From Perna viridis (taxonomy: Eukaryota), in the NCBI GenBank assembly GCA_037379345.1, contig CM074517.1, positions 44,748,577 through 44,812,576 of the forward strand: 64,000 bases of DNA, in the 5' to 3' direction. This document shows positions 1 through 64,000 of this stretch, in pieces (positions within the stretch are counted from its first letter, which is position 1; each line of letters opens with the position of its first letter). Under the pieces are notes generated by a model. It ran no database searches, had not been told where the DNA came from, and saw only the letters and a program-made list of their open reading frames with translations. The position numbers and the translations under genes were made by a program.

Positions 1-67
1 TTTCTCAAAATAAAAAGATTGGATAATTAAACAATTCTTATTGTTACATTTATAATAGTTTAAGTTA

Positions 68-107
68 CATGTACACGTGTTTATATTAGTAACATCTCAT
101 CAGCATT
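68..107 (-). ncRNA. Degenerate minimal type I hammerhead ribozyme (old copy of the retrozyme family at 37140-37970)
   Basis: Minus strand reads ATG-CTGATGA-gatgttactaata-TAAAC-acgt-GTA-CAT, the same layout as the 37 kb copies but with GAAA>TAAA and a broken stem II. Confidence 0.5.
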
Positions 108-657
108 ATAACCAAATACATTACATCAGTATTTGAAAGTAAATTACGAAGGAGAAATACTCAAAGCCCAAAATATTGAAATACATGTATGAAGCCAAAT
201 ACAGCACTGATACGTTCAAGGAAGTAGGCATAGCACCATGATGTTTAACGTCAGTAAATTAATAGTTGGACCATTCGAGCAGTATCATTTAGTGTGGTTC
301 AGAATTTGTTCACATTCCAGAAGTGTAACTGTTACAGTTTCATATAGTGAATATACATTTATTTTACACATAACATGTGACGCAAACATATTCACATCAA
401 ACTGATGCAAAAAAATTACCGCCTTTCATATATTAGAAAAGCTGTGCTTTGAATTTTGAATTTGAATGATACAATCGGAGTAAAATAAATACATATTTTT
501 CCAAGACTGGTAAGGTTCTTGAAGAGCCATTGGAACAATGATAAAATTGACGCTTTTTTATGTTTATTTATTGATCCCGAATGGTAACATGTTTTCCTTC
601 TTCTTGTAGAACTTCCCGAACCGTATCAGGTTTGGCAATCTACGGAACCAGCTCAAG

Positions 658-926
658 CAGGCGCGTAGCTGAGGCCAAATTGAAGTGTAGGCAAAATTAC
701 GGCAGGGGGTCTGGAGCCCGCTTAAGGCCCCCAGCAGGTCCAGGACGGAGCCCTGGTAGGGGGTCCAGGGGGGCGAAGCCCCCCCTGAAGCTCCTCGGAG
801 ATAGCGTTTTAGAGCATCATTTATGCCTCTCCTGGATGTATTTTATCTAAAAAAAAAAACTAAAAAAAAATTGGCAAAATTAAGTGCAGACAAAGGCTTT
901 TTTGCCTAACGGCAGCTACCCGCCTG
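658..926. mobile_element. GC-rich MITE
   Basis: Termini CAGGCGCGTAGCT / AGCTACCCGCCTG are imperfect inverted repeats; 5-bp TSD TCAAG at 653-657 and 927-931. Confidence 0.75.
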
Positions 927-1639
927 TCAAGAATGTTTATTTTTGGAAAGTTTTGATTTGTTTTATACTGCAAATTTCGGTCAATAGTTTGGTTATTAGG
1001 CATGAGTTAGTATTGCTTTAAAAAATCTAGTATTTACATGTACAGTCATTGTGTGTGTGGTGGTTGGGGGGGGGGGGGGGTAAATTTCCATTCTATGGAA
1101 TAGGGGAATTGAAAATGTGGAATGATTGGTTATGAAGGGTGAAGAATTTGAGAAATCGAAAGTTCTAATTTTCTCTTTGGACAATTGGAATGGCGTATGG
1201 TGTAATCTGGACGTTATATCATTCGAGAACCGTATTGGTTTTATTTTTCAAAACACAAAAAGTAAGATACAACTTTTAAATTTTATATTTTCATATCCAT
1301 CTAGAAATAGTTTAAATCAGTGCTTAAGTTATAAGAAATGACCGATATATTTTTTCTGACTATTTGAAATAAATAAATCTATATCTGTACTTTTGAGAAA
1401 ACTACAGTTTAATCTCCCACTATAATCAACCAACTCAACCCAATCAAGAACGATAACTCTTGCAAAGTGCTAATGTTATGTACAATCTATATGAATTTTA
1501 TCTCATAAGTACAAACCCCAGATGAAAACTTAGACTGGTTATGTGATCTATAATAGTTTCTGAAGAAGAAATAAAACTGAATTCGACGGGTTTTTGACAT
1601 GCATGAATCACCTTTTGTCTGATTTATAATAAATGTTTT

Positions 1640-4600
1640 TTAATCTGTAGAAAGACATATATCTTGAAATAGCTTATTTTCACTCCTGGAAACTATCTTA
1701 ATAACATAGATAACTTGAATGAAAGATATTTTCATTTACTTAGAAATATTAAATATTATAGTCAACTAGGAGATATTTTTATCCAAGGGGACTTAAATGC
1801 ATACACCAGTAATATTCATGATTTTGTTCTAACTGATGATACACAATTCCCAAAAATGAATGATCCAAAATATGTTTGTGATTCTCAGCTTTATAGAAAA
1901 AATCTCGATAAAAAAACAAATAAAAGTGGTAAACTCTTTTTTGAATTATGTAGAGAAGGAGGTATAAGAACACTAAATAGAAGAAAACCAGGTGATTTAC
2001 TTGGTAATTACACCTGTATAACATATAAGGAATGTAGTGTTGTTGATTATTCAATAGCATCTCATGACCTCTTCAATAATATTGGAACTTTTAATGTTCA
2101 TGATTTTACAACTACTTCAGATCATTGCGCAACAAGTTGCTCACTGTTCACTTGCTTTAATAACTTAAAAATTTGACAAAAAGCTAACCTTGAACCCCTT
2201 CCGGGCAAGTTCATGAAGAATGAAGAAACACTGGTTAAATACTCAAATAATATTCAAAGCCCTCATGTAAAACAAAAGTTAAATGATTTCATGACAACTT
2301 TACACACTGACTGTGAAACAGCTGTTGAAAACATAAATACAATTTTATATGATAGAGCCTTAAACTCTACTAATCTTATTAAAAGCTTCCCACAAAATAA
2401 AAAAATAAAAGAAATTCCCCAAACCATGGTTCACAGAATCTGGCCATGATCTTCGTGTAACTGTACACAAATATTGTTCCTTTGTAAAAAATCTCAAAAA
2501 TGGTGAGTACAGAAAAATCTTTTACTCTCTCCGTTATAAATATAGAAGGCGGTGTAAAGAAGAGAAAATATACAAAGCACGAATCCATGATAAGATATCA
2601 AACAACTTCAATAAGGATCCTAAATCTTTTTGGAACCTTATAAATAAATTAAACAGGTTATCGGAAAGCAATAAAGATGAAAAGTTTTATGAAGAAGAAT
2701 TTATTATTTTTTTAAGGACATGAATTCTGGTCATTCAAAAATAACAATTTTCATAAAATGATAATTTCAAACCTTCAGAATAATCTTGCAGAAAATAATC
2801 TCAATAATGAACACACTCTCAACAGAATAGACTCAAATGAAATATTAAAAGCAATAAAGACACTAAAAAAATGGCAAATCAGCAGGAGCTGATTTAATTT
2901 CAAATGAAATGATCAAGTGTGGTACACAAGTCTAACTGAAACCTAATATTCAAAACAGGATCATTCGTTAAAATATGGAACGAGAGTTATATTTCTTTAA
3001 TATTTAAAAAAGGAGATAAAGTAGACCCATCAAACTAGAAAGGGATATCAATTACCTCTAATCTGGGTAAACTTTTTAATAGAATTATTCAGGAAAGATT
3101 GTATCAATTTTTTGAATCCAATAAACTGATCGATAAAAATCAAATTGGATTCAAACCAAAATCAAGAACAACTGATCACATTTTTACCTTAAAATCAATA
3201 ATAGATAACTACAAAAGAAAGAAAAAAGAAAGTCTTTGTCGACTTTATAGACGTTAAAAAGGCGTTTGATATGGTTTGGCGAGAGGGCCTCTTCTATATA
3301 TTACCAAAACATAAAGTCCCGAATAAAATATTTAATATCATTTATTCTGTGTATCAAAACACAAAATGTCGAATTAAATTCCCAAACGGTTTAAGTCAAT
3401 ATTTTCCCTCCAGTTGTTGAGTTAAACAAGGTGATGTCCTCAGTCCAGCCCTTATTAATTTGTTTATAAATGGTATTTTTGATCAGCTTAAAAATGGGAA
3501 CACTGAAGCAATATTAATTGGTGATTTAAAAATTACATCACTGATGTATGCAGATGATATTATTCTGCTGTCAGAAACAGAAAAAGGCCTGCAAAATGCA
3601 GTTAACATTCTTAATGATTTTTGAAATTATGGAAACTCGAAGCAAACACAAAAAAATCAAAAATAATAATATTCAATTCAGATGGTAAAAGTTTTCTCAA
3701 CCACTTCAGTATTGATAAAAATATGTTAGATACAGTAAAATCTTACTGCTACCTGGGCATTACATTTAACTACAACAGTAATTTGAATCTATCAAAAAAA
3801 AAAAAAAAAAAAAAAAAAAATAGCCTAATGGAGAAGGGAAGAAAGGCTTGGTTTAAAATTAAAAAAGTCCTATCTATAGATGTTCCTTGTAATTTACTTG
3901 AAAAGTTATTTGACACTTTGGTAATACCTGTTATTCTTTATGGAAGTGAGGTCTGGGGAGCTGGAAAAACTTTCAGTGACTCTGACCCATATGAACACTT
4001 ACATTTGAAATTCATAAAAGAAATCCTTGGAGTAAATAGTAAAACTACAAACATTGCATGCTTAGCAGAACTGAACAGAACATCTCTACATCTAAAAGTT
4101 CAATTGAATACGATTAATTTTTTAAAACCATATCCTTAACTCCCCTGATACACTAGTCTACGAAATGTTCAGAGAAATTAAACACAACAACTTGTGGATG
4201 TCCCATGTAAAAATATACTAAATAAATTAGGATTCTGTCATCTTAACTTACAACTTTATAACCTTCAATTTTACATCAAAAGAATCGACCAAAGACTACA
4301 CGATCAGTTTAAGCAAAATTTAGTAGGCTCACTAGCTATTAGTGACAAACTGTCTTTTTCCGTAAAATATTTATTTCGTCTGAAAGACCCCATATATTGA
4401 TTTATGTAAATCTAGAATAGAAAGATCTATCATTAGTAAAATTCCTTTAAGTGCACATGCACTAGAAACAGAAAGGGGTCGGTACAAAAACATTGAGAGA
4501 AAAAGTCGTATTTGTAAATCATGTGATAGTGGGAACATAGAGGATGAATATCATTTCTTCTCGGCGTGCACCCACTACACACCGCAAAGAAATCAATACA

Positions 4601-4947
4601 GAATGAAATTAGACAACCATAATTTAATTTCTTCATCAAAACCTCACCTCACACAAAGAGACATAGCATATATATTAAACAGTAGCCCTATAGAAATACT
4701 AAAAATAAGTATCAAATTCATGAATGAATGTTGGAATCGAAGGTCAATTTAATTTAACAGAAGTTATATTAATATATATAACTTTAAAACTAAAGATTAA
4801 TCTGTTTTGATCAGATTTACACCACTGTTGCACCATGGTAATAAATTTAGTTTATATGTAATGTATATCACATTGTTCTGTTTTTGTTCATGCCATAACC
4901 ATGTACTGTAAATGAGTTTGTGCAAATAAAATTGTCTATTGTCTATA
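1640..4947 (+). mobile_element. Degraded LINE (CR1/L2-group) ORF2: APE endonuclease, RT and C-terminal Cys/His motif
   Basis: APE motifs QGDLNA, SVVDY and SDHC in ORF 1715-2176; RT motifs VKQGDVLSP (~3421) and MYADD (~3544); PVILYGSEVWG in ORF 3621-4139; CKSCDSGNIEDEYHF near 4510; AATAAA plus TTGTCTA repeat tail. Many stops and frameshifts. Confidence 0.85.
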
Positions 4948-7345
4948 AAGACGGCTACTTCAGTGTGCACCACATGATAGAGGTTATTTCCTCATAGTCT
5001 AGAAAACATAACAGTCATAACTTTAATAATCCAATTTGATGTAATAGAAAATAACCATTTATTGAAGTACCCTTCGTTATTCATATAAAACATGTAGTAC
5101 ACCACGATTGTCTCCCTTTTACCACATTAAAAACAACATTAATAAATACATAAAAAAATAAAATAAAAATAAAATAAAAAATATAACTGCGTAGGTTTCG
5201 TCAGTATGTTTTGTCAATAAACATCCAGGTGCTCTAACTGCATTGTAAACTGTTAAGAATTAAAGAAAAAAATGGCCGTCTTGATATAAATTGGAATTTA
5301 AGTACTTGATATTGTAGAGCGGGAATAAAAAAAATTATGGATCATAACCCTAAACTGTCATAAAATTCCTTAAAATTTGTTTTTAGACTACACTTCTTTT
5401 GTGTAATGATTCAGAAGCGTTTTAAATTACCTATTCTGGCGATCTTTGTACAGAGAACATGTTCTAGCGAGTTAATATTTTAACATTATCGTTTTTTAGT
5501 TTTAATAAAGATCTTAAGGAAATTGCATACAAAAGAGACCCCATCATGTTGGAGATGTACGACAGTTCCTTTATGAATAAATATTCTGCAAAGGCCAACT
5601 ATGATAATTGCTATGGATTTGGTTTCTATCTTCAACACATAGGTCAATCAAAATACATAGAAAGAACGTAACATTTAATGAAAGATGCTATAAAAGTCTT
5701 TATGAGGCTAAAATTGCACATATCGGCAAAAAAAAAATCATTATTAAAATCTTATGACTTATCTTGTCTTCCGCTCGCCTATAAAAGTCTACAAGCACAA
5801 ATTTTACGACAACTTTTCATTAGATACATTTATATATATTATTCTGCTGAATGGTGTATATGTTGTTCTGCTGAACACGTGTTTCAAAAAGTAACCTTCC
5901 ATTTGCAATATTAGAAGAAAATACTTAGAAAGATCGAAATCCAAAAATAAATTGCATACAAGTACAAAAACTATAAAGACAAAAACAGGAAGAAGCAGAA
6001 AATCAAAATGTTGACTTCTGCTGTTATAGTTAGAAAAGAACTTGATCAGCGTGACATACATAGAGATTTAGAAAAGGGGGCCTACATCGGTTTCCCAATA
6101 TCGGTTAGACCCAGCCTGATTTTAGGTAATAGTTTGATGACTGTGTTTATTTTGATAATTATAATATATATAATATACTGTATTCTGTATCTGTATGCAG
6201 ATTTGTATTTTTGAAAAAAAAAAAAAAACTTACGTTCATCACCCACTTAATCAACCAAACCAGAACGATAACTCTTGCAAAATGCGATTTTCAAGTACAA
6301 ACTATCTCAAAAGTGCAACTATCAATTGAATAAATACTAAGACTAGTCGTGTGGTCGATTTCTGAAAACGAAAGTAGCTTTTGCAGTACATGAATTACCT
6401 CAACCTTAATTTTATTTATAAAGTCTGCAACTTGATTCGTTTAGGTTTTTTTTTTCAGTTGTTCTATTCAGTTTTTTTTATATATACTCTATTACGTAGT
6501 CTTTTTATTATCCTCTACATTTCTCAGACAAACCTTTCTTTAAATGATATTGCATGAACAAATACATTTTAGAGCATACATATTGAAATCCTACTATTAG
6601 ATTCATCTACTCTTAATAGAACCGTGATTGTTCTACATTGATCAAAAACAACTTAAAGAGAAAAAGAGACATAGACAACAGACCAGAGGCTCCCAGGAGT
6701 CTGAATCGATCACTTGTTTCATTCGTTGCCTTTCAAGGTCAAGAACACTGACAAGTTGTCGTCCTACAACTTCCACTCATGGAGATTTTTGTAGGTCTTA
6801 TTGTAGATATCATTTCATCAATCGAATTATTTTTCTATCTATTATAGTTTCAAGATATTAGCAAAAATTAAACAAGTACCATCTTTAAAAAAATATACCC
6901 AACGCAGTAAAATTTTACTTTTAAGTTTCTACATTTCTTTCAAGAAAATAACACATGGCACGCAATTCAAATTTTCGATACAGTTTTTGAACGCTATTTC
7001 AAGTTTTCGATACCGTTTTTTTTAACCCCACTAAGTTACAGGTATTTGGCCAATCGGTAAACAGAATTGCGATCAGGTGACTTGCGTTCTCATAGAAGAG
7101 CGTCGAAAAAAAATCTCTTTTCGCATTTCAAGGGCAATGACTCTATCTAGAAGTAATCCTACAACTTCGATCAACTGGGGATGGATTTTTGTAGGATTTT
7201 CAAGACAAAGGAGGAAAGTGCACTTCATTTTTCTCTATCAGTCAGAGTTTTTGAGATATACCTTGAAATAAGTGGCTTTACCCCTAATAGTTAATAACAA
7301 AGACAAATAATTCTCAATTCTGTAGGTAAATTTATATTTTATTTA

Positions 7346-7504
7346 NNNNNNNNNNNNNNNNNNNNNNNNNNNNNNNNNNNNNNNNNNNNNNNNNNNNNNN
7401 NNNNNNNNNNNNNNNNNNNNNNNNNNNNNNNNNNNNNNNNNNNNNNNNNNNNNNNNNNNNNNNNNNNNNNNNNNNNNNNNNNNNNNNNNNNNNNNNNNNN
7501 NNNN
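7346..7504. other. Assembly gap (N run)
   Basis: Run of N characters. Confidence 1.
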
Positions 7505-7649
7505 CGATGGCAAAGCTGAAATTTAACAGGCCCGCCGTCTCTCCTTTGGAAAAATTCTTCCTTCGAATGAACTAGATTTGATATGATGGACTCACTAGAG
7601 TTTTCTTTCTTGTCCTACGATATCGCTTTAGATCAGTTTTATTTGGGTG

Positions 7650-7897
7650 TGTATTCGATAGGAGTAGGAACCTTTGCGCTCCGCCACAGGGGGCTAAATT
7701 GCCCAACCTTACCCATCCCTCCCTTTTTCTAGTGGCAATCAAAAATTTTCGACCCTATTATCCTTGTGTCCCATCCCCTTTTTTCATCTCATCATTATTT
7801 CATGTCCATTTTATCATCCATTTCATGTTCATTGTCTGAAAATAGCTGAAATATTGCTGCTCGGACGTTAAACCCCAACAATCAATCAATCAACCAA
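7650..7897 (+). mobile_element. SINE-like retroposon, 3' part (same family as 23486-24010 and 43377-43580)
   Basis: Shares GGAGTAGGAACC...GCTGAAATATTGCTGCTCGGACGTTAAACCCCAAC with the other copies and ends in (CAAT)n. Confidence 0.75.
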
Positions 7898-7937
7898 TGA
7901 CCAATTAAGGGGCGGTAATTGACACTTACGGTATATT

Positions 7938-8067
7938 AGTAGTGTCAAAAGGCCGATTCTACCGCACATGCAGAAATCCTGCATAAAACCCCCAACCCCG
8001 ACGGCCAAATGCAAACGGACGGTATCCCTATTGAGCATAAGGTAAATACAAGAATTATGGCTTTCGT
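7938..8067 (+). repeat. Left terminal inverted repeat of the Polinton
   Basis: AGTAGTGTCAAAAGGCCGATTCT...ATTATGGCTTTCGT is the reverse complement of 19252-19381 with a few mismatches; internal hairpin ATGCAG/CTGCAT. Confidence 0.95.
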
Positions 8068-8394
8068 TTCGATCGGAGAAGACTTCATCAGTGAAGATTT
8101 CTTCCAGGAAAAGGTTGAAGAGCAGAGTCAGGAAGCTCTGAAATGGAAGGACTTACCCATCGAGGTAATCTACAAGATCACGAGGTGATAGAGGTGGATG
8201 GAAAGTTCGGTAAGTCTAAGATCCTCACCTTGAAGGATAGACAAGGAGAGAGCACCAAAGTATGGGGTTGCCCTACGCTCAACAAAGAAAAAGATCCCTT
8301 TCAAGGAGCATACGTCCGGAGCACGGGATTCAAAGTGAGCAAAAAGTCCAAATAGGAATACCTCTCCTACGATCTGGCGAGGAAAAAAAAATAA
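8057..8394 (+). pseudogene. Polinton small left-end protein (possible OB-fold-like), frameshifted and with a premature stop
   Basis: MAFVSIGEDF...LKWKDLPIEVIYKIT, then a 1-nt deletion (frame intact in the copy at 61977-62145), then EVIEVDGKFGKSKILTLKDRQGESTKVWG. The fold assignment is inference only. Confidence 0.65.
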
Positions 8395-9069
8395 AAATAA
8401 CCGAGGCCTAGGGGTTCGAAATTTCCCAATCCAAATTACTGGAATTGAAAATTTTTTTTTGGTCACTTGAGACTTTGATCTGGAGGATTCTGGAATAAGC
8501 GCAGGGAGCGAGGCGTAACCGAGCGAGGAGAGCGTTGGAAGAATCCTCCCTATGGCCATGCGTAGTAAGGTCTTCACTAAAAGTGGTGGTGGTGGAAGGT
8601 TTCGCAGCTGCTGCTTTTCGTCGTAGTAGAAGCCAAGACATTTCACAACCCCTGCAAATTCAGATTCATCGATATCATCATCCTCCAGCGCTTTGCTCAC
8701 TGCATCTTCGATCTTGGATTGGTAGGATCTGGCGATACGCACGGTATCTTCATGCTTTTTACGCTTTTTGCGGATGCGCTTGACTATCACCGTCAACACC
8801 ATCATCGCGATGAAATTCACGACGGCTAGTGAGCTCAACGGAATGCATGCCACGGCGCATATCCCTGTGGCGGCGGTGCTGAGTGTGCCGGTGGTGCAAA
8901 TGACGTTGAGTACGGCACACGCACCCAGAGAAAAAGATACCGCTTTATCCACTCGCTTATAGGTCCTCGACAGTCGGGCATACTTATGTTTTTCGAATTC
9001 AAGCTCTCTCTCAATCGACTCGATCCTAGCTTTTCGGTAGGATTGCCTCTCAGAGCCTACGTTGTCCAT
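8170..9069 (-). CDS. Polinton membrane protein (two hydrophobic helices between coiled-coil/basic segments)
   Basis: AVSFSLGACAVLNVICTTGTLSTAATGICAVACIPLSSLAVVNFIAMMVLTVIV followed by KRIRKKRKKH; preceded by TAGATAAATG. The C-terminal ~130 aa overlap the opposite-strand gene and are probably not real. Confidence 0.65.
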   Translation of the reverse strand: MDNVGSERQSYRKARIESIERELEFEKHKYARLSRTYKRVDKAVSFSLGACAVLNVICTTGTLSTAATGICAVACIPLSSLAVVNFIAMMVLTVIVKRIRKKRKKHEDTVRIARSYQSKIEDAVSKALEDDDIDESEFAGVVKCLGFYYDEKQQLRNLPPPPLLVKTLLRMAIGRILPTLSSLGYASLPALIPESSRSKSQVTKKKFSIPVIWIGKFRTPRPRLFLFFFPRQIVGEVFLFGLFAHFESRAPDVCSLKGIFFFVERRATPYFGALSLSILQGEDLRLTELSIHLYHLVIL

Positions 9070-9079
9070 TTATCTATAT

Positions 9080-9431
9080 CTAGAGGAGCATGCCCAGCAG
9101 GGGAATACTTTTGAAGGGGCTATTAGGACCAAGGATCAATTCGCTACCGTCGTACACCTGACTCCCGCTTTTCACGTACAACCAATCCACCTTTTTTCTG
9201 CACGTTATGCCTCACCTGCTTCGGACTCATCTCCAAGACCATAGCACCCTTCCCACTCTGCAAAAGCTTGGTGATGCGCTGGATCTGGCACTGAGTGAGG
9301 AGCATCTTATGCTCACCGGATAGGTTTGCGTGCAGCAATCGAACGCTCACGGGGCAACCCTTCATTGCTGCACGCTGGATCTTCTCTGCCTGACCCATCG
9401 TCAAGTTGAGACCGTACTCTTGATAATCCAT
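9080..9431 (-). pseudogene. Polinton virion core protein, frameshifted and probably internally deleted
   Basis: N-part MDYQEYGLNLTMGQ...LLTQCQIQRI...KKGG; another frame gives the C-terminus LYVKSGSQVYDGSELILGPNSPFKSIPLLGMLL* (stop at 9080), a tail typical of adintovirus core proteins. Confidence 0.6.
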
Positions 9432-9435
9432 TTAT

Positions 9436-10187
9436 TTATACCTCACGCAGATGGAAGCAGATGGTGAGATGCTCTCCTCGCAGATCGATGGGGCGACCGT
9501 CTTGATCGGTCAGATACGTCTGCATGCGGTCGATGGTTCTCAGGGTCACGGGTAAGTAGACTAGTTTCTTGGGGGTCTGGATGATCTTCATACCAGGATC
9601 GACCACGGGAAAGAAGCTATATATATGGTGGACTGCTGGGTGTCGTTGACGTAGCTTTCGTGGATGATATCACCATTCACCAGGATGCTATTGATGCTGA
9701 TGATATTGACAATATTCTCACCCTCTGCATAACCATTAGTGCTACGGTCGAATCCAAGCACCGTATTTAGGCTATTAGGCTCGTCGAAATCCACTTGATA
9801 ATTTCTGGCGAGGATGAGGGTTGCTATCAGAATCGCGCGGTTGGCATCGAGAAGGACCTTAGCCTTGTGCTTATGGAGCCGCAGTTGCCGCTGGATCTCA
9901 TCGTTGATATCGTCGATGCCGTAGGAGCCGGTGCCCAGCTCGACGGGAAACCAGTTAGCCGAATCATCGGGAGAGTAGCGGAAGGAATTATTACCTGCAT
10001 GAATATTGGGGATGGAATAGTTGGTCTCCAGATTCACGAGGACCATCTCGTAGGATTTCTCCTCGCGCAGTTGGAGGGGTGGGTTGAAGCGAGTCAACAT
10101 CTGGCTATCGTTCCCAGAGACGATGAAGGAGAACCCATGCTTGGGTTCGGTATTGGTGGCGATTTCCCGCAAAAGTGAAGCGTCCAT
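9436..10187 (-). pseudogene. Minor capsid protein (penton, single jelly roll), frameshifted
   Basis: FNPPLQL...LVNLETNYSIPNI...GSYGIDDIND; after a frameshift near 9620 it continues FFPVVDPGMKIIQTPKKLVYLPV...LTDQDGRPIDLRGEHLTICFHLREV*. Confidence 0.85.
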
Positions 10188-10201
10188 TTATCTTACCCTC
10201 C

Positions 10202-11486
10202 TCAGAAGACGACGCTCATCTTCTGGCCATCGGATTCGAATTGGAGAATTCGATCGGAGATGACCAGGGCGAAGGCTTGGGTATTGGCAGGGACGTTGCG
10301 CTCGAAGTCGGCTCGGATCTGGATATCCACCGTCGACTCTTTCAACCGCTCGGACTGATTGCTCACGTCGATGACGAATAGGGGATAGAGATCGATGAAG
10401 TCGGAGGGATTGATGCCGCCATTGCTCAGCAGACTTTCTATGCTATAGAATTTCTTGTGGAATTCGGCAGCTTCCTTGTAGAGCCTGGCGACCCTGCATT
10501 GGGTGAAGCCGACATTGAAGTCCACGGCGGGATAGCACTCCGCATTGAGGGTCACATGGATATTTCGCAATCGGCAGTGGTCGAAGACAGGGCATTATGC
10601 AGCTGATCATTATCCCTATCGGTCTGGAAGGGACGATGATCCATCGCGGTTTTTATCGCCCGCTTTTAGCGGCTAGACGCCAGTGAAATAGCAAAGTATT
10701 GGGCACGGCGATTGAGTCGCACTGCCTCATGCGAAATCCGCAATTGATCTTGGTTTGGCTCTGGATAGTCCTATAGAGCCGCAGCTTCTTTTCGTCGGAG
10801 GGGATGACGTGGGGGACGAACCAGGAAACCTTGCTCAGTACTACTTTGGCCACGTCGTTGACGGCGGCGCCTCGGAGTATGGCATTTGCATCCGAATCTC
10901 GCACCAGGGAGATCTCGTGCTTGAATCCGTAGACAATCTTATCGTAGTCCTCGGCAAAGCCAAAGACGTGCTTGAGCGGGATGGAGAAGGAAAATGATCC
11001 CTTATTGGTTGGCTTGGTGATGATATACCCGTGACGTATTACGAATCCAAAGTTTTCTGCCTCGGCATTGGTCGTGGAGTCTTTGAACCATAGTTGGTTG
11101 AGGCCTTGTGATTTGGAGAAATCGGCGGGGTACGTCAGCATTCCTGGCATGGTTGTGGCAATGCCGGGGTCGTTTAGGTGCTCGATCTGCTGCCCGGAGA
11201 GTCGGTAGCTGATGCTACGAAAGAGATACGTGGCACCATTATGGAAGAGCGATACCAGATCGCCGTCGCCATACGCAGTGCCATCGTTCTTCTGATCTCG
11301 GGCTTCAATCAAGAGATAGCTTTCGGCGGGGTGGAGGAAGAGATCCTGGGTCTCGATATTGATGCGTATCTCTGCGCCGGCATTATTTAGCTACGTCCCG
11401 GCTTGAGGTTCGTATTCGTGAACCTGATACTCCTGGACACTTTCATCGAAAGTCAGTCCTTCGGTGATAGTGAGCATATCGGCCAT
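10202..11486 (-). pseudogene. Major capsid protein (double jelly roll), with in-frame stop and frameshifts
   Basis: MADMLTITEGLTFDESVQEYQVHEYEP...EIRINIETQDLFLHPAESYL; IPLKHVFGFAEDYDK; LYPLFVIDVSNQSERLKESTVDIQI. Combines ORFs 10653-11312 and 10202-10570. Confidence 0.88.
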
Positions 11487-11493
11487 CAAATAT

Positions 11494-11815
11494 TTATCTA
11501 TAGCCCTGGACGAAGTGGTGGATGGTGGCGATGCCCCCGCCCGAGATAAGATTATTGAGACGGGCCTGCTGCTGCGAGGTCCTCTTGGACTTGGTGGGTG
11601 GTGTTGGGGGAGGATTTTTCTTGCAAGTCACTCGATGGACGACGTGGTCCACCTTTCAGGGCTGCATTGGAAGCGGCGCTCACGGCCTTACTACCCAACG
11701 TCTTGGCGGCAGAGGAGGTAAGCACGCGTCCGGCTAGATTGGTGATGGTATCGAATAGTCCTCGTCCGCCGACGGCATATCTCCGGCGATAACCGTGATT
11801 CACTACTAAAGGCAT
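11494..11815 (-). pseudogene. Basic virion core protein (adenovirus pVII/pX-like), frameshifted
   Basis: GYRRRYAVGGRGLFDTITNLAGRVL: a Gly-Gly/G-L-F candidate protease site followed by an amphipathic helix; C-terminus RLNNLISGGGIATIHHFVQGYR* in another frame. Confidence 0.55.
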
Positions 11816-11825
11816 CGTAAATTTA

Positions 11826-12465
11826 TTTAGAGGACCTTCCGATGTAGCTTCTCGTATTCCTCCCTGCTGATATGGTCAGACTATCTCATGGCGTCGAGGA
11901 TGGCCACGATTTCGTTGCGCACCCCATTATTTCCAGCCTGGTAGGCGGCAGCGCAAAGATCGAGACGATCCAGCAGCTGGTCGAAGCATGTGGGGAGGAA
12001 GACGGTCGGCACCCCGCTGCCATATTTATCTTGCTTATAAAAGTAGGATACGATCTCCTTCCATTTGCGGCTTCGATTGTACTTTGGAGTGCGCGAGAGG
12101 ATAGAATTTCCTTGATACATCGCATATGATGCTCCCATTGTGCCTCTTGCATTTATCACTGCCCGATATGGATGGGTACGTGCACAGATGGCCACGGACG
12201 GTCTTGATGCAGCACGGTGGTCCCTGCGGCTGCTTAGGTTTGCGACGGGAGTGGGAATTATAGGTCCTTTCTTCGAAATCCTGCTCATTGAAGCGGTTGG
12301 CGTACCTTTCGGCGGCGCATCCACTGCAGTTATATCCTCGGATTTCGCCATGAATAAGCACACGCTCCCACCGCATTCAGGGGGTGGTCGTGAGGGCTTG
12401 AAAGCATTCTCCAGATCCAAGTCCCGCAGTAATCCATTCTTTATCATAGACTCGATAGAACTCAT
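11826..12465 (-). pseudogene. Conserved Polinton protein of unknown function
   Basis: C-terminal FLPTCFDQLLDRLDLCAAAYQAGNNGVRNEIVAILD resembles the LP..PxxLxxRL...AGN...NEI motif common in Polinton ORFs located between ATPase and capsid; frameshifted. Confidence 0.6.
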
Positions 12466-13211
12466 CTAGATTGTATCGATATTTCGCTGCCGTCTTGGGG
12501 CTCGTGAGATCGATGGTCAGAATCCATGAGACTTGGACCAGCAGTGGTCGCATAGGGAATCGAATTGAGCCGGGGTGAGATCGCCGCAATGGTCCCAGCG
12601 GATATGATCGCTATTCTTGGCATCCTGCTCGAAGAGGCAGATGAAGTTGGCATTCTCCCGGATCGATTGCCGCGGGAGCTTGAAGTAATTTTGGCAGAGA
12701 TAAAAGCAGTCCACGTTATTATGGCGGCCGCGCACGTAGTAGTCTTCATACTTGCTCTGCTTGCTCAGCATCAAATCGTCGTAGACCATGAGATTCTTGC
12801 GGGTGGAATCGAGCTCTAAAGGATCGGGCACGTCGCTCGCCTGCTCAAAGAAGAAAGGTTCGATACCGCTAGGCTTGGACGGTGGCTTCATCACCTCCAC
12901 CACGTCTACCAAACAGAGTGGGGATAGCGATCCTTGATGGTGAGAAGATCGCGGATATCGTCTTTCGAAAACCCCTTCCCAAACGCCCGCCGCAGTAGCT
13001 AGTAGATGGGCTGGTGGAGTGATTTTCCGAAGACGTAGAATCGATCGTAGTCGAGCCATCCATCGGGCAGGAGGAGGTTATTCAGCAGCGTTGTCTTGCC
13101 GCAGTCCGATTTCCCGATGATCAGACCTCGGATAGATCGCTGCGGGAGGAGAAAGTGGTTATGCAGACGACTCGCGGTGGGCTCATCGTAGGTAAGGTCT
13201 TCAACGTCCAT
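12377..13211 (-). pseudogene. A32/FtsK-like genome packaging ATPase, disrupted
   Basis: Walker A LIIGKSDCGKTT; Walker B LMVYDD; RGRHNN, QNYFKLPRQSIRENAN. Split over ORFs 12999-13211, 12517-13059 and 12377-12589. Confidence 0.9.
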
Positions 13212-13224
13212 TTATCTATATAAA

Positions 13225-13737
13225 ATGGCAATGTACTGCTTGAAATGCAAGAGGAAGACGGAGACGAATAGTCACGCCGTGATCACGAGCAATGTCGGAT
13301 GGCGGCAGCGGAAGGTGGGGACCTGCGCCGAGTGCGGTACGCGGAAGTCGCAATTCATCAAGACGAAGGAGGGCGCCGGACTCGTGAATAAGCTGATCAA
13401 TCGGATGCCCGTCGAAATGCATCTGCCTGGGCATAATTTCACCGGTCCGGGGACAAGACTCAGCATGCAACTCGATGCCGACGGCACCCCCAAACCTTGG
13501 TCGAGGCCCATCAATCGAATCGATGAGGCCGCCTATCGCCACGATATTTGTTATGCCAAGCACAAGGATACGGCCGCACACAATTCGATCTGCGATAAGA
13601 CGATGCTAGCCTCCCTCGATGCCATCCCCAATCCCACCGCACACGAGCGCTTCGAGCGTGGCATCGTCAAACCCATCATCGGCACTAAAGCGCGATTTGG
13701 GCTGGTCGTGGGAGGAAAAAAAGTACGGACGAGCTAG
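13225..13737 (+). CDS. Zinc ribbon plus parvovirus VP1-type phospholipase A2 domain protein
   Basis: YCLKC...CAECG zinc ribbon; HNFTGPGT Ca-loop-like motif; DEAAYRHDICY catalytic HD motif and downstream D. Confidence 0.85.
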   Translation: MAMYCLKCKRKTETNSHAVITSNVGWRQRKVGTCAECGTRKSQFIKTKEGAGLVNKLINRMPVEMHLPGHNFTGPGTRLSMQLDADGTPKPWSRPINRIDEAAYRHDICYAKHKDTAAHNSICDKTMLASLDAIPNPTAHERFERGIVKPIIGTKARFGLVVGGKKVRTS

Positions 13738-14578
13738 CCGAAGAGCTGCATAAGCCAGTCCAACGTAACTTTCAGAAGATCGCGTGGTGGTAGGTGGGGT
13801 GGACGAGACCTGGGTTGCCGATCTCGTAGATATGAGCGCCTTCTCCCGCGATAACCGAGGCTTCAAGTATCTCTTGAGCATCATCGACGTCTTCTCCAAG
13901 TACGACTGGCTGGTGCCGCTCAAGAATAAGAGAGGCGCCACGGTGCGAGATGCCTTACGGACCGTCTTCAAGGATCGCACGCCCGAGAAGCTATGGACCG
14001 ATAAGGGGACGGAATTTTATAATCGCGAGATGAAGGATCTGCTCAAGAAGCACGGCATAGATCTCTACTACACAGAGAACGAAGAGAAATCAAGCGTGGT
14101 GGAGCGTTGGAATCGTACCATGAAGGAGAAGATGTTCAAATATTTCTGGGCCAATTCCACGCGCACCTACCTTCCCGTCTTGGACCATCTCGTCCACCAG
14201 TATAATACCACCAAGCATCGATCCATCAAGATGACTCCCACCGCCGCCAGCGAGAAAGAGCACGAGACCAAGGTCTTCTGGAATCTTTACGGAGACCTCC
14301 CACCCATGCAGCCGCGGCGATTCGACGTGAGCGATAAGGTCCGAATCACCAAGAAAAAGAGCACCTTCGAGAATGGATATACTGCGCGATGGACGGAGGT
14401 CTTTACCATCGCCCAGGCCCTAGCGACGCAGCCACCCACCTACCGCCTCAAAGACTACGAGGGTGAGGAGATCAAAGGATCCTTCTACGAGCCCGAGCTT
14501 CAGCGCACCGATGAGGATATCTATCGCATCGAGAAAGAGAAAGAAAATCTTGAAAGTCAGAAAGTCAGAAAGTCTTGA
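13728..14578 (+). pseudogene. Retroviral-like (rve) DDE integrase, frameshifted near its N-terminus, chromodomain apparently lost
   Basis: DELAEELHKPVQRNF then WVADLVDM (D), LWTDKGTEF (D), VVERWNRT (E), GSFYEPELQ; ends shortly after IYRIEK. Confidence 0.92.
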
Positions 14579-14660
14579 TTTACGCATGCTTCAGCTCGAC
14601 GAAGACCCTTAATGCGTCCAGATCCGCCTGCAGGCGATCGTGAAGGGCTTTGGTGATAGG

Positions 14661-15050
14661 TTAGTTGTCGGTCCGAGGAAGTGGGAGATTTAGCAGGTGA
14701 TATTTTTGCATGTCTAGATCCACATTCACCTTGCCGCCATTGGTCGAGACGCAATCTGACTTATCGACTTTGCCATCTTCTACGGCGATCAGCTTTTTGG
14801 TAAGATCTTTGATCGATGCGTCATACTCCCTCTGCTTCCGCTTGATGGTCACCTGGATCTGCTTACATTCCAAATCTAGCTCGTCGATGTCTTTCATGCC
14901 GTCTTTCAATTGTTGGGTGACCCCTCGCTTCGTCACGGCGTCCGAGCTGTCTCGGGGCAAACCGAGGCTGGTGATCTGATGATCTTTCATATCCTGAAGC
15001 ATCCGCCAGACGGGCATGCGCTTTCTCGAGTGAGATCCAAACTTATCCAT
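14661..15050 (-). CDS. Fibre-like / trimeric stalk-repeat protein
   Basis: Two motifs, DMKDHQITSLGLPRDSSDAVTK and DMQKYHLLNLPLPRTDN, resemble tail-fibre/adhesin neck repeats and are separated by a coiled coil; preceded by TAGATAAATG. Confidence 0.5.
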   Translation of the reverse strand: MDKFGSHSRKRMPVWRMLQDMKDHQITSLGLPRDSSDAVTKRGVTQQLKDGMKDIDELDLECKQIQVTIKRKQREYDASIKDLTKKLIAVEDGKVDKSDCVSTNGGKVNVDLDMQKYHLLNLPLPRTDN

Positions 15051-15054
15051 TTAT

Positions 15055-15468
15055 CTATAGTCCGAAGATCACCTCTTCCAGCGTCCGACCTTCCGATAAG
15101 AGCTTCAGTACGTGCAGGCAAAAGTGCCCGCAGACCACGTCGCCGCGCCGCTGGAGCTCATCGGTATTATATCGAATTTCCGGCTGCAGATAGTCGACCA
15201 TCTTGTCGGGTGGAGGCAGGCCGTAGGAGTCGAAGTAGACTTTGAGTCCTCCACGCTTATACCAGCACGTCCAGTGCGTGCCGAAGCCATCGCGATCGTC
15301 GTGATTCAGGACGCCGCACTCGTTGGGTTGGGGGTTGGATGGTAGGGCACCGCGCATGAATACTCCTCTGAATCGAGGGATGCCTAGGGCCGTGGCGGCT
15401 TCCTCGAGCTCTATGTTGGAGAGGGGCTTGTGGGGGAGGAGGATACCTTGCACGCGTATGCTGCTCAT
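15055..15468 (-). CDS. Adenain-like cysteine maturation protease
   Basis: Catalytic motifs GTHW (H), YFDSYG (D), ELQ (Q) and CGHFC (C) in an intact 137-aa ORF. Confidence 0.93.
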   Translation of the reverse strand: MSSIRVQGILLPHKPLSNIELEEAATALGIPRFRGVFMRGALPSNPQPNECGVLNHDDRDGFGTHWTCWYKRGGLKVYFDSYGLPPPDKMVDYLQPEIRYNTDELQRRGDVVCGHFCLHVLKLLSEGRTLEEVIFGL

Positions 15469-15488
15469 TTATCTAGGTATGAGCATTC

Positions 15489-15576
15489 GCCAAGTGTGGG
15501 ATGGGCATCCACACCCGTCAGAACCTGCTAAATGCGGGATGGGCATCCGCACCCGTCAGAGAATGCTAAGTGCGGA
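15489..15576. repeat. 38-bp tandem repeat (~2.3 copies), each full unit forming a hairpin
   Basis: GGGATGGGCATCC(A/G)CACCCGTCAGA at 15498 and 15536; GCTAA(A/G)TGCGG at 15527 and 15565. Confidence 0.85.
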
Positions 15577-15592
15577 GGGGTGGTGGATGACC

Positions 15593-18500
15593 TCAGGCGT
15601 GGGCGATTCGATAGTGTCCGAGGGCGAGGGTGATAATGCCGTCCGGGAGGATGTGGCGCTTGTCATCTTTGGCGGAGAGAGCGATCTTGATCTCCTCCGT
15701 GTAGATCTGATGGAGATGGCTCCGGATGATATTCATCGGACGATGAATCTCCTGCTGGGTGTCAAGGCATCGCTTGTAGTCCTCGAAGGCGATGCTGCGC
15801 TTGGTGACTCCCTTTGCCTTCTTGATGGTCTCGTCATCCCCTACCTTGAAGGCATATAGCTTCGCCTGTAGCCCCACGAACTCGGTCATGGTCTTACCGC
15901 CGCACTCGTCCTTGAACATCCCGATGATCTTATTAACGTCAATGGGGATGTTGGGCGTATCGAATTTTTCCGGGATGTGTGGCGCGATGTCTTTGTAGAA
16001 GTCGGCGGTCTGGATTTCGTAGGCCAAGCTGTCTGTGTCGGTAAAGAGCAGCCGAACCTTATCGCCGTACGTCTTTCTCACGAATCCGTAGTGGAAGTCG
16101 TACATCAGGAGCTTCGAGATATCCAAGATGCAGGCTCCCAAGTAGATCGGCTTATCGAACTTCAGCTCGGTCTTCTTCATATGCACGGCTACAAGATTCT
16201 CGGTGAAGACGACCCTCCGCTCAAAGTTGGGTTTGGCCACGAGCTTCAGGGCCTGCTTCGCGGTGGTAACTAGTTTGACGTCGACGCGCTTCGGGATATT
16301 TTCCATCGTTTTGCCGAAGACCGAATTATTCATGAGCTTGAAAAACGCGTTCTCGGAGTCGGTCTTAACCGCGCCTCGAAGCTTCGTATTCAGCTCGATA
16401 TACGACTTGAGCCAGGGGGATTGCCTGAACCCTATGATGCGATGGACTTTGACGAGCTTCAAGCCCATCGATAAGTAGAGCTTGAGATTTCGATAGTGAA
16501 GGGCATATTTTTTCGCGCTTGCCTAGATGAGGCACGAGCTTGCGCACCTTGTCGATTTCCACGTTTTCCGGCGCGAGAGTGTGGTCGTTGTGGGCGTCGT
16601 GAAGATCTTGCAGATATTCCAGATTGCATTCCACTCTGGTTCCGTATTCGTGATCGTCTGGATACTCCAAGACCTTCTCGATCTCCTCCGGCTCCATCCA
16701 CTCGAAGTCTCCCGTGGGAAGGGGCTGTACCATCGCCCAACCGTAGAGGTTATTGGCGTCGAGGTAGGTGAGATATTTGGTTGGTTGGGAGTGATCGTAG
16801 TCGGCCATGTAGGGACCCCCTTCCTAATCATTAGCTCGTACTTATCGCTAAAGCATTCCCGAACCGCATTGAATTTATCGGGCGTGAGATTCTTCGCCAG
16901 ATTTTCGAGGTAGCTGAGCATGAATCTGCACGAATCGATGAATCTCATCTCCAGACCATCTTTTATCTGCTTCGAGAAGCTTATATGTTTCTCGTTCGTA
17001 TTCGGGATGCAGGTGATCTTTCCCCCGTTGAATTCCTTCACGAAAAGATGGGCATCGTACCCACTCAGGTTGTGGGGTATGATGGGCACGTGCTTCGGAA
17101 GCTGAAAATCTAGGTTGCACTGGTTGTGTGCCGCGCCCCGATACTTACCGGTGAGGTGGTCGTGGTCCCGGACCTGATCCCCATTCAATGCGAATGTGGA
17201 TGTGGCAGTGCGTGCTTTCTTCAAATCCCTCCTTATCCTCGTCGCTCATCTCCATCGGCTTCTTCTCCTTGCATATCTTGCTGATCGCCTGTACTTCCTC
17301 TTCGATGCATTGCACAAATATCTTGGCCGCCTCCTCCCCGCAGTAGACGACCGATTCCTTGTAGTCGCCGCAGGCATACTTCAGGCGATAGCAGAAACCT
17401 AACGGCCGGTGCTACTGATACTGCTTCGTGTAGGACTTGGTCGGGTCGGGCCGGCAGGTATCGATCTTCTCCGTGAAGCACTCAAAGTCCGCGTAGATCG
17501 CGAATGGGACTGTCATCTGCCTCTTGTGATTATGGAAGGCTATGGTGGATCCTTCTTCCGGCATCTCGATCCTGATCGCATCCTTCTGGCTGCAATATTC
17601 CATATGGTCCTCGAGAAGGTCCTGTCTGGCGATGTGGTAAAGGCATCTGCGGCAGAAGAAGAGCCCATGACCATGCTCTGAGATTTGGGAACTCAAAAGG
17701 CGTGATAAGCTCCTGATCCAGCAGTAATGCTGCTTGCCTTCGCGGGTCAGGAAGAGGAGATCTACGTGGGTGGGGCTCGTATTCTTTGATATCCTGAGGG
17801 GGTAAACCTGGAGATTCTCTTCTTCATCTTCACCCTTCTTTACGCCATCGAAGCCAAAAACGTTGACGTTGATGTTGGGGTTCTGCCTCTCGAATTTATC
17901 GATCGCCTTGAAGGAGACCATGAAGTCGACGCCTTCGAATTTTAGCTCACCCTTCCATCTCTTGTATTGAGCTACGCGGTTTGCTGACTTCTGGCCAATC
18001 TCATCGTAGTGTAGGGCTGCCAGCACCGCCCACTGGAAGCAACGATCATCCTCATTTTTCACATTGACGATCGCCATTTTTTTCGCGAGTGCCGATGGGG
18101 TTGCTATGAAGGAACCCCCCTTGATTGGCTTGAATTAGTTGAGATGGATTTCTAGCTTATCGATGCTGCTGAATGTCCACCCGCTCCCTTCCCACATGCA
18201 TCTTGCCATATTTTCCTTGACCTTCTCCATCATGAACGATCTCCAATTCGAGGTCGTCAGATTCCGCGACCATTGTCGTGCGTGATCGGAAGTAGGGGGT
18301 GAAGTAGCCAGTAGGTATTCTCCCCAGTCGCGGGGTTGGTTTTCACCATCTCTGCAAAGATCACTAAGTGAACTTTCAATCCCTTCTTTTGAGTGAGCGC
18401 GTTCGAGATGGCGGTGGTGATGGTGCTCCGACTACTTTGAGAAATGTGGTCACGTCGTGCGGCTTCGCGGGTTCGTTGACGACCGTACCAAATACACCAT

Positions 18501-19262
18501 TCAGATCTTCCCGCCTATGGGTGACCTTGTTCTCATCTTCGACTGGGGCGCTTTTGATGTCCTCTTCCACCAAATGGAGTAGATCGTCTCTCTTGAGCTG
18601 GGAATATTTGGTGAGGCCACAATTCTTTGCTAGCGCTTTGAGCTGCTTCTTGCTGAAGACTTCCTGGCGGGCAAATTTACGGGTGGTTTTCTTCTCGATG
18701 AGCTTCACCAAGGCCTCCTTGTTCTTCCTACTGACCCCCCTCAGACCCTCATCCTTAGCTATTTGACTGAGAGTCGTCATGGTCTCTTTTACCACCATCT
18801 TACCCTCGACTGGGATGACCTCCTCCTCCTCCTGCTGGCGTGGTTGCCTGCTATGCCTTCAGTAGAGACCATCCTTCCCGGGCTTGCTTTTGCAGAACTT
18901 CCCCTTCTTTCTCTTGAGTGGGACGCCGCAAGTGGTCTTCTGTTCCCCTGGTTGATGCTCAAATCGCGTCTTGGTTGATTGTGCACCGCAATTTTGACAC
19001 ATCTGGGTATGCTCATCCGTCTGCGTCACGTTGGGGATATCGCAGCACTCCCGCTGCCTTTGGGGGTTTGGAGTTGGAGTGGTATCCTCCAAATCTTCTT
19101 CATTCTCCAGAAAGAATTCCTGGTAGCGATTTATATTATCACTATTGGATGCCACCCCTTTATTCATTCAATCTGTGGCACATCTCTCTTTAAGGTGTCC
19201 TTATCCACATCCCCACTATCCTCAGCTGGGTCGACCTGACGTATGCTCTGTACGAAAGCCAT
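15593..19262 (-). pseudogene. polB: Protein-primed family B DNA polymerase with long N-terminal extension, multiply frameshifted
   Basis: Pol motifs YLDANNLYGWAM, KLMNNSVFGK and TDTDS; Exo motifs YADFE and HNLSGYD; endonuclease-VII-like DHDHLTGKYRGAAHNQCN; OTU-like VNVKNEDDRCFQWAV...HYCWI; C2H2 finger. Upstream ORFs 18376-18798 and 18859-19167 are in frame with each other; that they belong to the same gene is inference. Confidence 0.93.
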
Positions 19263-19381
19263 AATTTTTGTATTTACCCTATGCTCAATAAGGATGCCTT
19301 CCGTTTGCATTTGGCCGTCGGGGTTGGGGGTTTTATGCAGGATTTCTGCATGTGCGATAGAATCGGCCTTTTGACACTACT
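19252..19381 (-). repeat. Right terminal inverted repeat of the Polinton
   Basis: Reverse complement of 7938-8067; ends ...TTTTGACACTACT. Confidence 0.95.
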
Positions 19382-20112
19382 GATATTTGGAAGACAACAG
19401 AGATCTTGAATATACTCTAGCCATAAAGATTAAGGTATCGCTTTCGGTTTTGGATTCATTTGAAGTGATCGGTAACAGACTTTGTCATTTAAACTACGTG
19501 AACAATAAAAAGAGACTTCATGGGTGTTTATTGTCATGATACGATTGTTTCTTGAATTTTATGTCAAATTTGCAGCCAGGTTATCCAAAACCAATGAATT
19601 ATATTTTAAGATAATTTGTGTTAACAGTTATATGTAAACTGTTGTTTTGGGCATTTTAGGTATGTCTTCATATGACCTAGGAGAACTGACATTTGACTTT
19701 TAGATGGGGGTGGGGCTAGGATCTAATTTGAAATGAAAAGTCAGGATTGAATCTTTCAAGAAATTAAAAAACAGGACAAGCCTAACGAAAAAATAAAAAA
19801 AGACACAATCTATTATATTTAAAATTTTGGCGCTTTTCGCCGAAGAAAATATGCAGGACCTACATGTTTATTATCTCAATAAAAAGGTAGAGCATAACAT
19901 TTCCAATACATGGATATATTGCATTTTTGACAAGACACCCTCACTTTTTCCCATTCCTAATTCATTTGTTCATAGTTATACTGAAAAAAAAATCAAGATT
20001 ATTTTTAACTCTATGACAAATACATACGCCATCCAATTTATTTTGTGTTGTGCCTTCATAAATTTCATATGAAGAAATCTTATGGCTCTTAGTTTCTGCA
20101 CCTGTTCCTTGA

Positions 20113-20287
20113 CAGGGGCGGATCCAGGATTGAGTTTAGGGGAGGGGCGTTAATTGAATTAAATGCAGTGCAAAGCAAGGTAAAAATATTATGGGGCGAA
20201 ACTTGTGGTAAAATTTGTTTTTCTACCGATTTAGGTGGTGGGGGGGGGGGCGTACGCCCGGTACGCCAGTCCTTGGATCCGCGTCTG
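20113..20287. mobile_element. Short GC-rich MITE
   Basis: Termini CAGGGGCGGATCC / GGATCCGCGTCTG; flanks CTTGA / CTTGT (4/5 TSD). Confidence 0.7.
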
Positions 20288-21807
20288 CTTGTTAAGATAT
20301 ATATGTCCACTGGGGGTATATATAAGCTGGTGTAGTGCGCTAATGGAATGAACAATATAAAGACCTGAGCCAAACTTTTGCATGTCGCATAATTTGGTTA
20401 AATGTTTCAATTTTTTGAAAATAAAATTGCGGCAACTGAATTACAAAGAGCAGGGGACAAGGGATAAAAATAATGAAAAATTAAGTGAAACTTACTAAAA
20501 ATTTTCACATTGAAATTTGCGTCCATCAAATATACGACGATCTATTTTCATTTACCACCTCGATTCCAAATCTACCAGTGTCCCAATTCAGACCTATCGA
20601 CTCCATGTTGTTCCAGTACACACGCTTGTTTAGACACACAAAGAAGGCGGTGTTTGTTGATCTCACGTGACCATCTGTGTATGACGGAATCTCATTTGCA
20701 TACGACCAAATCTCGCTTGCGTCACGCAAAGTTAGAAATCGAAAGTAAATGGCTGCTGACTCTGGGTTAAGGCTTTCAAACTTCTTTTTAACGAGATTTG
20801 ATGACAAATAGCCGATAAAACACATCAGCATAAAGAAAAATGCATTCCGAATCGAAATAGGTATGCACCACCTACACGATTTCAACATGAAAGTCGTAAG
20901 AAGCGCGTGAAGGGCGATACTCCGCGGTACCGCTGAATCTCCAACTTTTTGTATGGCACATCGTTCTGACCCCAACCCGACATATCAATATCCAAATAAA
21001 AAAGGGGAGGGTTGCAGGGTCAGAGGAAATTCGGACTAAATCTACTGCTAACTGTTGTACAATAGAGGTGGACGGTTGTCCAAATGGCGCGACTAAATCG
21101 TTTTCAGCATTGAGGGATCGGTAAGTCAATGATCTTGTTCTTGTTGTGGCCTTTCTTTTACCAGTGTAGTGAACAGATATGGTTTTCACCTTACGTTTAC
21201 GGATTAATACCATTTTGAATTTTAAATTCCATGATGACATCAACATAATTAAAACAAAACGAAATAAAAAGTTCTACAAATATGGCGCTTGTGATGACAA
21301 TATTCCGAATGACGAAAAAGATCATGCTTTGCATAACTTAAAGTTGATTGGCCAGTTCATAAAAGACATAAAATGCCATGTACAAAAAAAACTCCTGTCT
21401 GTAGTTACTGTTAATAACGGTAATATTAATCTTGTGTTAGCCGCTATTAGCGTTAATGTAAATACTGTACAGTTTGAAAGTCTGTCTTTGTTAGCATTAG
21501 TAGCAGGCCAACAACACTAATAGATATCCACTAATAGTGGCTAATATGTCAGGAACGGGTGCTATGGCAGTGCCAAATATGGCATTTATTGAATATTAAA
21601 TTTCTAGATGCCACAATGTTGATATTTCTTTCGGAATCATTTCTAATCAATAAAACTAAATTACAGTAATAAATTTTTATTTCTGTTTTGTTTAAAGTTA
21701 TATTAACTTTTACAATAAGATGAATCAACATATAACGAAGACGGCTTGTATTGTGTGTTTTATGAAATAAAATTGAGAACGCCTTGATTTGGGTGATTGG
21801 GAACACC

Positions 21808-24178
21808 AAGCTCAAGGTAGCGAACAATAAGTCCGAGCAAGCTAGCGAACAACAGGGCAGCAAACAATAAAAAAGCGCGGGAAACTCCAATATCTAAAAA
21901 CCATAGAACATAACAAACCCACAACGGACTTTGCCATTTTATTTCATATTATTTATGTATTATTGGATAATTTCGTAATAAAAATTTTGATACTATTGTG
22001 TTTATGAACGTACTTCTGATGCATTTTAAATTGCCTAATTGAAACTGAGATTCAAAACTTTTGAAATACAATTTTGAATGCCTTCATAGACGTAAAATAT
22101 TAATTTGCATACTGATATTATTAATTAACTAATTTCGGACCCTTGTTTAGGGCCCGATTTGTAAATATCCTGATCTGACATTTATAACTCTGTCAACTTT
22201 AGTTGTATAACTCAATCCAGTTAAATAGAAATGTTAAAAATAAACAATTATCCTTCTATATAGATACAAAAATAAATTATATCCCCTTTTTGAAAAAAAA
22301 ACTACACAAACGGAAACATACAAACAAAACAAAACAAAAAACAAAACAAAACAAAGCAAAACAAAACAAAACAAAACATAAAAAAAACCAAAAAAACCAA
22401 AAAACTTATTAATCACCACTGTTAAACTTTACTCCACGTCGAAAAAGAAATTCTATGAATAGTTAATTCGTTACTAGAATGAAAAAAAAATAATGTGTTG
22501 GCGGGTGCTGAATTTGGGGAATGATCCATATGCACTTCCTAGAAATTTGATGGTTAATTAAACAATACATTGAAAACTCAGCCTGTAACCGTTCTCCCAA
22601 ACTGAAAATTCAAAGTTGGCAAAAAAATCGTGAGGGGGATCCCTCTTCAAGGGGTCATAAAAAAATTCCTACGGCAAAGCTTTTACAGACCATTCAGGGT
22701 TAGCTAGTCACCATACAGGTTAGTTTCGTTTAAAATTAAGCTTTTGTGGACAATAAAGGGCTGAGTTTTCAATATTTTTGGTTAGTTAACGCCCAGTTTC
22801 TAGGATGTGCATATAGATCGTTTCCCAAAGACGGGACCCCCCCCCACACACCTTATTTTTCTCATTCTTGTCATGAATTAACTATTTATAGAAATGGTTT
22901 TTGAGGAGTGAAATTTAACAGTGACGGGTAATTATTTGTTTTTATGTCGTTTATTTTTTTCTATTTTTTGTTTTTTTGTTTACATGTTTTTTGTTTAAGT
23001 GTTTTGACAAATAGGGGGTGTATTTTTGTATCTATATATTATGTATCTATATAGAAGTGGAATTGCTTATTTTCAATATTATTCTTTCTTTGTGTAACTG
23101 ATTTGCGTTACAAAATTAAAGTTAACGGAGTTATCAATCTCAGATCTACAAATGAGGGCACTAACACAGTGTCCAAAATAAAATATATCAGTATGAAAAA
23201 TACTTTCTAACGCCTATCTAGTGAAAGCTAAATAACGAATGAATTCAATTTTTCATTTTTTTTTGCTTTTACATGGAAAATAAAACATTTAAAAAAAAAT
23301 AGTAATTAGTACATTCTGTCGCCTTTAGATCCAGACAATAATAAATCTAGAAATAGCATTCACAATTTTATTTTAAAAGCTTTTATTCTCAATTTCAATA
23401 AAGCAATTTGAAATGCATTTGAAGTACGCGTATAAAAAATAGTATAGTCACAAATTTATTACGAAGTTATCCAAATGACACATGTCTCCGTGCAGGTCCG
23501 GGTATTAAAAGAATAGGCCTGCAGCAGCGCTAAGCTTGTCGTAAAAGGCGACTACATAGTACTCAGAACCCTAGCCGGGGGCTAGGGCGCTCTGCCCACA
23601 AAGCAACTGGGATGTGTGCCCCAGGTGTTGGAATGGGGTACCCCTGGTGTGTTACATGCTGGGGTTGTCAGGCTATAATACGGAAAACCTGACTGCAAAC
23701 CATAGTGGTGCACCATGTTGGGAAAGATGCCACGTTCCTCGCACGTTAAAGAACCCTACTGTGGTATTCTCCCGGAGTAGGAACCATAGGGCTCCGCCAC
23801 AGGAGGCTAAATTGCCCAACCCTACCCACCTCTCCCTATTTCCAGTGGCAATCAAAATTTGTCGACCCCATTGTCCTTGTGTCCCATCCCTTTTTTCATT
23901 TCATCATCATTTCATGTTCATTTTATCATCCATTTCATGTTCATCGTCTGAATATAGCTGAAATATTGCTGCTCGGACGTTAAACCCCAACAAACAAAAC
24001 AAAAACAATACAAATGACACATGTGAATGACACAGTCCGTTGTGGTTTTTTGTTTGTTATGTTTTACGGTTTTTAAGCATTGAAGTTTTCCCGTGCTTCT
24101 TAATGTTCGCTTTATTGTTCGCTAGCATGATCTAGCTTATTATTCGCTGGCTTATTGTTCGCTAGCTTGAGCTTGGCA
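21808..24178. mobile_element. Foldback (long-TIR) non-autonomous DNA element inserted in a minisatellite
   Basis: Left arm ~21808-22560 is the imperfect reverse complement of the right arm ~22790-24178 once the SINE at 23486-24010 is removed; ends CCAAGCTCAAG / CTTGAGCTTGG. Confidence 0.75.
23486..24010 (+). mobile_element. SINE-like retroposon with 14-bp TSD
   Basis: TSD CAAATGACACATGT at 23472-23485 and 24011-24024; A/C-rich tail; 3' half shared with 7650-7897 and 43377-43580. Confidence 0.88.
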
Positions 24179-24184
24179 TGGGAA

Positions 24185-24685
24185 ACAGCTTAGATTGAGA
24201 ACGGCTTGTATTTAGATTTTATGAGATAAGGTTGAACACGCGCATGTATTAATTGTTTATTGAAATACAATTGAGGACGGCTCGTATTGTGTGTTTTATG
24301 AGATAAAATTGAGGACGGCTCGTTTTGTGTGTTTTATGAAATAAATTTGAGAACGGCTTGAATTGGGTTACTGGGAACCGCTTAGATTGAGAACGGCTTG
24401 TATTTAGTGTTTAATGAGATAAGATTGAAAACGCGCATGCATTAATTGTTTATTGAAATAAAACTGAGGACGGCTTGTTTTGGTGTTATATTAGGTAAGA
24501 TTGAGACCGTGCATGCATTGATTGTATATAAAATAAAAATTAGGACGGCTCGTAATGTGTGTTTTATGAGATACGATTGAGAAAGGATTATTATGGATGT
24601 TTTATTAGATAAAATTGAGAACGGCATGTATTGCTTGTTTTATGAAATGAAATTGAGAACGGTTCGTATTTGATGTTTCATGAGC
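24185..24685. repeat. ~40-bp degenerate minisatellite
   Basis: Recurring GATAAAATTGAG(A/G)ACGGCT(C/T)GTATTGTGTGTTTTATGA; the same unit also occurs at 21735-21805, on the other side of the foldback element. Confidence 0.8.
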
Positions 24686-25909
24686 TGCCTTGTCTATCTT
24701 GTTTTATTTTCACTTTCAGTTTACTTTTATATTGCTGGAGTATATAGGGGTAGCTATTTCACTATACTTGTGTATAATGTTATTTTGGGACAACTGTAAT
24801 CTGCCCAATGGTGTCAGTGTTCCCTCTCCGTTCATTTAAGACCCATGGGTGGTCATGGGCTGAAATGTTTCGTCCCTGTGAGGTTGTTGTCTCTTTGACA
24901 TAATCACCATATCCTTTCTCGTTATAAGAGATATCAAAGAGCTTTTTTAATCTATTGTGCTTCTCTGGTTATTAGGATTATTTGGTTGCTTTGTTCTAGA
25001 ATAATTAATTTTGTCTAACTCTTATTTCAAAGACATATTTGTTCTAGTTTAGCACGCCTGTATGTGTTGGTATTCATAACGTTTTCAAGTAACCACAAAT
25101 GTCGGGATGGGTGGCATACATATGTACGTGATTTTGATTCAGAAGCGATATATCTACATCATCAAATTTCTTGTAAAAATATAATAATTTGTTGATTCAG
25201 CCAATCAAAAGTCGAACATTATATCATATTATGACAGGTTATCTCTTTAAATGTATTCCGATGTTACAACTAAATTAATCTTATACCGGTAGTTACTATA
25301 TACTGTATATTTGAATAAAAATAAAATTTCCTTGAAAAAAACATGCGGTAACAGTTCGAACAATTACTTCCTAATTGCTAAAGTCACTTCCGAAATACAT
25401 CATTTCCAACGGACAGATTGTGTGTCATTCATGTTTCAGAGCATCTACATATACAGGACGAATAGACACCTCAATCGAAGACTTTTTTCTGATTAAACAA
25501 TTTGCACATTGTGAAAAAAATACGACTCCGTGGCCCAATTGAGTTTTTGAAAAATTCAAGAAAAACAACCAGTAATGGAAGTAATTATGTAGCAAAATGT
25601 ATGTTAGTATTTCAGTTAGGTAAACAAACCAGGACGATCTTCAATATAATTGTTAGGTTTTAATTACCTCATTAAAATCAAAATTGTAAAACAGATGAAG
25701 TTTTGTCAATCTTATTGTACCATGTAAATAACGTAACGCACTAACTATAAGGTCGTACATGTACAGTTCTTATATTATTTAAAAATGTTTTAATGTGTGC
25801 AATTAATCAATTGAATATATTACAAATCTATATTTGGTTTCATAACAACGCATGAGGAACTTAGATCTTAAGAATCGTAGATAAAATAGTGTTGGGTTTT
25901 GTAACTTTT

Positions 25910-26056
25910 TGTAACTTAGTACACGATGTATGGTAAGTACGGGACAGTTCATTTAGATGTTGTTTAAAGGGAACGGAGAGAACGACCACAAATTTGCATC
26001 GCATATTTGACAGTTCTAACATCCATCGTTGGGAATTTTTCAGACCTTTATATATA
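25910..26056. mobile_element. Rearranged fragment of the tRNA-Leu-headed element
   Basis: 25910-25961 matches 29370-29420 directly, whereas 25979-26050 matches the reverse complement of 29150-29215; ends in TATATA. Confidence 0.7.
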
Positions 26057-26604
26057 CTTAAGGGTTTGGATTGGGAAATGATCAAATCATATTGCTGTTT
26101 CATTCACAGATAAAAAAAGGATTAAACTAGTTTAAAAATAATAACACAAAATTTTGTAAAAAAAGTTGTATTCCAGTGACATTGATATGACTACATACAT
26201 TTTTTTTTACCATAAAACATAACAATTTCACCATACTGCAATGCTATGGGTTCATCATATACACAGCATAGCAATGTTATAGAATGCAAACTATTTTACT
26301 TGATCATCTGTTCACACAAGCAATTTTGTAGAAATCTCGAGGAAGGTTTCAAATTTAATTTGAACATGTCTCCGTTGTGCAGGAGGACAGAAGACAAAAC
26401 CAAAATATATCTCTCCTATCAACACCCTGGCGGAATTTTAATTTTCCCTCATTTTAAACAACGTACTATATATTTTTTTTTATTCCAAAAAGATACTATC
26501 TGACTTTGAACATTTGGTTATTTAATTTTAGTATTCGTTGAACATTTTGATTGAACATCGCCATACATATCGCGACTGCTATTCAGTTTGGATTTACGGC
26601 ATCA

Positions 26605-28209
26605 TCACAAGCATTTTTTTATTGTTTTCCAAAGACGAATCCTAAGCTTTTGTCCCATAACGACATACACAACAAAGTTTAAACCGTAACCAACCATCAG
26701 ATTAATTTCCCTAAACTGAACAACAATCTTGAATGTGTCGATTCCGACTTCAATTCTCTGTGCAACGATCATTTCAAGCATGATATTTAGGATCTCTGAA
26801 GAAACTAAAATGATACAAATGAACACAATTATTATTGATGACTTCCGGTTCCGGCTCCTTGTGGTCAACGATTCTTTCCATGGCAGGGTTCGCCCGGAGT
26901 TTGTTAACTTAAATACCATTAGAACTGTGCAGACAAAAACTATGGCAATAAGAATTATAGAAACAAAGTCAACAAATTTTGTATTGACATTAAAGTCACT
27001 GTAAAGTACGTTCTTTTTTAAGCAACATATTTGATTGTGCTGATATATTGACATGAACGGACTATGGTACTCGAAGGAGTAAATCAAAACAGATATCAAA
27101 AGTGACAAAATTGCTAACACATCGAAGTAAAGCCTCTTCAGGTTAACTTTGCTCCATATTGGAAGAAACATGGCTAATGTCTTTTGAATACTAAGCAGGC
27201 ATGTGATCCATATCGACGTCATGTGGAATATTTGTCACGTAATTTGAAAAGACATTATGATGAAAAACGACATTTGATCGGCTACAAAAGAACCTAGGTT
27301 GAATGTGTCGTAGAACTTATACAAAATACTTAATGCAACATTTTTCCCGGTCATCAACACTGCTGATAACGAATCACTCACGGCCAAATAAATTATTAGA
27401 GAAATTGCAGAGTTCTTTTCATGACGTAATATTGACGTCACAAATAAATTAACTGTAATAATTTCAGTCATAATAATCAACTGCCAAATAAGAGTAAAAG
27501 AGGGTAACACAATTGAAATGCATGGTATATCGTTAGAAAAGCAATAATGTATAGAAAGGCAATGATATTTTTCATTAAAATTGTTTAAATCGAGGAAACT
27601 GATTTGAATTTCATTTTGTGATGATAAGTTTTTTCTGTTGGTTATATCATAAAACAATGTTGCGCACTTTTCTGTCTTGATCGTAACAATGGAAACATCT
27701 TTAAGACTTTTCATTCTGAGAAAGAAATAATGGTGAATAAAGCCTTTTTTAAAATGCGGACCCCAAATTAACTGAAAAGAAGCCATGGAAATATAAGTTA
27801 TTGTCTTCGAGCAATTGCTATTTCTTCTCATCCATTCATTCAAATTTGATTCCGCAATTTTGTTATCCAAAGAGTGTATATATTCTTCCATAGACGATGT
27901 GCAGTAGTTTTCAACATCATTTGTAAAGAACATATCAATGCCGGTGAAGAACGGAAAAACTGACGTACGATTTAAAGATACATTACTCCAAGTGAAATCT
28001 TGTACAGTTGTTGAAATCAAGTGAGGAAGTTCCATTAACAATGTGGTCACTTCATCGGTAATCAATTTATTGCTATTATTACCTGAATTGTTATAGTTGA
28101 AATACATTTTCTCGTCATTTTGAGTAGACTCTTTTGAGATATCTACAAAATATGTAAAAATGAATAAAAAAAATGTAGTAAGTTTTAGATCAAACAAGTA
28201 GTCAAACAT
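26605..28209 (-). pseudogene. Intronless rhodopsin-family (peptide-receptor-like) GPCR with long ectodomain; single in-frame TGA
   Basis: ORFs 27235-28209 and 26605-27222 are in frame across one TGA (FQIT*QIFHMTSIWIT); signal-like N-terminus; TM motifs YLAVSD, SIWITCLLSIQK, LNFVVYVVMGQKLR. Confidence 0.8.
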
Positions 28210-28624
28210 CGGCTATATAACGTTCATATTTTTGGCAATCCGTCAGACGAATTGTTGTTGAGCTGATGTTTTAAACGGTTGAAGTTGGCTGCGACGGTTA
28301 ATTATCATTTTATGACTTTAAGTCATAAATAGTTCATAATATTTTAAATTGGAATTCTCGCTTAAAAATCTGTCTTTGCAAGGATCGGTGAGTTATTAAC
28401 TACATTGTATCTGTCTAAATATTATCTACCGCCCATTATTCTACAATGTAAGTCTTAGTGAAATGGAAAACGAAATCGAAATGGATGGCGCCGGTTTTAT
28501 TTTGTCATTCATAACGATGATCGAAGGTCAGCCATTTAATGTAAGATAAAAATAAGTGATTAAATGGAAGGTTTTAGAATGTTTGTCAAATATGATTCTG
28601 TGTGTTGTCTTTTAAGTCGTTTGT

Positions 28625-29052
28625 ACGAGTCTCATTTACAGACGGAAAAGGAAAACTAACGATCAAACTATACGACAAACGCGACGACTTCTTATTCAAT
28701 ATTGTCAGCTTTCCTTTCATCTGTGGAATCATTCCGTTAGAACTTGCTATTGGAGTGTTTATATCACATTTCATACGTTACGCGAGAGCTTGCCAAAACT
28801 ACAGAAACTTTTTGTACCGTGCTAGACTTCTCACAATTCGGCTTTAAAACAGGGTTATCGTACTGAAGATTCTAGATGAGAAGAGGACACTTACCCGACC
28901 GGTACACCTTGTTAATGGTCTCGTTTTTCGTCAAATCCGGGTTGGTCATTTTCTTCTATTTCCTTGTTCTCTTTTTTTGTTTTTCCCCTGTCTAGACTTT
29001 ATTCTTGGAATATATTCATTTGATTTTCAATTGAATCTTGGTTGCTTGATTA
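28625..29052 (+). mobile_element. Penelope-like (Naiad-type) element 3' fragment
   Basis: DGKGKLTIKLYDKRDDF...FPFICGIIP...GVFISHFIRYARAC plus a degraded 3' UTR matching 61560-61815. Confidence 0.8.
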
Positions 29053-29060
29053 TTTATATA

Positions 29061-29516
29061 TATACAAACGTCTCAGAATGTGACGACTCTAATCGCTACA
29101 CTGCTCCATCGGATCAAATTGATACAGGGAAGATATGTAAACGTATAGAAAGGTCTGAAAAGTTCCCAACGATGTTAGAACTTCAAATTTGCGATGCAAA
29201 TTTTTGGTCGTTTCCTCCGCGCGCGGGACTCGAACTCGTACCGCTGTGACATCTATGGCAACACCGCCTGCACAAAGTCCAGCGCCCTAGACCACTCGAC
29301 CAGCTAGGCTATATAAAAATATAGCTTTCGCTGACCGGATCATTCCTCCTCGTAGGATTAATCTAGGGCTGTAACTTAGTACACGATGTATGGTAGTACG
29401 AGACAGTTCATTTAGATGTTATTATGTAGGATAGAGGATCAAATTAATGATGCATGTCACAACAAATCAATATTATACAAACGTCTCAGAATGTGACGTT
29501 TCTATTCGCTACACTG
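29061..29516 (-). mobile_element. tRNA-Leu-derived non-autonomous element: 413-bp unit plus ~43-bp terminal redundancy
   Basis: Head at 29309-29220 with A box TGGTCGAGTGG and B box GAGTTCGAGTCC; direct repeat TATACAAACGTCTCAGAATGTGACG at 29061 and 29474. Confidence 0.75.
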
Positions 29517-29529
29517 GCTTTTATATATT

Positions 29530-30205
29530 TTTATATTTGTACCATCTTTTTGGAAAAACAACGATGTATAATGTTTTTAAGTCGGGATTTTAACTGAGTA
29601 TGGGGAATAGAAGTATACAGTGTTGTAAAATCATAGGTTTTAATGCTATTATATTCAGATAATAGTCATGAACTGATTGTCTCCAAACGATCTTTCGAAT
29701 TTTTCAGGATCCACATTGAATTAATACCACTATGGGAGTAACAAGTGTTGTGGTAGGACTGCAGACCCTCTTTGACAGTTGTGAGTATAGAAGTTAAAAG
29801 TTTTGAAAGAGATTTGGTGGTACATTTTGCAGATCCAGCTATGAAACGTTGTTTGTATGCATTCTTGTGAAGTTTAGGAATCCAGTACATAAACGGTAAA
29901 TCACAATCATCGTTCTTGGTAGAGAGACCAAAAGAGGATAGCACAGATTTATGTTTTTCCACAATCTCTTCTTTGGAGACAGAGGTAGCAGTATAGGTCT
30001 TATCACTGCTATTATTTTCTACGTCTACCTCTGATAATAAACATTGGATATAAAACGTTCGGCAGACAAAAACAATGTTGTTTTGGGCTTTGTCTGCTGG
30101 TACGACAACATATTTGTCATGTATAGTAGACAATGTTTTTGCTACATCGGGGTCTTTGAAAACTGATATATCCTTGGCACTCATTGACCTACTTAAACTC
30201 GAAAA
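29530..30205 (-). mobile_element. Penelope-like (Naiad-type) RT fragment
   Basis: YVVVPADKAQNNIVFVC, YWIPKLHK...QRFIAGS, MWILKNSK, and downstream YDFTTLYTSIPH. Confidence 0.85.
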
Positions 30206-31166
30206 TATCAATTTTAGACCTCAAACACTTTCAATTCAGTGCATAAAAGATTGATTAAAAAGTAAAGACGTGTTATACATAGAGGAGTTTGAAAATAAAA
30301 TAAATAATGTCTGGAAGAAAGCATTGAGATATATTTTTCAACAATGTAAATTCATTTCTATTTTACTCTAGCCATATTTTCATCCAATTGACATTTATAT
30401 TTTGAGTCTGACCAATCGAACGGGGTTGGTACTCAATGACAAGGAAATTTAAAAAAAAACAAAAAAAAACAAAAAACAAAACAAAACAAAAACAGAACAA
30501 AAAAAAAACCAAAAAAAAAAACAAACCCAAAAAACAAATTACAGCAAACTTACACAGGAATTTGTTGTCCTTTGTTATATAGTTCAAGCTACATTCGACA
30601 ATATACATTCAGGAGTAATAATAATCATTCACTTTTTTTAATCATTGTTATGTCTTTGTCTGAGAACAATAAAACCTGAATTTCATAGAACTAGATAATT
30701 ATTGTTGATAGAAGGTGATACGACATCAATCTCCAACCACATCAGTAATTACTCATTATAATAGGTTTGTTCTGTGTGCCTTTTAAATATTATATCATAT
30801 CATAAAAATTATAGAAATAAATATCTTGTGTAGATTCCATTATTAAATTTCATTTATGAAGTAGTAGTCTTTCTAAGAACCTACACATTCTTTAATATGT
30901 GATGATAATTATATGATATTGAACACGTGATAGCCATATGATCATCATATATTTCACATATGTTTATTTTTGTTATTAAGTTACTTTGTATGTCTTTATA
31001 GGTCTCTATCGTGAAAGGTATAACTATTCACTTCCAATCTGTCTGCTCTTAAGAGATAATCAAATAGATTCTATTTATTTTATTGTCCTTTACAGAGTTA
31101 TCTCCCTTTATTTTGAATTGTACAGTACTTTCTTTATAATATTTATCTTCTAAAATCAAGGAATAT

Positions 31167-32709
31167 ATGAAAAGTCATATGTTTATTTCTGTTAACTATA
31201 ACATTTGGAAAATATATCAAAAACAAAAATATGTATTCTTCCCAACCTTGAATCACATTTTAACATACTCACATGTATTAAAAACACATTTTGTATGGGT
31301 AGAAGGATCGACCTTTCGAATCGAGGAAAGGACAATGGTATATCCTTATTAACTTTACCTGACATTAACAAGTTTCAAAAAAGATACAAATGCTTATCTG
31401 TTTCTTCCTGTAGTGCAAACGATTTGCCATGTGTTGAAATTCTACTACCTTCAATGATTGGTTATTTGCAAATTGGACTAATGATTGTAGGTATTCTTTT
31501 CAACACATTTGTTATGATTGCGTTTTGCTGATACTCGACGTCACATACAACACATTTTCGAATTGAAGCTCTACTTTTTAAACCGTCGGGACTTACCGCT
31601 AGAATTGTCTCTCTTTTATTTAATATGAAGATAGTTCGCATATATGCATGACGTGTTAGTACCAACGAGTCGCTTATTAGCTTAAATCATCCTTAAGGGA
31701 AAATCCCATACTAATATCCGCCATGTTGGTTTCTACGGGACGATTTGTTTACAAACGAAGTTCGTAAGTTTCCGTCGAACTCCGGTGACAATGCATTCTG
31801 GGTTCTTCGGTTTTTGGACAAACCATTTAAACGTAAGCAACATCTCCTAGCAACCCAATCACTGTAAACATGGCCGACGTTTTACAATGTAAATATTGGC
31901 ACCAAGAATTAAAATCTGACCGGAATTTAACGATTCAATGTTTAGGGAGAAACCGTTTGGCTAAACGAATGAGCAAGTCATTTAAGACAATTTAAACGAG
32001 GTAGGTGTCAATAAAGTCGCAGAAAATATTTTTATTCAAATTTTAACAGTATGTTATTCATGAGACGCCGAGTATAGTAAATAATACTGACATTGGAGCA
32101 CTTTTAAGCTACTTGGCAATTTGTTACACGATATACGCTATATTGATGGCCAGGAGGAGCATATCTGTTATACTTTTAAATGGGCACATACCGTCGTTCA
32201 ATCCGGGAGTCGTTGCAGTCAATTATTTTACTTACATTGTCACATTTTCTTTACAAATAGCGTCTCAAATTTTCCATATCACGTCGATATTGACAACAAC
32301 TCTTCTCAGTTGACATATTGCAGTAATTTTTTCATTCTTTTTATCCGTTTTAACCTATTTTTTTCACGCGGAGAAAATGTGGTCTTCTATCTATGAAAGG
32401 AAAGCAAACTGTTGCCAACATAAAACTTACATTGATGACGACTCGGCTGTCGGAACACAGATAACTGGTCTGCCTTTCTCTGTTCTTTGTGGAATAGTTT
32501 TTACCTGTACTATAACCGTTATTTTCAAGCTCATATGCTTAAGGCGAAATTTAACAATTAAATTAAACTTTACAATTTATCTTACTATGGAGAAAAGTCT
32601 AAGACGTGTGCTAAAAGCATGTCTTTATTTATGCTTCTGTAGATGTCGTATAGAAAGAAAAAAAGAAAATACAATATCTGCCCGCGTAAGCATTATTTGT
32701 AACCACTGA
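31167..32709 (+). pseudogene. Degraded paralogue of the 26605-28209 GPCR, interrupted by a MITE
   Basis: ISLLTLPDINKFQKRYKCLSVSSCSANDLPCVEILLPS aligns with ISFLDLNNFNEKYHCLSIHYCFSNDIPCISIVLPS; LQIASQIFHITSI aligns with FQIT*QIFHMTSI. Confidence 0.78.
31534..32072. mobile_element. MITE with TA TSD (Tc1/mariner-like)
   Basis: TA|CTCGACGTCACAT ... ATGAGACGCCGAG|TA; splits the GPCR pseudogene between TM1 and TM2. Confidence 0.72.
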
Positions 32710-35427
32710 GAATGACTAGACTATCAATATTCATGTACATTAACTTTTAACTTTCTTATTGTTGTAACACAAAACTGACAAGGAAAAACACATTAAGTAC
32801 TACTCTGTCTACAAATCAGGCAAATATGTGTAAGGTGTGGCACATAAAAACAAACATACACACATAATCGTTTTGGTATTATCTAGGTATTTATACCTCA
32901 TAACCTTCAGAAATATCCATTGAAGTGCTTTTTAAAATTTGCGTTTTAAAGATATGATAGCTCAAATTTAGTTGTAAAATAATATGCAAAATGGTGGGAA
33001 AGGTTTTCCACTTTTTTCCTATATAAGGAATCAAAACGTCACAGATGCTTCATTATGATTTTAAAAAGTTTTTCAGTCGTTTTCTAGATGAATTTGAAGC
33101 AAACAAGAATAAATTGAGAAAAAGTATGTCCCACTCACTGCCCGATTCTAACACAAAATGATACATAAATTTCTTACAAAGACGAAATGCAACGAACTCT
33201 ACCTAAAACATCAGAGGTAGAAGAATAAATAGTTCCTTCTTTTTGTAAGACGCCTGCCCTCCTACCAAAATAAGGGTCGTGTCTGGTAAAGAATGATTAC
33301 TTGAAGTTTTTAGAAACTTTTAAAATTTCTTTGCATATATTAACTCTTTTATAACACCCCATATTTTCAAATATGACTTCTGTGATTGTTTTAAATATAT
33401 TTTAGTGATAAATATGTTTTCCGTCTTTCAGAACCTGTTGAATTGAACATGTTTTGAATGATGCTGGAATAATGTTATTAATTTATTTATCACAACTGTT
33501 AAAGACATAAGCACTACATTCGACGTCAGTTGGAGCCGGTTATTGATTTATCTATACATGTGTTCAATTATTATATTCCCTGGAGACGGAGTTATCTTTT
33601 ATTTTATTAGTTATGCATAGAATTTCAACATCAGTTCGTACGGGTATATTCTTTACGACAAATCCTACGGATTCCGCCATGTTTTATTGCTAAGTGTCGT
33701 TGTTCACAAATTCGATTGGTCAAATTTTAACTACTTAAATTATAGAAAGACGTCGTTTTATGATACGATTTAGCCGGTTGTTCAAAACAATTTGAACAAC
33801 GATAGGTATAAATTATCATATCATTCTCTATTTTACTTCCAATATGAATAGGTCGGACATTATTTGAAGCCGAGTATAATAGATGAATAAATTCCCTAAA
33901 CAATGTATGAAAGCATAATCCTCTGACAAATTATTTCCAACAGTATAATTACTGAGAAATTAAAAATTGATTGATCTACCTCCGTTCAAACCATTTTTCA
34001 ATTCGATAACTTTTTGTTGTAGCGAGTCACCAATGAGCGTCTAATCAAGTATTTAAAAGTATACATTAGTATTCACACAATAAGATGATTCTTATGGGCA
34101 TTTTTATTGTCTATGAGTATTAAAGCTTATCACGTTTGGATGACATGCTTTTAACAGGATATTAATTAAGCATACTGGTCTTATACTGTACTAACATGAC
34201 TTATTAATAACATACTGTTAGACCAACATGCTGACAATAATTGGAGATAGCAATGTTCATATCAGTCCTTTGATAAGAATACAAAGTATGAATACTATTT
34301 CGTCTTCAGTCATGTAAAGATTGTCTCCCACTTCTAAAAATGGAAAATGTGAATAGTACGAATGGTAGGAATAAATATCCTTACTGTCAATATTAATATT
34401 ATCAGATATGACAGAGTCGTTCAATGTAAATGTGTCAGCGCAAATGATACTTGTATGTGTCCCTTGTCTGTAAGCGAAGTTGAGTTTCGAAAACGACATA
34501 CAAAAGACATATCAAAACAAAGCGAAGAATGCTCGTCGATTTGATTCGTGCATGCAAATATTTGTTTTACATAATAGTTATATCTGTATAATTTTTATTG
34601 ATCTCATACTGGATATCAACTTATTAAAATTGGTAATCATTACGATAAATCATTAATTGATGTAGACATGGAGAAGATCTGGGTCAATAGATATTAGTGA
34701 ATTACCGACTATTTTCTGTAAAGATGCAGACTAATGCAAATGCTTTACATTAATATTTTTAAAGAATAATGTTAACGAATATATTTAAGGATTAATTCTT
34801 ATTTCTTGCAGCAGTTTATACTTGTAAACCGCTAAGGTGTAAACTGGTCCAAACTAGGTTATTGAGTATAACCTATTCAAATATTTGAAACATTCCTTAT
34901 AATTTAATTTCTAGTGTGTGAAAATCCAAACTGTGATTTTGTTTGTGAATATTTGAATTGCGGAGTGCGGACCAATCGACGGTAATGACGTTATAGTACC
35001 AAGTCAGGTTATACAAAATGAGAGAACCAACCAATTAGAAAGCTTGTTACAAAGTCAAATTAAATTACCCTAGGTTGAGTGTCGTTGTACGAATAAGGCA
35101 GGGGATGAATCATGGTACAAAAAATCCTACAGTTTTGATTTTAATTTGTCTATTTGCACGATCAGAATCAAGGGAAAAAACAAGATTTTCCGCATTACTC
35201 AGGTGAACTTGAGTCCTTATTTTTATTAAAATACACTGAAAATAAAAAAAAGAAAGAAATTTTAACATTTTTTGTTCTTTTGAAAAAATGTAGTTTTGTC
35301 AACAATGGAAATAAAATTCGGTCCATATTTATTTCTTCTTTTAATTTTGTATGATACCTAACAAACATATTTTTTTACAAAACAGAACGGCGTCTAAATT
35401 CTCTATTGTTGCAGTATCCGCGTCTTT

Positions 35428-36400
35428 TAAATGATGAGACCTGGATTTTGTTTCTACCTTGCCTATCATTTGAATGATGAGACCTGGATGTTGTTTCTAC
35501 CTTGCCTATCATTTGAATAATGAGACCTGGATGTTGTTTCTACCTTGCCTATCCTTTAAATGGTGAGACTGGATGTTGTTTCTACCTTGTCTATCATTTA
35601 AATGGTGAGACCTGGATGTTGTTTCTACCTTGTTTATCCTTTGAATGATGAGACCTGGATGTTGCTTCTACCTTGTCTATCCTTTGAATGATGAGACTTA
35701 GATGTTGCTTCTACCTTGTCTATCCTTTGAATGATGAGACCTGGATGTTGGTTCTACCTTGCCTATTCTTTGAACGATGAGACCTGGATGTTGGTTCTAC
35801 CTTGCCTATTCTTTGAATGATGCGACCTGGATGTTGTTTCTACCTTGCCTATCCTTTAAATGGTGAGACCTGGATGTTGTTTCTATCTTACCTATCCTTT
35901 GAATGATGAGACCTGGATGTTGTTTTTACTTTGCCTATCCTTTGAATGATGAGACCTGGATGTTGTTTCTACCTTGTCCATCCTTTGAATGGTGAGACCT
36001 GGATGTTGTTTCTACCTTGTCGATCCTTTGAATGATGAGACCTGGATGTTGTTTCTACCTTGTCGATCCTTTGAATGATGAGACCTGGATGTTGCTTCTA
36101 CCTTGTCTATCCTTTGAATGATGAGACCTGGATGTTGCTTCTACATTGCCTATTATTTGAATGATGAGACCTGGATGTTGTTTCTACCTTGTCTATCCTT
36201 TGAATGATGAGACCTGGATGTTGTTTCTACCTTGTCTATCCTTTGAATGATGAGACCTGGATGTTACTTCTACCTTGCCTATCCTTTGAATGATTAGAAT
36301 TGGCCGTCGCTTCAAACTTTCCTATTATATGAATGATGAGACTTTGATGTTGTTTCTGTCTTGCCTATTCTTGAATGATAAGACTGGGATGTCGCTTCTA
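35428..36400. repeat. 43-bp minisatellite, roughly 22 copies
   Basis: Unit GAATGATGAGACCTGGATGTTGTTTCTACCTTGCCTATCCTTT, head-to-tail with no spacers. Confidence 0.95.
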
Positions 36401-37167
36401 CTTTTCTAATCTCTGCATCTAACCTTGCTTATGTCTTCATAAAATATAACGGAACGCAGAACGTTTGTTTCCCCAGTACAGCTCTTAATACAAAGTTTTA
36501 ATGATATAATTATTTCTTAGCATGTCGTTAAATTAAATGAAAAGGATATTTTGTTCTTTTATAATGAACTTTTCACTTTTATCTTGGCAAATAATACCAC
36601 AATACAGTTTAAATTGAGTTCATTCCATAAGAAAAAATGAGATATGATAATAACAATGAACTCTTGATACAGTATTTTGGTGATAAAATTATTTCTAGGT
36701 GTGTCGTAAAAGTTAATGAAACAGTACTTTTTTGTTTTACATTGAAATATTTTACCTTTATGTTGACAAACAAACAAAACTAAAAAACAGTTTAAATTGA
36801 GTTCACTTCGTAAGAAAGAATGGGATTTGTAAATAACCTTGAACTTTTTGTTTGTTTTTTTTTTAATTATCTTTCTATATAAATTAAATTTAATCCACGT
36901 AAGTAAGATATTGTTATCTAAGTACCATATGTATATGCTCATTTCTAACTTTTCAGACGTTTTTCAGGGTTGATGACCTGAAAGATAAGTGGTCAGACAC
37001 ACTCTTTACCAGTAATAGGCAGAGAGACAGTTTCCCAGGTATGAGGGCGTTACGGGCCATAGTTAATATTTATAGAAAATTGACTTATAGAATATTGTTA
37101 ATTATTTGGCGTTTTTAAAAAACTATCCTGTACAAAAAAAAAAACAATACCAGTTGTAAATTTCGAT

Positions 37168-37211
37168 ATGCTGTACACATGTTTCAAGGAGTAACCTCAC
37201 ATCAGCAGCAT
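37168..37211 (-). ncRNA. Minimal type I hammerhead ribozyme, copy 1
   Basis: ATGCTG-CTGATGT-GAGG ttact CCTT-GAAAC atgt GTA-CAGCAT; perfect 6-bp stem I, one core substitution (A9>U). Confidence 0.75.
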
Positions 37212-37542
37212 TAAAATCAAATATGTAGGAAGATCATAATCAAAATATTACTTGTATACAAGAAGTACTCATAATCAAAACTATCGAAAGAGGAAGCCAA
37301 ATCCATCACCGAGTCTACCATATGCAATGAAAGGAATGAAGCTTCGGTGTTTTATGTATTTTAAAATTTGGAATGCTGGAAGATTTCATAAATAGGGTAG
37401 ATAAAATATATTATTCGGGGTCAGACAGGTCTGACTACTGGATTGATGAACACCCTCGGGGACCTCAGGTCCACCAGCAGTGGTATCGACCCAGTCGTTT
37501 TTCATATAAAAAATACCAGTTTTATATATTGTAAATTTCGAT

Positions 37543-37586
37543 TTGCTGTACACGTGTGTCAAGGAGTAACCTCTCATCAGCAGAAT
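37543..37586 (-). ncRNA. Minimal type I hammerhead ribozyme, copy 2
   Basis: TTCTG-CTGATGA-GAGG ttact CCTT-GACAC acgt GTA-CAGCA; GAAA>GACA substitution, palindromic ACGT loop III. Confidence 0.7.
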
Positions 37587-37925
37587 TAAAATCAAATATG
37601 TAGGAAGATTATAATCAAAATATTAGTTGTATACAAGAACTACTCATAACCAAAACTATCGAAAGAGGTAAACCCAATCAATCACCGAGAGGTTCTACCA
37701 TGTGCAATGAAAGGAATGAAGCTTCGGTGTTTTACGTATTTTAAAATTTGGAATGCGAGAAGATTTCATAAATAGGGTAGATAAAATATAATATTATTCG
37801 GGGTCAGACAGGTTTGACTACTGGATTGGTGAATACCCTCGGGGACCTCAGGTCCACCAGCAGTGGTATCGACCCAGTCGTTCTTAAATAAAAAAAATAC
37901 CAGTTTATATATTGTAAATGTCGAT

Positions 37926-37969
37926 ATGATGTACACATGTTTCAAGGAGCAACCTCTCATCAGCAGCAG
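37926..37969 (-). ncRNA. Minimal type I hammerhead ribozyme, copy 3
   Basis: TGCTG-CTGATGA-GAGG ttgct CCTT-GAAAC atgt GTA-CATCA; intact catalytic core, one stem I mismatch. Confidence 0.8.
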
Positions 37970-38149
37970 AAAGCATGATATATTCTAGTATACTACCCAT
38001 AATTTGTGAATACCACACTTTTGTCAAGCATAACCACCCTTTTTACATGAATACCACCATTTTGTCAAGGAGCCCATCCGCTCCAACTGGAGTTTGTTCT
38101 TATCATTTCCGTTCCACCCTGCACTTCTTATATTTCCGCCAAAACAAAA

Positions 38150-38440
38150 CAAAAAACAATCAGACATGATTTAAGCCCAGATATATGGTTTTCCATTGTC
38201 TCTTCTTTGGACCGTGTAGTGGCAGTATAGGTCTTAGTGAATGTTTTTATTCGTCTTCATATCATAGCAATAATTAATTGGATGTAATACTGTTTGCATA
38301 TAAAAAACAATGTTGTTTTGGGCTTTTTATGCTGGTACGACAACAAATTTGTCATGTATCGTAGACAATATTTTTGCTTTATTGGGGTCTGTGAAAACTG
38401 ATATGGCATTACACTCATTGACCTGCTTTAACTGTAACTT
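38150..38440 (-). mobile_element. Penelope-like RT remnant (counterpart of ~52820-53065 in duplication copy B)
   Basis: Shares TGTAGTGGCAGTATAGGTCTT and GGTACGACAACA...CATGTAT with 52860-53000 and 29980-30130. Confidence 0.7.
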
Positions 38441-40049
38441 AAAGTAAAAGTCTACTAATTGAAAGGCGGCTTGAAATGAATAACCTGATTGATCCGCTAT
38501 TTAGTAAGGACTACTTGATTACATACGCTAAACAAAATTAGAACCTTTCATACATTGGTTCACACTTGTTGCTGTCATTAATATCAAAGAGCAAGAAAAC
38601 CTAATGCTGTATTTTGATTTGTGGTAATTTGCTGCTGTGAAGATTCGAATATTCAACAGTATAATTGAAGCATAATTTCAAGTCAATGTTAAATTAAGTT
38701 ATGCTTACAGGACGCACTAAGAGAAATATAAATCTCACGTGCAGAGCATAATTGATCTCTAAATTTTAAATAAGAGAATCCAACACTAAAAATGCAACAA
38801 TCCTACATTATCTATTCTTTTGAGTTTATTAGTAGCATACGTTAGAACTAAGAAATCAGAGTTATTTTTATTTTTTTTTTTGCATTTTATCACAATGTCC
38901 TGTACAAGTTTTATTTAAGACTTAATTTAGTGTTATGCATTGTGTTTCCGTTTTTAAGCATTTTTGTCTTTATCTCAAAAAAATATTGTTGTGAAATTTA
39001 CGTTCATTGATTGATTGTAATTTTACGCCCATTGTCGGACAAATCATGAATTTCAGTGAGAGAGGGTTTGGTGAATCAAACAAATCCTGGGTTCTTATAG
39101 AATGACCCGATCGTTATAGTTTACAGAAGATAAAACCACCAGGAACATGATTAGCTGCATAACAGTTGGATAATTAAGATGGACATATGCATTAATGGTT
39201 TGTAGTCATAAGTAGAATTATCTTGGGCCCACAAACCGATTTAGAAAAGTAGTTACTAAACACCGTTAAGTGCATTCTTGACTGGAATACATAAAACGGT
39301 AAGGTCTTATTGGCAAAACCAAGCTATAAAGTAGATAGAATTATACCTATATTATCTCTCCGAATAATCCTTCATGGTTTGAAATCTTGTATGTAATTGG
39401 CTGATTTCTCATGTGACATTTAACCCAGGTATTACTAGTATAAAAGTCAATGGTTCACCATCATAACAGAGACGTTGATCTAATCGGCAAAAATTATGAA
39501 GGATGACATGTAACAAGCAATCCTTGTGAATTGTGGTATTGTCACTTACTTAACTAGTGTATAGTTCTGTAAGGTTAGTTTTATTTGTTTTTTCAATATT
39601 TAAAAAAATTTTTTTATGATATTCATGAAATCAGCTTCTTATCAGTAACGGAAACTTTTTTCAAATACGTTTTAGACCATTTTAGTTTAAACATAATGGT
39701 ATGTATTACTGGACAGATCTTTATTATCACTTTTAATTCCAATATTCAGAGAAAACCATTAAGCATAAAAAAATCTTTTTACCAGTTTAGAGTTTGAAAT
39801 TTAAAATATTTGAATGCATTAAAAATCTGTTAAGTCTAACAAAATGCAATTACCAAAATATTTGTGTTTATAATGAACATATGATGAATAAATCAAACAG
39901 AAGAAGCTGGAAAAATGTATGTTTTTTTCATTTTTTTATCTTTAATTTTTAAATTTAGAAATCTACATTTTCATTTATATTCAAAAGACAAAATGCAAAA
40001 CAAAACAAGTTTCTTCTTTTTCAAATGAAAACAAATAAAAAAGGATATC

Positions 40050-40260
40050 AGTGGATAGCATCTTATTGGTCTTATCTCTGAATGGATCGCCTTTTTGGGG
40101 TCTGTGGATAGCATCTTATTGGTCTTATCTCTAAATGAACCACTTGTTTTATAATTGGTTTTATCTCTGAATGGACCGCTTTTTTCTAATTGGTCTTATC
40201 TCTGAAAGGACCGCTTTTTCTAATTGGTCTTATCTCTGAATGGACCGCTTTTTTTGGTCT
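40050..40260. repeat. Short tandem amplification (~36-53 bp units)
   Basis: TTGGTCTTATCTCTGAATGGA(T/C)CGC-like unit repeated about 5 times; a single copy at the paralogous site ~59750-59800. Confidence 0.7.
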
Positions 40261-41405
40261 GGAATTAAAAATAAAACAACAATGTTTGAGGTTAAAAGAT
40301 AAAACAGCTTATTATCAAGATTAAACAGTGTTGGCAATGGCCTATTTGTGAAATAACATTAGATATAATAATAGATATGACAAATATAATTCATGGATAT
40401 CAAATATTAAAATGTGGCGTGAAAAATACATTTAAATTAAACTCGAGTTCTAGGAAAAGATTTCGGTGTGTGTTTGTGCTGACGCTTGTCAGTTTTAAGT
40501 TTGGTTTAGACCTAAATGTATCAGAATCTTTCATTTTTGTTCACTTTCAATACATCATAGCAAAAATCTAAAATCCAAAAATATAATTGAGTTTTACTAT
40601 TTTTTGTTTTCTTTTGTTGTGTTAGTTTGTTTTTTTTTTAATTTTTTTTTTGAAAATATTTAAAGAAAAGAAATGTAGAGGAGATTACTCTGCAAAACAG
40701 ACCGAAGCGTCAACAAAAAGGGGTGATACAAATATGTCAAAATAATAAAAAAAAACAAGCTTTGGGACCGCAACTGTGGTCGATTTTCGATTGTCATATG
40801 CGGCTTAAGCGACTTATCGGGCGTGGCTTGTGTGTGTGTGTAAATTATCGCCCACCTTAATCATGTAAACAAGCTCACGTAACATTCCGATGTGTATGTT
40901 TTCATTCGTTTCAGTAACATGAATGAACATCAAATTCATATTTTATAAAGATGTTAAACGTTATGTTTTAGAAAAGTTATAGAATATTCCGTACAAATCA
41001 CTTACACACATACTCAGTTGCATTTGCCAGGTGCGCCATCATATATGAAACCAAACAATAACAATCGCCATTGAATGAAACACTGTACCTGTCCATGTGT
41101 GAACACTTTGACCTTATGCAAACGACTATTGCCATATCTAATATCGATCTACGTAATTCGCCCATTCTTCATTAAAAAAACAAAGCAAAGTTTCACTAGC
41201 GACCATTGCAACTGATATAGGTAGTGTTAAGTGTTCAGCCAAATATGGACAAATATGGCTGATCTAAGGTTGCCGTAATAGGTCACCAAAATATAGTCTT
41301 CATTAACAAGTGCATTATATTATATAATATTCTATATTTATTTTTCACCACAGCAAGATAACTTTTTGTCTTATTTCTACGGATATTACCAAAAGCAGCT
41401 GAAAC

Positions 41406-43034
41406 ATGGACATGTTTACATTGAGCGTTCTCTTATTGTGCATATTAAACAAGAATATGGCATTCAAATCTACAGAAAATGACCCAATTGAAAGGTATAC
41501 AAACATTTGTGGAAATCTATTGTGTTATGGAGATGAAATATATCGGGAGAAAAACGATAGTCTTCCATGGTTTTGTGAAAGATGTTCATGTTCATCTGAT
41601 TGTATTGTTAGGAAAAATTGTTGTATTGACTATTATTTCCGAATACCAGATAGAGTATGCAAAGGTGAGGTTTTCTCTTATCCACAAGGATATGACAAAA
41701 ATACAAAGAATGACAAGGCTGTGGAAGTCTCAAAGTTTTACAGTGTAGTAGAACATTGTCCAAGTAATATATCAAATAAAGATCAAAATCGATGCGCCGT
41801 TGATTTTGGTTTAAATGAAAAGCTAACGTCACTTCCAGTTACGTCATTGAAAACGCATCTCACTTATAAAAATATTCACTGTGCAGAATGTAATAATGAC
41901 TCCGATAACTATATGGATTGGAAACTTTCTTTTAGATGTATGAAAGAAATAGATTTCAATATTGTTAATTCTATTGACGACATGATAACTGTAAGTACCA
42001 AAAACAAATGTATTATCAGTACACTTGCAAACAATAAAATTGCATTTGAAAAGTGCAAAAAACGTCGACATGTAGCGATTACATCTTGCAATACGACTGG
42101 AACATGGAAAAATGAAGTTCATGCTATTGTACAAGCATGTGAAAGCATTGACCAATCAATTGGTATGTTTCAAAACATATTTTGCTATATCTGTAATCCT
42201 CCTACAGGAAAATTAGATGTCATAGTTACTTGTCTGCCAAACTCACCTTTTTATGATAAATGTACAGATACGTTGCAGGACGAAGCAACTTATCCATATA
42301 AAAATGTATATGCATATATGAATAATATCAATGAAAGCAATGAAATGATAACAAACATTATATATAATGGGACAAATGAACTGACATTTCATGAATTCCT
42401 TGTTTTTACTCGGTCTTGTTCTGAAGGTTATGTTCTAGGAGAGTCAGAGCCGAATGCTAATCCTTGGAGACAACCATTACAAGTCATTCCATTCCAGTAC
42501 AAAATCATATGTCGAAAGTTGGAGGTATTTAGTTTGTTTTATACAGAAGAACAATTACTTCAGGAAGCTTGGGAACGAAGGTGTATGGCAATACCTCCAC
42601 CTCCAGGAATCGATTTGACATGCTACGAGAAAAGAAATCTCAACCGTAACTGTAACGTACCGTCCTACATACCGGGTCATGAGACTTTGAAGGAGGCCTG
42701 TCTTTACTTAGAAGATAAAAAGCTTTTGGCTTACAAAGGGTATTATAATGTATTCTGCTACTGGTGTGATTATCCCTATGAATTACAGTATGACCTTTGT
42801 TTTCCTTCGCCCGACAGTTTTCCCCTTTATTATGACATAGAACCGTACAGATGTGAAGATGTTTTGCCTTCAGTATTGTCAGTGGAATTAGTAGCGTGTA
42901 CTGTGTGCAGTAATTTTGGACCTATTCCTGATGCTGGATACAGACGCATGTTTTCTTTATCGTCATACGAAAGAGCCATAGAAAGTAGAGTAGATGTGCA
43001 GTGTTTGGGCAATGGGTTGTATGATGAAATAAAG
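41406..43034 (+). CDS. Class B (Methuselah/adhesion-like) GPCR, exon 1: signal peptide and Cys-rich ectodomain
   Basis: 543 open codons; signal peptide; SMB-like CERCSCSSDC...CCID; repeated AC...(Y/F)xN(I/V)FCYxC motifs; phase-0 donor AAG|GTAAGA at 43034/43035. Confidence 0.85.
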
Positions 43035-43376
43035 GTAAGAAAGTCATGATTTACTGTATATACAATAAGATCGGGAATTACAAGTCAATTACCAATATTC
43101 TTTTTCTATTTGAATATAAAAGTATAAAATTCAGAGCAAGAGAGTTTATATTGCTATCAAAACAGAAAGAAATAACCGGATGTTAATGTATTATTATATC
43201 CCGGTAAATCGAGTTATACTCGAATTTTCGTTGATATCCAATGTAATTCATGTGTAACTTGTCATTGTGTTCACCTACAGCATTTTTTCTTCTAATCAAT
43301 GAAATATTTGTTTTTGTAAAAGATGAGTATATAAACTTAAAAACAAACCTTGAAGCCATACGACCAAGATATATTT

Positions 43377-43580
43377 GATTGATTGATTGATTGTTGGGGT
43401 AAAGGCCCGAGCTGCAATATTTCAGCTATATTCAGGCAATGAACATGAAATGGATGATAAAATGAACATGAAATGATGATGATGATGATGAAATGAAAAA
43501 AAGAAGGGATGGGACACAAGGATAATAGAGTCGAAAAATTTTTAGTGCCACAAGATAAAAGGAAGAGATGATAGGGAGAT
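43377..43580 (-). mobile_element. Intronic SINE-like 3' fragment
   Basis: Reverse complement of the tail of 23486-24010, with (GATT)n. Confidence 0.75.
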
Positions 43581-44264
43581 AAATGCTTTACCGCCTGAAG
43601 TTGGTGAACTGCGATTTTAATATGGGACTTAATTTGGTGAATTCATTGTAGAAACCCATGCAAAGGGATTACAAAATCAACTTTACACAACTCGAATAAA
43701 GATCATGCAATAATGTTGACTGGTTAGGTTGAAATAAGAAAAAAAATGCTGTGGCTCCAACTTCATAAACTATTTATTATTAAAGAATTATACTTAAGTT
43801 ACATGTCATGTATACTTGTTCTGGATGTTTTCAACATACCCTTCTTTTCCGGTCATTTTGCACACTGATATAACTCATTACATTATATTATTGTTTTGAT
43901 TGAAATCCCTTCGACTTCGCCATTCTGCAATGGTCCATCTTCTGTCCAACTCTTCCAAATTTGTGATTTTGAAATTTATTCTGAATTTACTATAATTTAA
44001 AACGCCCATTTTACGCTAAATATTTCGTAGTAAAATCAACCAGTCAAGCGTAACCTTACCTTGAACCAATTACCGCATGAAAAACCGATTTTTGTGTAGA
44101 AGGAACGCGTGATATTTTTATAGGTTACTCTGTATTCTAAATATAGGAAAACAAATCCTTTTTTTCTGGTTAACAATTATTAAATAGCACATCACAGAGA
44201 AGTGGGTTTCATATAAAACAACGGCAGCGCCATGCTTGCCAGGATATTTTTTTTGTATCTAAAA

Positions 44265-44840
44265 GTGTATTTAAGGGAACCAAGGTTATACCGGTAATCA
44301 AAAGAATGTAATCCAGGAAAAAAGACCAGACATGGAAAACAGACACGCACAACAAAGAACATAGAGTAACTAAAATCATACATACAAAGTAACAAAAGCA
44401 AATGAGCAACTCGGACTCCAGTAAAAACAGGGAGCATGGACCAGGTGCACCGGTAGATTAAACGTCCTCTGCTTTTCTAGAAAAAACCCGCCGAGTGGCT
44501 CATAAAAAGTCAAGTCCGGGGTAGACAAACAAAGAAAGGGAAACTATGACACGTTGAACAAATCAGTTTTCATGGCGCAGTTGGACACACAGTAACGATC
44601 CACGAGTTTATGATGACGGCCATAAAACTTTTGTAGTGATGACTTCAATCTTGTAGCAAAATAACCCTGCTCCAGAACCCTATTTGTTAGAATTCTACCG
44701 CGATACAAAAAGTCTGCGTAGTCTAGGCAACCTCTGACCTAACGTATGCGTTGTGATATGAACACTCCATACACAGGTGCTGAAGGGATGTTGCCACAGA
44801 TGAAAGGAAAGTTGACAATTTTGAATGAAACGTCATCACA
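44265..44840 (-). mobile_element. Intronic Penelope-like (Naiad-type) 3' fragment
   Basis: Reverse complement of ~61245-61815 (IVNFPFICGNIPSAP region and 3' UTR). Confidence 0.82.
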
Positions 44841-45031
44841 TACAATCAAATACATTAATACCTATCAACATATCAGAAGAGCAGAATTTGCATCAATTAG
44901 AGAATTATCATTTATTGACATAAAAAAGTTTCTCACAATCAAAACCTTTAATTAATGATAAAATGATTTCAGAGAATTATCATTTAAATGATTCAGTACT
45001 TATTGTTATTTTCTATGTACTTTTGTTGCAG

Positions 45032-46579
45032 AAGTCGTGCAGAAACATACATTGCTATCCAGGAAAGGTGCTGCAAAATGGAGAATGCACCCCCTTGATT
45101 ATAGATTCTGTAAACCTTTGCTACAGGTATGCTGCTCATTTCAAAATCAACTTGATGGATACCAATTATTCAAAAGATGTCTCACAATTGATGAATATAT
45201 TTTTAGAGGGCATGCCCAACCATTTAGAAAACCAAATCAGTACATTATTTAGAGATAATGATAAGGAATTCTCTTATGTTATATCAAACTCTTCATGTGA
45301 CGGTGTTAATGATTACGTTACGGGCCATTATTACTTTCAGTTTTGTATTCCAACATTTGCAAAAAGGTTAGACATTGAAAAAACTCTCCTGAAAACGATT
45401 AATTCCTCATTCATCCTTAATGTTCAAAGTTTTATGCTAAATGTAGTACTAACAATGAGTGATGAGGCGTTTGATGCTCCAAATCTCATGCATGATGCAG
45501 CATTGACAGGAAAGTGTATACTTTATACACAGAACAAGCATATACAGAAAACTGTAACCTACTACCGTGTGAATGAACTTTTACTGTGCAAACAGGTAGA
45601 ATTTTATTTGAACCAGTACAGCGAGCTTCAAAATCGTTACATAAAAATATATAATGCAATGATAGGCCCGAATGATTATCTCAAGGTCAAGACCGGGGTG
45701 AGAATATGCACGGAAACATTTTTGCAACTTTTAGCATTAAGCCATCGTACGGACATTAATTTAATTCTATTTGGTATTAGAGTATTTTGTACGACGATGT
45801 CGTTAATTTGTTTACTATGCACTTTTATTACATACGTATTGTTTAAAAAGCTGCGAACATTACCTGGCGTAAACATTATGGTACTTGTACTTTGTTTAAT
45901 TTTAAATGCGGCTGTTTTCTATATACGGCTATTTGACGCCCCTAATGACACCTTTTGTATTCTTTATGGAATGTTACAACACTATTTCTTCCTGTGTTGT
46001 TTCACTTCGTTCAATATTTGCACATACCATATTTATCGAGTGTTTGCTTCAAAAAATATTATAAAGGCTGATCGAACATTCGGAACTCTATGCAAATATT
46101 TTATTTTTATTTTCTGCTTTCCAGCTCTTTTTGTAGCAGGTAACACTTTCATAACTCGTTATCTGTATGAACATAACTCAATCGGATACGGAGGTAAACA
46201 GTGCTTTATCATTCTGAAGGAAGGGGTTATTTATATGTTACTTTGTCCTATAAGCCTTATAATTTTTGTGAATATCTTTCTTTTTGTGGCTGCTTTCTGT
46301 CACATCTGTCGTACACCAAATTTTTCAAGCGACAATTCAACACGTGGAAAAAGAAATGACATCAATATTTTCATTAAACTATTAACTATTACTGGCTCTT
46401 CTTGGAGCTTTCAAATAATAGATTCATTTTTTCCTGAATCATTTTTTAGTGTTATAGTGTCAATGTGTAGTTTGCTTACAGGGGTATTCATATTTTTGTC
46501 CTATGTTTGCAATGAAAGAGTGTATAACATGTACAAGAAAACCATCTTTTGTTCAAGAGAGAAAGGGCCCGCCAACTAA
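45032..46579 (+). CDS. Class B GPCR, exon 2: remainder of ectodomain and 7TM domain
   Basis: Acceptor TTTTGTTGCAG| at 45031 is phase 0, giving ...YDEIK/KSCRNIHCYPGK; 7tm_2-type motifs LRTLPGVN, C...GMLQHYFFL, GYGGKQCFI, KLLTITGSSW, GVFIFLSYVC. Joined protein ~1058 aa. Confidence 0.88.
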   Translation, partial: KSCRNIHCYPGKVLQNGECTPLIIDSVNLCYRYAAHFKINLMDTNYSKDVSQLMNIFLEGMPNHLENQISTLFRDNDKEFSYVISNSSCDGVNDYVTGHYYFQFCIPTFAKRLDIEKTLLKTINSSFILNVQSFMLNVVLTMSDEAFDAPNLMHDAALTGKCILYTQNKHIQKTVTYYRVNELLLCKQVEFYLNQYSELQNRYIKIYNAMIGPNDYLKVKTGVRICTETFLQLLALSHRTDINLILFGIRVFCTTMSLICLLCTFITYVLFKKLRTLPGVNIMVLVLCLILNAAVFYIRLFDAPNDTFCILYGMLQHYFFLCCFTSFNICTYHIYRVFASKNIIKADRTFGTLCKYFIFIFCFPALFVAGNTFITRYLYEHNSIGYGGKQCFIILKEGVIYMLLCPISLIIFVNIFLFVAAFCHICRTPNFSSDNSTRGKRNDINIFIKLLTITGSSWSFQIIDSFFPESFFSVIVSMCSLLTGVFIFLSYVCNERVYNMYKKTIFCSREKGPAN

Positions 46580-47114
46580 TATTTATATGACTATTTCCAA
46601 TGAAACGTAAATAGCTTGATACATAGGTAAAACATCATACTTTGTTTGATAAATCAATCGTATTATGAACAAAAAAACCTAATATATTAATATTTTATGT
46701 ATTTTAGTAATATTTCAGCTATGTCATTGATAGTATTTTTTTGTAGTTTTTGTGTTTTCTTTTGTGTTTTCTTTTGTAATTGCAAAAAAAAAGAGTAGTG
46801 TTGTTGAAATTATTTGTTCTTTTTTATAGATAACTTATGATGCTGATATTTTCTGCGAGTCCTTTCCAGTGTGTGCATAAATATAAAAATAGATATGATA
46901 TGATTGCCAATGAGACATTCATCCACTTTATTAATTAAATTTCTACAGGTAACAATACTGTCTTCGGTGATGGGCAAAATAACCCATACCATTAGGCAAG
47001 CTGTAAAAGGTCCCAACATAAATAAAGTGAAACAATTCATAAAAGACAAAAAAACGACCGAATCTGTAGAAAAATAACGTGAAGCGAATAGCAATGATCA
47101 TACAAACAACGATA

Positions 47115-47662
47115 AACACTGGGCTACCAGTTCCTGGCTAGAGAATGGGTCAAAACGTTTGTGGCACGGCTAAACATGTTTGTGATCGTTTAATCCTCCC
47201 AAAACACTGGGCTACAAGTTCCTGGCTAGAGACAGGGTCAAAAAGTATGTGGCATGGTTAAACATCTTTGTGAGCGTTCAATCCTCCCCAAACACAAGGC
47301 TATAATTTCCTGGGTAGAGACAGGGACATAAAGTATGTGGCATGGTTAGACATTTTTGTGAGCGTTCAATCATTCCCACACACTTGGCTACAAGGTCATT
47401 GCTGGAGACAGGGACATAAAGTATGTGGCATGATTAAACATATTTGTGAGCGTTCAACCCTCCCCCCCCAAAAAAAAAACAAAAAAAAAAAAAAAAAAAC
47501 ACTTGGCTACAAGTTCCTGGCTAGAGACAGAGACATAAAGTATGTGGCATGGTTAAACATATTTGTGAGCGTTCAATCCCCCCCAAACACTGGGCTACAA
47601 GTTCCTGGTTAGAGACAGGATCATAAAGTATGTGGCATGGTTAAACACGTTTGTGAGCGTGG
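47115..47662. repeat. ~85-bp tandem repeat (about 6 copies), probably inside a dispersed repeat starting ~46890
   Basis: ACACTGGGCTACAAGTTCCTGGCTAGAGACAGGGACATAAAGTATGTGGCATGGTTAAACAT...GTGAGCGTTCAATC recurring. Confidence 0.88.
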
Positions 47663-48999
47663 GAACACTTGTGGGAAATCAGAACAATATAACGAAATAT
47701 GAAAATCTATTGAATTCTGATTTAATTCTCGAGACTGGTAGAGAATACAAACACATTAACAAAACGAACAAAAGACAACAACCTGTTTCTACCTCGATAA
47801 AGTACTCACGTTCTTTATAAACCAGTTAAATATTTAAAAGCAACTGATTAGCAAACTTTTTTTAACGCCAACAAATATATCAGTAAAACACATCCAACAG
47901 AATTTAGTGAAAACAAATTGGTGGTTCCATTGTTCTAAATTCATTATCAGATATGTGATTCCCTTAAGCACCGAACTAAATATATGCATCTATAATATGC
48001 GTACACGTGAATATTTACCGATCAACCTTATAAATACGTAGTGAAGAACAGATTATTTAAGCCGTTTTCATTGATGCCCGGATATATACATACAGATTGG
48101 CTAAAGAAAAGATTGATATGACAAAACAAAACACACGTTGTATAAACATATGGGAAAATAAACGAAACATAAACAAGTAAAGAAAACAAAATTATCCACA
48201 TTGATTCAAACAAATAAAATTATGACCAGTAAACTCACAAAACTTGCATTTTCTTTGTATAGTATTAAAACATAACTAACCCCCGACCATTTCTGAACTT
48301 TCTTCAATTATATAAAATGTTACGCATTTCAACAAACTCAGTGAATTGTTAGCGTAAAGTGGATCTTCTGAGTGATCGCTCTTGAAAAGCTCCTTGCGTA
48401 TTTGACGCAACTTCACAAACTTTTATATGTATGAGTTTTAACTGTTGGTTAAATATTTCAAATGATATTTATGCCTATATGTTGGAAAATGGATCTAAAT
48501 ATATCGGAATTGATATCAAGTTTATTATAAATGATTTAGCTTTAGTTTTTTTTACAAGATTTCAAATGAATATACACAGCACAGAAAAAGACTTGCTCCT
48601 GGTGGTAAGGAATAGTACGTTCAAAACTTGTTATCAGCATGTTTATTTCCTCGTGTACAGAGATTTACATGTATGAAAAGTCATATACCATGTATCATAT
48701 GCATGTAGGAAATTAATCATAATAAGAATAAATAAAAAAAGATAGATAAAAGAAAACACGTGTCAGTTTCATTCAATAATTTAACACTTACATCATCCTG
48801 AAAAGTAATTAACGCTCATCTTTAAAAGGATTGACGTAAAAGTCTGAAAGGACAATGTTTAGTTTAATCTTTTATGTGAAAGAAGTCTGAATCGTTGTTT
48901 TTTGTTCTTAATCGTAATATAATTCATTTTATTTTTTCAATCGGTTGATAAAAAAATTCTAGCGTAGATAATTTCTTTCTAAAACAGAAAATACATTTG

Positions 49000-49680
49000 T
49001 TTCTATTGTACTTTATATTTATTAATTTTGAATTCTATAGTACATTGTTTATAATTAGTATCTCTTATGAACAGGGGTTATACTATAGAAATGTGTTTTA
49101 ATAAGATTACAGAATATTCACTAAGATGTAAGTATGTTAAAAATAGTTAGTACTGAGGAAATCCATGCTGATTCATTTGTCCAAAGCTCAATATTAGGTT
49201 CTGATGTCAAAGCCATTTGGTCAGAGCAATTGTTTTGTCCATGTATCAAATTTTGCAATGGTGATCCTGCCTCAGGAAAATTTGATTCGTTTAAAATGTT
49301 TGATAATAATGTTGTACAAACACCTTCAATGTCACTTGCAAAATATGCACCGATTACTCCGAATTCGGCATATGGAAAAAGTGTTGACTCACGCAAGATT
49401 ATATTACCTGTATACGATAAAATTCTATTTAGTATCCAAATTTCATGTACCTTGGTTACATTACCCTTTTACATTACATCCAATGAAGGCAACGTCGAAG
49501 TGTCTATTACAGTATCATTAATTACTGTTGCTTTAGTTATTAGAATATTTTTGATCGGAGGAGTATCCGAATTTGCTACAATTTCTTTATCGTCTGGCTG
49601 CGGATTCATGAAAATGCGAGAGTTATTTCGAAGATGGAATTCACAAAAAAAAACATACTTTCGAAGCGTTGTTTTCATAC
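49000..49680 (-). pseudogene. Remnant of a third paralogue of the rhodopsin-type GPCR ectodomain
   Basis: STLFPYAEFGVIGAYFASDIEGVCT...QNNCS...IELW aligns by eye with TSVFPFFTGIDMFFTNDVENYCT...NSNCS...FQLIW of ORF 27235-28209. Confidence 0.55.
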
Positions 49681-51634
49681 TTGAGTGTAAATTTAGATAA
49701 TATATTGTATAACAATATACAAATGGTGGTACAAGTTTCCCACTTTTTTCCTGTATAAACAGTCAAAACATATCTACATCACAGATGCTTCAGGATAAAT
49801 TTTTAAAGTTTTTCAGTCGTTTTCTAGATGTATTTGAGGCAAAAATAAATAAATTGAGAAAAAAGTATTACCACGCATTGCCCGATTTTAATACAGAATG
49901 ATACTTAAAATCTTACAAAGACGAAATGCTACGAACTCGACCTAAACATCAGAGGTAGAAGAATAAACAGTTCCTTCTCTTTGTTAGGCGCCTGGCGTTG
50001 AATTCACAAAAATCGTCAGTGTGAAATTGATTGTAAATTATGAAATAAATGTTTTTTTCTGTTCTTACGTCATTACTTACGATCAACTTTCCTCTTACGA
50101 CTTTTTATGAATTCGACGCCCTCCTACCAAAATAAAGGTCGTGTCTTGTAAAGAATGATTATTTGAAGTTTTTAGCAATAAACTTCTAAAATTTCTTTGC
50201 GTGTATTAACTCTTTTATAACAGCTCATATTTCCAAATATGACTTGTGGGTTTGTGTAATAAATATTTTAGTGATGAGCATTTTTCAGTGTTTCAGAATG
50301 TGTTGAATGATACTGGAATAATGTTGTCATTAATTTATTTAGCTGTTAAACTGTTAAAGTCAAAATGACTATACTCAACGTTAGTTGGATCCAGCTATTG
50401 ATTTATTTGTTTTCAATTGTTCAATTACCTAGTGACAGAGTTATCTTTTATTCTATTTGTTATGCATAAAATCGCAACATCAGTACGTACGGTTTATATT
50501 CCTTACGACAAATCCTACGGAATTCTGCCATTTTATGTTGCTAAGCGTCGGTTGTTTACCAGTTTGATCGGTCCAATTTTAACTACATAAATTATAGGAA
50601 GTCGTCGTTTTATGATACGATTTAGATTGTTGTTCAGAACAATTTAAACAGCGATAGGTGACAAATAGCATGTCATTCTTTATTTTACTTCCAATTTGTA
50701 TATGTCAGACATTATTTGATGTCAATTATAATATATGAATAAATTTCCTTAACAATGTATTAAAGCTAAATCCTCTGACAAATCATTTCAAACAGTATAA
50801 TTACTGAGGAAATATAAATTGATTTATTTACCTCCGCTGAAGCCATATTACAATTTGATAAATTTTTATTGTAATGTGTCACCAATGAGCGGCGAATTAA
50901 GTATTTAAAAGTATATACTAGTATTCACACAATAAGATGATTCTTATGAACATTTTTATTGTCTATGAGTATTAAAGCATTAAAGCTTATCACATTTGCA
51001 TGGCATGCTTTTAACAGGATTAAGCATACTGGTATAATACTACACTAACATGTTTTATTAATGACACACTGTAAGAGAAACATGATGACAATTCTGCAAT
51101 AGTTGGAGAGAACAATGTTCATATCAGTCTTTTGATAAGAATACAAAATTTGAATACTGTTTTGTTCAATAATGTCCTCTTAAAGATACAGCCATGAAAA
51201 GATTGACTCTCATTTCTAAGAATGGAAAATGTGAATTGTACGAGATTAAGTGTATAAACAGTTCATATTCATTACCGTTGTTATTTAAAAAAAATATCCT
51301 ATCAGTTAAATTTCTATTGTGTGATTTTGTTTGTCCATATTTAAATTGCGGCGGGCGGACCAATCGACATTAATGACGTCATAGTACCAAGCCAGGTTAT
51401 AAAAAATAAGAGAACCAACCAATTAGAAAGCTTATTATAAATGAAATTAAATTATAAGGAAGTAACACTAGGTTGAGTGTCTCTGTACGAATAAGGCAGG
51501 GAATGAAACATGGTACAAAAACCCTCCATATTGAAAGTTTAATTTGACTATTTGCACCGTCAGAATCAAGGGAAAATACAAGATTTTCCGTATTATTTAG
51601 GTGAAATTAAGTTCTGATTTTATTAAAATACAGA

Positions 51635-54600
51635 GTAATTAAGGGAACCAAGATTCTAACGGAAATCAAAAGAACGCAATCCAGGGACAAAGACCAGAAA
51701 TGGAAACACAACAAAGAACATAGAATAACCAAAATAATACATACAAAGTATCAAAAATAAACTCGGACTCTCCTAAAAGCAATTTTGTAGCAATATTATT
51801 CTGTCCCAAAGGCCTAATTATTAGAAGTTTAGCGCGATATCAAGAATCTAAAGTTACGCAGAATTGTTATAAGAAAACTCCATACGCAGGAGCTGAAGGG
51901 ATGTTGCTTACACATAAAAGGAAAGTTGACAATACGGAATGAAAATTGATCGCGTGTGTCGTATAGTTTTCTTTTACCATCGATCTCTAAGTGTAGGACA
52001 AGATATGAGGCTGACTTCACAATGATTGTAGTATCCTTTATCTCAAGTTATAATGGGTAGATGCGATATATAAACTCCCTGGAATTAGGATTGTTTAACG
52101 ACAATACGTCATCTATATAGCAAAATCTGAGATGAAAGGATCTAGCTAAACGATGTTCTTTCTTTTGGATCAGACCAGCTATTAAGTGAGCTTCATAAGA
52201 ATGAAGGATTAGGTCAAGAAGTTGAGGATCACAATTCCTTCTCTTGAAATGCCGACCGTTTGTTGAAAAACACGCCCACCACTAACAAGATATTTTGTCA
52301 ATAAAAGAATTCAAGCATTTGAAAACATCTTCATTGGTTTATTTGGAAGATGTTTGAAATTTGTTTTTTTTTTCAAAGTATGTAGAACCTCTACCAATAA
52401 CTACATATTTGTATTTAGGAGTACCATTTTTTTTAGTAACAACGATGTATAATGCATTTGAGTCGGGATTTTAACTGAGTATTGGAATAGAAGTGTTAAG
52501 AGGTTAAACATTATAGGTATTACTTCTATTGTATTTTGATAATATTCTTGAGTTGAGGGTTTCCAGAAAATTTTTCGAATTTTTCAGGATCCATATTGAA
52601 TTAAAAACACCACGGGAGTAACAAGTGTCGTGGTAAGACTATTGACCCTCTTTGACAGCTGTGAGTATAGAAGTAAGAATTTTGAAAGAGGTTTGGTGGT
52701 ACATTTCACAGATCCAGTTGTGTAGCGTTGTTTGTATGGATGCTTGTGGAGTTTAGGAATCCAGTACATAGACGGTAGATCATAATCATCGTCGTTGTTA
52801 GAGAGACCAAAAGACGATAGCACAGATTTATGGTTTTCTACTGTCTCTTCTTTGGACACTGTAGTGGCAGTATAGGTCTTGTTACTGATATTTTTGCGTC
52901 TACATATGATAATAATCATTAATTAATACGGTATGCAAACAAAATAATGTTGTTTTGGACTTTGCCGGCGGGTACGACAACACATTTTTCATGTATAGTA
53001 GACAATGTTTTGGGGTTTGTGAAAACAGTTGTGATGTGGCATTACACTCATTTACCTACTTAAAGAGTAATCAAGGGAACCAAGGTTATAGCGGTAATCA
53101 AAAGAATGTAATCTGTTTGTCTAGAAACACCCGCCGAGTTGCTCGTAAAAAGTCAAATCCGGGGTAGACAAACGATTTGTTTCAAAATTAAAGACCTCAC
53201 GGCCTTGAACACTCTAACAGAGAATCAATGCCGTCTTGTTCTCGTTTTATCCATTTTCTTTCATAGTCCTCGACGGCATCCATAGGAACTTTAAAGTTAT
53301 AATTCCAATTGATGGAGCGTGGTTCACGGTACTTGGGATCGTTAGAAAGGATTTTACGCAGAGATTCGTTTTCGATGATGTAAATTTCCTGTAACGAGGT
53401 GACCAGAAGGGCCATATTTGAATGGAGAGTTTTTGCAAGAACAGTGAGGTGGTTTAGCCTTAAGTCCTCAATCTCGAGGTTCTGTAATAGCCTTTTATAA
53501 TCAAAAATTTTGGATGCAATATGTGAAGTATAGGAATATGAAATAATTGGTATGGATTTGTCTTTGAAATATGAGGAAATTTTTTTTGGGTAACGTTTTT
53601 GTGATGGAGGATGTTAGCCAAATTAATTGTATCTATATCTTTGTTGACAAACGGTAGTGGAATAAATGATCGTTTTCGTTCATCTGACTTTTCACACGAA
53701 CTGGTTTAAATAATCTGTGGAAACCAATATCCAAAATGATGGCTGTATAATGATGAAGTGGGTCAGAAACAGGATTGTCAAGACTTGTTTTGTAAAGGGA
53801 GTGTAGTAAAGTGAGAGGTAAAGAATAAAGTTCGGTTCTAATGTGATGAAATCCAAGAGGTTTTTGTATGAAAGGAAGGAGACCACCTATGGAGACATCA
53901 TGTAACTTACGTGACATATAGTGGCGATGGCCATGACTCCTTTGCCGCCTTGGATTTTTGTCAATTAAAGTCATCACATTTATGCTATTGTTATCTTGGC
54001 TTGAAAGGTTTCCTATACTTTTGATGTTGTCATTGCATCCGTAAGGTATTGCAGTACCTAGTCTGCGTATCCAGTACTCCTTTCTTCCCCTACGATAATT
54101 TTTACTTAGACCGGGACTGTTCGTAGGATTGTATTTTTTTTTCTAGAATACGAACTTTCATAGAGAGGATTGAATGATCTTGTTGATTAAAGTGTTGATA
54201 AACTGTCGGGAACGGTGGTGTTAATTCCCGAACGATGACCGCACATTATTTTGTTTAATCGTTCTTGCGTTTCTCCGACATATACTAAACCACATAAGTT
54301 GCATTCTAATCCATATATCATGTTTGTCGAATGCAACTTAAGTCATCGTGACTTCTTGTATGGAAGGTTTTGTTTGCAAAGAAACTGGAGAAGCAAGAGT
54401 CGGTTATAAGAATGTTGCATGTTTTGCAGTTTTTAATACCATATTTTGATATGGTACAATGTGGTTCATCATCGTTGTAGTCAAATATATCATTTAAAGT
54501 GATGGAACATGGTTTGATAATTTTAAAATAGTCAGAATTTTTGTACTGGAATAGATGGTCTGCAGACTGAACGTGTGATTGGATACTTTTAGTTGAATTG

Positions 54601-54704
54601 GTCGGGGCACTTTCCATTCCAGATGTGAGTGTGCTAAGATTCCCACCTGTGGACACCACATTCTTACAAGACAACAGAGTTTTAGGAAAGTTAGAACCTT
54701 TCAT
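51635..54704 (-). mobile_element. Near full-length degraded Penelope-like element with N-terminal GIY-YIG endonuclease (Naiad type)
   Basis: 5' to 3' on the minus strand: CKTC, IYGLECNLCGLVYVGET, EYWIRRLGTAIPYGCND (54420-54030); then PKYREP, YWIPKLHK, YIDD region, KSASYL.LHLEIDG; then 3' UTR. Confidence 0.88.
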
Positions 54705-55444
54705 ACATTAGTGCAACCTTGTTCCTGTCATTACTATCGAAGAGCAAGAAAACCTAATTTATTTTAAATTGTAGTAACTTGCCACTCTGCAGATTCTAAA
54801 ATTCAAAAACATAATTGAAACATAATTTTAATATTTTATTAAGTTATGCTTACAGGACGTACGAAGAGAAAGATAAACCTCAGGTGCAGAGCATAATTGA
54901 TCTCTAAATTTAATAAAAAATAGAATCCAACATTGACAACGCACTAATCCTACATTATCTATTCTTTCGATTTTATTAGTAGCATACGTTAAAACTAAGA
55001 AATCAATATTTGTTTTTATTTTCTCACGCTTTCTTGTACAAGTTTTATGTAAAAGTTAATTTAGTGTTGTGCATTGCGTTTCCATTTAATGCATGTTTGT
55101 CTCTGTCTCTAAAATTATTATTGTAAATTTATGTTCATTGATTAATTGTAATTTAACGTCCATTGTCAGACAAATCATGAATTTCAGTGCGAAAGGGTTT
55201 GGTCAATTAAACAAATCCTGGGTTCTAATAGAACGACCCGATCGTTATAATTTACAGAAGCAGAAACCAACAGGCACAGAATGACCTGAATAATAGTTGA
55301 ATAATTAAAATGGCAGACCACAGAACATATTCATTAATGGTTTGTAGTCATTAGTAGAATTATCTTAATTATTAATTAGAATTATAAATGATTTTAGAAA
55401 AGTGATTGCTAGATGCCCGTAAGTGCAGTCTTGACTGGAATGCA

Positions 55445-57549
55445 GGTACGAGAACAAAATAAATTCAAAATGTATAGTTCCAACTTTGGTAGTAGGTACC
55501 TTCCACATTTTTTCATATTTTTACTGGAAACTAATTTGCTGAAGTTTTGCCTCTACTTGGTAGAAAATAGGTTAAAATTACATGGGATTTTTTTTCATTA
55601 ATCAATTCTGACTAAAAGTTGTGATTTGGTTCAGTGGAAGAAGGTTAAAATATAGGACTTTTAACTCAGTTCATTTGTCATGTTTACCTCATCTCCGAAT
55701 ATGTATTAATTTCAGAAAATGATGGTAAAATTTTCTACAATTTATATAAAATCCTGTTTGTACATATCTTTAGGCCAGATAAGTTTTATTCAGTTTGCAC
55801 CGGTGGAATTTTTTTTTAATCTGCTCAAATGTGTAAATTGAAATGCACTTGAAAATTAATTGCGGTCTCGTGCCTAATAAGGGGGTTGTCTGGGTATCAG
55901 AAATTTGCTAGTATTTGCTGGGGGTAATTTGGTGTTTATTTTTAAGAATTCAGTAAATCTACATGAAATAATAAGATTTTGGCCCTTTATTCTCTATTTT
56001 CTGAAATTAAAATAAAAAATATGGTTTCTATGGGATTTTCCATTGAAATTGCACTTTTGCTAGGGTGCTAGGTATGAAATATAGACGAGTGGGGAAAATA
56101 TTGTACAGCTTTGAGTTTTTCTCCTCTAACTATACACTAAAAACATCAAATCCACAAAAAACATACTTTATGAACAAGGTTTAGGCAGAATCTGACAATT
56201 TAGTGTAATTTTTATGAACCTTGTCAATGAAATATGGCAAAATCAGGGGTTTTCACAGCTTTGTCTTAGGTTCTATAAAACCACAGATATGAGTTTTATT
56301 GGTCTGAATCTTTTGTATTTACTAGTAAATAATATAAATAATGTGAAAAAAATCTCACATATTCAATCCATTGATAGTTTATATCTAATATAAGTCACTA
56401 CATGTATATACCTTGTGATGTCTGAAAAACACCTAATTTTAGAGTTCCGCATACACTATAAGGTTTCAAAAATGAACTTTTTTATAGAAAAACTGGAAAA
56501 ATACAGTTGACTGTCTGCTTATGTACATAATAAGCTTAGAACCTTACATTATTTTACATTTGTTTCAGTTTTTTTATCATTCAAAACCCAAATAAAGGCT
56601 AACTTTTAATATCGGACACAATTGCACTTGAACAAGCTCTGTACAGGTCTGGTTCAAATTGATCTGGAGTGACAGTTTTAGCTTTGAAACCACTTCTTAT
56701 TGTTTTCAATGTACATTTGATATGTGTAGACCACTTTATGTTTGAAGTTGATCAATTTAAGTCATTGTCAGCATCATAAAATGAGTTTTCATATGTGTAC
56801 CCCTATACATGGTCTAAAAGTGCATTGACCATGGCCGCATGTATAAAATCCAATTTGTGGCCTTAAAGCAGCTGGAACTTGAGTAAACTGAACTTCATTG
56901 CATCAAAAACACATGATATGATGCAACCAATGTAAAAAATCACAAAAATATTGCATTTAAAAAAATATGTACATTTTCGAGGGGCCTTATTTCCCTCGAC
57001 CATTGGACATGCGAGTCATGCAATGTACCACTGATACTGAATTTGCTATAACTTATATATTTTTCAACTAATCATGATGAAATTTTGTACTTGATGTCAA
57101 AAAAGGTTCGTCTTGACATGAGTGCAGCTTTTATTCAAATTGAGCACATCTATTGATCTAATAGGTACGGGAACACAATTAATTCCCCTTCGATTTTCGT
57201 TGTAGTTCCAATTTTGTTAGTAGGTACCTTCCACATTTTTTTCATATTTTTACTGGAAACTTATTTTTCATTAATCAATTCTGATTAAAAGTTGTAATTT
57301 GGTTCAGTGGAAGAAGGTTAAAATTTAGGACTTTTAACTCAGTTCATTTGTCATGTTTACCCCATCTCCGAATTATATGTATTGATTTCAGAAAATGATG
57401 GTCAATTTTGTACAGTTTATATATAAAATCCTGTTTGTACATATCTTTAGGCCAGATAAGTTTTATTCAGTTTGCGCCGGTGGAATTTTTTTAATCTGCT
57501 CAAATGTGTATATTGAAATGCACTTGAAAATTAATTGCGGTCTCGTGCC
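55445..57549. mobile_element. Composite non-coding element: two ~400-bp direct repeats, each with its own TIRs, flanking ~1.3 kb
   Basis: Units 55445-55874 and 57164-57549 both run GGTACG(A/G)GAAC...GGTCTCGTGCC; flanked by TGCA on both sides; absent from the paralogous site (~39285). Confidence 0.75.
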
Positions 57550-57715
57550 TGCATAAAACTATAAAGTCTTAGCCTCAAAATCAAGCTATAAAGTAGATAG
57601 AATTGTACCTATATTATCTCCCCTAAATTAATCCGCTTACATATCCGCCGAATAATCCTTTATGGCTTGAAATATTGTATGTAATTAGTTGAGTTCTCAT
57701 GTAACGTTTTAAATC

Positions 57716-59016
57716 ATCGAATACTTTATTTCTCATACATAAAGTACAGAGAAAATTCACATATTTTACCTAAACATTTACAATGCATGTATATACAGAG
57801 TATAAATAATCTAACCAGGAGGTACGACCTTGGACATAATTATTTTTACAAATTTTGCCAAGTTTGTTAATACAATAACATCTTTAGAATTAAACAACTG
57901 GTTATATTTTAATACATTAACACTTGTATGAAAGTGATTTGAAAGAAATTTTCTTCTTTCTTCATTGAAGAAGTTGCACTCAAAAATGTAATGAAATTCA
58001 TCTCCAATGTCATGACTTTCACATAAAGTACACAAACGTTCATTTCTAGGTGTATTTCTCCACCTACCCGTTTCGACAGGCAAACGATGTGACCCACATC
58101 TAAATCTACATAATAGATGCATAAAATAAGGAGGTAAAATTGAAAAATAATTTTCAAAACATAATTCAGTCTTGAATATCTTATAACAATAACACTTTGA
58201 TGAATTTGAAATTTCTGAAAACCAATCTTGTTTAAATTGATCTTTCAATCTCAATTCAACACTTTTTGCAATCCATTCTGGATTGAATTGATTTGGTGAT
58301 GTCCAAACATTTGACATACCACAACTATCAAAAATATTTTTGATAAAGACTATCCATTTACTATTAAATCCATAGTTAGCAAAATTGATATACAGTAACT
58401 TATACAGAATTGAAGAGAATTTGTTATCTTCTCTACCCTCTAATCGGCACCAAAACTTAACCATACGTATCTTAACTGCCAATGAGAGTGGAAATCTTCC
58501 CAATTCCCCATATATAATAATATTTGGTGTAGAAAGCTTCAATCTGGGTATAGTCTTGCAAAAGCGCAGATGCACTTGCTCTAATAAGTCAATATTCTCA
58601 AAACCCCAAATTTCTGACCCATAGAGTAATATAGGTAATATAGCTTTGTCAAACATCTCTAGTTGACATTCAATAGATATATTATTTCTACGACAATTCT
58701 GTATTAAGCTGTACATAGCTTTAATAGCTTGTTCTTTTAAAAACTTTCTAGTGGTAAGAAAAGAACCACTTCTAGCAAAGAAAACGCCCAAGTATTTATA
58801 GCTTGTAACTTTTTCTAATTCTTCGCCATTTAAATAAAACTTTTCGTCATCTCTTTGTCTACCTTTTCCAAAGATAAGAATTTTCGTTTTACCAACATTT
58901 ATCTTCAATTTCCATATCTCACAATAGTCTGAGAAGTTATTTAACATCAATTGTAAATCTGCTCCAGACTCAGATAACAAAATAGAATCATCAGCATATA
59001 ACAATAACAATATTGT
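57716..59016 (-). mobile_element. Young 5'-truncated LINE (CR1/L2-group)
   Basis: Uninterrupted 399-aa ORF 57811-59010 from LLLYADD through PILLYGSEIWG and CTLC...DEFHYIFEC; AATAAA tail; absent from the paralogous site (~39425). Confidence 0.9.
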
Positions 59017-60098
59017 CAGGTATTACTAGTAAATAGATAATTACTAAGTTAATGGTTCACCATCACAACAGAGACGTTGATCTAATCGGCAAATTATGTA
59101 GAATGACATATAACAAGCAATCCTTATAAATTCTGGCACTGTCACTTACGTAATAAGTGTATAGTTCTGTACGGTTAGTTTTATTTGTTTGTCAATATTT
59201 TAAAAAGTATTTTATGATAGTCATGACATCAGCTTCTTATCAGTTACGAAAACTATTTTCAAATACTTTTTAGACCATTTTAGTTTAAACATAACGGTAT
59301 GTATTACTGGACAGATCTTTATTATCACTTTTAATTCCAATATTCAGAGAAAACCATTAAGCATAAACACATTGCAAGCCATTCACACGTTCACAGACCA
59401 AAAAGTCTAATATGTCTTCAAATTGAATGTCTTGTAGAAATTGTGTCAGATAAACGGAGTTACCAACTGATTAAAACAGCAGTGCAACTTTTTAACAGTT
59501 TATGGTACTGAAAATATTTGAATGCATTAAAAATCTATTAAATAGAGCAAAATGAAATTACCAACATATTTGTGTTTATAATATACATTCGCTGAATAAA
59601 TCAAACGGAAGAAGTTGGAAAAATATGTAGGTTTGTTTATCTTGGATTATGAAATTTTGAAATCTACATTTTCATTTATATTCAAAAGAGAAAATGCCAA
59701 AAACCAAGTTTCTTCTTTTTCAAAGGAAAACAAAGAAAAAAGGATAGCAGAGGATAGCATCTAATTTGTCTTATCTGTGAATGGATCACTTTTTTGGGGT
59801 CTTGAATTAAAAATACAACAAGAATGTTTGGAGCTAAAAATAGCTGATTATCAAGATTAAACAGTGTTGGCAATGGTCTATTTGTAGAGATTCTTCCATT
59901 TTTGTTCACTTTCAACACATCATAGCAAAAATTTATACTACAAGTATATGATTGAGTTTATTACTATTTTTTATTTTTGTTTTCTATTGTTGTTTTGATT
60001 TGTTTGTTTTATTTTTTTTCTAAAATATTAAAAGAAAAGAAACGTAGAGATTACAAGTATCTGCAAAACAGACCGAAGCGTCAAAAGAGAAGGGTGGT

Positions 60099-60102
<4 letters not shown>

Positions 60103-60168
<66 letters not shown>
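60103..60168. repeat. (TA)n microsatellite
   Basis: Perfect TA run. Confidence 0.98.
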
Positions 60169-60172
<4 letters not shown>

Positions 60173-60498
60173 AGGTCTGAAAAATTCCCAACGATGTTAG
60201 AACTATCAAATTTGCGATGCAAATTTTTGGTCGTTCCCTCCGCGGGACTCGAACTCGTTGCGCTGTGACATCTATGGCAACATCGCCTGCACAAAGTCTA
60301 AGTCTAGGGCGCTGGACTTTGTGCAGGCGGTGTTGCCATAGATGTCACAGCGGTACGAGTTCGAGTCCCGCGGAGGGAACGACCAACATCGTTGGGAATT
60401 TTTCAGACCTTTCTATAAGTTTACGTTATCTTCCCTGTATCAAACTGATCCGATGGAGCAGTGTAGCGAATAGAGTCGTTGGGAATTTTTCAGACCCT
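60169..60498. mobile_element. Head-to-head inverted pair of the tRNA-Leu-headed element between (TA)n tracts
   Basis: 60169-60298 matches 29148-29280 directly and 60302-60480 matches the reverse complement of the 29 kb copy, forming a palindrome centred near 60300. Confidence 0.85.
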
Positions 60499-60774
60499 TA
60501 TATATATATATATATATCAATGTAGATGCTGTTGTTTGTTGATGAACAGGAAGTGAAATGTTCATGTTTTGATAATAGAACAAAATATGAGGAGGAATGA
60601 AGCTTAAAGATGCAATTTTAAAGAAGACACTTGCACTTGGTTATAGACAACAACACATTTATGACTAATTCACAGCATGTACCCATTTATCATAAACATA
60701 TTCATACATTATAGTACTTAACTTTGCACATGTGCAAAAAAACAGAAGTTCTTTATTACAGTACTTTGTACTTC

Positions 60775-61818
60775 TTGTACCTAGATACAAATATATAGTT
60801 CTTGGTAGGGATTCCTCATACTTTGTAAGAAATAATTCCAAATCATCTTCCAAATATACAGAGAAAGATGTTTACAAAATGCTGGAATTTTTAATCGACA
60901 ACATATTTGTCCAGTGTGGTGGACGTGTTTTTCAACAAACGGTCGGCATTCCAATGGGAACAAATTGTGCTTCTTTACTTGCTGACTTTTCCTTCACTCT
61001 TATGAGGCTGACTTTTTAGCTGATCTGATCAGAAAGAAAGAATATCGTTTGGCTAGATCCTTTAATTTCAGTTTCCGCTATATAGATCACAAATTATCTT
61101 TAAACAATCCTAATTTCGGGGATTTGATACATCGCATCTACCCAAAAGAACTTGAGATAAAGGATACTACAGACACTGTGAAGTCAGCCACATATCTTGA
61201 CTAACACTTAGAAATCGATGGTAAAGGAAAACTTTACGACAAACGTGATGACTTTTCATTCAGAATTGTCAACTTTCCTTTCATCTGTGGCAACATCCCT
61301 TCGGCTCCTGCGTATGGAGTGTTCATATCACAACTCATACGTTATGCAAGAACTTGCCGAAACTACGTAGACTTTTTGTATCGCGCTAGAACTCTAACAA
61401 ATAGGCTTCTGGAACAGGGTTATGTTGCTACAAGATTGAAGTCATCACTACAGAAGTTTTATGGTCGTCATCATGAACTCGTGGATCGTTATGGTGTATC
61501 CATCAGCTCCATGAAAACTGATTTATTCAACGGGTCATAGTTTTCCTTTCCTCGTTTTCTACCCCGGACTTGACTTTTTATGAGCAACTCGGCGGGTGTT
61601 TCTAGAAAAGCAGGGGACGCTTACCCCACCGGTGCACCTGGTCCATGCTCCCAGTTTTAAGTGAAGTCCGAGTTGCTCATTTACTTTTGTTACTTCGTAT
61701 GTATGATTTTAGTTACTTTATGTTCTTTGTTGTGTATGTCTGTTTTCCATGTCTGGTCTTTGTCCCTGGATTACATTCTTTTGATTACCGCTATAACCTT
61801 GGTTCCCTTGATGACTCT
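60775..61818 (+). mobile_element. Penelope-like (Naiad-type) element: 3' half of RT plus 3' UTR
   Basis: LEFLIDNIFV...FQQTVGIPMGTNC, FRYID, IYPKELEI, YDKRDDF, ISQLIRYAR...KFYGRHHEL; no GIY-YIG domain follows the RT. Confidence 0.9.
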
Positions 61819-61857
61819 TGAATAAGTTCAGATGTATATATATGATGCCTTTATATA

Positions 61858-62169
61858 AGTAGTGTGAAAAGGCCGATTCTACCGCACATGCAGAAATCCT
61901 GCATAAAAACCCCAACCCCGACAGCCAAATGCAAATGGACGACATCCCTATTGAGCATAGGGTAAATACAAGAATTATGGCTTTCGTATCGATCGAAGAA
62001 GACTTCATCAGTGAAGATTTCTTCCAGGAAAAGGTTGAAGAGCAGAGTCAGGAAGCTCTGAAATGGGAGGACTTACCCATCAGGGTAATCTACAAGATCA
62101 CGGAGGTGATAGAGGTGGATGGAAAGTTCGGTATGTCTAAGATCCACGCACGGTATCTTCATGCTTTTT
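61858..62169 (+). mobile_element. Internally deleted left-end fragment of the same Polinton family
   Basis: 61858-62145 matches 7938-8224 (TIR plus MAFV ORF); 62146-62169 matches 8737-8760. Confidence 0.92.
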
Positions 62170-62919
62170 TTTAATCTTTAATCTTACTGTACTACATATG
62201 CCAATAACCATAGTTAGAGTACATGCACATGTATTTTGTTAGTTTTCAGTGTAAATTTCTTGTTCACAGACATACAAATGTAAACTGCAAATTTTGCTAA
62301 GAAATATGGCTACACTGTTCTACACTAGCAATAAAAACAGTATACCTATCACCAATTTTGAAAATTTTAAATATCTGTGTACATACAAAGTATATGAATA
62401 AATAATGTATACCTTCAACACTTACCTAGTACATTGTACATGTAAAAATGTCCATTAAAATCTGCTCTTAGAAAAGGTCTACTTTTGGTAGCCTTGACAT
62501 CCAACACATTTTCAATGCACTTTCATGGACAAAGAATTTCAAACATAACTGAGTCTTTCTTGCGTCATAAAAATCCTGTTTCTTACTTTATGATCTGCGT
62601 TCTAAATAAATGTATCTGGTATATCTTGACAATGTACTAAAAAAGAACCATATTGATCATTAGTTATGACTTACATGGATATAAGACACATGTACATTGT
62701 ATTACTATCTCTCTAAATTCCACACTGAAAAGTACATGCAGTATCAACAGGAGACACCTATATAAACTGAAGGGCCACTGGCCCGCGGGGTGATATAGGT
62801 CGAGGGTTGATACTACATATCAAACAGATTTTTGCATGTCATGTTCATTCTTTCTTATATTTTATCTATACAAAATGTACTTCAAATATGTTCTGTGCAA
62901 TGTATGATATATTATATGC

Positions 62920-63325
62920 AATATATGTCTAGGGGTGTGATATAGGGTATGCCATATAGGTATATGGGTGGTATTTAGAGAATGCGATATAGGTTCATGG
63001 GTATGATATATAGTATGTGATATAGGTCTTGGCGTGTGATATAAGGTATGCAATATATGTCTGTGGGTGTGATATATAGGGTACTTGAAATGGGTTTAGG
63101 GTGTTATATACGGTATGCAATATAAGTCTAGGGGTGTGCGATATAAGTCTAGGGGTGTGATATACAGAAGGCAATAAAGGTCTAGGGTAGAATGCAATAT
63201 ATGTCTAGGGGTGTGATATACGGTATGCAATATAGGTCTAGGGTGTAATATACATTATGAGATATGTCTACGGGTGTGGTATACAGTATGTGCTACAGGT
63301 CTAGGGGTGTGATATAGTGTATGAT
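62920..63325. repeat. ~31-bp degenerate minisatellite
   Basis: Recurring GTCTAGGGGTGTGATATA(C/G)GGTATGCAATATA. Confidence 0.85.
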
Positions 63326-64000
63326 AATTATAATGGGGTATGGGATAAAGGTCTATGGTCGGTAGGGAAGTCTGGATTTTAGGAACATGTACAAGTGTAT
63401 GTGTTAGCTCATGTGTCTACTCGCATCCCAAGAACTTTATTTCACTGGATACTCCTCCTTTTTGATAGTTCAAGATTACCTTCTAAATGTGATGAATATG
63501 CCACATGACCTCCTTTCATCCTTAACGTTGAAACAGACACATTGTTTATGTCTCTGCTTTGAAATCATAATAATTTAACAATTCTGTTTTTCTATTTTAA
63601 ATACTTCATTTGCTACGTGTATGTACATGTTTGTTTACCATTTTATTTTATTTATGAACATGTACATGTAGTAATTAACATATATGTACACAATGCTTGT
63701 ATTTTATGTACGGAAGATAAATTAGTGGGATCAAATTAATCACAAATGATTTTTTTTCAATAAAAAGGAGGGATGTCAACCCCATGCACCCTCTCCTGGA
63801 TCCGCCACTGTAATCTATACTTACTACAGAAAAAGTGCACATTGCAGCTCCGAAAATCCGTCATTAGAAGCCCCCGACATCTTCATTAAAAGGATCAGAT
63901 CGAGAAAAATAAACTGGCAAATCTCGATTGAGCTTTCCTCACTGCGAGTGCGAATGTTCGGGTCAATTAGACAAAATTAAAAAGCTTAACGAAGCGCAAC

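Follow-up and report, generated by a model that had tools for sequence, protein, structure and literature searches.

The window analysed here is a 64,000-nt stretch of Perna viridis DNA, in which an element of 11,444 bp was found at positions 7938–19381. It was bounded by two terminal inverted repeats (TIRs) of 130 bp each, at 7938..8067 on the plus strand and 19252..19381 on the minus strand, which both started with AGTAGT and showed mismatches at 6/130 positions. The left TIR contained the start codon of the first gene (TIR position 120), and the protein-primed DNA polymerase B (pPolB) gene started within the right TIR. The flanking 6-bp sequences at 7932..7937 and 19382..19387 were identical at 5/6 positions and were regarded as a target site duplication (TSD); the chance of such a match, computed from flank composition, was 0.008, and the probability of one mismatch was 0.25 given the decay level of the element. 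The GC content was 51.7%, compared with 31.5% and 33.1% in the flanks, and CpG o/e was 1.02 in the element and 0.79 outside. The two ends, the TSD and the GC content far above the host had been noticed in a sequence-only reading of this DNA, and all were confirmed; together with the core genes, the ends and TSD also bore out its identification of an integrated Polinton/adintovirus-like element. A scaffold gap of 159 N was located 434 bp left of the element. Among the contigs and reads listed, none spanned a host junction on either side, and no empty site or host-junction joint was present among the joints listed. The DNA runs were represented by contigs, and no ends of free molecules were among the entries listed. 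Searches with Rfam and ARAGORN returned 0 matches and 0 genes, respectively. The intergenic region 8395–8560 was rejected as the site of a Pol III or hairpin RNA (5 folds, z of −1.7 to +0.5), and folding of the TIR and of the spacer at 15465–15600 was unremarkable.

All Polinton core genes were recognisable among 14 gene loci. The first gene (8057..8390, plus strand), with a frameshift near 8180 and a stop near 8353, was a candidate for an OB-fold single-stranded DNA-binding protein (SSB). It had 18 relatives, the predicted model of one relative matched OB folds with Z of 5–6.4, and the nearest named Atlas cluster was the phi29-type SSB at 0.89, a lead only. A minus-strand gene at 8560..9069, with a frameshift near its 3′ end, encoded a two-transmembrane SLATT-like protein with 29% identity to an ORF of L029; the SLATT matches of its relative were weak and were the only ones found; no Pfam match to gasdermin was obtained. 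The next gene on the same strand (9083..9431) encoded a basic core-like protein whose middle was missing, the relatives being ∼195 aa long, and G-x-G motifs in those relatives suggested that the product may be a core protein. It was followed, also on the minus strand, by the penton/minor capsid protein gene (9436..10187; frameshift near 9620; 50–63% identity to an ORF of L008) and the major capsid protein (MCP) gene in two pieces (10202..11489; PF21738, E of 2e-24 and 6e-25). The predicted model of the L008 penton matched chains of PBCV-1 (Z 9.4), the mavirus penton (Z 7.8) and Sputnik (Z 7.5). A first scan of viral contigs with the MCP piece yielded 0 loci.

The minus-strand gene at 11552..11815 encoded a small basic amphipathic protein with 31% identity to an ORF of L026, and no break was seen in it. 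Homology to relatives indicated that, in the region 11830..12465 (minus strand), a deletion near 12140 had joined what was left of two genes: the first retained the C-terminal third of its product, a conserved protein of 288 aa, and the second the N-terminal half of a Zn-finger protein. Near 12,150 there was a GATAAATG match, but it sits within aligned coding sequence and was therefore not accepted as a gene start. The A32/FtsK-type packaging ATPase gene (12449..13211, minus strand; PF04665; 88–89% identity to an ORF of L037) retained Walker A and carried two frameshifts and one stop. The plus-strand gene at 13225..13737, encoding a DUF5679 Zn-finger and a parvovirus-type phospholipase A2 (PLA2), was uninterrupted (PF18930, E of 1e-9; PF08398, E of 3e-8). 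The rve integrase gene on the same strand (13716..14578; PF00665, E of 6e-13; 86–90% identity to P0001/P0261) had a frameshift near 13778, and the chromodomain present in its sisters was missing after ∼14536. On the minus strand followed a fibre-like coiled-coil gene (14586..15050; stop near 14663), 41% identical to an ORF of L011 that itself gave only a weak T7 tail-fibre match, and an uninterrupted gene for an adenain/Ulp1-type maturation protease (15055..15468) with His-Asp-Cys motifs and moderate profile scores (S273R, E of 0.0055; adenain, E of 0.0057).

The pPolB gene (15593..19262, minus strand) contained several stops and frameshifts. Its layout was Zn-finger, Rho_N, vOTU-like, Exo with an EndoVII insert, and Pol, and every motif checked was found in the pieces except Exo III, which lay within the ∼139 aa removed by a deletion near 16814. 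The related pPolB P0121 matched PF03175 at E of 2e-22; a tblastn search against phages gave no match, and a profile search against solved structures found no polymerase. The full replication, integration and virion gene set claimed earlier was upheld in part: the MCP, integrase, PLA2 with DUF5679, ATPase and pPolB by domain matches, the penton by the predicted fold of a relative and the protease by profile, while position, composition and weak matches suggest the 'core' and 'fibre' roles only as inferences. The element had also been called complete. Both ends are present, but four large internal deletions removed part of pPolB, the integrase chromodomain, the central part of the basic protein gene and the region where two further genes met.

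It was found that 11/14 loci were broken, in agreement with the earlier impression that most long genes are disrupted. If an intact, potentially active Maverick is one with uninterrupted core ORFs, as Barreat and Katzourakis use the term, this copy is a genomic fossil, and judged from its reading frames it is unable to replicate or build particles. Substitutions at 6/260 TIR sites corresponded to 2.3% decay per TIR, under which about 7–9 (7.4–8.7) new stops were expected and 9–10 were seen. Similar TIRs beside broken genes are thus what this decay level predicts and pose no paradox. Private amino-acid changes in pPolB numbered 75 versus 25 over 869 sites. The TIR divergence, the stop count and the protein-level excess agree and point to ∼2–3% neutral, AT-biased decay. 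Private TIR changes were from G/C to A/T in 10/11 cases, and relative to family reads the copy was shifted towards AT in 4/4 runs (in X1, 391 versus 225 differences, P=2e-11). The suggestion that compositional amelioration is absent was thus not confirmed.

These observations bear on the idea that an exogenous virus integrated recently, is in essence still intact and owes its apparent breaks to errors of assembly. Such a view could draw on a GC content 20 points above the host, the CpG value, a short-read-type scaffold gap close by, and the best run containing only 0.39 of the sampled words, below half. Nevertheless, only 6/15 break regions contained a homopolymer of 4 or more, and most breaks thus lay outside homopolymers; the direction of change, the stop counts and the four large deletions fit neutral decay, the family was high-copy in X1, and sister copies were equally GC-rich. 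We consider this idea highly improbable. A chimeric assembly of several family copies instead of a single insertion was judged very unlikely as well, though marginally less so: the family is high-copy, contigs were split into pieces of ∼170–300 nt over the element, an N run lies nearby and no listed contig or read spans a host junction, but the matching TSD and the approximately equal decay of TIRs, integrase and pPolB argue against it.

Depth summed over the element was 10,593–52,442, compared with 173 on the unique flank contig in X1, a sum that is not the true copy number. The element was assigned to a multi-copy GC-rich family with a probable bivalve host and roughly 100 copies. The family was represented once more in the window, at 61858..62169 (plus strand), by a deleted remnant in which a left-end segment of 287 bp (95%) was joined to a 24-bp internal piece corresponding to 8737–8760. 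The earlier expectation of intact relatives proved correct, since relatives had uninterrupted pPolBs of 1,292–1,368 aa with 78–86% identity and sister ORFs occurred in Mytilus. The Mytilus sister family showed 88.6% nucleotide identity over 2,229 bp, and a pPolB tree placed the family in a starred clade with Mytilus-labelled pPolBs. As judged from coding substitutions, dN/dS to the sister family was 0.15–0.33 in 5/5 gene pieces, showing that purifying selection acts on the genes of the family. Sister contigs linked to Mytilus had 51–54% GC and GC3 of ∼0.7; because high GC is common to the whole lineage, it does not demonstrate the recent exogenous origin once read from it. Horizontal movement of the family between bivalve genera might have occurred, although we lean slightly against it.

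Family RNA was present at a low level, mostly from the structural-gene strand. The reads were mostly 85–95% alike to the copy and therefore derived from other copies. It is scarcely credible that the host maintains this copy as a provirus for defence, in the manner of protist provirophages. Its PLA2 and protease ORFs are still open, there is the RNA, and the start-site motif presumably resembles the late initiators of large DNA viruses; but in this copy none of the capsid, ATPase, integrase and polymerase genes has escaped disruption, decay of 2–3% would by chance leave two short ORFs open, and the RNA comes from elsewhere.

The PLA2/integrase junction contained an A7 run (13716..13722, plus strand), at which the integrase was in the −1 frame, open from 13689 and without ATG. 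Compared with its sister in L037, this junction was shorter by 7 nt and therefore may itself be a lesion. It also lacked the conserved Trp. An initial pass covered 72 rows including the element (32 at −1, 24 at +1, 16 in frame), but lesions far from the junction contaminated it, and it was superseded by a second pass that was anchored on motifs and retained 53 rows from 102 loci. Both frames were open in 15 relatives; in 13 of these the integrase lay at −1 to PLA2 across the A-run, and in none was it in frame (P=3e-5 versus one third, for rows that are not independent), and each of the two +1 junctions differed by one A from its −1 siblings. The 15 loci collapsed to 3 clusters at 70% identity, and a −1 member was present in 11/11 lineages defined at 90% identity. 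A slippery heptamer was in phase at 12/13 of the −1 junctions. No ATG preceded the first catalytic Asp in 12/15 linked integrases, whereas 13/13 unlinked integrases, used as control, had their own. In-frame PLA2 fusions made up 6/148 database integrases. This pattern suggests a Gag-Pol-like recoding that would package the integrase.

The junction could instead be incidental: an ordinary in-frame fusion gene might be split by Lys-Lys codons in AT-rich DNA together with homopolymer slippage, either in decayed copies or during assembly, or a weak upstream start might be used. In-frame PLA2–integrase fusions are known (P0002 and P0261 among the examples), A-runs ranged from 6 to 12, 19 of all 53 rows were at +1 and 5 in frame, an upstream in-frame ATG existed in 10/48 out-of-frame rows, and an ATG was formed within the Gly-Trp codons in some. 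Additionally, 83/148 database integrases had a called start, of unspecified codon type, upstream of the conserved motif. Against this stand the frame distribution of the both-open junctions, the single-A difference of the two +1 cases, and the occurrence of A7+ at only 2/59 Lys-Lys pairs within integrases. An incidental origin is thus unlikely, but deserves some weight. We consider it fairly probable, from comparison of reading frames, that in a widespread group of Polintons from marine invertebrates, to which this family belongs, the integrase is expressed solely as a PLA2 extension via −1 recoding on a conserved A-run and is thereby packaged.

As for how the −1 recoding would occur, no 3′ stimulatory RNA structure was found in 15/15 junctions (z of −1.5 to +1.5), which argues against a classical retrovirus-type signal but not against slippage; polymerase slippage and ribosomal frameshifting are therefore equally likely. 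The depth of RNA reads near the junction was below 0.3. Nearly all start codons had an AT-rich motif directly attached, and divergent genes lay 13–45 nt apart. Transcriptional slippage by the RNA polymerase of a helper large DNA virus, a rather doubtful proposal, would if true also account for this motif and these gaps. The literature search, with subscription papers, Repbase and GenBank annotations outside its scope, found no prior description of the junction, and none of the start-codon motif was found in the literature.

TIRs with (AGT)2 ends, a 6-bp TSD (5/6), pPolB and rve integrase are features of Polintons/Mavericks (Eupolintoviridae), and the double-jelly-roll MCP, penton, ATPase and cysteine protease, the penton and protease being recognised with moderate scores through a relative's model and a profile, are likewise features of this group. 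With PLA2X (PF08398) in the virion module, the gene set matches, by gene content and domains, that of Alpha adintoviruses (Eupolintoviridae, Alphadintovirus). The closest maps were those of Hydra, Stylophora and Spodoptera elements (Starrett et al. 2021, PMC8502044), sharing rve integrase, FtsK/A32 ATPase, hexon, penton, adenain and PLA2, and SLATT-like and SSDBP genes are labelled on the Alpha panel too. Compared by domains, the PolB signature of the family was that of the Spodoptera Mavericks of this panel, with vOTU-like motifs, an EndoVII insert and a weak PF03175 score (Geisler 2018, PMC5803895). A Beta placement from the weak PF03175 score was dropped, as these Alpha-panel Mavericks share it. 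Unlike Alpha adintoviruses, the element is dead and internally deleted, its capsid block is rearranged, and its GC content is 52% versus 32–42% in the full-gene-set relatives compared; a −1 PLA2–integrase junction was not mentioned in the consulted sections of these two descriptions (PMC8502044, PMC5803895). Vertebrate Mavericks likewise have (AGT)2 termini and a 6-bp TSD, their TIR range of 46–1,447 bp includes 130 bp, and 96% of their copies are degraded fossils (Barreat and Katzourakis 2021, PMC8097293); the element differs in its invertebrate host, its PLA2/SSB/SLATT accessory set and its length of 11.4 kb after deletions, versus 12.7–24.6 kb for intact vertebrate copies (PMC8097293). An unannotated Mytilus Polinton family (L037, L011; VDI12298.1, VDI81878.1, CAG2228151.1) was alike in local gene order and GC, with a synonymous difference of 18–25% and, for the element, dS to Mytilus of 0.2–0.3. 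One host gene of the window had no relative labelled as Mytilus, so the host may be of a different genus.

Taken together, the locus is very probably an Alpha-adintovirus-type Polinton/Maverick insertion that decayed neutrally, and in working members the integrase would be recoded. An rve integrase would have inserted the element here, producing the 6-bp TSD, and ∼2–3% AT-biased neutral decay, frameshifts and four large deletions would have followed. In working members, we infer that pPolB, assisted by the SSB, replicates the linear genome starting at the TIRs, both proteins presumably starting at the same TIR-encoded ATG, and particles would be built by MCP, penton, ATPase and protease. Having no start of its own, the integrase would be appended to the C-terminus of the PLA2 virion protein through −1 recoding at the A-run or, alternatively, be encoded as an in-frame PLA2 fusion. 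The element's protease would probably free it at a G-x-G site, so that it is carried in the particle and may act in immediate integration after infection. In retroviral Gag-Pol and IS3-type −1 frameshifting, too, an rve-fold enzyme is joined through a slippery A-run to a protein of the particle or to another partner. The PLA2–integrase arrangement resembles them in its A-run and predicted protease release, but differs in the dsDNA element, the PLA2 upstream partner and the lack of a downstream stem-loop in the junctions folded.

Bivalve genomes are reported to contain 107,631 dsDNA viral regions, 58.5% of which were assigned to Orthopolintovirales (10.1101/2025.04.19.649669). The insertion itself is ordinary among bivalve elements; the junction is the less ordinary point. 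If true, its recoding would account for the truncated N-termini annotated on many database integrases and would be a further parallel between Polintons and retroelements. Whether animal Polintons form infectious particles is a long-debated question, and an integrase made only attached to a virion protein would, if true, tie integration to particle entry and not to intracellular transposition.

The element occupies window positions 7938–19381 (11,444 bp), with a GC content of 51.7% versus 31.5% and 33.1% in its flanks. Its terminal inverted repeats (TIRs) of 130 bp have 6 mismatches and both begin with AGTAGT, and the flanking hexamers are identical at 5/6 positions (chance probability of 0.008). 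The commonest Maverick signature was reported to be (AGT)2 ends with 6-bp target-site duplications (PMC8097293). The TIRs, the hexamers and the core genes agree with the sequence-only reading of a Polinton with both ends. A second remnant was found at 61858–62169, in which a left end (287 bp, 95%) is fused to a 24-bp internal piece. A SINE-like repeat that ends in a CAAT tail and is present in very high copy (7660–7900, 23774–23997 and 43375–43570) adjoins the left end of the element and was strongly covered in the RNA run X21. The window also contains a 43-bp tandem satellite of about 24 units (35440–36470), two long single-exon host ORFs (41403–43046 and 44924–46576, the latter a 7TM receptor of the secretin family with few relatives in databases) and, among retroelement-like fragments, an inverted repeat of 72 nt closed by a 16-nt loop (60227–60386), matched perfectly in inverted orientation over 71 nt at 29222–29292, 31 kb off.

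By use of the ORFs of 79 related loci and full-length protein-primed DNA polymerases (pPolBs), 14 gene loci were mapped. When 24 window ORFs were searched against Pfam, the hits above the cut-off were DJR capsid (in two pieces), rve integrase, PLA2 with DUF5679, and Rho_N; A32, PolB2 and EndoVII scored lower than the cut-off. The assignment of the putative penton rests on the model of a relative, whose top match was the PBCV-1 chain (Z 9.4, rmsd 10.2, 209 aligned); other matches were EhV-201 (Z 8.5), the mavirus penton (Z 7.8) and a Sputnik chain (Z 7.5, rmsd 3.0, 123 aligned). The protease profile matched S273R and adenain (E about 0.006). Of the virion set first proposed, the capsid, penton and protease were supported by Pfam, this model and the profile, respectively, but the 'core proteins' and 'fibre' stay putative. 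A left-end gene that had been overlooked has 18 relatives; its OB-like model gave Z of 5–6.4, which is a common range, and its closest named Atlas cluster was the phi29-type SSB (0.89), an identity to be taken as a lead only. An ATG at position 120 of both TIRs opens this SSB-like gene on the left (8057) and pPolB on the right (19262), and the TIRs encode the first residues of both genes besides the start codon. Similar first residues were observed in a pPolB from Mytilus trossulus and in several relatives of the SSB. These TIR-encoded starts likely reflect a shared early promoter. The Zn-finger gene beside the ATPase (12140–12465) matched the Zn-finger N-terminus of pPolB (18934–19134) as a paralogue, with 29% identity over 78 aa (E 1e-5; also L037, a related contig, 138–731). 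A ∼44-bp tandem duplication lies between pPolB and protease (15479–15570), one unit of which was skipped by an X1 contig (depth about 2,000) and by contigs in runs X12 and X13.

For Spodoptera Mavericks, Geisler described a PolB that carries EndoVII and scores weakly for PF03175, together with a PLA2 gene (PMC5803895), and the window element shares all these features. Starrett et al. placed Spodoptera Mavericks on their Alpha panel, which likewise carries SLATT and SSDBP labels (PMC8502044). This suggests that the element would work like an Alpha adintovirus, as judged by gene-set likeness to published Alpha maps. The same gene set was found again in unrelated metagenome and IMG/VR contigs (L080, L081, L083, L026 and L051). 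TIR-bounded relatives (L080, 1–16929; L099, 1–9821; L051; L067) carry it in other orders, L080 with TIRs of 1,086 bp at both ends of the contig and L051 and L067 with AGTAGT ends. Polinton-type regions are plentiful in bivalves (10.1101/2025.04.19.649669; PMC10294476), and the TP-vOTU-Exo-Pol model of the polymerase was taken from PMC11071308 (see also 10.1101/2023.08.22.554363, PMC11131425, PMC8363768, PMC3671162 and PMC11071296).

The closest fetched DNAs were contigs L037 and L011 (88.6% and 89.6% identical), with 51–54% GC and GC3 near 0.7. Among their proteins, one has the same sequence as a Mytilus galloprovincialis entry and a second groups with proteins of M. galloprovincialis and M. 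edulis. Therefore, high GC is a lineage trait; it had been regarded as a mark of exogenous origin without amelioration, but this copy is AT-shifted relative to family reads. In a tree that combined the window polymerase piece with a selection of 28 out of 124 polymerase hits and of 10 loci (39 rows), this piece sits in a starred clade of 10–12 rows with Mytilus-labelled proteins. The dN/dS of L037/L011 versus the window was 0.15–0.33 in 5/5 pieces. These relatives, the GC content and the repeats suggest a bivalve host, which may lie outside Mytilus, since no named relative was found for the host GPCR. Horizontal transfer of the family between hosts is possible. In run X1, summed contig depth was 10,593–52,442 for the element versus 173 for a unique flank contig, a difference of about two orders of magnitude and no finer, because summed depth is no copy number. 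Runs of organisms B and C covered 30/30 bins, flank included. RNA depth in X21 inside the element was 0–3.8, mainly on the structural-gene strand, and this RNA was mostly 85–95% alike, and therefore from other copies.

The provirus had been called complete, but only PLA2, protease and one small basic gene were unbroken. Compared with close relatives, pPolB lacks about 139 aa including Exo III, the integrase lacks its chromodomain, one basic protein lacks about 80 aa, and two further genes have lost their junction; none of these pieces was found elsewhere within the 64-kb window. Private TIR changes amounted to 6 per 260 sites (2.3%, interval 0.9–5.0%); at that rate, 3,200 codons should have gained 7.4–8.7 new stops, and 9–10 were observed. 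Private amino-acid changes numbered 75 versus 25 in the nearest relative for pPolB (869 sites) and 19 versus 7 for the integrase (251 sites), and this 5–6% excess would be expected from 2.3% neutral change. The three decay estimates agree. Assembly error as the source of the breaks fits less well than real germline decay, since a homopolymer of at least 4 occurred in only 6/15 break regions and the private TIR changes were directional (10/11 from G/C to A/T). Differences from family reads were AT-shifted in 4/4 runs (X1, 391 vs 225, counts that include among-copy variation). The element could also, though less probably, be a chimera of several family copies: neither host junction is bridged by any of the listed records, and 434 bp to its left lies a scaffold gap of 159 N (7346–7504). 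It is an ordinary decayed Polinton, neither complete nor pristine.

The motif GATAAATG occurred 6 times, against 0.39 expected and no more than 4 in any of 200 shuffles; 5/6 were at gene starts. Overall, the AT-rich start motif was present at 161/246 starts versus 110/1,792 internal ATGs, the integrase being the sole gene without it (0/9). In the window, 13 nt separate the start codons of the divergent ATPase and PLA2 genes; in five relatives the gap is 24–45 nt. This arrangement resembles poxvirus late initiators and could signal a helper polymerase; it is also explained by a translation context rich in A and by closely packed genes.

At the overlap from PLA2 to integrase, 53 motif-anchored junctions were collected from 102 loci. 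An A-run of at least 6 immediately after the conserved G-x-G motif was found in 53/53 (at least 7 in 41/53; background 3.7% per 80 nt). In 52/53, the open frame of the integrase extended back to this run. The integrase was at –1 in 29, +1 in 19 and in frame in 5, a mixture as expected if many copies are dead. Where both frames were open (n = 15), 13 were –1, 2 were +1 and none was in frame, and the two +1 junctions differed from –1 siblings by a single A. A –1 member was present in 11/11 clusters at 90% identity, which collapse into 8 at 80% and into 3 at 70%. A slippery heptamer in the correct phase was observed in 12/13 –1 junctions, and ATG was absent before the first catalytic Asp in 12/15 both-open junctions. 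Integrases not preceded by PLA2 had their own ATG in 13/13, and A7 occurred at only 2/59 Lys-Lys pairs within integrases. An upstream ATG in 10/48 out-of-frame rows, and a called start (codon type unspecified) before the conserved motif in 83/148 database proteins, count against recoding. No 3' structure was found downstream of the junctions, which likewise speaks against it. For penton and for hexon-adenain, Buck et al. suggested slippery sites; in the text consulted, their proposals do not cover this junction. No account of it was found in the literature searched, and supplements, GenBank maps, Repbase or subscription papers could hold one.

At the window junction the run is A7, and the integrase lies in the –1 frame without an ATG. 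With 7 nt fewer than the sister junction and the conserved Trp absent, this junction may represent a damaged in-frame fusion; such fusions made up 6/148 database integrases, including P0261, which is 90% identical to that of the window. Whether –1 or damaged fusion, no stand-alone integrase start was found in this family's DNA. We infer that the integrase would be made as a fusion onto the PLA2 protein, for which retroviral Gag-Pol and IS3 systems are parallels, and that the element's protease would cut it at G-x-G; this motif is also found in the basic proteins. As sequence evidence, the comparative signal for putative recoded integrase expression is solid.

What the first reader, a model, noticed from the sequence alone, without database searches (positions are those of the whole stretch)
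9067..15475. Shared TA(G/A)ATAAAT(G) motif at the start of the virion genes, resembling a poxvirus late promoter
Exact TAGATAAATG includes the start codon of four genes: 9069, 13211 (ATPase), 15050 (fibre-like) and 15468 (protease). Variants are TAAATAAATG (9431), AAGATAAATG (10187, penton), TAGATAAAT-N5-ATG (11486, MCP) and TAAATAAAT-N5-ATG (11815). The divergent PLA2 gene starts TATATAAAATG only 13 bp from the ATPase ATG. These AT islands stand out in a GC-rich element. TAAAT(G) is the established poxvirus late initiator, and some virophages are known to share late promoters with their giant-virus helpers. Inference: a coordinated late regulon, possibly read by the transcription machinery of a co-infecting large DNA virus, since the element encodes no recognisable RNA polymerase.
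Basis: partly seen in the sequence, partly recalled or inferred. Interest (0 to 1): 0.82.

Follow-up and report, generated by a model that had tools for sequence, protein, structure and literature searches.

The report
Gene-start signal in a Maverick provirus
A decayed virus-like element in an animal genome has the same short AT-rich word at the start of nearly all its particle-building genes, probably a shared on-switch, and it may be read by a co-infecting large virus, though that is not shown.

Summary
An 11.4-kb decayed Maverick/Polinton (7938-19381) has RATAAAT within 15 nt of 8 of 9 listed virion-module starts, against 3 of 390 other ATGs. Stop/start coupling covers only 4 of 8 sites. 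Conservation in the close clade is indirect: 11 of 12 homologues of the gene before the capsid gene end Y-R/K-stop, the codons that spell the motif here. Two more distant relatives with DNA lack it; the longer one has its own signal, WTAAAW about 27 nt before 8 of 9 virion starts. The poxvirus label is weak: the upstream T-rich core is missing, and the asfarvirus late initiator TATA fits as well. 'Virion genes only' is not established, because polymerase homologues may carry the word too. Most likely it is a compact initiator-type promoter giving near-leaderless mRNAs (about 0.68). A helper-virus polymerase is the slightly favoured reader (0.38), host Pol II next (0.30). No transcript data were available. 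I found no paper describing such promoters in animal Mavericks.

The parts
7938..19381 (.). Decayed Maverick/Polinton (alpha-adintovirus-like) insertion, 11,444 bp, with a 6-bp target-site duplication matching at 5 of 6 bases
7938..8067 (+). Left terminal inverted repeat; holds TAAAT (8043) 14 nt before an ATG (8057)
19252..19381 (-). Right terminal inverted repeat (95% complementary to the left); same TAAAT (19276) and ATG (19262) facing the PolB unit
9067..9078 (-). Motif TATAGATAAATG at the 9069 start; the upstream stop lies outside the 10-nt core word (10-nt spacer)
9429..9440 (-). Motif TATAAATAAATG at the 9431 start; its first TAA is the penton stop
10185..10194 (-). Motif AAGATAAATG at the penton start; wholly intergenic (14-nt spacer)
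11492..11502 (-). Motif TATAGATAAAT, 5 nt before the MCP ATG; spelled by the last codons (Y, R, stop) of the 11815 gene
11821..11829 (-). Motif TAAATAAAT, 5 nt before the 11815 ATG; its first TAA is the upstream stop
13209..13227 (.). Divergent pair: TATAGATAAATG (ATPase, minus) and TATATAAAATG (PLA2X, plus), with 13 nt between the ATGs and no upstream stop involved
15048..15059 (-). Motif TATAGATAAATG at the 15050 start; TAG is the protease stop
15466..15475 (-). Motif TAGATAAATG at the protease start; 124 nt after the PolB stop
8608..9069 (-). Gene of unknown function, orthologue of L001 6510; 3' end uncertain
9080..9431 (-). Broken gene, orthologue of L001 5461 (whose only hint is a weak Adeno_PX match, E 0.017)
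9436..10187 (-). Putative penton/minor capsid gene, broken; label inferred, no library hit
10202..11486 (-). Double jelly-roll major capsid gene, in pieces
11494..11815 (-). Small basic protein gene, broken; 13 homologues found
11827..12465 (-). Broken gene, orthologue of L001 7339; start uncertain, no clear motif
12455..13211 (-). A32-like packaging ATPase, in pieces
13225..13737 (+). PLA2X (DUF5679 plus Phospholip_A2_4)
13720..14578 (+). rve integrase, in pieces; no ATG at its conserved N-terminus, which overlaps the PLA2X end
14661..15050 (-). 129-aa ORF; 'fibre-like' not confirmed (nearest clusters are hypothetical eukaryotic proteins)
15055..15468 (-). Putative adenain-type protease (His, Asp, Gln, Cys order from recall; no Pfam, PDB or PHROG hit; model pLDDT 44)
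15593..19262 (-). Protein-primed PolB unit, in many pieces, with N-terminal zinc-ribbon and Rho_N/HEH parts; true start uncertain

Best explanation
The word TATARATAAAT(G) is a compact initiator-type promoter repeated at each gene of the virion module. Each gene then gets its own mRNA, starting in or at the motif, with a leader of about 0-15 nt, and the genes are switched on together when particles are made. Shown: the motif, its position, its independence from stop codons. Indirect: its conservation in the close clade. Inferred: that transcription starts there (about 0.68) and that expression is late. The confidence given is for the whole chain, including the helper.
For: Position statistics. 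4 of 8 sites do not overlap an upstream stop, and the 4 that do use two different registers. The ATPase and PLA2X ATGs are 13 nt apart head to head, each with the word on its own strand. A TATA box read by Pol II at -9 would start transcription inside the coding sequence (spacing of about 30 nt from recall), yet the N-termini are conserved. The -3 base is T in 7 of 9 starts vs 0 of 9 in L001 (p 0.002): a poor start context if transcribed from upstream, harmless if initiation is in the A-run (Kozak rule recalled). 11 of 12 homologues at 63-92% identity to the best hit end Y-R (5) or Y-K (6), mirroring the G/A variation of the motif. L001 also has a fixed-position AT signal at 8 of 9 virion starts and a different word at 4 of 4 non-structural starts, so two gene classes are marked. 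Known initiators of this kind: vaccinia TAAAT, yeast virus-like element TAAAN (PMC6211774), asfarvirus late TATA with a median leader of 9 nt (PMC7163114). Maverick-lineage elements occur in entomopoxvirus occlusion bodies (PMC11296320). An asfarvirus-like virus is reported from abalone (PMC7067878, search listing).
Against: No transcript or helper evidence at all. No A/T-rich core upstream: A+T 0.40-0.63 and longest A/T run 2-5 nt at -40 to -11, against 0.48 element-wide. L001 and L002 (57-58% MCP identity) have 0 copies of TAGATAAATG, and L001's signal looks like a TATA box. The element has an integrase and sits in the host chromosome. AATAAA follows the last plus-strand gene of L001 (11343) and the left-end ORF here (8390), as Pol II transcripts would need (single cases). 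PolB homologues may carry the same word (10 of 20 read INK). One cluster gene (12465) lacks it. The homologue evidence is amino acids only, so codons and stop type are unseen and a basic C-terminus could be a protein constraint.
Confidence: 0.38

Rival explanations
1. The same promoter role, but read in the nucleus by host RNA polymerase II, perhaps redirected after DNA replication by a factor the element encodes. No helper is needed.
For: Integrase and chromosomal residence. L001's word is TATAAAA-like at about -27. AATAAA at two 3' ends. Adintovirus transcripts are reported from animal transcriptomes (PMC8502044, passages). The PolB N-terminal region has zinc ribbons with weak resemblance to transcription-factor ribbons (atlas 0.82-0.86 with recognition below threshold; sub-cut-off Zn_ribbon_RPB9 hits in 2 of 20 homologues).
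Against: A TATA box at -9 (window) or -27 (L001) leaves little or no room for an intact AUG, and the word does not match metazoan initiator consensus (both from recall). No dedicated regulator was identified.
Confidence: 0.3
2. The word acts on the mRNA: a translation-start or re-initiation signal on longer or polycistronic transcripts.
For: It abuts the ATG in 6 of 9 starts, and 6 of 7 same-strand junctions have spacers of 4-14 nt. G at +4 in 7 of 9.
Against: It is present at the ATPase (first gene of its run, divergent) and 124 nt after the PolB stop. T at -3 is unfavourable. Two sites lie 5 nt away from the ATG.
Confidence: 0.15
3. RNA-processing signal: a poly(A) signal (AATAAA or GATAAA) of the upstream gene, or a cis/trans-splice acceptor (YAG) placed before each ATG.
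For: All 8 sites contain AATAAA (2) or GATAAA (6). YAG lies directly before ATAAAT in 5 of 8.
Against: No poly(A)-type hexamer at 4 of 5 3' ends tested; the fifth hit is the protease motif itself. The ATPase site has no same-strand gene ending within about 1.4 kb. Two sites lack the AG, pyrimidine content before the AG is 0.40-0.73 against 0.49 background, and an acceptor would not explain the invariant ATAAAT.
Confidence: 0.09
4. Binding site of a host GATA factor (AGATAA) giving tissue-specific expression.
For: AGATAA is in 6 of 8 sites; consensus WGATAR from recall.
Against: WGATAR occurs 25 times in the element. 2 of 8 sites read AAATAA, and 6 of 12 homologues end Y-K, which cannot give AGATAA in that register.
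Confidence: 0.06
5. By-product of AT-rich junctions and stop/start coupling, with no function.
For: Some 10-mer reaches 4 copies in 22 of 200 simulations. 4 of 8 sites overlap a stop.
Against: Composition-matched nulls gave 3 of 200,000 and 0 of 200,000. 4 of 8 sites are uncoupled. Homologue C-termini match the word.
Confidence: 0.02

Closest known systems
Vaccinia late/intermediate initiator TAAAT(G/A) (PMC5294985, PMC6211774; passages)
   Same: TAAAT overlapping the ATG at 6 of 9 starts; T at -3; structural genes
   Different: No T-containing core about 20 bp long upstream; longer fixed word TATARATAAAT; GC-rich integrated element with no polymerase family found; start site and poly(A) leader untested
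Asfarvirus (ASFV) late initiator TA(+1)TA with short AT-rich leaders (PMC7163114, section 11 and passages)
   Same: 5 of 8 sites begin TATA, 9 or 16 nt before the ATG; an upstream motif was found at only 17 of 55 ASFV late genes, so its absence here is no obstacle
   Different: 3 of 8 sites lack TATA; ASFV has no conserved ATAAAT; no link to an asfarvirus is shown
Virophage/PLV promoters shared with helpers: mavirus-CroV, Sputnik-mimivirus, Gezel-14T-PgV (bioRxiv 2022.07.28.501842 and PMC5294985, passages)
   Same: Small DJR-capsid element with an AT island before each gene and one recurrent motif; no RNA polymerase family found
   Different: Animal host; no helper known; the motif is not AAAATTGA, and TCTA appears only on the opposite strand (sense strand only for PLA2X)
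Yeast cytoplasmic virus-like elements pGKL1/2, INR TAAAN (PMC6211774, passages)
   Same: Linear elements with a protein-primed polymerase (recalled) and a TAAA initiator
   Different: They encode their own RNA polymerase and have an upstream conserved sequence; neither was found here
Alpha adintoviruses / Maverick-Polintons (PMC8502044) and entomopoxvirus-associated PLVs (PMC11296320)
   Same: PolB, rve integrase, ATPase, PLA2X, DJR capsid, terminal inverted repeats
   Different: The word 'promoter' does not occur in the main text of either paper; whether those elements carry this motif could not be tested

Membership tests
Maverick/Polinton (alpha-adintovirus-like) | Type B protein-primed polymerase and rve integrase | tested here: met
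   rve E 6e-13; DNA_pol_B_2 only E 0.0025 on one piece; genes in pieces
Maverick/Polinton (alpha-adintovirus-like) | DJR capsid, packaging ATPase, PLA2X | tested here: met
Maverick/Polinton (alpha-adintovirus-like) | Terminal inverted repeats and 6-bp target duplication (feature recalled) | tested here: met
   135-nt arms, 95%; flanks match at 5 of 6
Maverick/Polinton (alpha-adintovirus-like) | Adenain protease and penton | tested here: inconclusive
   No library hit; low-confidence model; labels rest on recalled motifs and gene order
Poxvirus late promoter | TAAAT followed by G or A at the start codon | tested here: met
   TAAATG includes the ATG at 6 of 9 starts; TAAATA 5 nt upstream at 1; TAAATT at 1; none at PLA2X
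Poxvirus late promoter | A/T- or T-rich core of about 20 bp, 5-7 bp upstream of TAAAT | tested here: not met
   A+T 0.40-0.63, longest A/T run 2-5 nt in 9 of 9
Poxvirus late promoter | Initiation within AAA with a non-templated poly(A) leader | not testable with these tools
   Needs 5'-end data
Poxvirus late promoter | Read by poxvirus RNA polymerase after DNA replication | not testable with these tools
   Needs a reporter or infection experiment
Asfarvirus late promoter | TATA initiator a short AT-rich distance before the ATG | tested here: inconclusive
   TATA at the motif start in 5 of 8, plus PLA2X; too short a word to discriminate
Virophage-type helper-shared promoter | Same motif upstream of genes of a co-infecting large virus | not testable with these tools
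Virophage-type helper-shared promoter | Motif conserved across the element family | tested here: inconclusive
   Close clade: 11 of 12 by amino-acid proxy at one junction. Distant relatives: 0 of 9 in L001, no RATAAAT in L002
Pol II TATA-box promoter | TATA-like word about 30 nt before a start site that leaves the AUG intact (spacing recalled) | tested here: not met
   the word lies 8-16 nt before the ATG in the window and none is seen near -30; marginal (about -27) in L001
Polyadenylation signal | Present at the 3' ends of the last genes of each run | tested here: not met
   absent at 4 of 5 ends tested

The most novel reading that the evidence does not exclude
Integrase-bearing Mavericks of marine invertebrates are virophage-like dependants of large DNA viruses. 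Each family's gene-start word matches the transcription machinery of its helper, which would explain why this clade (TATARATAAATG at the ATG) and L001 (WTAAAW at -27) differ. Helpers could then be predicted from provirus sequence alone, and this clade would point to a pox-like or asfar-like virus.
Probability: 0.25. Interest if true: 0.85.

Novelty: new variant of a known kind. Interest (0 to 1): 0.6.

Why it matters
How animal Mavericks express their capsid genes, and whether they need a helper virus, is open. Their particles are described as unobserved, and helper activation has been put forward only as a hypothesis (PMC8097293, passages). A family-specific word at gene starts gives a direct test: map 5' ends, and look for the same word in large DNA viruses of the same hosts. 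Even with a host polymerase, it would be a compact promoter type that I found no description of for these elements, with different families using different words.

Tried and rejected
Phage and plasmid collections held no capsid relative. The supplement of PMC8502044 is cut at 4 million characters and its listing ends in a network file, so its sequence compilations were not seen; they could bear on conservation. The sources of the close homologues could not be looked up, so their hosts are unknown. A shared 'early' word TTAAAGARA (3 starts in L001, once at 19193 here) was dropped as cross-family evidence: the site may lie inside the PolB frame, and homologues read TLE or ALR there as well as TLK. 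N-terminal extensions of MCP homologues reading IKIN (2 of 120) fit either family's word and were not counted. PLA2X homologues gave no informative extension. Hairpin terminators at window gene ends: 6 of 6 regions had z between -1.95 and +0.60. No Rfam match. The sigma-70 and terminator scan was at chance level and is not relevant to a eukaryotic element. The single-sequence protease model was too poor to search (pLDDT 44). A paper search for TTAAAGA was uninformative.
Full report
Setting. The finding lies in a GC-rich island (52%) bounded by 135-nt inverted repeats and a near-perfect 6-bp duplication, 7938-19381. It encodes pieces of a double jelly-roll capsid, an A32-like ATPase, PLA2X, an rve integrase and a type B polymerase. 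That makes it a decayed Maverick/Polinton with the PLA2X marker described for alpha adintoviruses (PMC8502044, passages). Named homologues are from a scallop and a mussel, so a marine invertebrate host is likely; I did not establish it.

Observation. All sites are as reported. The fuller word is TATARATAAAT(G): RATAAAT in 8 of 8 minus-strand sites, TATA at the front in 5 of 8, ATGGA behind in 5 of 8. Four copies of some 10-mer arise in 22 of 200 simulations, so the count alone proves little. The position does: 8 of 9 listed starts against 3 of 390 other ATGs, and 3 of 200,000 composition-matched draws. The patterns were chosen after seeing the data. The gene near 12465 belongs to the cluster, lacks the word and was not among the 9 (8 of 10 with it); its junction with the ATPase looks damaged. 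Orthologues support most starts; 15050 and 15468 rest on ORF calls.

Stop/start coupling. The upstream stop falls inside the word at 4 of 8 sites, in two registers. At 9069, the penton, the ATPase and the protease it does not. The ATPase and PLA2X start 13 nt apart on opposite strands with the word on each.

Conservation. One scan of genome contigs gave 2 loci from 121 candidate stretches, both Maverick contigs inside bacterial assemblies, at 57-58% capsid identity. Neither has TAGATAAATG, and 0 of 9 virion starts in L001 have RATAAAT nearby. L001 instead has WTAAAW at -30 to -24 in 8 of 9 virion starts (6 of 448 background ATGs, 0 of 4 non-structural starts) and WTAAAGAAA before 4 of 4 non-structural starts (0 of 9 virion, 3 of 448 background); both patterns are post hoc. 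The 3 starts of L002 look similar by eye. For the close clade only proteins were available. At the capsid junction the motif is spelled by the last codons of the 11815 gene. Of 13 homologues (one 62-aa fragment left out), 11 of 12 end exactly Y-R (5) or Y-K (6), while L001 and L002 run on past that point with other residues. The R/K alternation parallels the G/A variation in the window. Codons are unseen, so this is a proxy.

Against 'virion genes only'. Of 20 homologues of the PolB N-terminal region, 10 read INK, in most just before a methionine, which could be the same ATAAAT. The stretch may equally be coding, since several homologues are open from an ATG at the inner edge of the terminal repeat, and the window's frame is broken there. 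Both terminal repeats also hold a TAAAT 14 nt before an ATG. The integrase has no ATG at its conserved start, so its lack of a motif says nothing.

Mechanism. The word sits where transcription would have to start if each gene has its own mRNA. A Pol II TATA box there would start inside the coding sequence (spacing recalled). T at -3 in 7 of 9 starts against 0 of 9 in L001 is a poor start context unless the mRNA begins in the A-run. Poly(A)-signal, splice-acceptor and GATA readings each fail at several sites. I put an initiator-type promoter at about 0.68. Its reader is unresolved: a helper-virus polymerase 0.38, host Pol II 0.30. These are judgements, not computed values.

Comparison. It works like a nucleocytovirus initiator but does not pass as a poxvirus late promoter. 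Vaccinia late promoters have a core of about 20 bp with T residues 5-7 bp before TAAAT (PMC5294985, passages); here the upstream A+T is near the element average and the longest A/T run is 2-5 nt. TAAAT occurs 24 times in the element, 10 at these starts, and the same review notes TAAAT at ranavirus polymerase promoters. The asfarvirus late initiator TA(+1)TA, with a median 9-nt AT-rich leader, fits as well (PMC7163114, section 11 and passages). Yeast virus-like elements use TAAAN with their own polymerase (PMC6211774, passages). Helper-shared promoters are known for Gezel-14T, mavirus and Sputnik (bioRxiv 2022.07.28.501842, passages). Maverick-lineage elements occur in entomopoxvirus occlusion bodies (PMC11296320, passages).

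Novelty. TAAAT with polinton gave 11 papers and TAAAT with maverick 28, of which 27 were listed. By title and start of abstract none concerns promoters of animal Mavericks; broader searches showed none in their top listings. 'Promoter' has 0 occurrences in PMC11296320, PMC8502044, bioRxiv 2023.08.22.554363, bioRxiv 2026.10.13.758929 and bioRxiv 2024.03.23.586382, and 2 unrelated ones in PMC8097293; in PMC10328495 the passages shown concern virophages. I saw passages of these papers, not whole texts. Subscription journals are mostly missing from the library, and preprint supplements and the cut supplement of PMC8502044 were not seen. Helper activation of vertebrate Mavericks has been proposed without promoter evidence in the passages seen.

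Verdict. A real, probably functional, family-specific gene-start signal in an animal Maverick: a new variant of a known kind. The helper-virus reading is plausible and directly testable but not shown, and the poxvirus label is too specific. Interest 0.6.

Noticed in passing
window 13716-13760 (+); L001 3250-3350 (-): The integrase's conserved N-terminus has no ATG and overlaps the PLA2X end just after an A-run: -1 frame in the window, +1 in L001. 112 of 120 PLA2X homologues have KK near the end, 22 of 120 end in a tail like the window's, and 5 of 120 run into integrase-like sequence. Possibly a programmed frameshift giving a PLA2X-integrase fusion; L001 does not fit the -1 reading.
   Followed up: partly
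L001 starts 3823-9660, and 2066, 8712, 9201, 10979: Two distinct upstream words: WTAAAW near -27 (ATCT/ATCG follows in 5 of 9) before virion genes, and WTAAAGAAA before non-structural genes. It looks like a two-class promoter system.
   Followed up: partly
window 61852-62169: A second, truncated copy of the element's left end (95% identical over 294 nt), joined to 24 nt matching 8737-8760. It holds none of the motif sites.
   Followed up: partly
window 8057 to about 8400 (+): A broken ORF starting at the ATG inside the left terminal repeat, ending near an AATAAA at 8390; no family hit.
   Followed up: partly
window 18379-19262 (-): The PolB unit begins with zinc-ribbon and Rho_N/HEH parts; weak atlas leads to nucleocytovirus VLTF3-like and transcription-factor ribbons (0.82-0.86). 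A candidate regulator, not shown.
   Followed up: partly
window 15489-15564; L001 11330-11470 and 2250-2392: A two-copy 38-nt repeat between the PolB stop and the protease motif folds no better than shuffles (z -1.18). The two L001 regions fold strongly (z -5.12 and -2.68), the first just after the last plus-strand gene with AATAAA at its first hairpin.
   Followed up: partly
window 7938-19381: CpG observed/expected is 1.02 in the element against 0.79 in the host flanks.
   Followed up: no
window 44963-46579 (+) and 41406-43049 (+): Two long single-exon ORFs; the first has a secretin-family 7TM domain (E 1e-14), the second no Pfam hit.
   Followed up: no
window 21680-24708: Nested inverted repeats and arrays of a 38-nt unit, like a non-autonomous repeat element.
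   Followed up: no
window 7346-7504: An assembly gap (Ns) about 430 nt left of the element.
   Followed up: no

Follow-up and report, generated by a model that had tools for sequence, protein, structure and literature searches.

How does a repeat whose tRNA-derived promoter lies inside the unit, not at its 5' end, come to be copied throughout a genome? The question is raised by positions 29061-29516 of a 64,000-nt stretch of Perna viridis contig CM074517.1 (the window). An earlier note had read this locus as a permuted, tRNA-headed, ribozyme-free and non-autonomous family mobilised by a Penelope-type RT, with Naiad fragments nearby. The present analysis largely confirmed this class of explanation but reassigned the partner from Naiad to a Penelope-like element (PLE) with a C-terminal endonuclease. 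The element is a high-copy, non-coding unit of 410 bp that combines a tRNA-Leu-derived head with a Penelope-like two-site tail.

The layout of the window copy is given in Table 1. Family positions are counted from the base that follows the most frequent 3' end, which makes the G of the head position 165 (29309). The family unit is 410 bp and not, as previously proposed, 413 bp, a length peculiar to the window copy with its 4-bp insertion and 1-bp deletion; this copy ends at the second 3'-end site. A 43-bp repeat (29061-29103 and 29474-29516) with a 413-bp period is indeed present, but it is no fixed terminal redundancy: the 43 bp show where a partial tandem was truncated at its 5' end, other copies carry anything from none to more than one extra unit, and the redundancy is incidental. 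The T5 ahead of the head does lie within the GCTATAT/ATATAGC hairpin (29325-29308), both other copies in the window are inverted rearrangements, and all three touch TA runs, as the earlier note had stated. Its placing of two copies beside Naiad fragments holds for the Naiad-type flanks of the main copy but not for the copy at 60169, where the nearest Naiad piece begins only at 60779, ~270 bp past the right end.

Table 1. Features of the element, its other copies and its immediate flanks in the window
Feature	Positions	Strand	Remarks
Full monomer, family positions 1-410	29061..29473	-	Position 1 is 29473, position 410 is 29061
End of the preceding unit, 43 nt (5'-truncated partial tandem, pLTR-like)	29474..29516	-	
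tRNA-Leu-derived head	29226..29309	-	Box A 29302-29292; box B about 29237-29226
Junction hairpin GCTATAT/ATATAGC	29308..29325	-	Variable from copy to copy
T5 in the junction hairpin, putative Pol III terminator	29319-29315	-	Putative start is the next base, A at 29314
Fold-back segment, positions 1-155	29319..29473	-	Decayed, deleted reverse complement of positions 160-410
Internal T-run, potential premature Pol III terminator	29158..29162	-	CTTTT in the window copy
First 3'-end site (putative RT initiation), AGAC..TATA, positions 315-327	29144..29156	-	
PLE-like tail, 83 nt	29061..29143	-	Ends in the second 3'-end site, AGAC at 29073
(TA)n tract at the 3' end of the insertion	29054..29064	.	
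Second copy	25910..26056		Positions 51-104 minus, 251-327 plus; short TA run at the end
Third copy	60169..60504		Head-to-head inversion; position-327 end and TA tract on both sides
Naiad-type fragment, RT C terminus to 3' end	28641..29053	+	BLAST match 28641-28858; the rest by eye
Naiad-type RT fragment	29522..30197	-	

Elsewhere, the window includes a GC-rich block at 8170-19167 with ORFs that we take to be Polinton/Maverick-like (protein-primed polymerase, integrase, ATPase and a capsid-like protein). LINE-like endonuclease/RT fragments were recognized from ORF translations at 1673-4752 and 57811-59022, and the ORFs at 26605-28212, 31202-32709, and 41403-46579 show a resemblance to GPCR and adhesion-GPCR genes. 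Minisatellites are found at 35426-36401 (43-bp period), 47114-47660 (88 bp), 24194-24684 (38 bp), and 37154-37966 (383 bp). Naiad pieces cover parts of 28641-30197, 51624-54680, and 60779-61819, and are also found at loci L103-L112.

A genome search with the element returned 2,961 candidates, of which 40 were scored, the best being 93 to 95% identical. Exact 20- to 22-mers from three parts of the unit had 2,863 (a 22-mer from the head), 1,967, and 3,112 matches in the genome, against 0 for the reversed controls. The copies diverge by 4 to 7% and comprise two subfamilies; the more diverged one retains TTAG in the anticodon region, presumably closer to tRNA-Leu(TAG), and pairs better there in the predicted RNA fold. 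The head, correctly described as a tRNA-Leu-like segment that starts at 29309 on the minus strand and is internal to the unit, aligns to the tRNA-Leu(TAA) of the same genome with a score of 44 (best of 500 shuffles, 36.5). The match falls at boxes A and B, both of which are well kept among the copies. ARAGORN did not call the head a tRNA, and Rfam found no tRNA, vault or ribozyme match in the element. The internal T5 at positions 309-313 is present in 159 of 187 copies. The tRNA genes of the host are found in long tandem arrays, with a period of 528 bp for tRNA-Leu(TAA) (L242, G000:C5:24731000-24732600) and about 1,091 bp for tRNA-Lys/Met (L075-L102).

The ends of the insertions were surveyed at the first pattern matches along contig C1, 90 merged loci with 105 insertions that were ascertained by exact markers and include a few segmental duplicates; clusters shorter than 60 nt or at locus edges were dropped. 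Most outer 3' ends (104 of 142) fall at two sites 83 nt apart, 55 of them at positions 301-340 and 49 at 381-410, with 3 at 150-164 and 9 at 309-313. A (TA)n tract adjoins 83 of the 142, compared with 66 of 3,690 control windows. The outer 5' ends are ragged, 23 of 68 lying at 141-180. Inversions are found in 46 of the 105 insertions (44%), 39 of which have 3' ends facing outward on both sides, and the 410-to-1 junction is crossed in 45 (43%); arrays reach about three units. Genome-wide, 1,233 ends were counted at position 327 and 780 at ~404-410 on the forward strand (the reverse-strand count being inflated by double matches), along with 1,456 read-through 410-to-1 junctions. No empty target site was found among 175 flank pairs or in four runs aligned to 25300-26700.

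Partial tandems, 5' inversions, and an optional tail between two 3' ends (here ~327 and ~404-410) are hallmarks of PLEs, and the whole pattern corresponds to the one described for them (PMC8557442). In vitro, the optional tail has been traced to two internal RT start sites, and both target strands were extended, as reported in PMC11167929. The insertion anatomy of the element is of the Penelope type, so the end census bears out the proposal of a permuted, tandem or inverted non-autonomous family, and it is highly probable that the element depends on a PLE.

A candidate for that PLE is found next to the element itself: the flanks of several copies hold the 3' end of a non-Naiad PLE. It has an 843-aa ORF with the RT domain (Pfam RVT_1), C-terminal GIY-YIG motifs, and a CX2CX4CX2C linker; a sister ORF matches Pfam GIY-YIG at its C terminus. 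Judged by the linker, this PLE can be assigned to the Neptune/Nematis type, a CX2-5CxxC linker being described as common to both clades (PMC8557442). The named homologues of the protein come mostly from mussels and oysters. Near-intact copies with the 843-aa open frame are located at L288 (G000:C1:67573500-67581000) and L293. Copies of this PLE show a mean of 96% identity to the reference copy, close to the divergence of the element, and its pLTR carries a minimal hammerhead-like motif, about 55 nt before the first 3' end, which Rfam did not detect. The element outnumbers it roughly tenfold (2,863 versus 286 exact marker matches).

The 3' ends of this PLE lie at two AGAC sites separated by 83 nt, a spacing identical to that in the element, and (TA)n adjoins them in 22 of 41 and 10 of 12 cases. 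Among all 410 positions of the element, its own two sites were the best match to the two sites of the PLE (15/21 nt). The tail alignments with two PLE families were exceeded by 4 and 22 of 2,000 shuffles, with modest similarity and motif-anchored windows. At 83 nt, the tail of the partner is longer than the 30 to 40 nt reported for PLE tails. The second of these families (L298 and L300; about 68% DNA identity in the RT, 897-aa frame) has the same layout of a hammerhead and two sites, with an 88-nt spacing and a conserved small tail hairpin, and could be a second partner. The small hairpin in the tail of the element is common to both PLE families.

The element abuts the partner PLE in 17 of 30, 9 of 15, and 10 of 30 loci (overlapping sets that include duplicates), versus 1 of 21 Naiad loci (two of the 21 refetched). 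However, 18 of 33 such joints share a TA tract, and the element likewise adjoins 5 of 8 control TA tracts (2 of 5 if those in the window are excluded), so this adjacency mainly reflects a shared target. More telling are the chimeras with no TA at the joint. In L351, the second site of the PLE runs straight into the element at position 306, and at the truncated 5' end of the PLE the two are joined head-to-head. In L292, the PLE and an inverted element are linked by a piece of the head. Both would represent single insertions made from the two RNAs. By its 83-nt spacing, motif, (TA)n target and chimeras, the element resembles an autonomous PLE at the 3' end, albeit with modest similarity, and shares its target. 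We consider it quite likely, from these comparisons of sequence, that the mobilising partner is a PLE of the C-terminal-endonuclease type, and the element likely borrows its copying enzyme through a carried copy of the two-site tail.

Which RNA is copied has to be approached through the fold and the ends of the unit. A rod-like fold (-122.5 kcal/mol; z of -4.0 versus 60 shuffles) is predicted for the unit when it is read from position 160 round to 159; in it, 160-166 pair with 149-155, 170-177 with 137-144, and 181-190 with 105-114, the pairing continuing up to an apex at 410/1. The fold-back segment, whose complementarity in the window copy is clearest at 29369-29319, is predicted to close the RNA into this rod. 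Shuffling only positions 1-159 gave -105.7 +/- 3.6 kcal/mol (best, -114.0), and the rod contains 92 cross pairs versus a mean of 34 in shuffles, although the best of 100 shuffles also had 92. Positions 1-155 can be aligned with the remainder of the unit in reverse complement (exceeded by 6 of 1,000 shuffles), so an old tail-to-tail inverted duplication would have made the fold-back half; with the 55 nt next to the junction removed, the alignment is not significant (88 of 1,000). Within the family, paired sites are no better conserved than unpaired ones, giving no sign of selection on the rod, and a cut at position 160 is not distinguished from others by its folding energy.

Per base at risk, 5' ends number 45 of 3,634 at positions 148-180 versus 32 of 9,179 beside them (3.5-fold; P = 3e-8). 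Length variants of the junction T-run occur in 19 of 82 copies, compared with 6 of 187 for the internal T5, and the base before position 160 is not T in 11 of 82, compared with 7 of 187. Successive monomers share alleles (phi of 0.88 and 0.93 at two markers, 0.65 to 0.67 at three), and subfamily markers stay linked across both junctions, as expected if one RNA molecule is copied round. Recombination of markers at the head junction, expected if the RT jumps between RNA molecules, was not seen. The 5'-end excess, T-run variability, and allele sharing suggest an RNA that starts at position 160 and ends in the T-run before it; hairpin stalling and slippage in the TA context could mimic part of this junction signal. 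The T5 at 309-313 should stop much of Pol III. In runs that we guess to be RNA, the element is present in longer contigs, with the Naiad flank about as deep; these contigs show no ends, strand or level. The minor shares found in metagenome runs of unrelated origin were disregarded.

As for a ribozyme, the hammerhead core CTGANGA is absent from both strands of the doubled monomer, and no Rfam ribozyme family matched at an E value of <=5, in agreement with the earlier description of the element as ribozyme-free; Rfam also missed the minimal hammerhead of the PLE, so atypical motifs could escape it. A hammerhead-like stretch noticed by eye at positions 355-392 was dropped, as three core positions are missing.

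The reading that we favor, and think on the whole probable, is that a Pol III-transcribed, fold-back unit RNA is copied into (TA)n by the RT/endonuclease of a Neptune/Nematis-type PLE of the same genome. Pol III would start at position 160, often read through the T5 at 309-313 (an assumption of this scheme), and stop in the following unit, at the T-run of positions 155-159. The resulting RNA is predicted to fold into the rod with its 5' and 3' ends paired. The PLE enzyme would then nick (TA)n, often on both strands, and reverse transcription would start inside the RNA at ~327 or ~404-410, the two-site tail of the PLE's own copies; the DNA ends at these sites are those seen in the census. Upon reaching the 5' end of the RNA, the RT may stop, fold back, or jump across to the adjacent 3' end of that RNA. 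Such a jump would rebuild the terminator plus head, giving permuted partial tandems, each once more a complete transcription unit. The element itself could have originated by fusion of a tRNA-Leu head to a PLE tail, followed by the tail-to-tail inverted duplication, of which the fold-back half would be the decayed product. The specific combination of a unit RNA with a jump is, in our estimate, also rather more probable than not. More tentatively, and with the balance tipping slightly against it, the Pol III start and stop may have replaced the hammerhead, in a viroid-shaped RNA with paired ends and a captured PLE tail that the telomerase-related RT would permute circularly by jumping or rolling from its 5' to its 3' end.

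With the same PLE partner, other templates can be imagined. One is a covalently closed RNA circle of 410 nt, copied by rolling reverse transcription as proposed for retrozymes but with no ribozyme. Both ends of the predicted rod are closed by loops, arrays reach about three units, neighbouring monomers share alleles, and retrozyme circles are reported to be self-paired and 170 to 400 nt long (PMC7229834). However, no ribozyme was found that could generate a circle, which would not by itself account for the excess of 5' ends at the head. In addition, the ends of Pol III transcripts (5' triphosphate and 3' OH) are not the usual substrates of RtcB. We regard the circle as unlikely, and hardly less so the alternative that tandem copies supply the RNA as longer read-through products or Pol II transcripts, with the head vestigial or making only an ~150-nt RNA to the internal T5. 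The internal T5 and the 9 of 142 3' ends at it, the longer contigs in the presumed RNA runs, and the inheritance of both junctions in linkage would all be consistent with such transcripts. The 5'-end excess and the junction variability, however, coincide exactly with the start expected for Pol III, box A and box B are both well preserved, and in the absence of an end-to-start jump array length would be expected to decay.

Partners other than a C-terminal-endonuclease PLE fare worse. Naiads are described as giving tandem and inverted insertions, preferring (TA)n and lacking hammerheads (PMC8557442), and two copies in the window lie near Naiad pieces. The flanking family is Naiad-type, with an N-terminal GIY-YIG domain, CxC motif, and RT, but it has one fixed, sharp 3' end, adjoins (TA)n at 3 of 44 ends, in contrast to the reported Naiad bias, shows no detected homology to the element, and abuts it in that 1 of 21 loci. 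With 16,402 first-look candidates, it is so common that its proximity to the element is expected. While the Penelope-type mobilisation proposed in the earlier note is supported by the insertion anatomy, ends and target sites compared with Naiad did not match, and the C-terminal-endonuclease PLE fits instead. The Naiad partner was rejected; for the one abundant family surveyed, it is largely refuted and very improbable. An equally remote prospect is that later recombination produced the tandems and inversions in a MITE, a Helenus-type TRIM, or an ordinary SINE driven by a LINE. Some copies have the layout of a plain SINE, beginning at the head and ending at 327 or 410, the head has boxes A and B as in SINE2 elements, the junction contains inverted repeats, and bivalve SINEs do form tandems and palindromes, in at most 3% of copies (PMC11481361). 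The 44% of inverted and 43% of permuted insertions stand against this, as do the starting points, a majority of which at the head would, by the earlier note's own test, have counted against its proposal: just 23 of the 68 outer 5' ends map close to the head, and 1,677 heads are joined to their own upstream unit in intact terminator-head junctions, versus 61 directly after a long TA run, a lower bound because a stricter pattern was used. Instead of one LINE-like tail with TSDs there are two internal 3' ends that resemble a PLE tail, in a comparison restricted to PLE tails, and with TSDs unreadable inside (TA)n. Only 6 copies genome-wide end at the head junction before a TA run, so the element is not bounded by its inverted repeats, and a MITE was rejected on this count and on the 3 of 142 outer 3' ends at 150-164. 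A Helenus/TRIMp3 element (two LTRs, PBS, PPT, and 4-bp TSD) was rejected from the copy structures, which have ragged 5' ends and no LTR-internal-LTR layout.

Several known systems share parts of this organization. The SINE-like, non-coding Sm-alpha and Sj-alpha repeats of schistosomes also have a Pol III promoter inside a tandem unit and need an upstream copy for the full unit; their monomers are cut by a hammerhead, of which none was found in the element, and neither a fold-back half nor a PLE tail or autonomous partner is mentioned in their description (PMC6765202). Non-LTR retrozymes likewise form tandem units (170 to 400 nt) with self-paired RNA and have been proposed to be mobilised by PLEs, as outlined in PMC7229834 and bioRxiv 10.64898/2026.07.22.740005, but they carry a type I hammerhead in each unit, which the element lacks, having a tRNA-derived promoter and a terminator instead. 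The C-terminal-endonuclease PLEs (Neptune/Nematis, and Poseidon PAc for the mechanism) are similar in their partial tandems and 5' inversions, in the optional tail between two internal RT starts, and in AT-rich or microsatellite targets, as described in PMC11167929 and PMC8557442; the element differs from them in having no ORF, a tail of 83 rather than 30 to 40 nt, and a promoter of tRNA origin. Non-autonomous Chlamys elements such as MRC1 are also non-coding, pLTR-forming, arranged head-to-tail and similar at the 3' end to the autonomous partner; unlike the element, they are algal and have a partner with an N-terminal endonuclease, and their description in PMC8557442 mentions no tRNA head. 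The TRIMp3 elements (Cassandra, Helenus, and Ajax), which are present in bivalves, have an internal Pol III promoter from which transcription passes out of one repeat into the following one, as in the element, but according to PMC10886601 they are LTR elements with a PBS, PPT, and 4- to 5-bp TSDs, a layout that the element does not have.

An entry for this family, as an unclassified SINE or a satellite, may already exist in repeat catalogues. A search of the openly accessible literature, repeat databases (Repbase, Dfam) not included, turned up no PLE cargo that combines a tRNA head, a fold-back half and a matched tail and lacks a ribozyme. The normal partners of SINEs are LINEs, and, to our knowledge, the PLE cargo described so far either relies on a hammerhead, as in retrozymes, or is a deletion derivative. 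The element displays the RNA features that a PLE RT may need in trans, namely, the two AGAC sites, their 83-nt spacing, and the small hairpin. The origin of pLTR tandems is listed as unresolved in PMC8557442 and PMC11167929, and the element offers a small natural substrate on which an end-to-start jump, a circle, and a multimer could be tested as their source. If the scheme proposed here is correct, every long insertion of the element would recreate a complete transcription unit.

What the first reader, a model, noticed from the sequence alone, without database searches (positions are those of the whole stretch)
37140..37970. Tandem hammerhead-ribozyme array (retrozyme) beside Penelope-like RT sequence
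Three minus-strand motifs 375 and 383 bp apart give the consensus ATGCTG CUGAUGA GAGG-loop-CCUU GAAAC A(C/U)GU GUA^CAGCAU. This is a minimal type I hammerhead with a tiny, near-palindromic stem III, the form known to cleave as dimers in Penelope elements and animal non-LTR retrozymes. Each copy has a different lesion and the consensus is intact. Cleavage would release a ~380-nt non-coding monomer able to circularise. The ORF track gives no sign of it, and it lies ~200 bp from a Naiad remnant, a plausible source of RT in trans.
Basis: partly seen in the sequence, partly recalled or inferred. Interest (0 to 1): 0.8.

Follow-up and report, generated by a model that had tools for sequence, protein, structure and literature searches.

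The report
Dead mussel-type hammerhead retrozyme copy
This is a decayed copy of a small non-coding mobile element that carries a self-cleaving hammerhead RNA motif in every ~380-base unit, a kind already described in mussels, so the locus is ordinary, though the family shares a 63-base leader with a Naiad-type Penelope element in the same genome.

Summary
Window 37154-37966 is a 2.1-copy tandem with a 383-bp period. It carries three minus-strand hammerhead motifs whose cleavage sites lie 383 and 375 bp apart, and each motif has a different lesion.

The unit is a dispersed repeat with at least 3,321 first-look candidates in the 723-Mb genome. In 51 sampled motifs the majority sequence has an intact hammerhead with an 8-nt palindromic stem III. 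The genome holds 169 exact copies of the intact 32-nt core, against 0 for the control pattern.

Stems I and II covary across four hammerhead-bearing repeat families of this genome. A natural HHR-unit-HHR transcript folds into a double hammerhead. Contigs of probable RNA runs from four studies cover only the repeat and read the intact core letters at this locus's lesions.

A 60-nt central domain matches the published Mytilus galloprovincialis retrozyme. I therefore read this as a new member of a known kind, and this copy is dead.

Insertions have a fixed 3' end about 48 nt past the cleavage site, variable 5' truncation and a partial-tandem layout, as Penelope-like elements do. The domain that follows that terminus is also the 5' leader of a young, abundant Naiad family.

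The adjacent Naiad remnant is real but its position is incidental. The scan had already noted the family and the Naiad link elsewhere in this genome (s1-751559, s1-751517).

The parts
37128..37985 (-). Whole insertion: an 84-nt 5'-truncated unit (hammerhead A plus tail), then two full units, ending at the family's fixed 3' terminus. The boundaries are good to about 10 nt.
   Evidence: TRF array; blast of an intact unit against the window; sequence reading
37926..37969 (-). Hammerhead A. The core is intact. Stem I has a C.U mismatch (37966/37929) and has lost its sixth pair. A CpG has decayed to TpG in stem III.
   Evidence: the scanner passes it only with stem I relaxed to 2 bp; 41.9 bits
37543..37586 (-). 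Hammerhead B. The core lesion is GAAA to GACA (C at 37558). Stem I also has two mismatches (37584 and 37543).
   Evidence: 42.4 bits
37168..37211 (-). Hammerhead C. The core lesion is CUGAUGA to CUGAUGU (U at 37199). Stem I is a perfect 6 bp.
   Evidence: 58.8 bits
37549..37931 (-). Unit 1, 383 nt from cleavage site to cleavage site.
   Evidence: 90.1% identical to an intact genomic unit over positions 1-383
37174..37548 (-). Unit 2, 375 nt from cleavage site to cleavage site.
   Evidence: 89.3% identical to an intact genomic unit
37819..37881 (-). Conserved 63-nt domain in unit 1. It is shared with the Naiad 5' leader and with the Mytilus retrozyme.
37436..37498 (-). Conserved 63-nt domain in unit 2.
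37128..37173 (-). 3' tail after hammerhead C. It ends at the family's fixed insertion terminus and has a 9-nt internal deletion relative to other units.
38174..38431 (-). Neighbouring dead Naiad fragment from the RT N-terminal region, with the DKA motif. It is context, not part of the element.
   Evidence: DKA criterion from PMC8557442

Best explanation
Window ~37128-37985 (minus strand) is one old, inactivated insertion of a ~383-nt non-coding, non-autonomous retroelement of the animal non-LTR retrozyme class. It is homologous to the retrozymes described in Mytilus.

How the family works:
- Each unit carries a minimal type I hammerhead: a 6-bp open stem I that extends into a long helix closing the unit, a 4-bp stem II, and a 2-bp stem III inside the 8-nt palindrome ACACGUGU.
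- A single motif has almost no stem III. Two motifs in one transcript, or in two transcripts, pair through the palindrome into a double hammerhead.
- Each motif then cleaves after GUA. This releases a unit-length RNA whose ends are held together by the extended stem I.
- By analogy with Mytilus, a host RNA ligase closes it into a circle.

New genomic copies are made by a Penelope-like reverse transcriptase acting in trans. Insertions have a fixed 3' end about 48 nt past the cleavage site, a variable 5' truncation, and a truncated copy in front of a full one. This is the partial-tandem layout typical of Penelope-like elements.

What is shown: the motif, its genome-wide intactness, helix covariation, the predicted double-hammerhead fold, the insertion anatomy, the homology to Mytilus, and the leader shared with Naiad.

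What is inferred: cleavage, circularisation, the identity of the RT, and that the covering contigs are RNA.

In this locus all three hammerheads are damaged, so the copy is a fossil.
For: - **Array and motifs:**
- **Dispersed family:** 3,321 first-look candidates, with the 40 scored places spread across many chromosomes.
- **Intact majority:** 51 sampled motifs, of which 23 pass a full descriptor. The genome holds 169 exact intact 32-nt cores against 0 for the reversed control.
- **Covariation over four families:** 93.4% of cells are paired, against 17-56% when the partners are slid. Six pairs change on both sides. No shuffle out of 500 reached the observed score.
- **Folding:** the dimer is -33.7 kcal/mol against -23.0 for two monomers. 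The MFE of a natural 447-nt HHR-unit-HHR transcript pairs the two palindromes and forms both stem II hairpins. The linear monomer folds at z = -2.56 with its ends paired.
- **Insertion anatomy in 29 loci:** the 3' end falls at unit position 44-52 in 25 of them, while the 5' start is variable.
- **Probable RNA contigs:** four studies cover 37156-37970 but not the unique flanks. They read A at 37199, A at 37558 and U at 37543 on the minus strand, that is, the intact core and stem I.
- **Published relative:** the Mytilus retrozyme construct Mg353 has the same layout, a palindromic stem III (ACGCGCGU) and the same ~60-nt domain about 53 nt after the cleavage site. Northern blots there show abundant circles of 350-400 nt.
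Against: - Rfam's hammerhead models give no hit at E up to 10, on the window or on an intact copy.
- No cleavage or circle was observed here. All runs are assembled contigs, their RNA status is a guess, and no molecule ends or strand could be read.
- No target-site duplications appear above control.
- The fixed 3' end lies 48 nt beyond the cleavage site. The RT template is therefore not simply the cleaved linear monomer.
- Stem II closes with a G.U pair at 10.1/11.1, which is atypical for hammerheads.
- No autonomous element carrying this hammerhead was found.
Confidence: 0.8

Rival explanations
1. The family is a linear SINE-like passenger of Naiad and not a circle-forming retrozyme. It would be transcribed from the Naiad-type leader to the fixed 3' end as a unit-length linear RNA and copied by the Naiad RT. 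The hammerhead would then trim the 3' tail or be a passenger.
For: - The linear element defined by insertion termini begins within about 5 nt of the 63-nt domain, which is also the 5' leader of an abundant Naiad family.
- The 3' terminus is 48 nt past the cleavage site, not at it.
- The layout of a truncated copy before a full copy is the ordinary Penelope-like partial tandem and needs no circular template (PMC8557442).
Against: - The homologous Mytilus elements accumulate mostly as circles (PMC7229834).
- The hammerhead is as well kept as any other part of the unit: 3.2% divergence from the majority against 5.6% for the body.
- The retrozyme's 3' part shows no similarity to the Naiad 3' module (score 20 against a shuffle mean of 20.2).

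The two models are not exclusive.
Confidence: 0.12
2. The array is a piece of the pseudo-LTR of an autonomous hammerhead-bearing Penelope-like element, not a separate non-autonomous family.
For: - Canonical Penelope-like elements carry minimal hammerheads in their pseudo-LTRs (PMC8557442).
- A canonical element with a C-terminal endonuclease and a long open frame exists in this genome (L072).
Against: - The flanks of 29 copies are unrelated to one another and contain no RT.
- No hammerhead lies within 1.5 kb of 30 GIY-YIG loci, by descriptor or by covariance model.
- The unit has only spurious ORFs of 64-69 aa.
Confidence: 0.04
3. This is an ordinary satellite or tandem repeat spread by recombination, and the hammerhead-like motif is a chance resemblance.
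For: - Rfam is negative.
- Stem III is only 2 bp in a monomer.
Against: - The core pattern is never seen in shuffles.
- There are compensatory changes in stems I and II across four families.
- Copies are dispersed, with a fixed 3' end and 5' truncation.
- The family is homologous to an experimentally cleaving Mytilus element.
Confidence: 0.03

Closest known systems
Mytilus galloprovincialis non-LTR retrozymes (Cervera and de la Pena 2020, NAR, PMC7229834; construct Mg353)
   Same: - Unit size: 350-390 bp there, 375-383 bp here.
- Thousands of copies.
- One type I hammerhead per unit, with no loop 1/loop 2 contacts.
- An 8-nt palindrome at stem III.
- The same ~60-nt central domain, placed 53-55 nt after the cleavage site. 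About 51 of 55 positions are identical outside a small hairpin whose stem changes on both sides (GGACC/GGUCC here, GGAGA/UCUCC there). This comparison was made by eye.
   Different: - The hammerhead sequence differs: stem I AUGCUG/CAGCAU, stem II GAGG/CCUU with a G.U closing pair, the palindrome ACACGUGU and the cleavage triplet GUA. Mytilus has stem II GUCU/AGAC, the palindrome ACGCGCGU and the triplet GUC.
- The rest of the unit is not obviously alignable.
- No experimental data exist for this species.
Axolotl Ax353 retrozyme and newt satellite 2 hammerheads (dimeric type I hammerheads)
   Same: The GAAAC-ACGU-GUA segment is identical to Ax353. Stem III is too short for a monomer, so the motif is expected to act as a double hammerhead. 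PMC7229834 shows this for axolotl.
   Different: The elements are unrelated outside the motif and come from a different phylum. That paper describes invertebrate retrozyme hammerheads as mostly efficient without dimerising, so this family looks more like the vertebrate type.
Naiad Penelope-like elements (Craig et al. 2021, PMC8557442)
   Same: - A fixed 3' terminus with 5' truncation.
- A partial-tandem layout.
- A 63-nt segment placed directly after the 3'-terminal module at the junction: 84-90% identity, local alignment score 78 against 12.3 +/- 1.9 for shuffles.
   Different: - Naiads encode an EN-RT protein and lack canonical hammerheads. None was found here either.
- The Naiad 3' module of 127 nt has no similarity to the retrozyme's hammerhead-bearing 3' part.
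Vertebrate non-LTR retrozymes as pseudo-LTR derivatives of Penelope-like elements (Li, Clavereau, Pollet 2026, bioRxiv 10.64898/2026.07.22.740005)
   Same: It shares the general claim that animal retrozymes share terminal sequence with Penelope-like elements of the same genome and depend on them.
   Different: There the relatives are hammerhead-bearing Neptune and Poseidon pseudo-LTRs in Xenopus. Here the shared piece is the leader of a hammerhead-less Naiad in a mollusc.

Membership tests
Hammerhead ribozyme, type I (minimal, Penelope-like-element type) | Conserved catalytic core: CUGANGA, GAAA and a UH cleavage triplet in the right order and spacing | tested here: met
   The core is intact in the family majority, in 169 exact genomic copies and in window copy A. 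Window copies B (GACA) and C (CUGAUGU) fail it.
Hammerhead ribozyme, type I (minimal, Penelope-like-element type) | Three helices around the core, with stem I open, supported by compensatory change | tested here: met
   93.4% of cells are paired, and stems I and II have 6 pairs with changes on both sides across four families. Slid controls give 17-56%. Stem III is invariant, so it says nothing either way.
Hammerhead ribozyme, type I (minimal, Penelope-like-element type) | Detection by the curated Rfam covariance models (Hammerhead_1 and relatives) | tested here: not met
   No hammerhead hit at the gathering threshold or at E up to 10, on the window or on an intact copy. In the literature, minimal variants with a 2-bp stem III are found with structural descriptors, not with these models (PMC8557442 methods).
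Hammerhead ribozyme, type I (minimal, Penelope-like-element type) | Site-specific self-cleavage | not testable with these tools
   Only folding predictions are available: the double hammerhead is favoured by 10.7 kcal/mol and appears in the MFE of a natural transcript.
Animal non-LTR retrozyme | Short (150-450 bp) non-coding repeats in tandem, each with a type I hammerhead, in many dispersed copies | tested here: met
Animal non-LTR retrozyme | Expressed as unit-length linear and circular RNA | tested here: inconclusive
   Contigs of probable RNA runs from four studies cover the repeat only and carry intact cores. The runs are contigs whose RNA status is a guess, and no ends or circle junctions can be read on a tandem reference.
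Animal non-LTR retrozyme | Sequence homology to a described retrozyme | tested here: met
   A ~60-nt domain and the overall layout match the Mytilus Mg353 construct. The comparison was by eye, because the published sequence has no reference in the tools.
Animal non-LTR retrozyme | Target-site duplications when present | tested here: inconclusive
   The longest shared word between flanks averages 5.5 nt, against 5.4 nt for mismatched flank pairs.
Non-autonomous derivative of a Penelope-like element | Shares terminal sequence with an autonomous element of the same genome | tested here: inconclusive
   The 5' side is met: the 63-nt Naiad leader is present in 40 of 40 scored Naiad copies. The 3' side, the usual criterion, is not met for Naiad. 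No hammerhead-bearing autonomous partner was found.
Non-autonomous derivative of a Penelope-like element | Fixed 3' end, 5' truncation and a partial-tandem (pseudo-LTR-like) arrangement | tested here: met
   The same anatomy holds for the Naiad family.

The most novel reading that the evidence does not exclude
Mussel-type retrozymes may be chimeras built on the Naiad chassis. The linear element defined by its insertion termini starts with the Naiad 5' leader, a conserved 63-nt hairpin domain that sits directly after the 3'-terminal module in both elements. It ends with a hammerhead module that Naiads lack.

If so, the hammerhead-less and most abundant bivalve Penelope-like clade would be the mobiliser. 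The leader would be the shared cis element, either a promoter or the signal for the template jump that creates partial tandems. The hammerhead would be an add-on that gives the passenger a stable circular form.
Probability: 0.35. Interest if true: 0.6.

Novelty: new member of a known kind. Interest (0 to 1): 0.33.

Why it matters
The locus itself is a fossil and changes nothing. The family adds a second bivalve example of ribozyme-bearing retrozymes, with a hammerhead of the dimer-dependent type so far stressed for amphibians.

Two family-level facts bear on the open question of who mobilises animal retrozymes and from which RNA form:
- The insertion terminus lies 48 nt past the cleavage site.
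- The next 63 nt equal the leader of a young Naiad family, and the same domain occurs in the published Mytilus retrozyme.

Both facts are directly testable with mussel RNA and with existing Mytilus genomes.

Tried and rejected
- **Rfam scans** at gathering and at E up to 10, on the window and on an intact copy, gave no hammerhead hit, only chance snoRNA-like matches.
- **Target-site duplications:** no signal above control.
- **tRNA origin or Pol III B box.** The domain contains GGGTCGATACC, which resembles a B box. ARAGORN finds no tRNA in the unit or in the Naiad locus, and Rfam finds none, so I dropped the idea.
- **Search for an autonomous hammerhead-bearing partner.** A descriptor scan and a covariance model over 30 GIY-YIG loci with 1.5-kb flanks found nothing. 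8 kb upstream of four loci of the second hammerhead family showed no RT frame.
- **3' similarity.** The Naiad 3' module against the retrozyme 3' part showed no similarity.
- **Paper search** for literal domain strings returned only irrelevant primer hits.
- **Naiad tandem junctions.** The Naiad layout rests on L074, L066, the window's own copies and coordinate tables.
- **Mytilus sequence.** It exists only in a paper's supplement, so I compared it by eye and did not put it into any tool.
- **Contig joints that 'go back'** 358 or 746 bases with 13-14 extra letters recur in three or four runs. On a tandem reference with many diverged copies I cannot interpret them.

Full report
**Observation**

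Tandem Repeats Finder reports one array at window 37154-37966 with period 383, 2.1 copies and 91% matches. Three hammerhead-like motifs lie on the minus strand.

- Motif A (37969-37926) keeps CUGAUGA, GAAA and GUA. It has a C.U mismatch in stem I and has lost the sixth pair.
- Motif B (37586-37543) reads GACA where GAAA is required, and has two stem I mismatches.
- Motif C (37211-37168) reads CUGAUGU, with a perfect 6-bp stem I.

The cleavage sites are 383 and 375 bp apart. A strict core pattern matches once in the window and never in 100 shuffles. A structure-aware scanner found nothing in 30 shuffles.

**Family**

The unit is a dispersed repeat. A search of the window's own 723-Mb assembly gave 3,321 first-look candidates. 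The 40 scored places lie on many chromosomes at 87-92% identity.

In 51 motifs taken from 29 loci, every position of the core and helices is in the majority at 90% or more. The majority sequence is an intact hammerhead: stem I AUGCUG/CAGCAU, stem II GAGG/CCUU with loop UUACU, then GAAAC, ACGU and GUA. 23 of the 51 motifs pass a full descriptor. The genome holds 169 exact copies of the intact 32-nt core and none of the reversed control.

Thirty full units are on average 91.6% identical to one another, with a maximum of 97.6%. Divergence from the majority is similar along the unit: hammerhead 3.2%, domain 4.4%, tail 4.7%, body 5.6%. The family is therefore middle-aged, and individual copies such as this one decay roughly neutrally.

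**Is the motif a hammerhead?**

Rfam says no. There is no hammerhead hit at gathering or at E up to 10, on the window or on an intact copy. Other evidence says yes.

A core-only pattern, with no helices required, recovered further repeat families in this genome that carry CUGAUGA...GAAAC-AYGU-GUC. I aligned these with the present family and counted pairs under the hammerhead structure:
- 93.4% of cells are paired, against 17-56% when partners are slid.
- Six pairs in stems I and II change on both sides.
- None of 500 shuffles reaches the observed covariation score.

A covariance model built from that alignment finds the three window motifs at 58.8, 42.4 and 41.9 bits. It finds nothing in 30 Penelope-like loci.

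Stem III is only A-U and C-G around a 4-nt loop, but it lies in the 8-nt palindrome ACACGUGU. Two 64-nt motifs cofold at -33.7 kcal/mol against -23.0 for two monomers. The minimum-energy fold of a natural 447-nt HHR-unit-HHR transcript pairs the two palindromes and forms both stem II hairpins and both stems I, which is a double hammerhead. The 383-nt monomer folds with its two ends paired by a long extension of stem I (z = -2.56).

**Expression**

Seventeen runs that are probably RNA hold 7-13% of the array's 31-mers. Their assemblies total 36-105 million letters, against 658-934 million for the DNA holders.

Contigs of four runs from four studies, laid at 85% likeness, cover 37156-37970. They leave the unique flanks 36928-37098 and 38011-38124 empty.

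At the window's lesions the contigs overwhelmingly read the intact letters on the minus strand:
- A at 37199
- A at 37558
- U at 37543

These are contigs, and their RNA status is a guess. No molecule ends, strand or circle junction can be read, so expression is probable but not shown.

**Known relatives**

Cervera and de la Pena (PMC7229834) described about 5,000 type I hammerheads in 350-390-bp repeats of Mytilus galloprovincialis. They showed cleavage in vitro and abundant circles on northern blots.

Their Mg353 construct has a palindromic stem III (ACGCGCGU). About 53 nt after the cleavage site it has a ~60-nt stretch that matches units here at about 51 of 55 positions outside a small hairpin. 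That hairpin's stem differs on both sides while staying paired. This comparison was by eye.

The GAAAC-ACGU-GUA segment here is identical to the axolotl Ax353 hammerhead, which that paper shows must act as a dimer. The element is thus a member of a described kind and is homologous to the mussel family. The species is probably a bivalve related to Mytilus, which is my inference only.

**Insertion anatomy**

I counted positions from the cleavage site. 25 of 29 insertions end at unit position 44-52. Their 5' starts scatter from 104 to 356, or fall inside the hammerhead.

The layout is a 5'-truncated copy followed by a full copy. This is the partial tandem typical of Penelope-like elements (PMC8557442).

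The window array is an 84-nt truncated copy plus two full copies.

The sample was chosen for full units, so it says nothing about how common single truncated copies are.

No target-site duplications stand out.

The fixed terminus lies 48 nt beyond the cleavage site, so the RT template is not simply the cleaved monomer. It could be a circle primed at one place or an uncleaved linear RNA.

**The Naiad neighbour and the Naiad link**

Window 38174-38431 (minus strand) is 78% identical to part of L074. L074 is an element with an N-terminal GIY-YIG domain followed by an RT whose DKG motif reads DKA, which is the Naiad signature.

The fragment is 260 bp long and carries a stop and a frameshift. The other 29 retrozyme loci have unrelated flanks. 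The adjacency is therefore incidental, and this fragment cannot supply RT.

Naiads are reported to lack canonical hammerheads, and I found none near 30 GIY-YIG loci.

The 63-nt conserved domain of the retrozyme (unit positions 52-114) does recur in the Naiad family:
- Identity is 84-90%, with a local alignment score of 78 against 12.3 +/- 1.9 for shuffles.
- In the Naiad the domain sits between a 127-nt module and the first ATG of the EN-RT frame.
- The 127-nt module is the Naiad 3' terminus. Solo copies end there, with variable upstream extent into the RT C-terminus.
- Full copies carry the module in front of the leader as well.
- All 40 scored Naiad copies contain the domain, at 94-96% identity, out of 1,258 candidates. 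They include head-to-tail arrays with a 3.41-kb period.

In both elements the domain is therefore the first thing after the 3' terminus at the tandem junction. The two 3' modules are unrelated. The domain is predicted to form a long hairpin. Within this genome that hairpin has no compensatory changes.

Two earlier notes of this scan on other DNA of the same genome reached the same link (s1-751559, s1-751517). I reached it before reading them.

**Verdict**

The locus is a dead copy of a mussel-type retrozyme, a new member of a known kind.

The most interesting open reading is that these retrozymes ride on the Naiad chassis. It rests on a shared leader and a shared anatomy. It is weakened by the unrelated 3' ends and by the lack of any functional test.

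Noticed in passing
L052:969-2499 (G000:C1:47448268-47449798) and L053:728-863: There are tandem arrays with a 45-bp period, 34 copies and 3 copies. Each unit is essentially the hammerhead alone: an intact 32-nt core plus 13 nt, with stem I reduced to about 2 bp. They look like a hammerhead-only minisatellite derived from the retrozyme by deletion of the whole body.
   Followed up: partly
L032-L047 (e.g. L033:1492-1540, L032:1492-1541, L043:1492-1541, L047:1492-1541): At least three further low-copy repeat families carry hammerheads with the same GAAAC-AYGU palindrome, but with GUC and different stems I and II. 8 kb upstream of four of them shows no RT frame, so they also look non-autonomous.
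   Followed up: partly
window 5875-5962 (-) and 72-121 (-): Two older relics of the same retrozyme family lie here, at 76-79% identity to the hammerhead end of the unit. The covariance model finds them at 27.6 and 24.2 bits.
   Followed up: yes
window 61694-61819 (+), 44262-44388 (-), 51632-51747 (-), 53062-53113 (-): These are copies of the 127-nt 3'-terminal module of the Naiad family, each followed by unrelated sequence. The first lies just after the stretch that another note calls a structured RNA in the Naiad 3' UTR.
   Followed up: partly
G000:C3:46029867-46081659 and G000:C6:47135379-47151405: These are head-to-tail arrays of the Naiad family: at least 16 copies with a 3.41-kb period on C3 and 4 copies with a ~5.1-kb period on C6, at 95-97% identity to L074. 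They were seen only as coordinates, and the sequence was not read.
   Followed up: no
L072:1468-3225 (-): [quoted passage not shown] The genome search reports 897 aa open. No hammerhead lies in the 1.47 kb downstream.
   Followed up: partly
window 38535-39200 and 54687-55342: A ~660-bp repeat (81% identity) sits directly upstream of a Naiad fragment at both places, where the leader domain would be expected. It may be an alternative Naiad 5' region or a recurrent insertion.
   Followed up: no
window 35426-36401 and 38008-38069: The first stretch is a 43-bp minisatellite with 22.7 copies at 89% matches. The second is a 20-bp repeat with 3 copies, lying between the array and the Naiad fragment. 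Neither contains a hammerhead core.
   Followed up: no
window 41406-43049 (+) and 44963-46579 (+): These are long open frames: a cysteine-rich 547-aa frame with no Pfam hit, and a 538-aa frame with a secretin-family 7TM domain (E = 1.4e-14). They are probably exons of a host receptor gene downstream of the array.
   Followed up: partly
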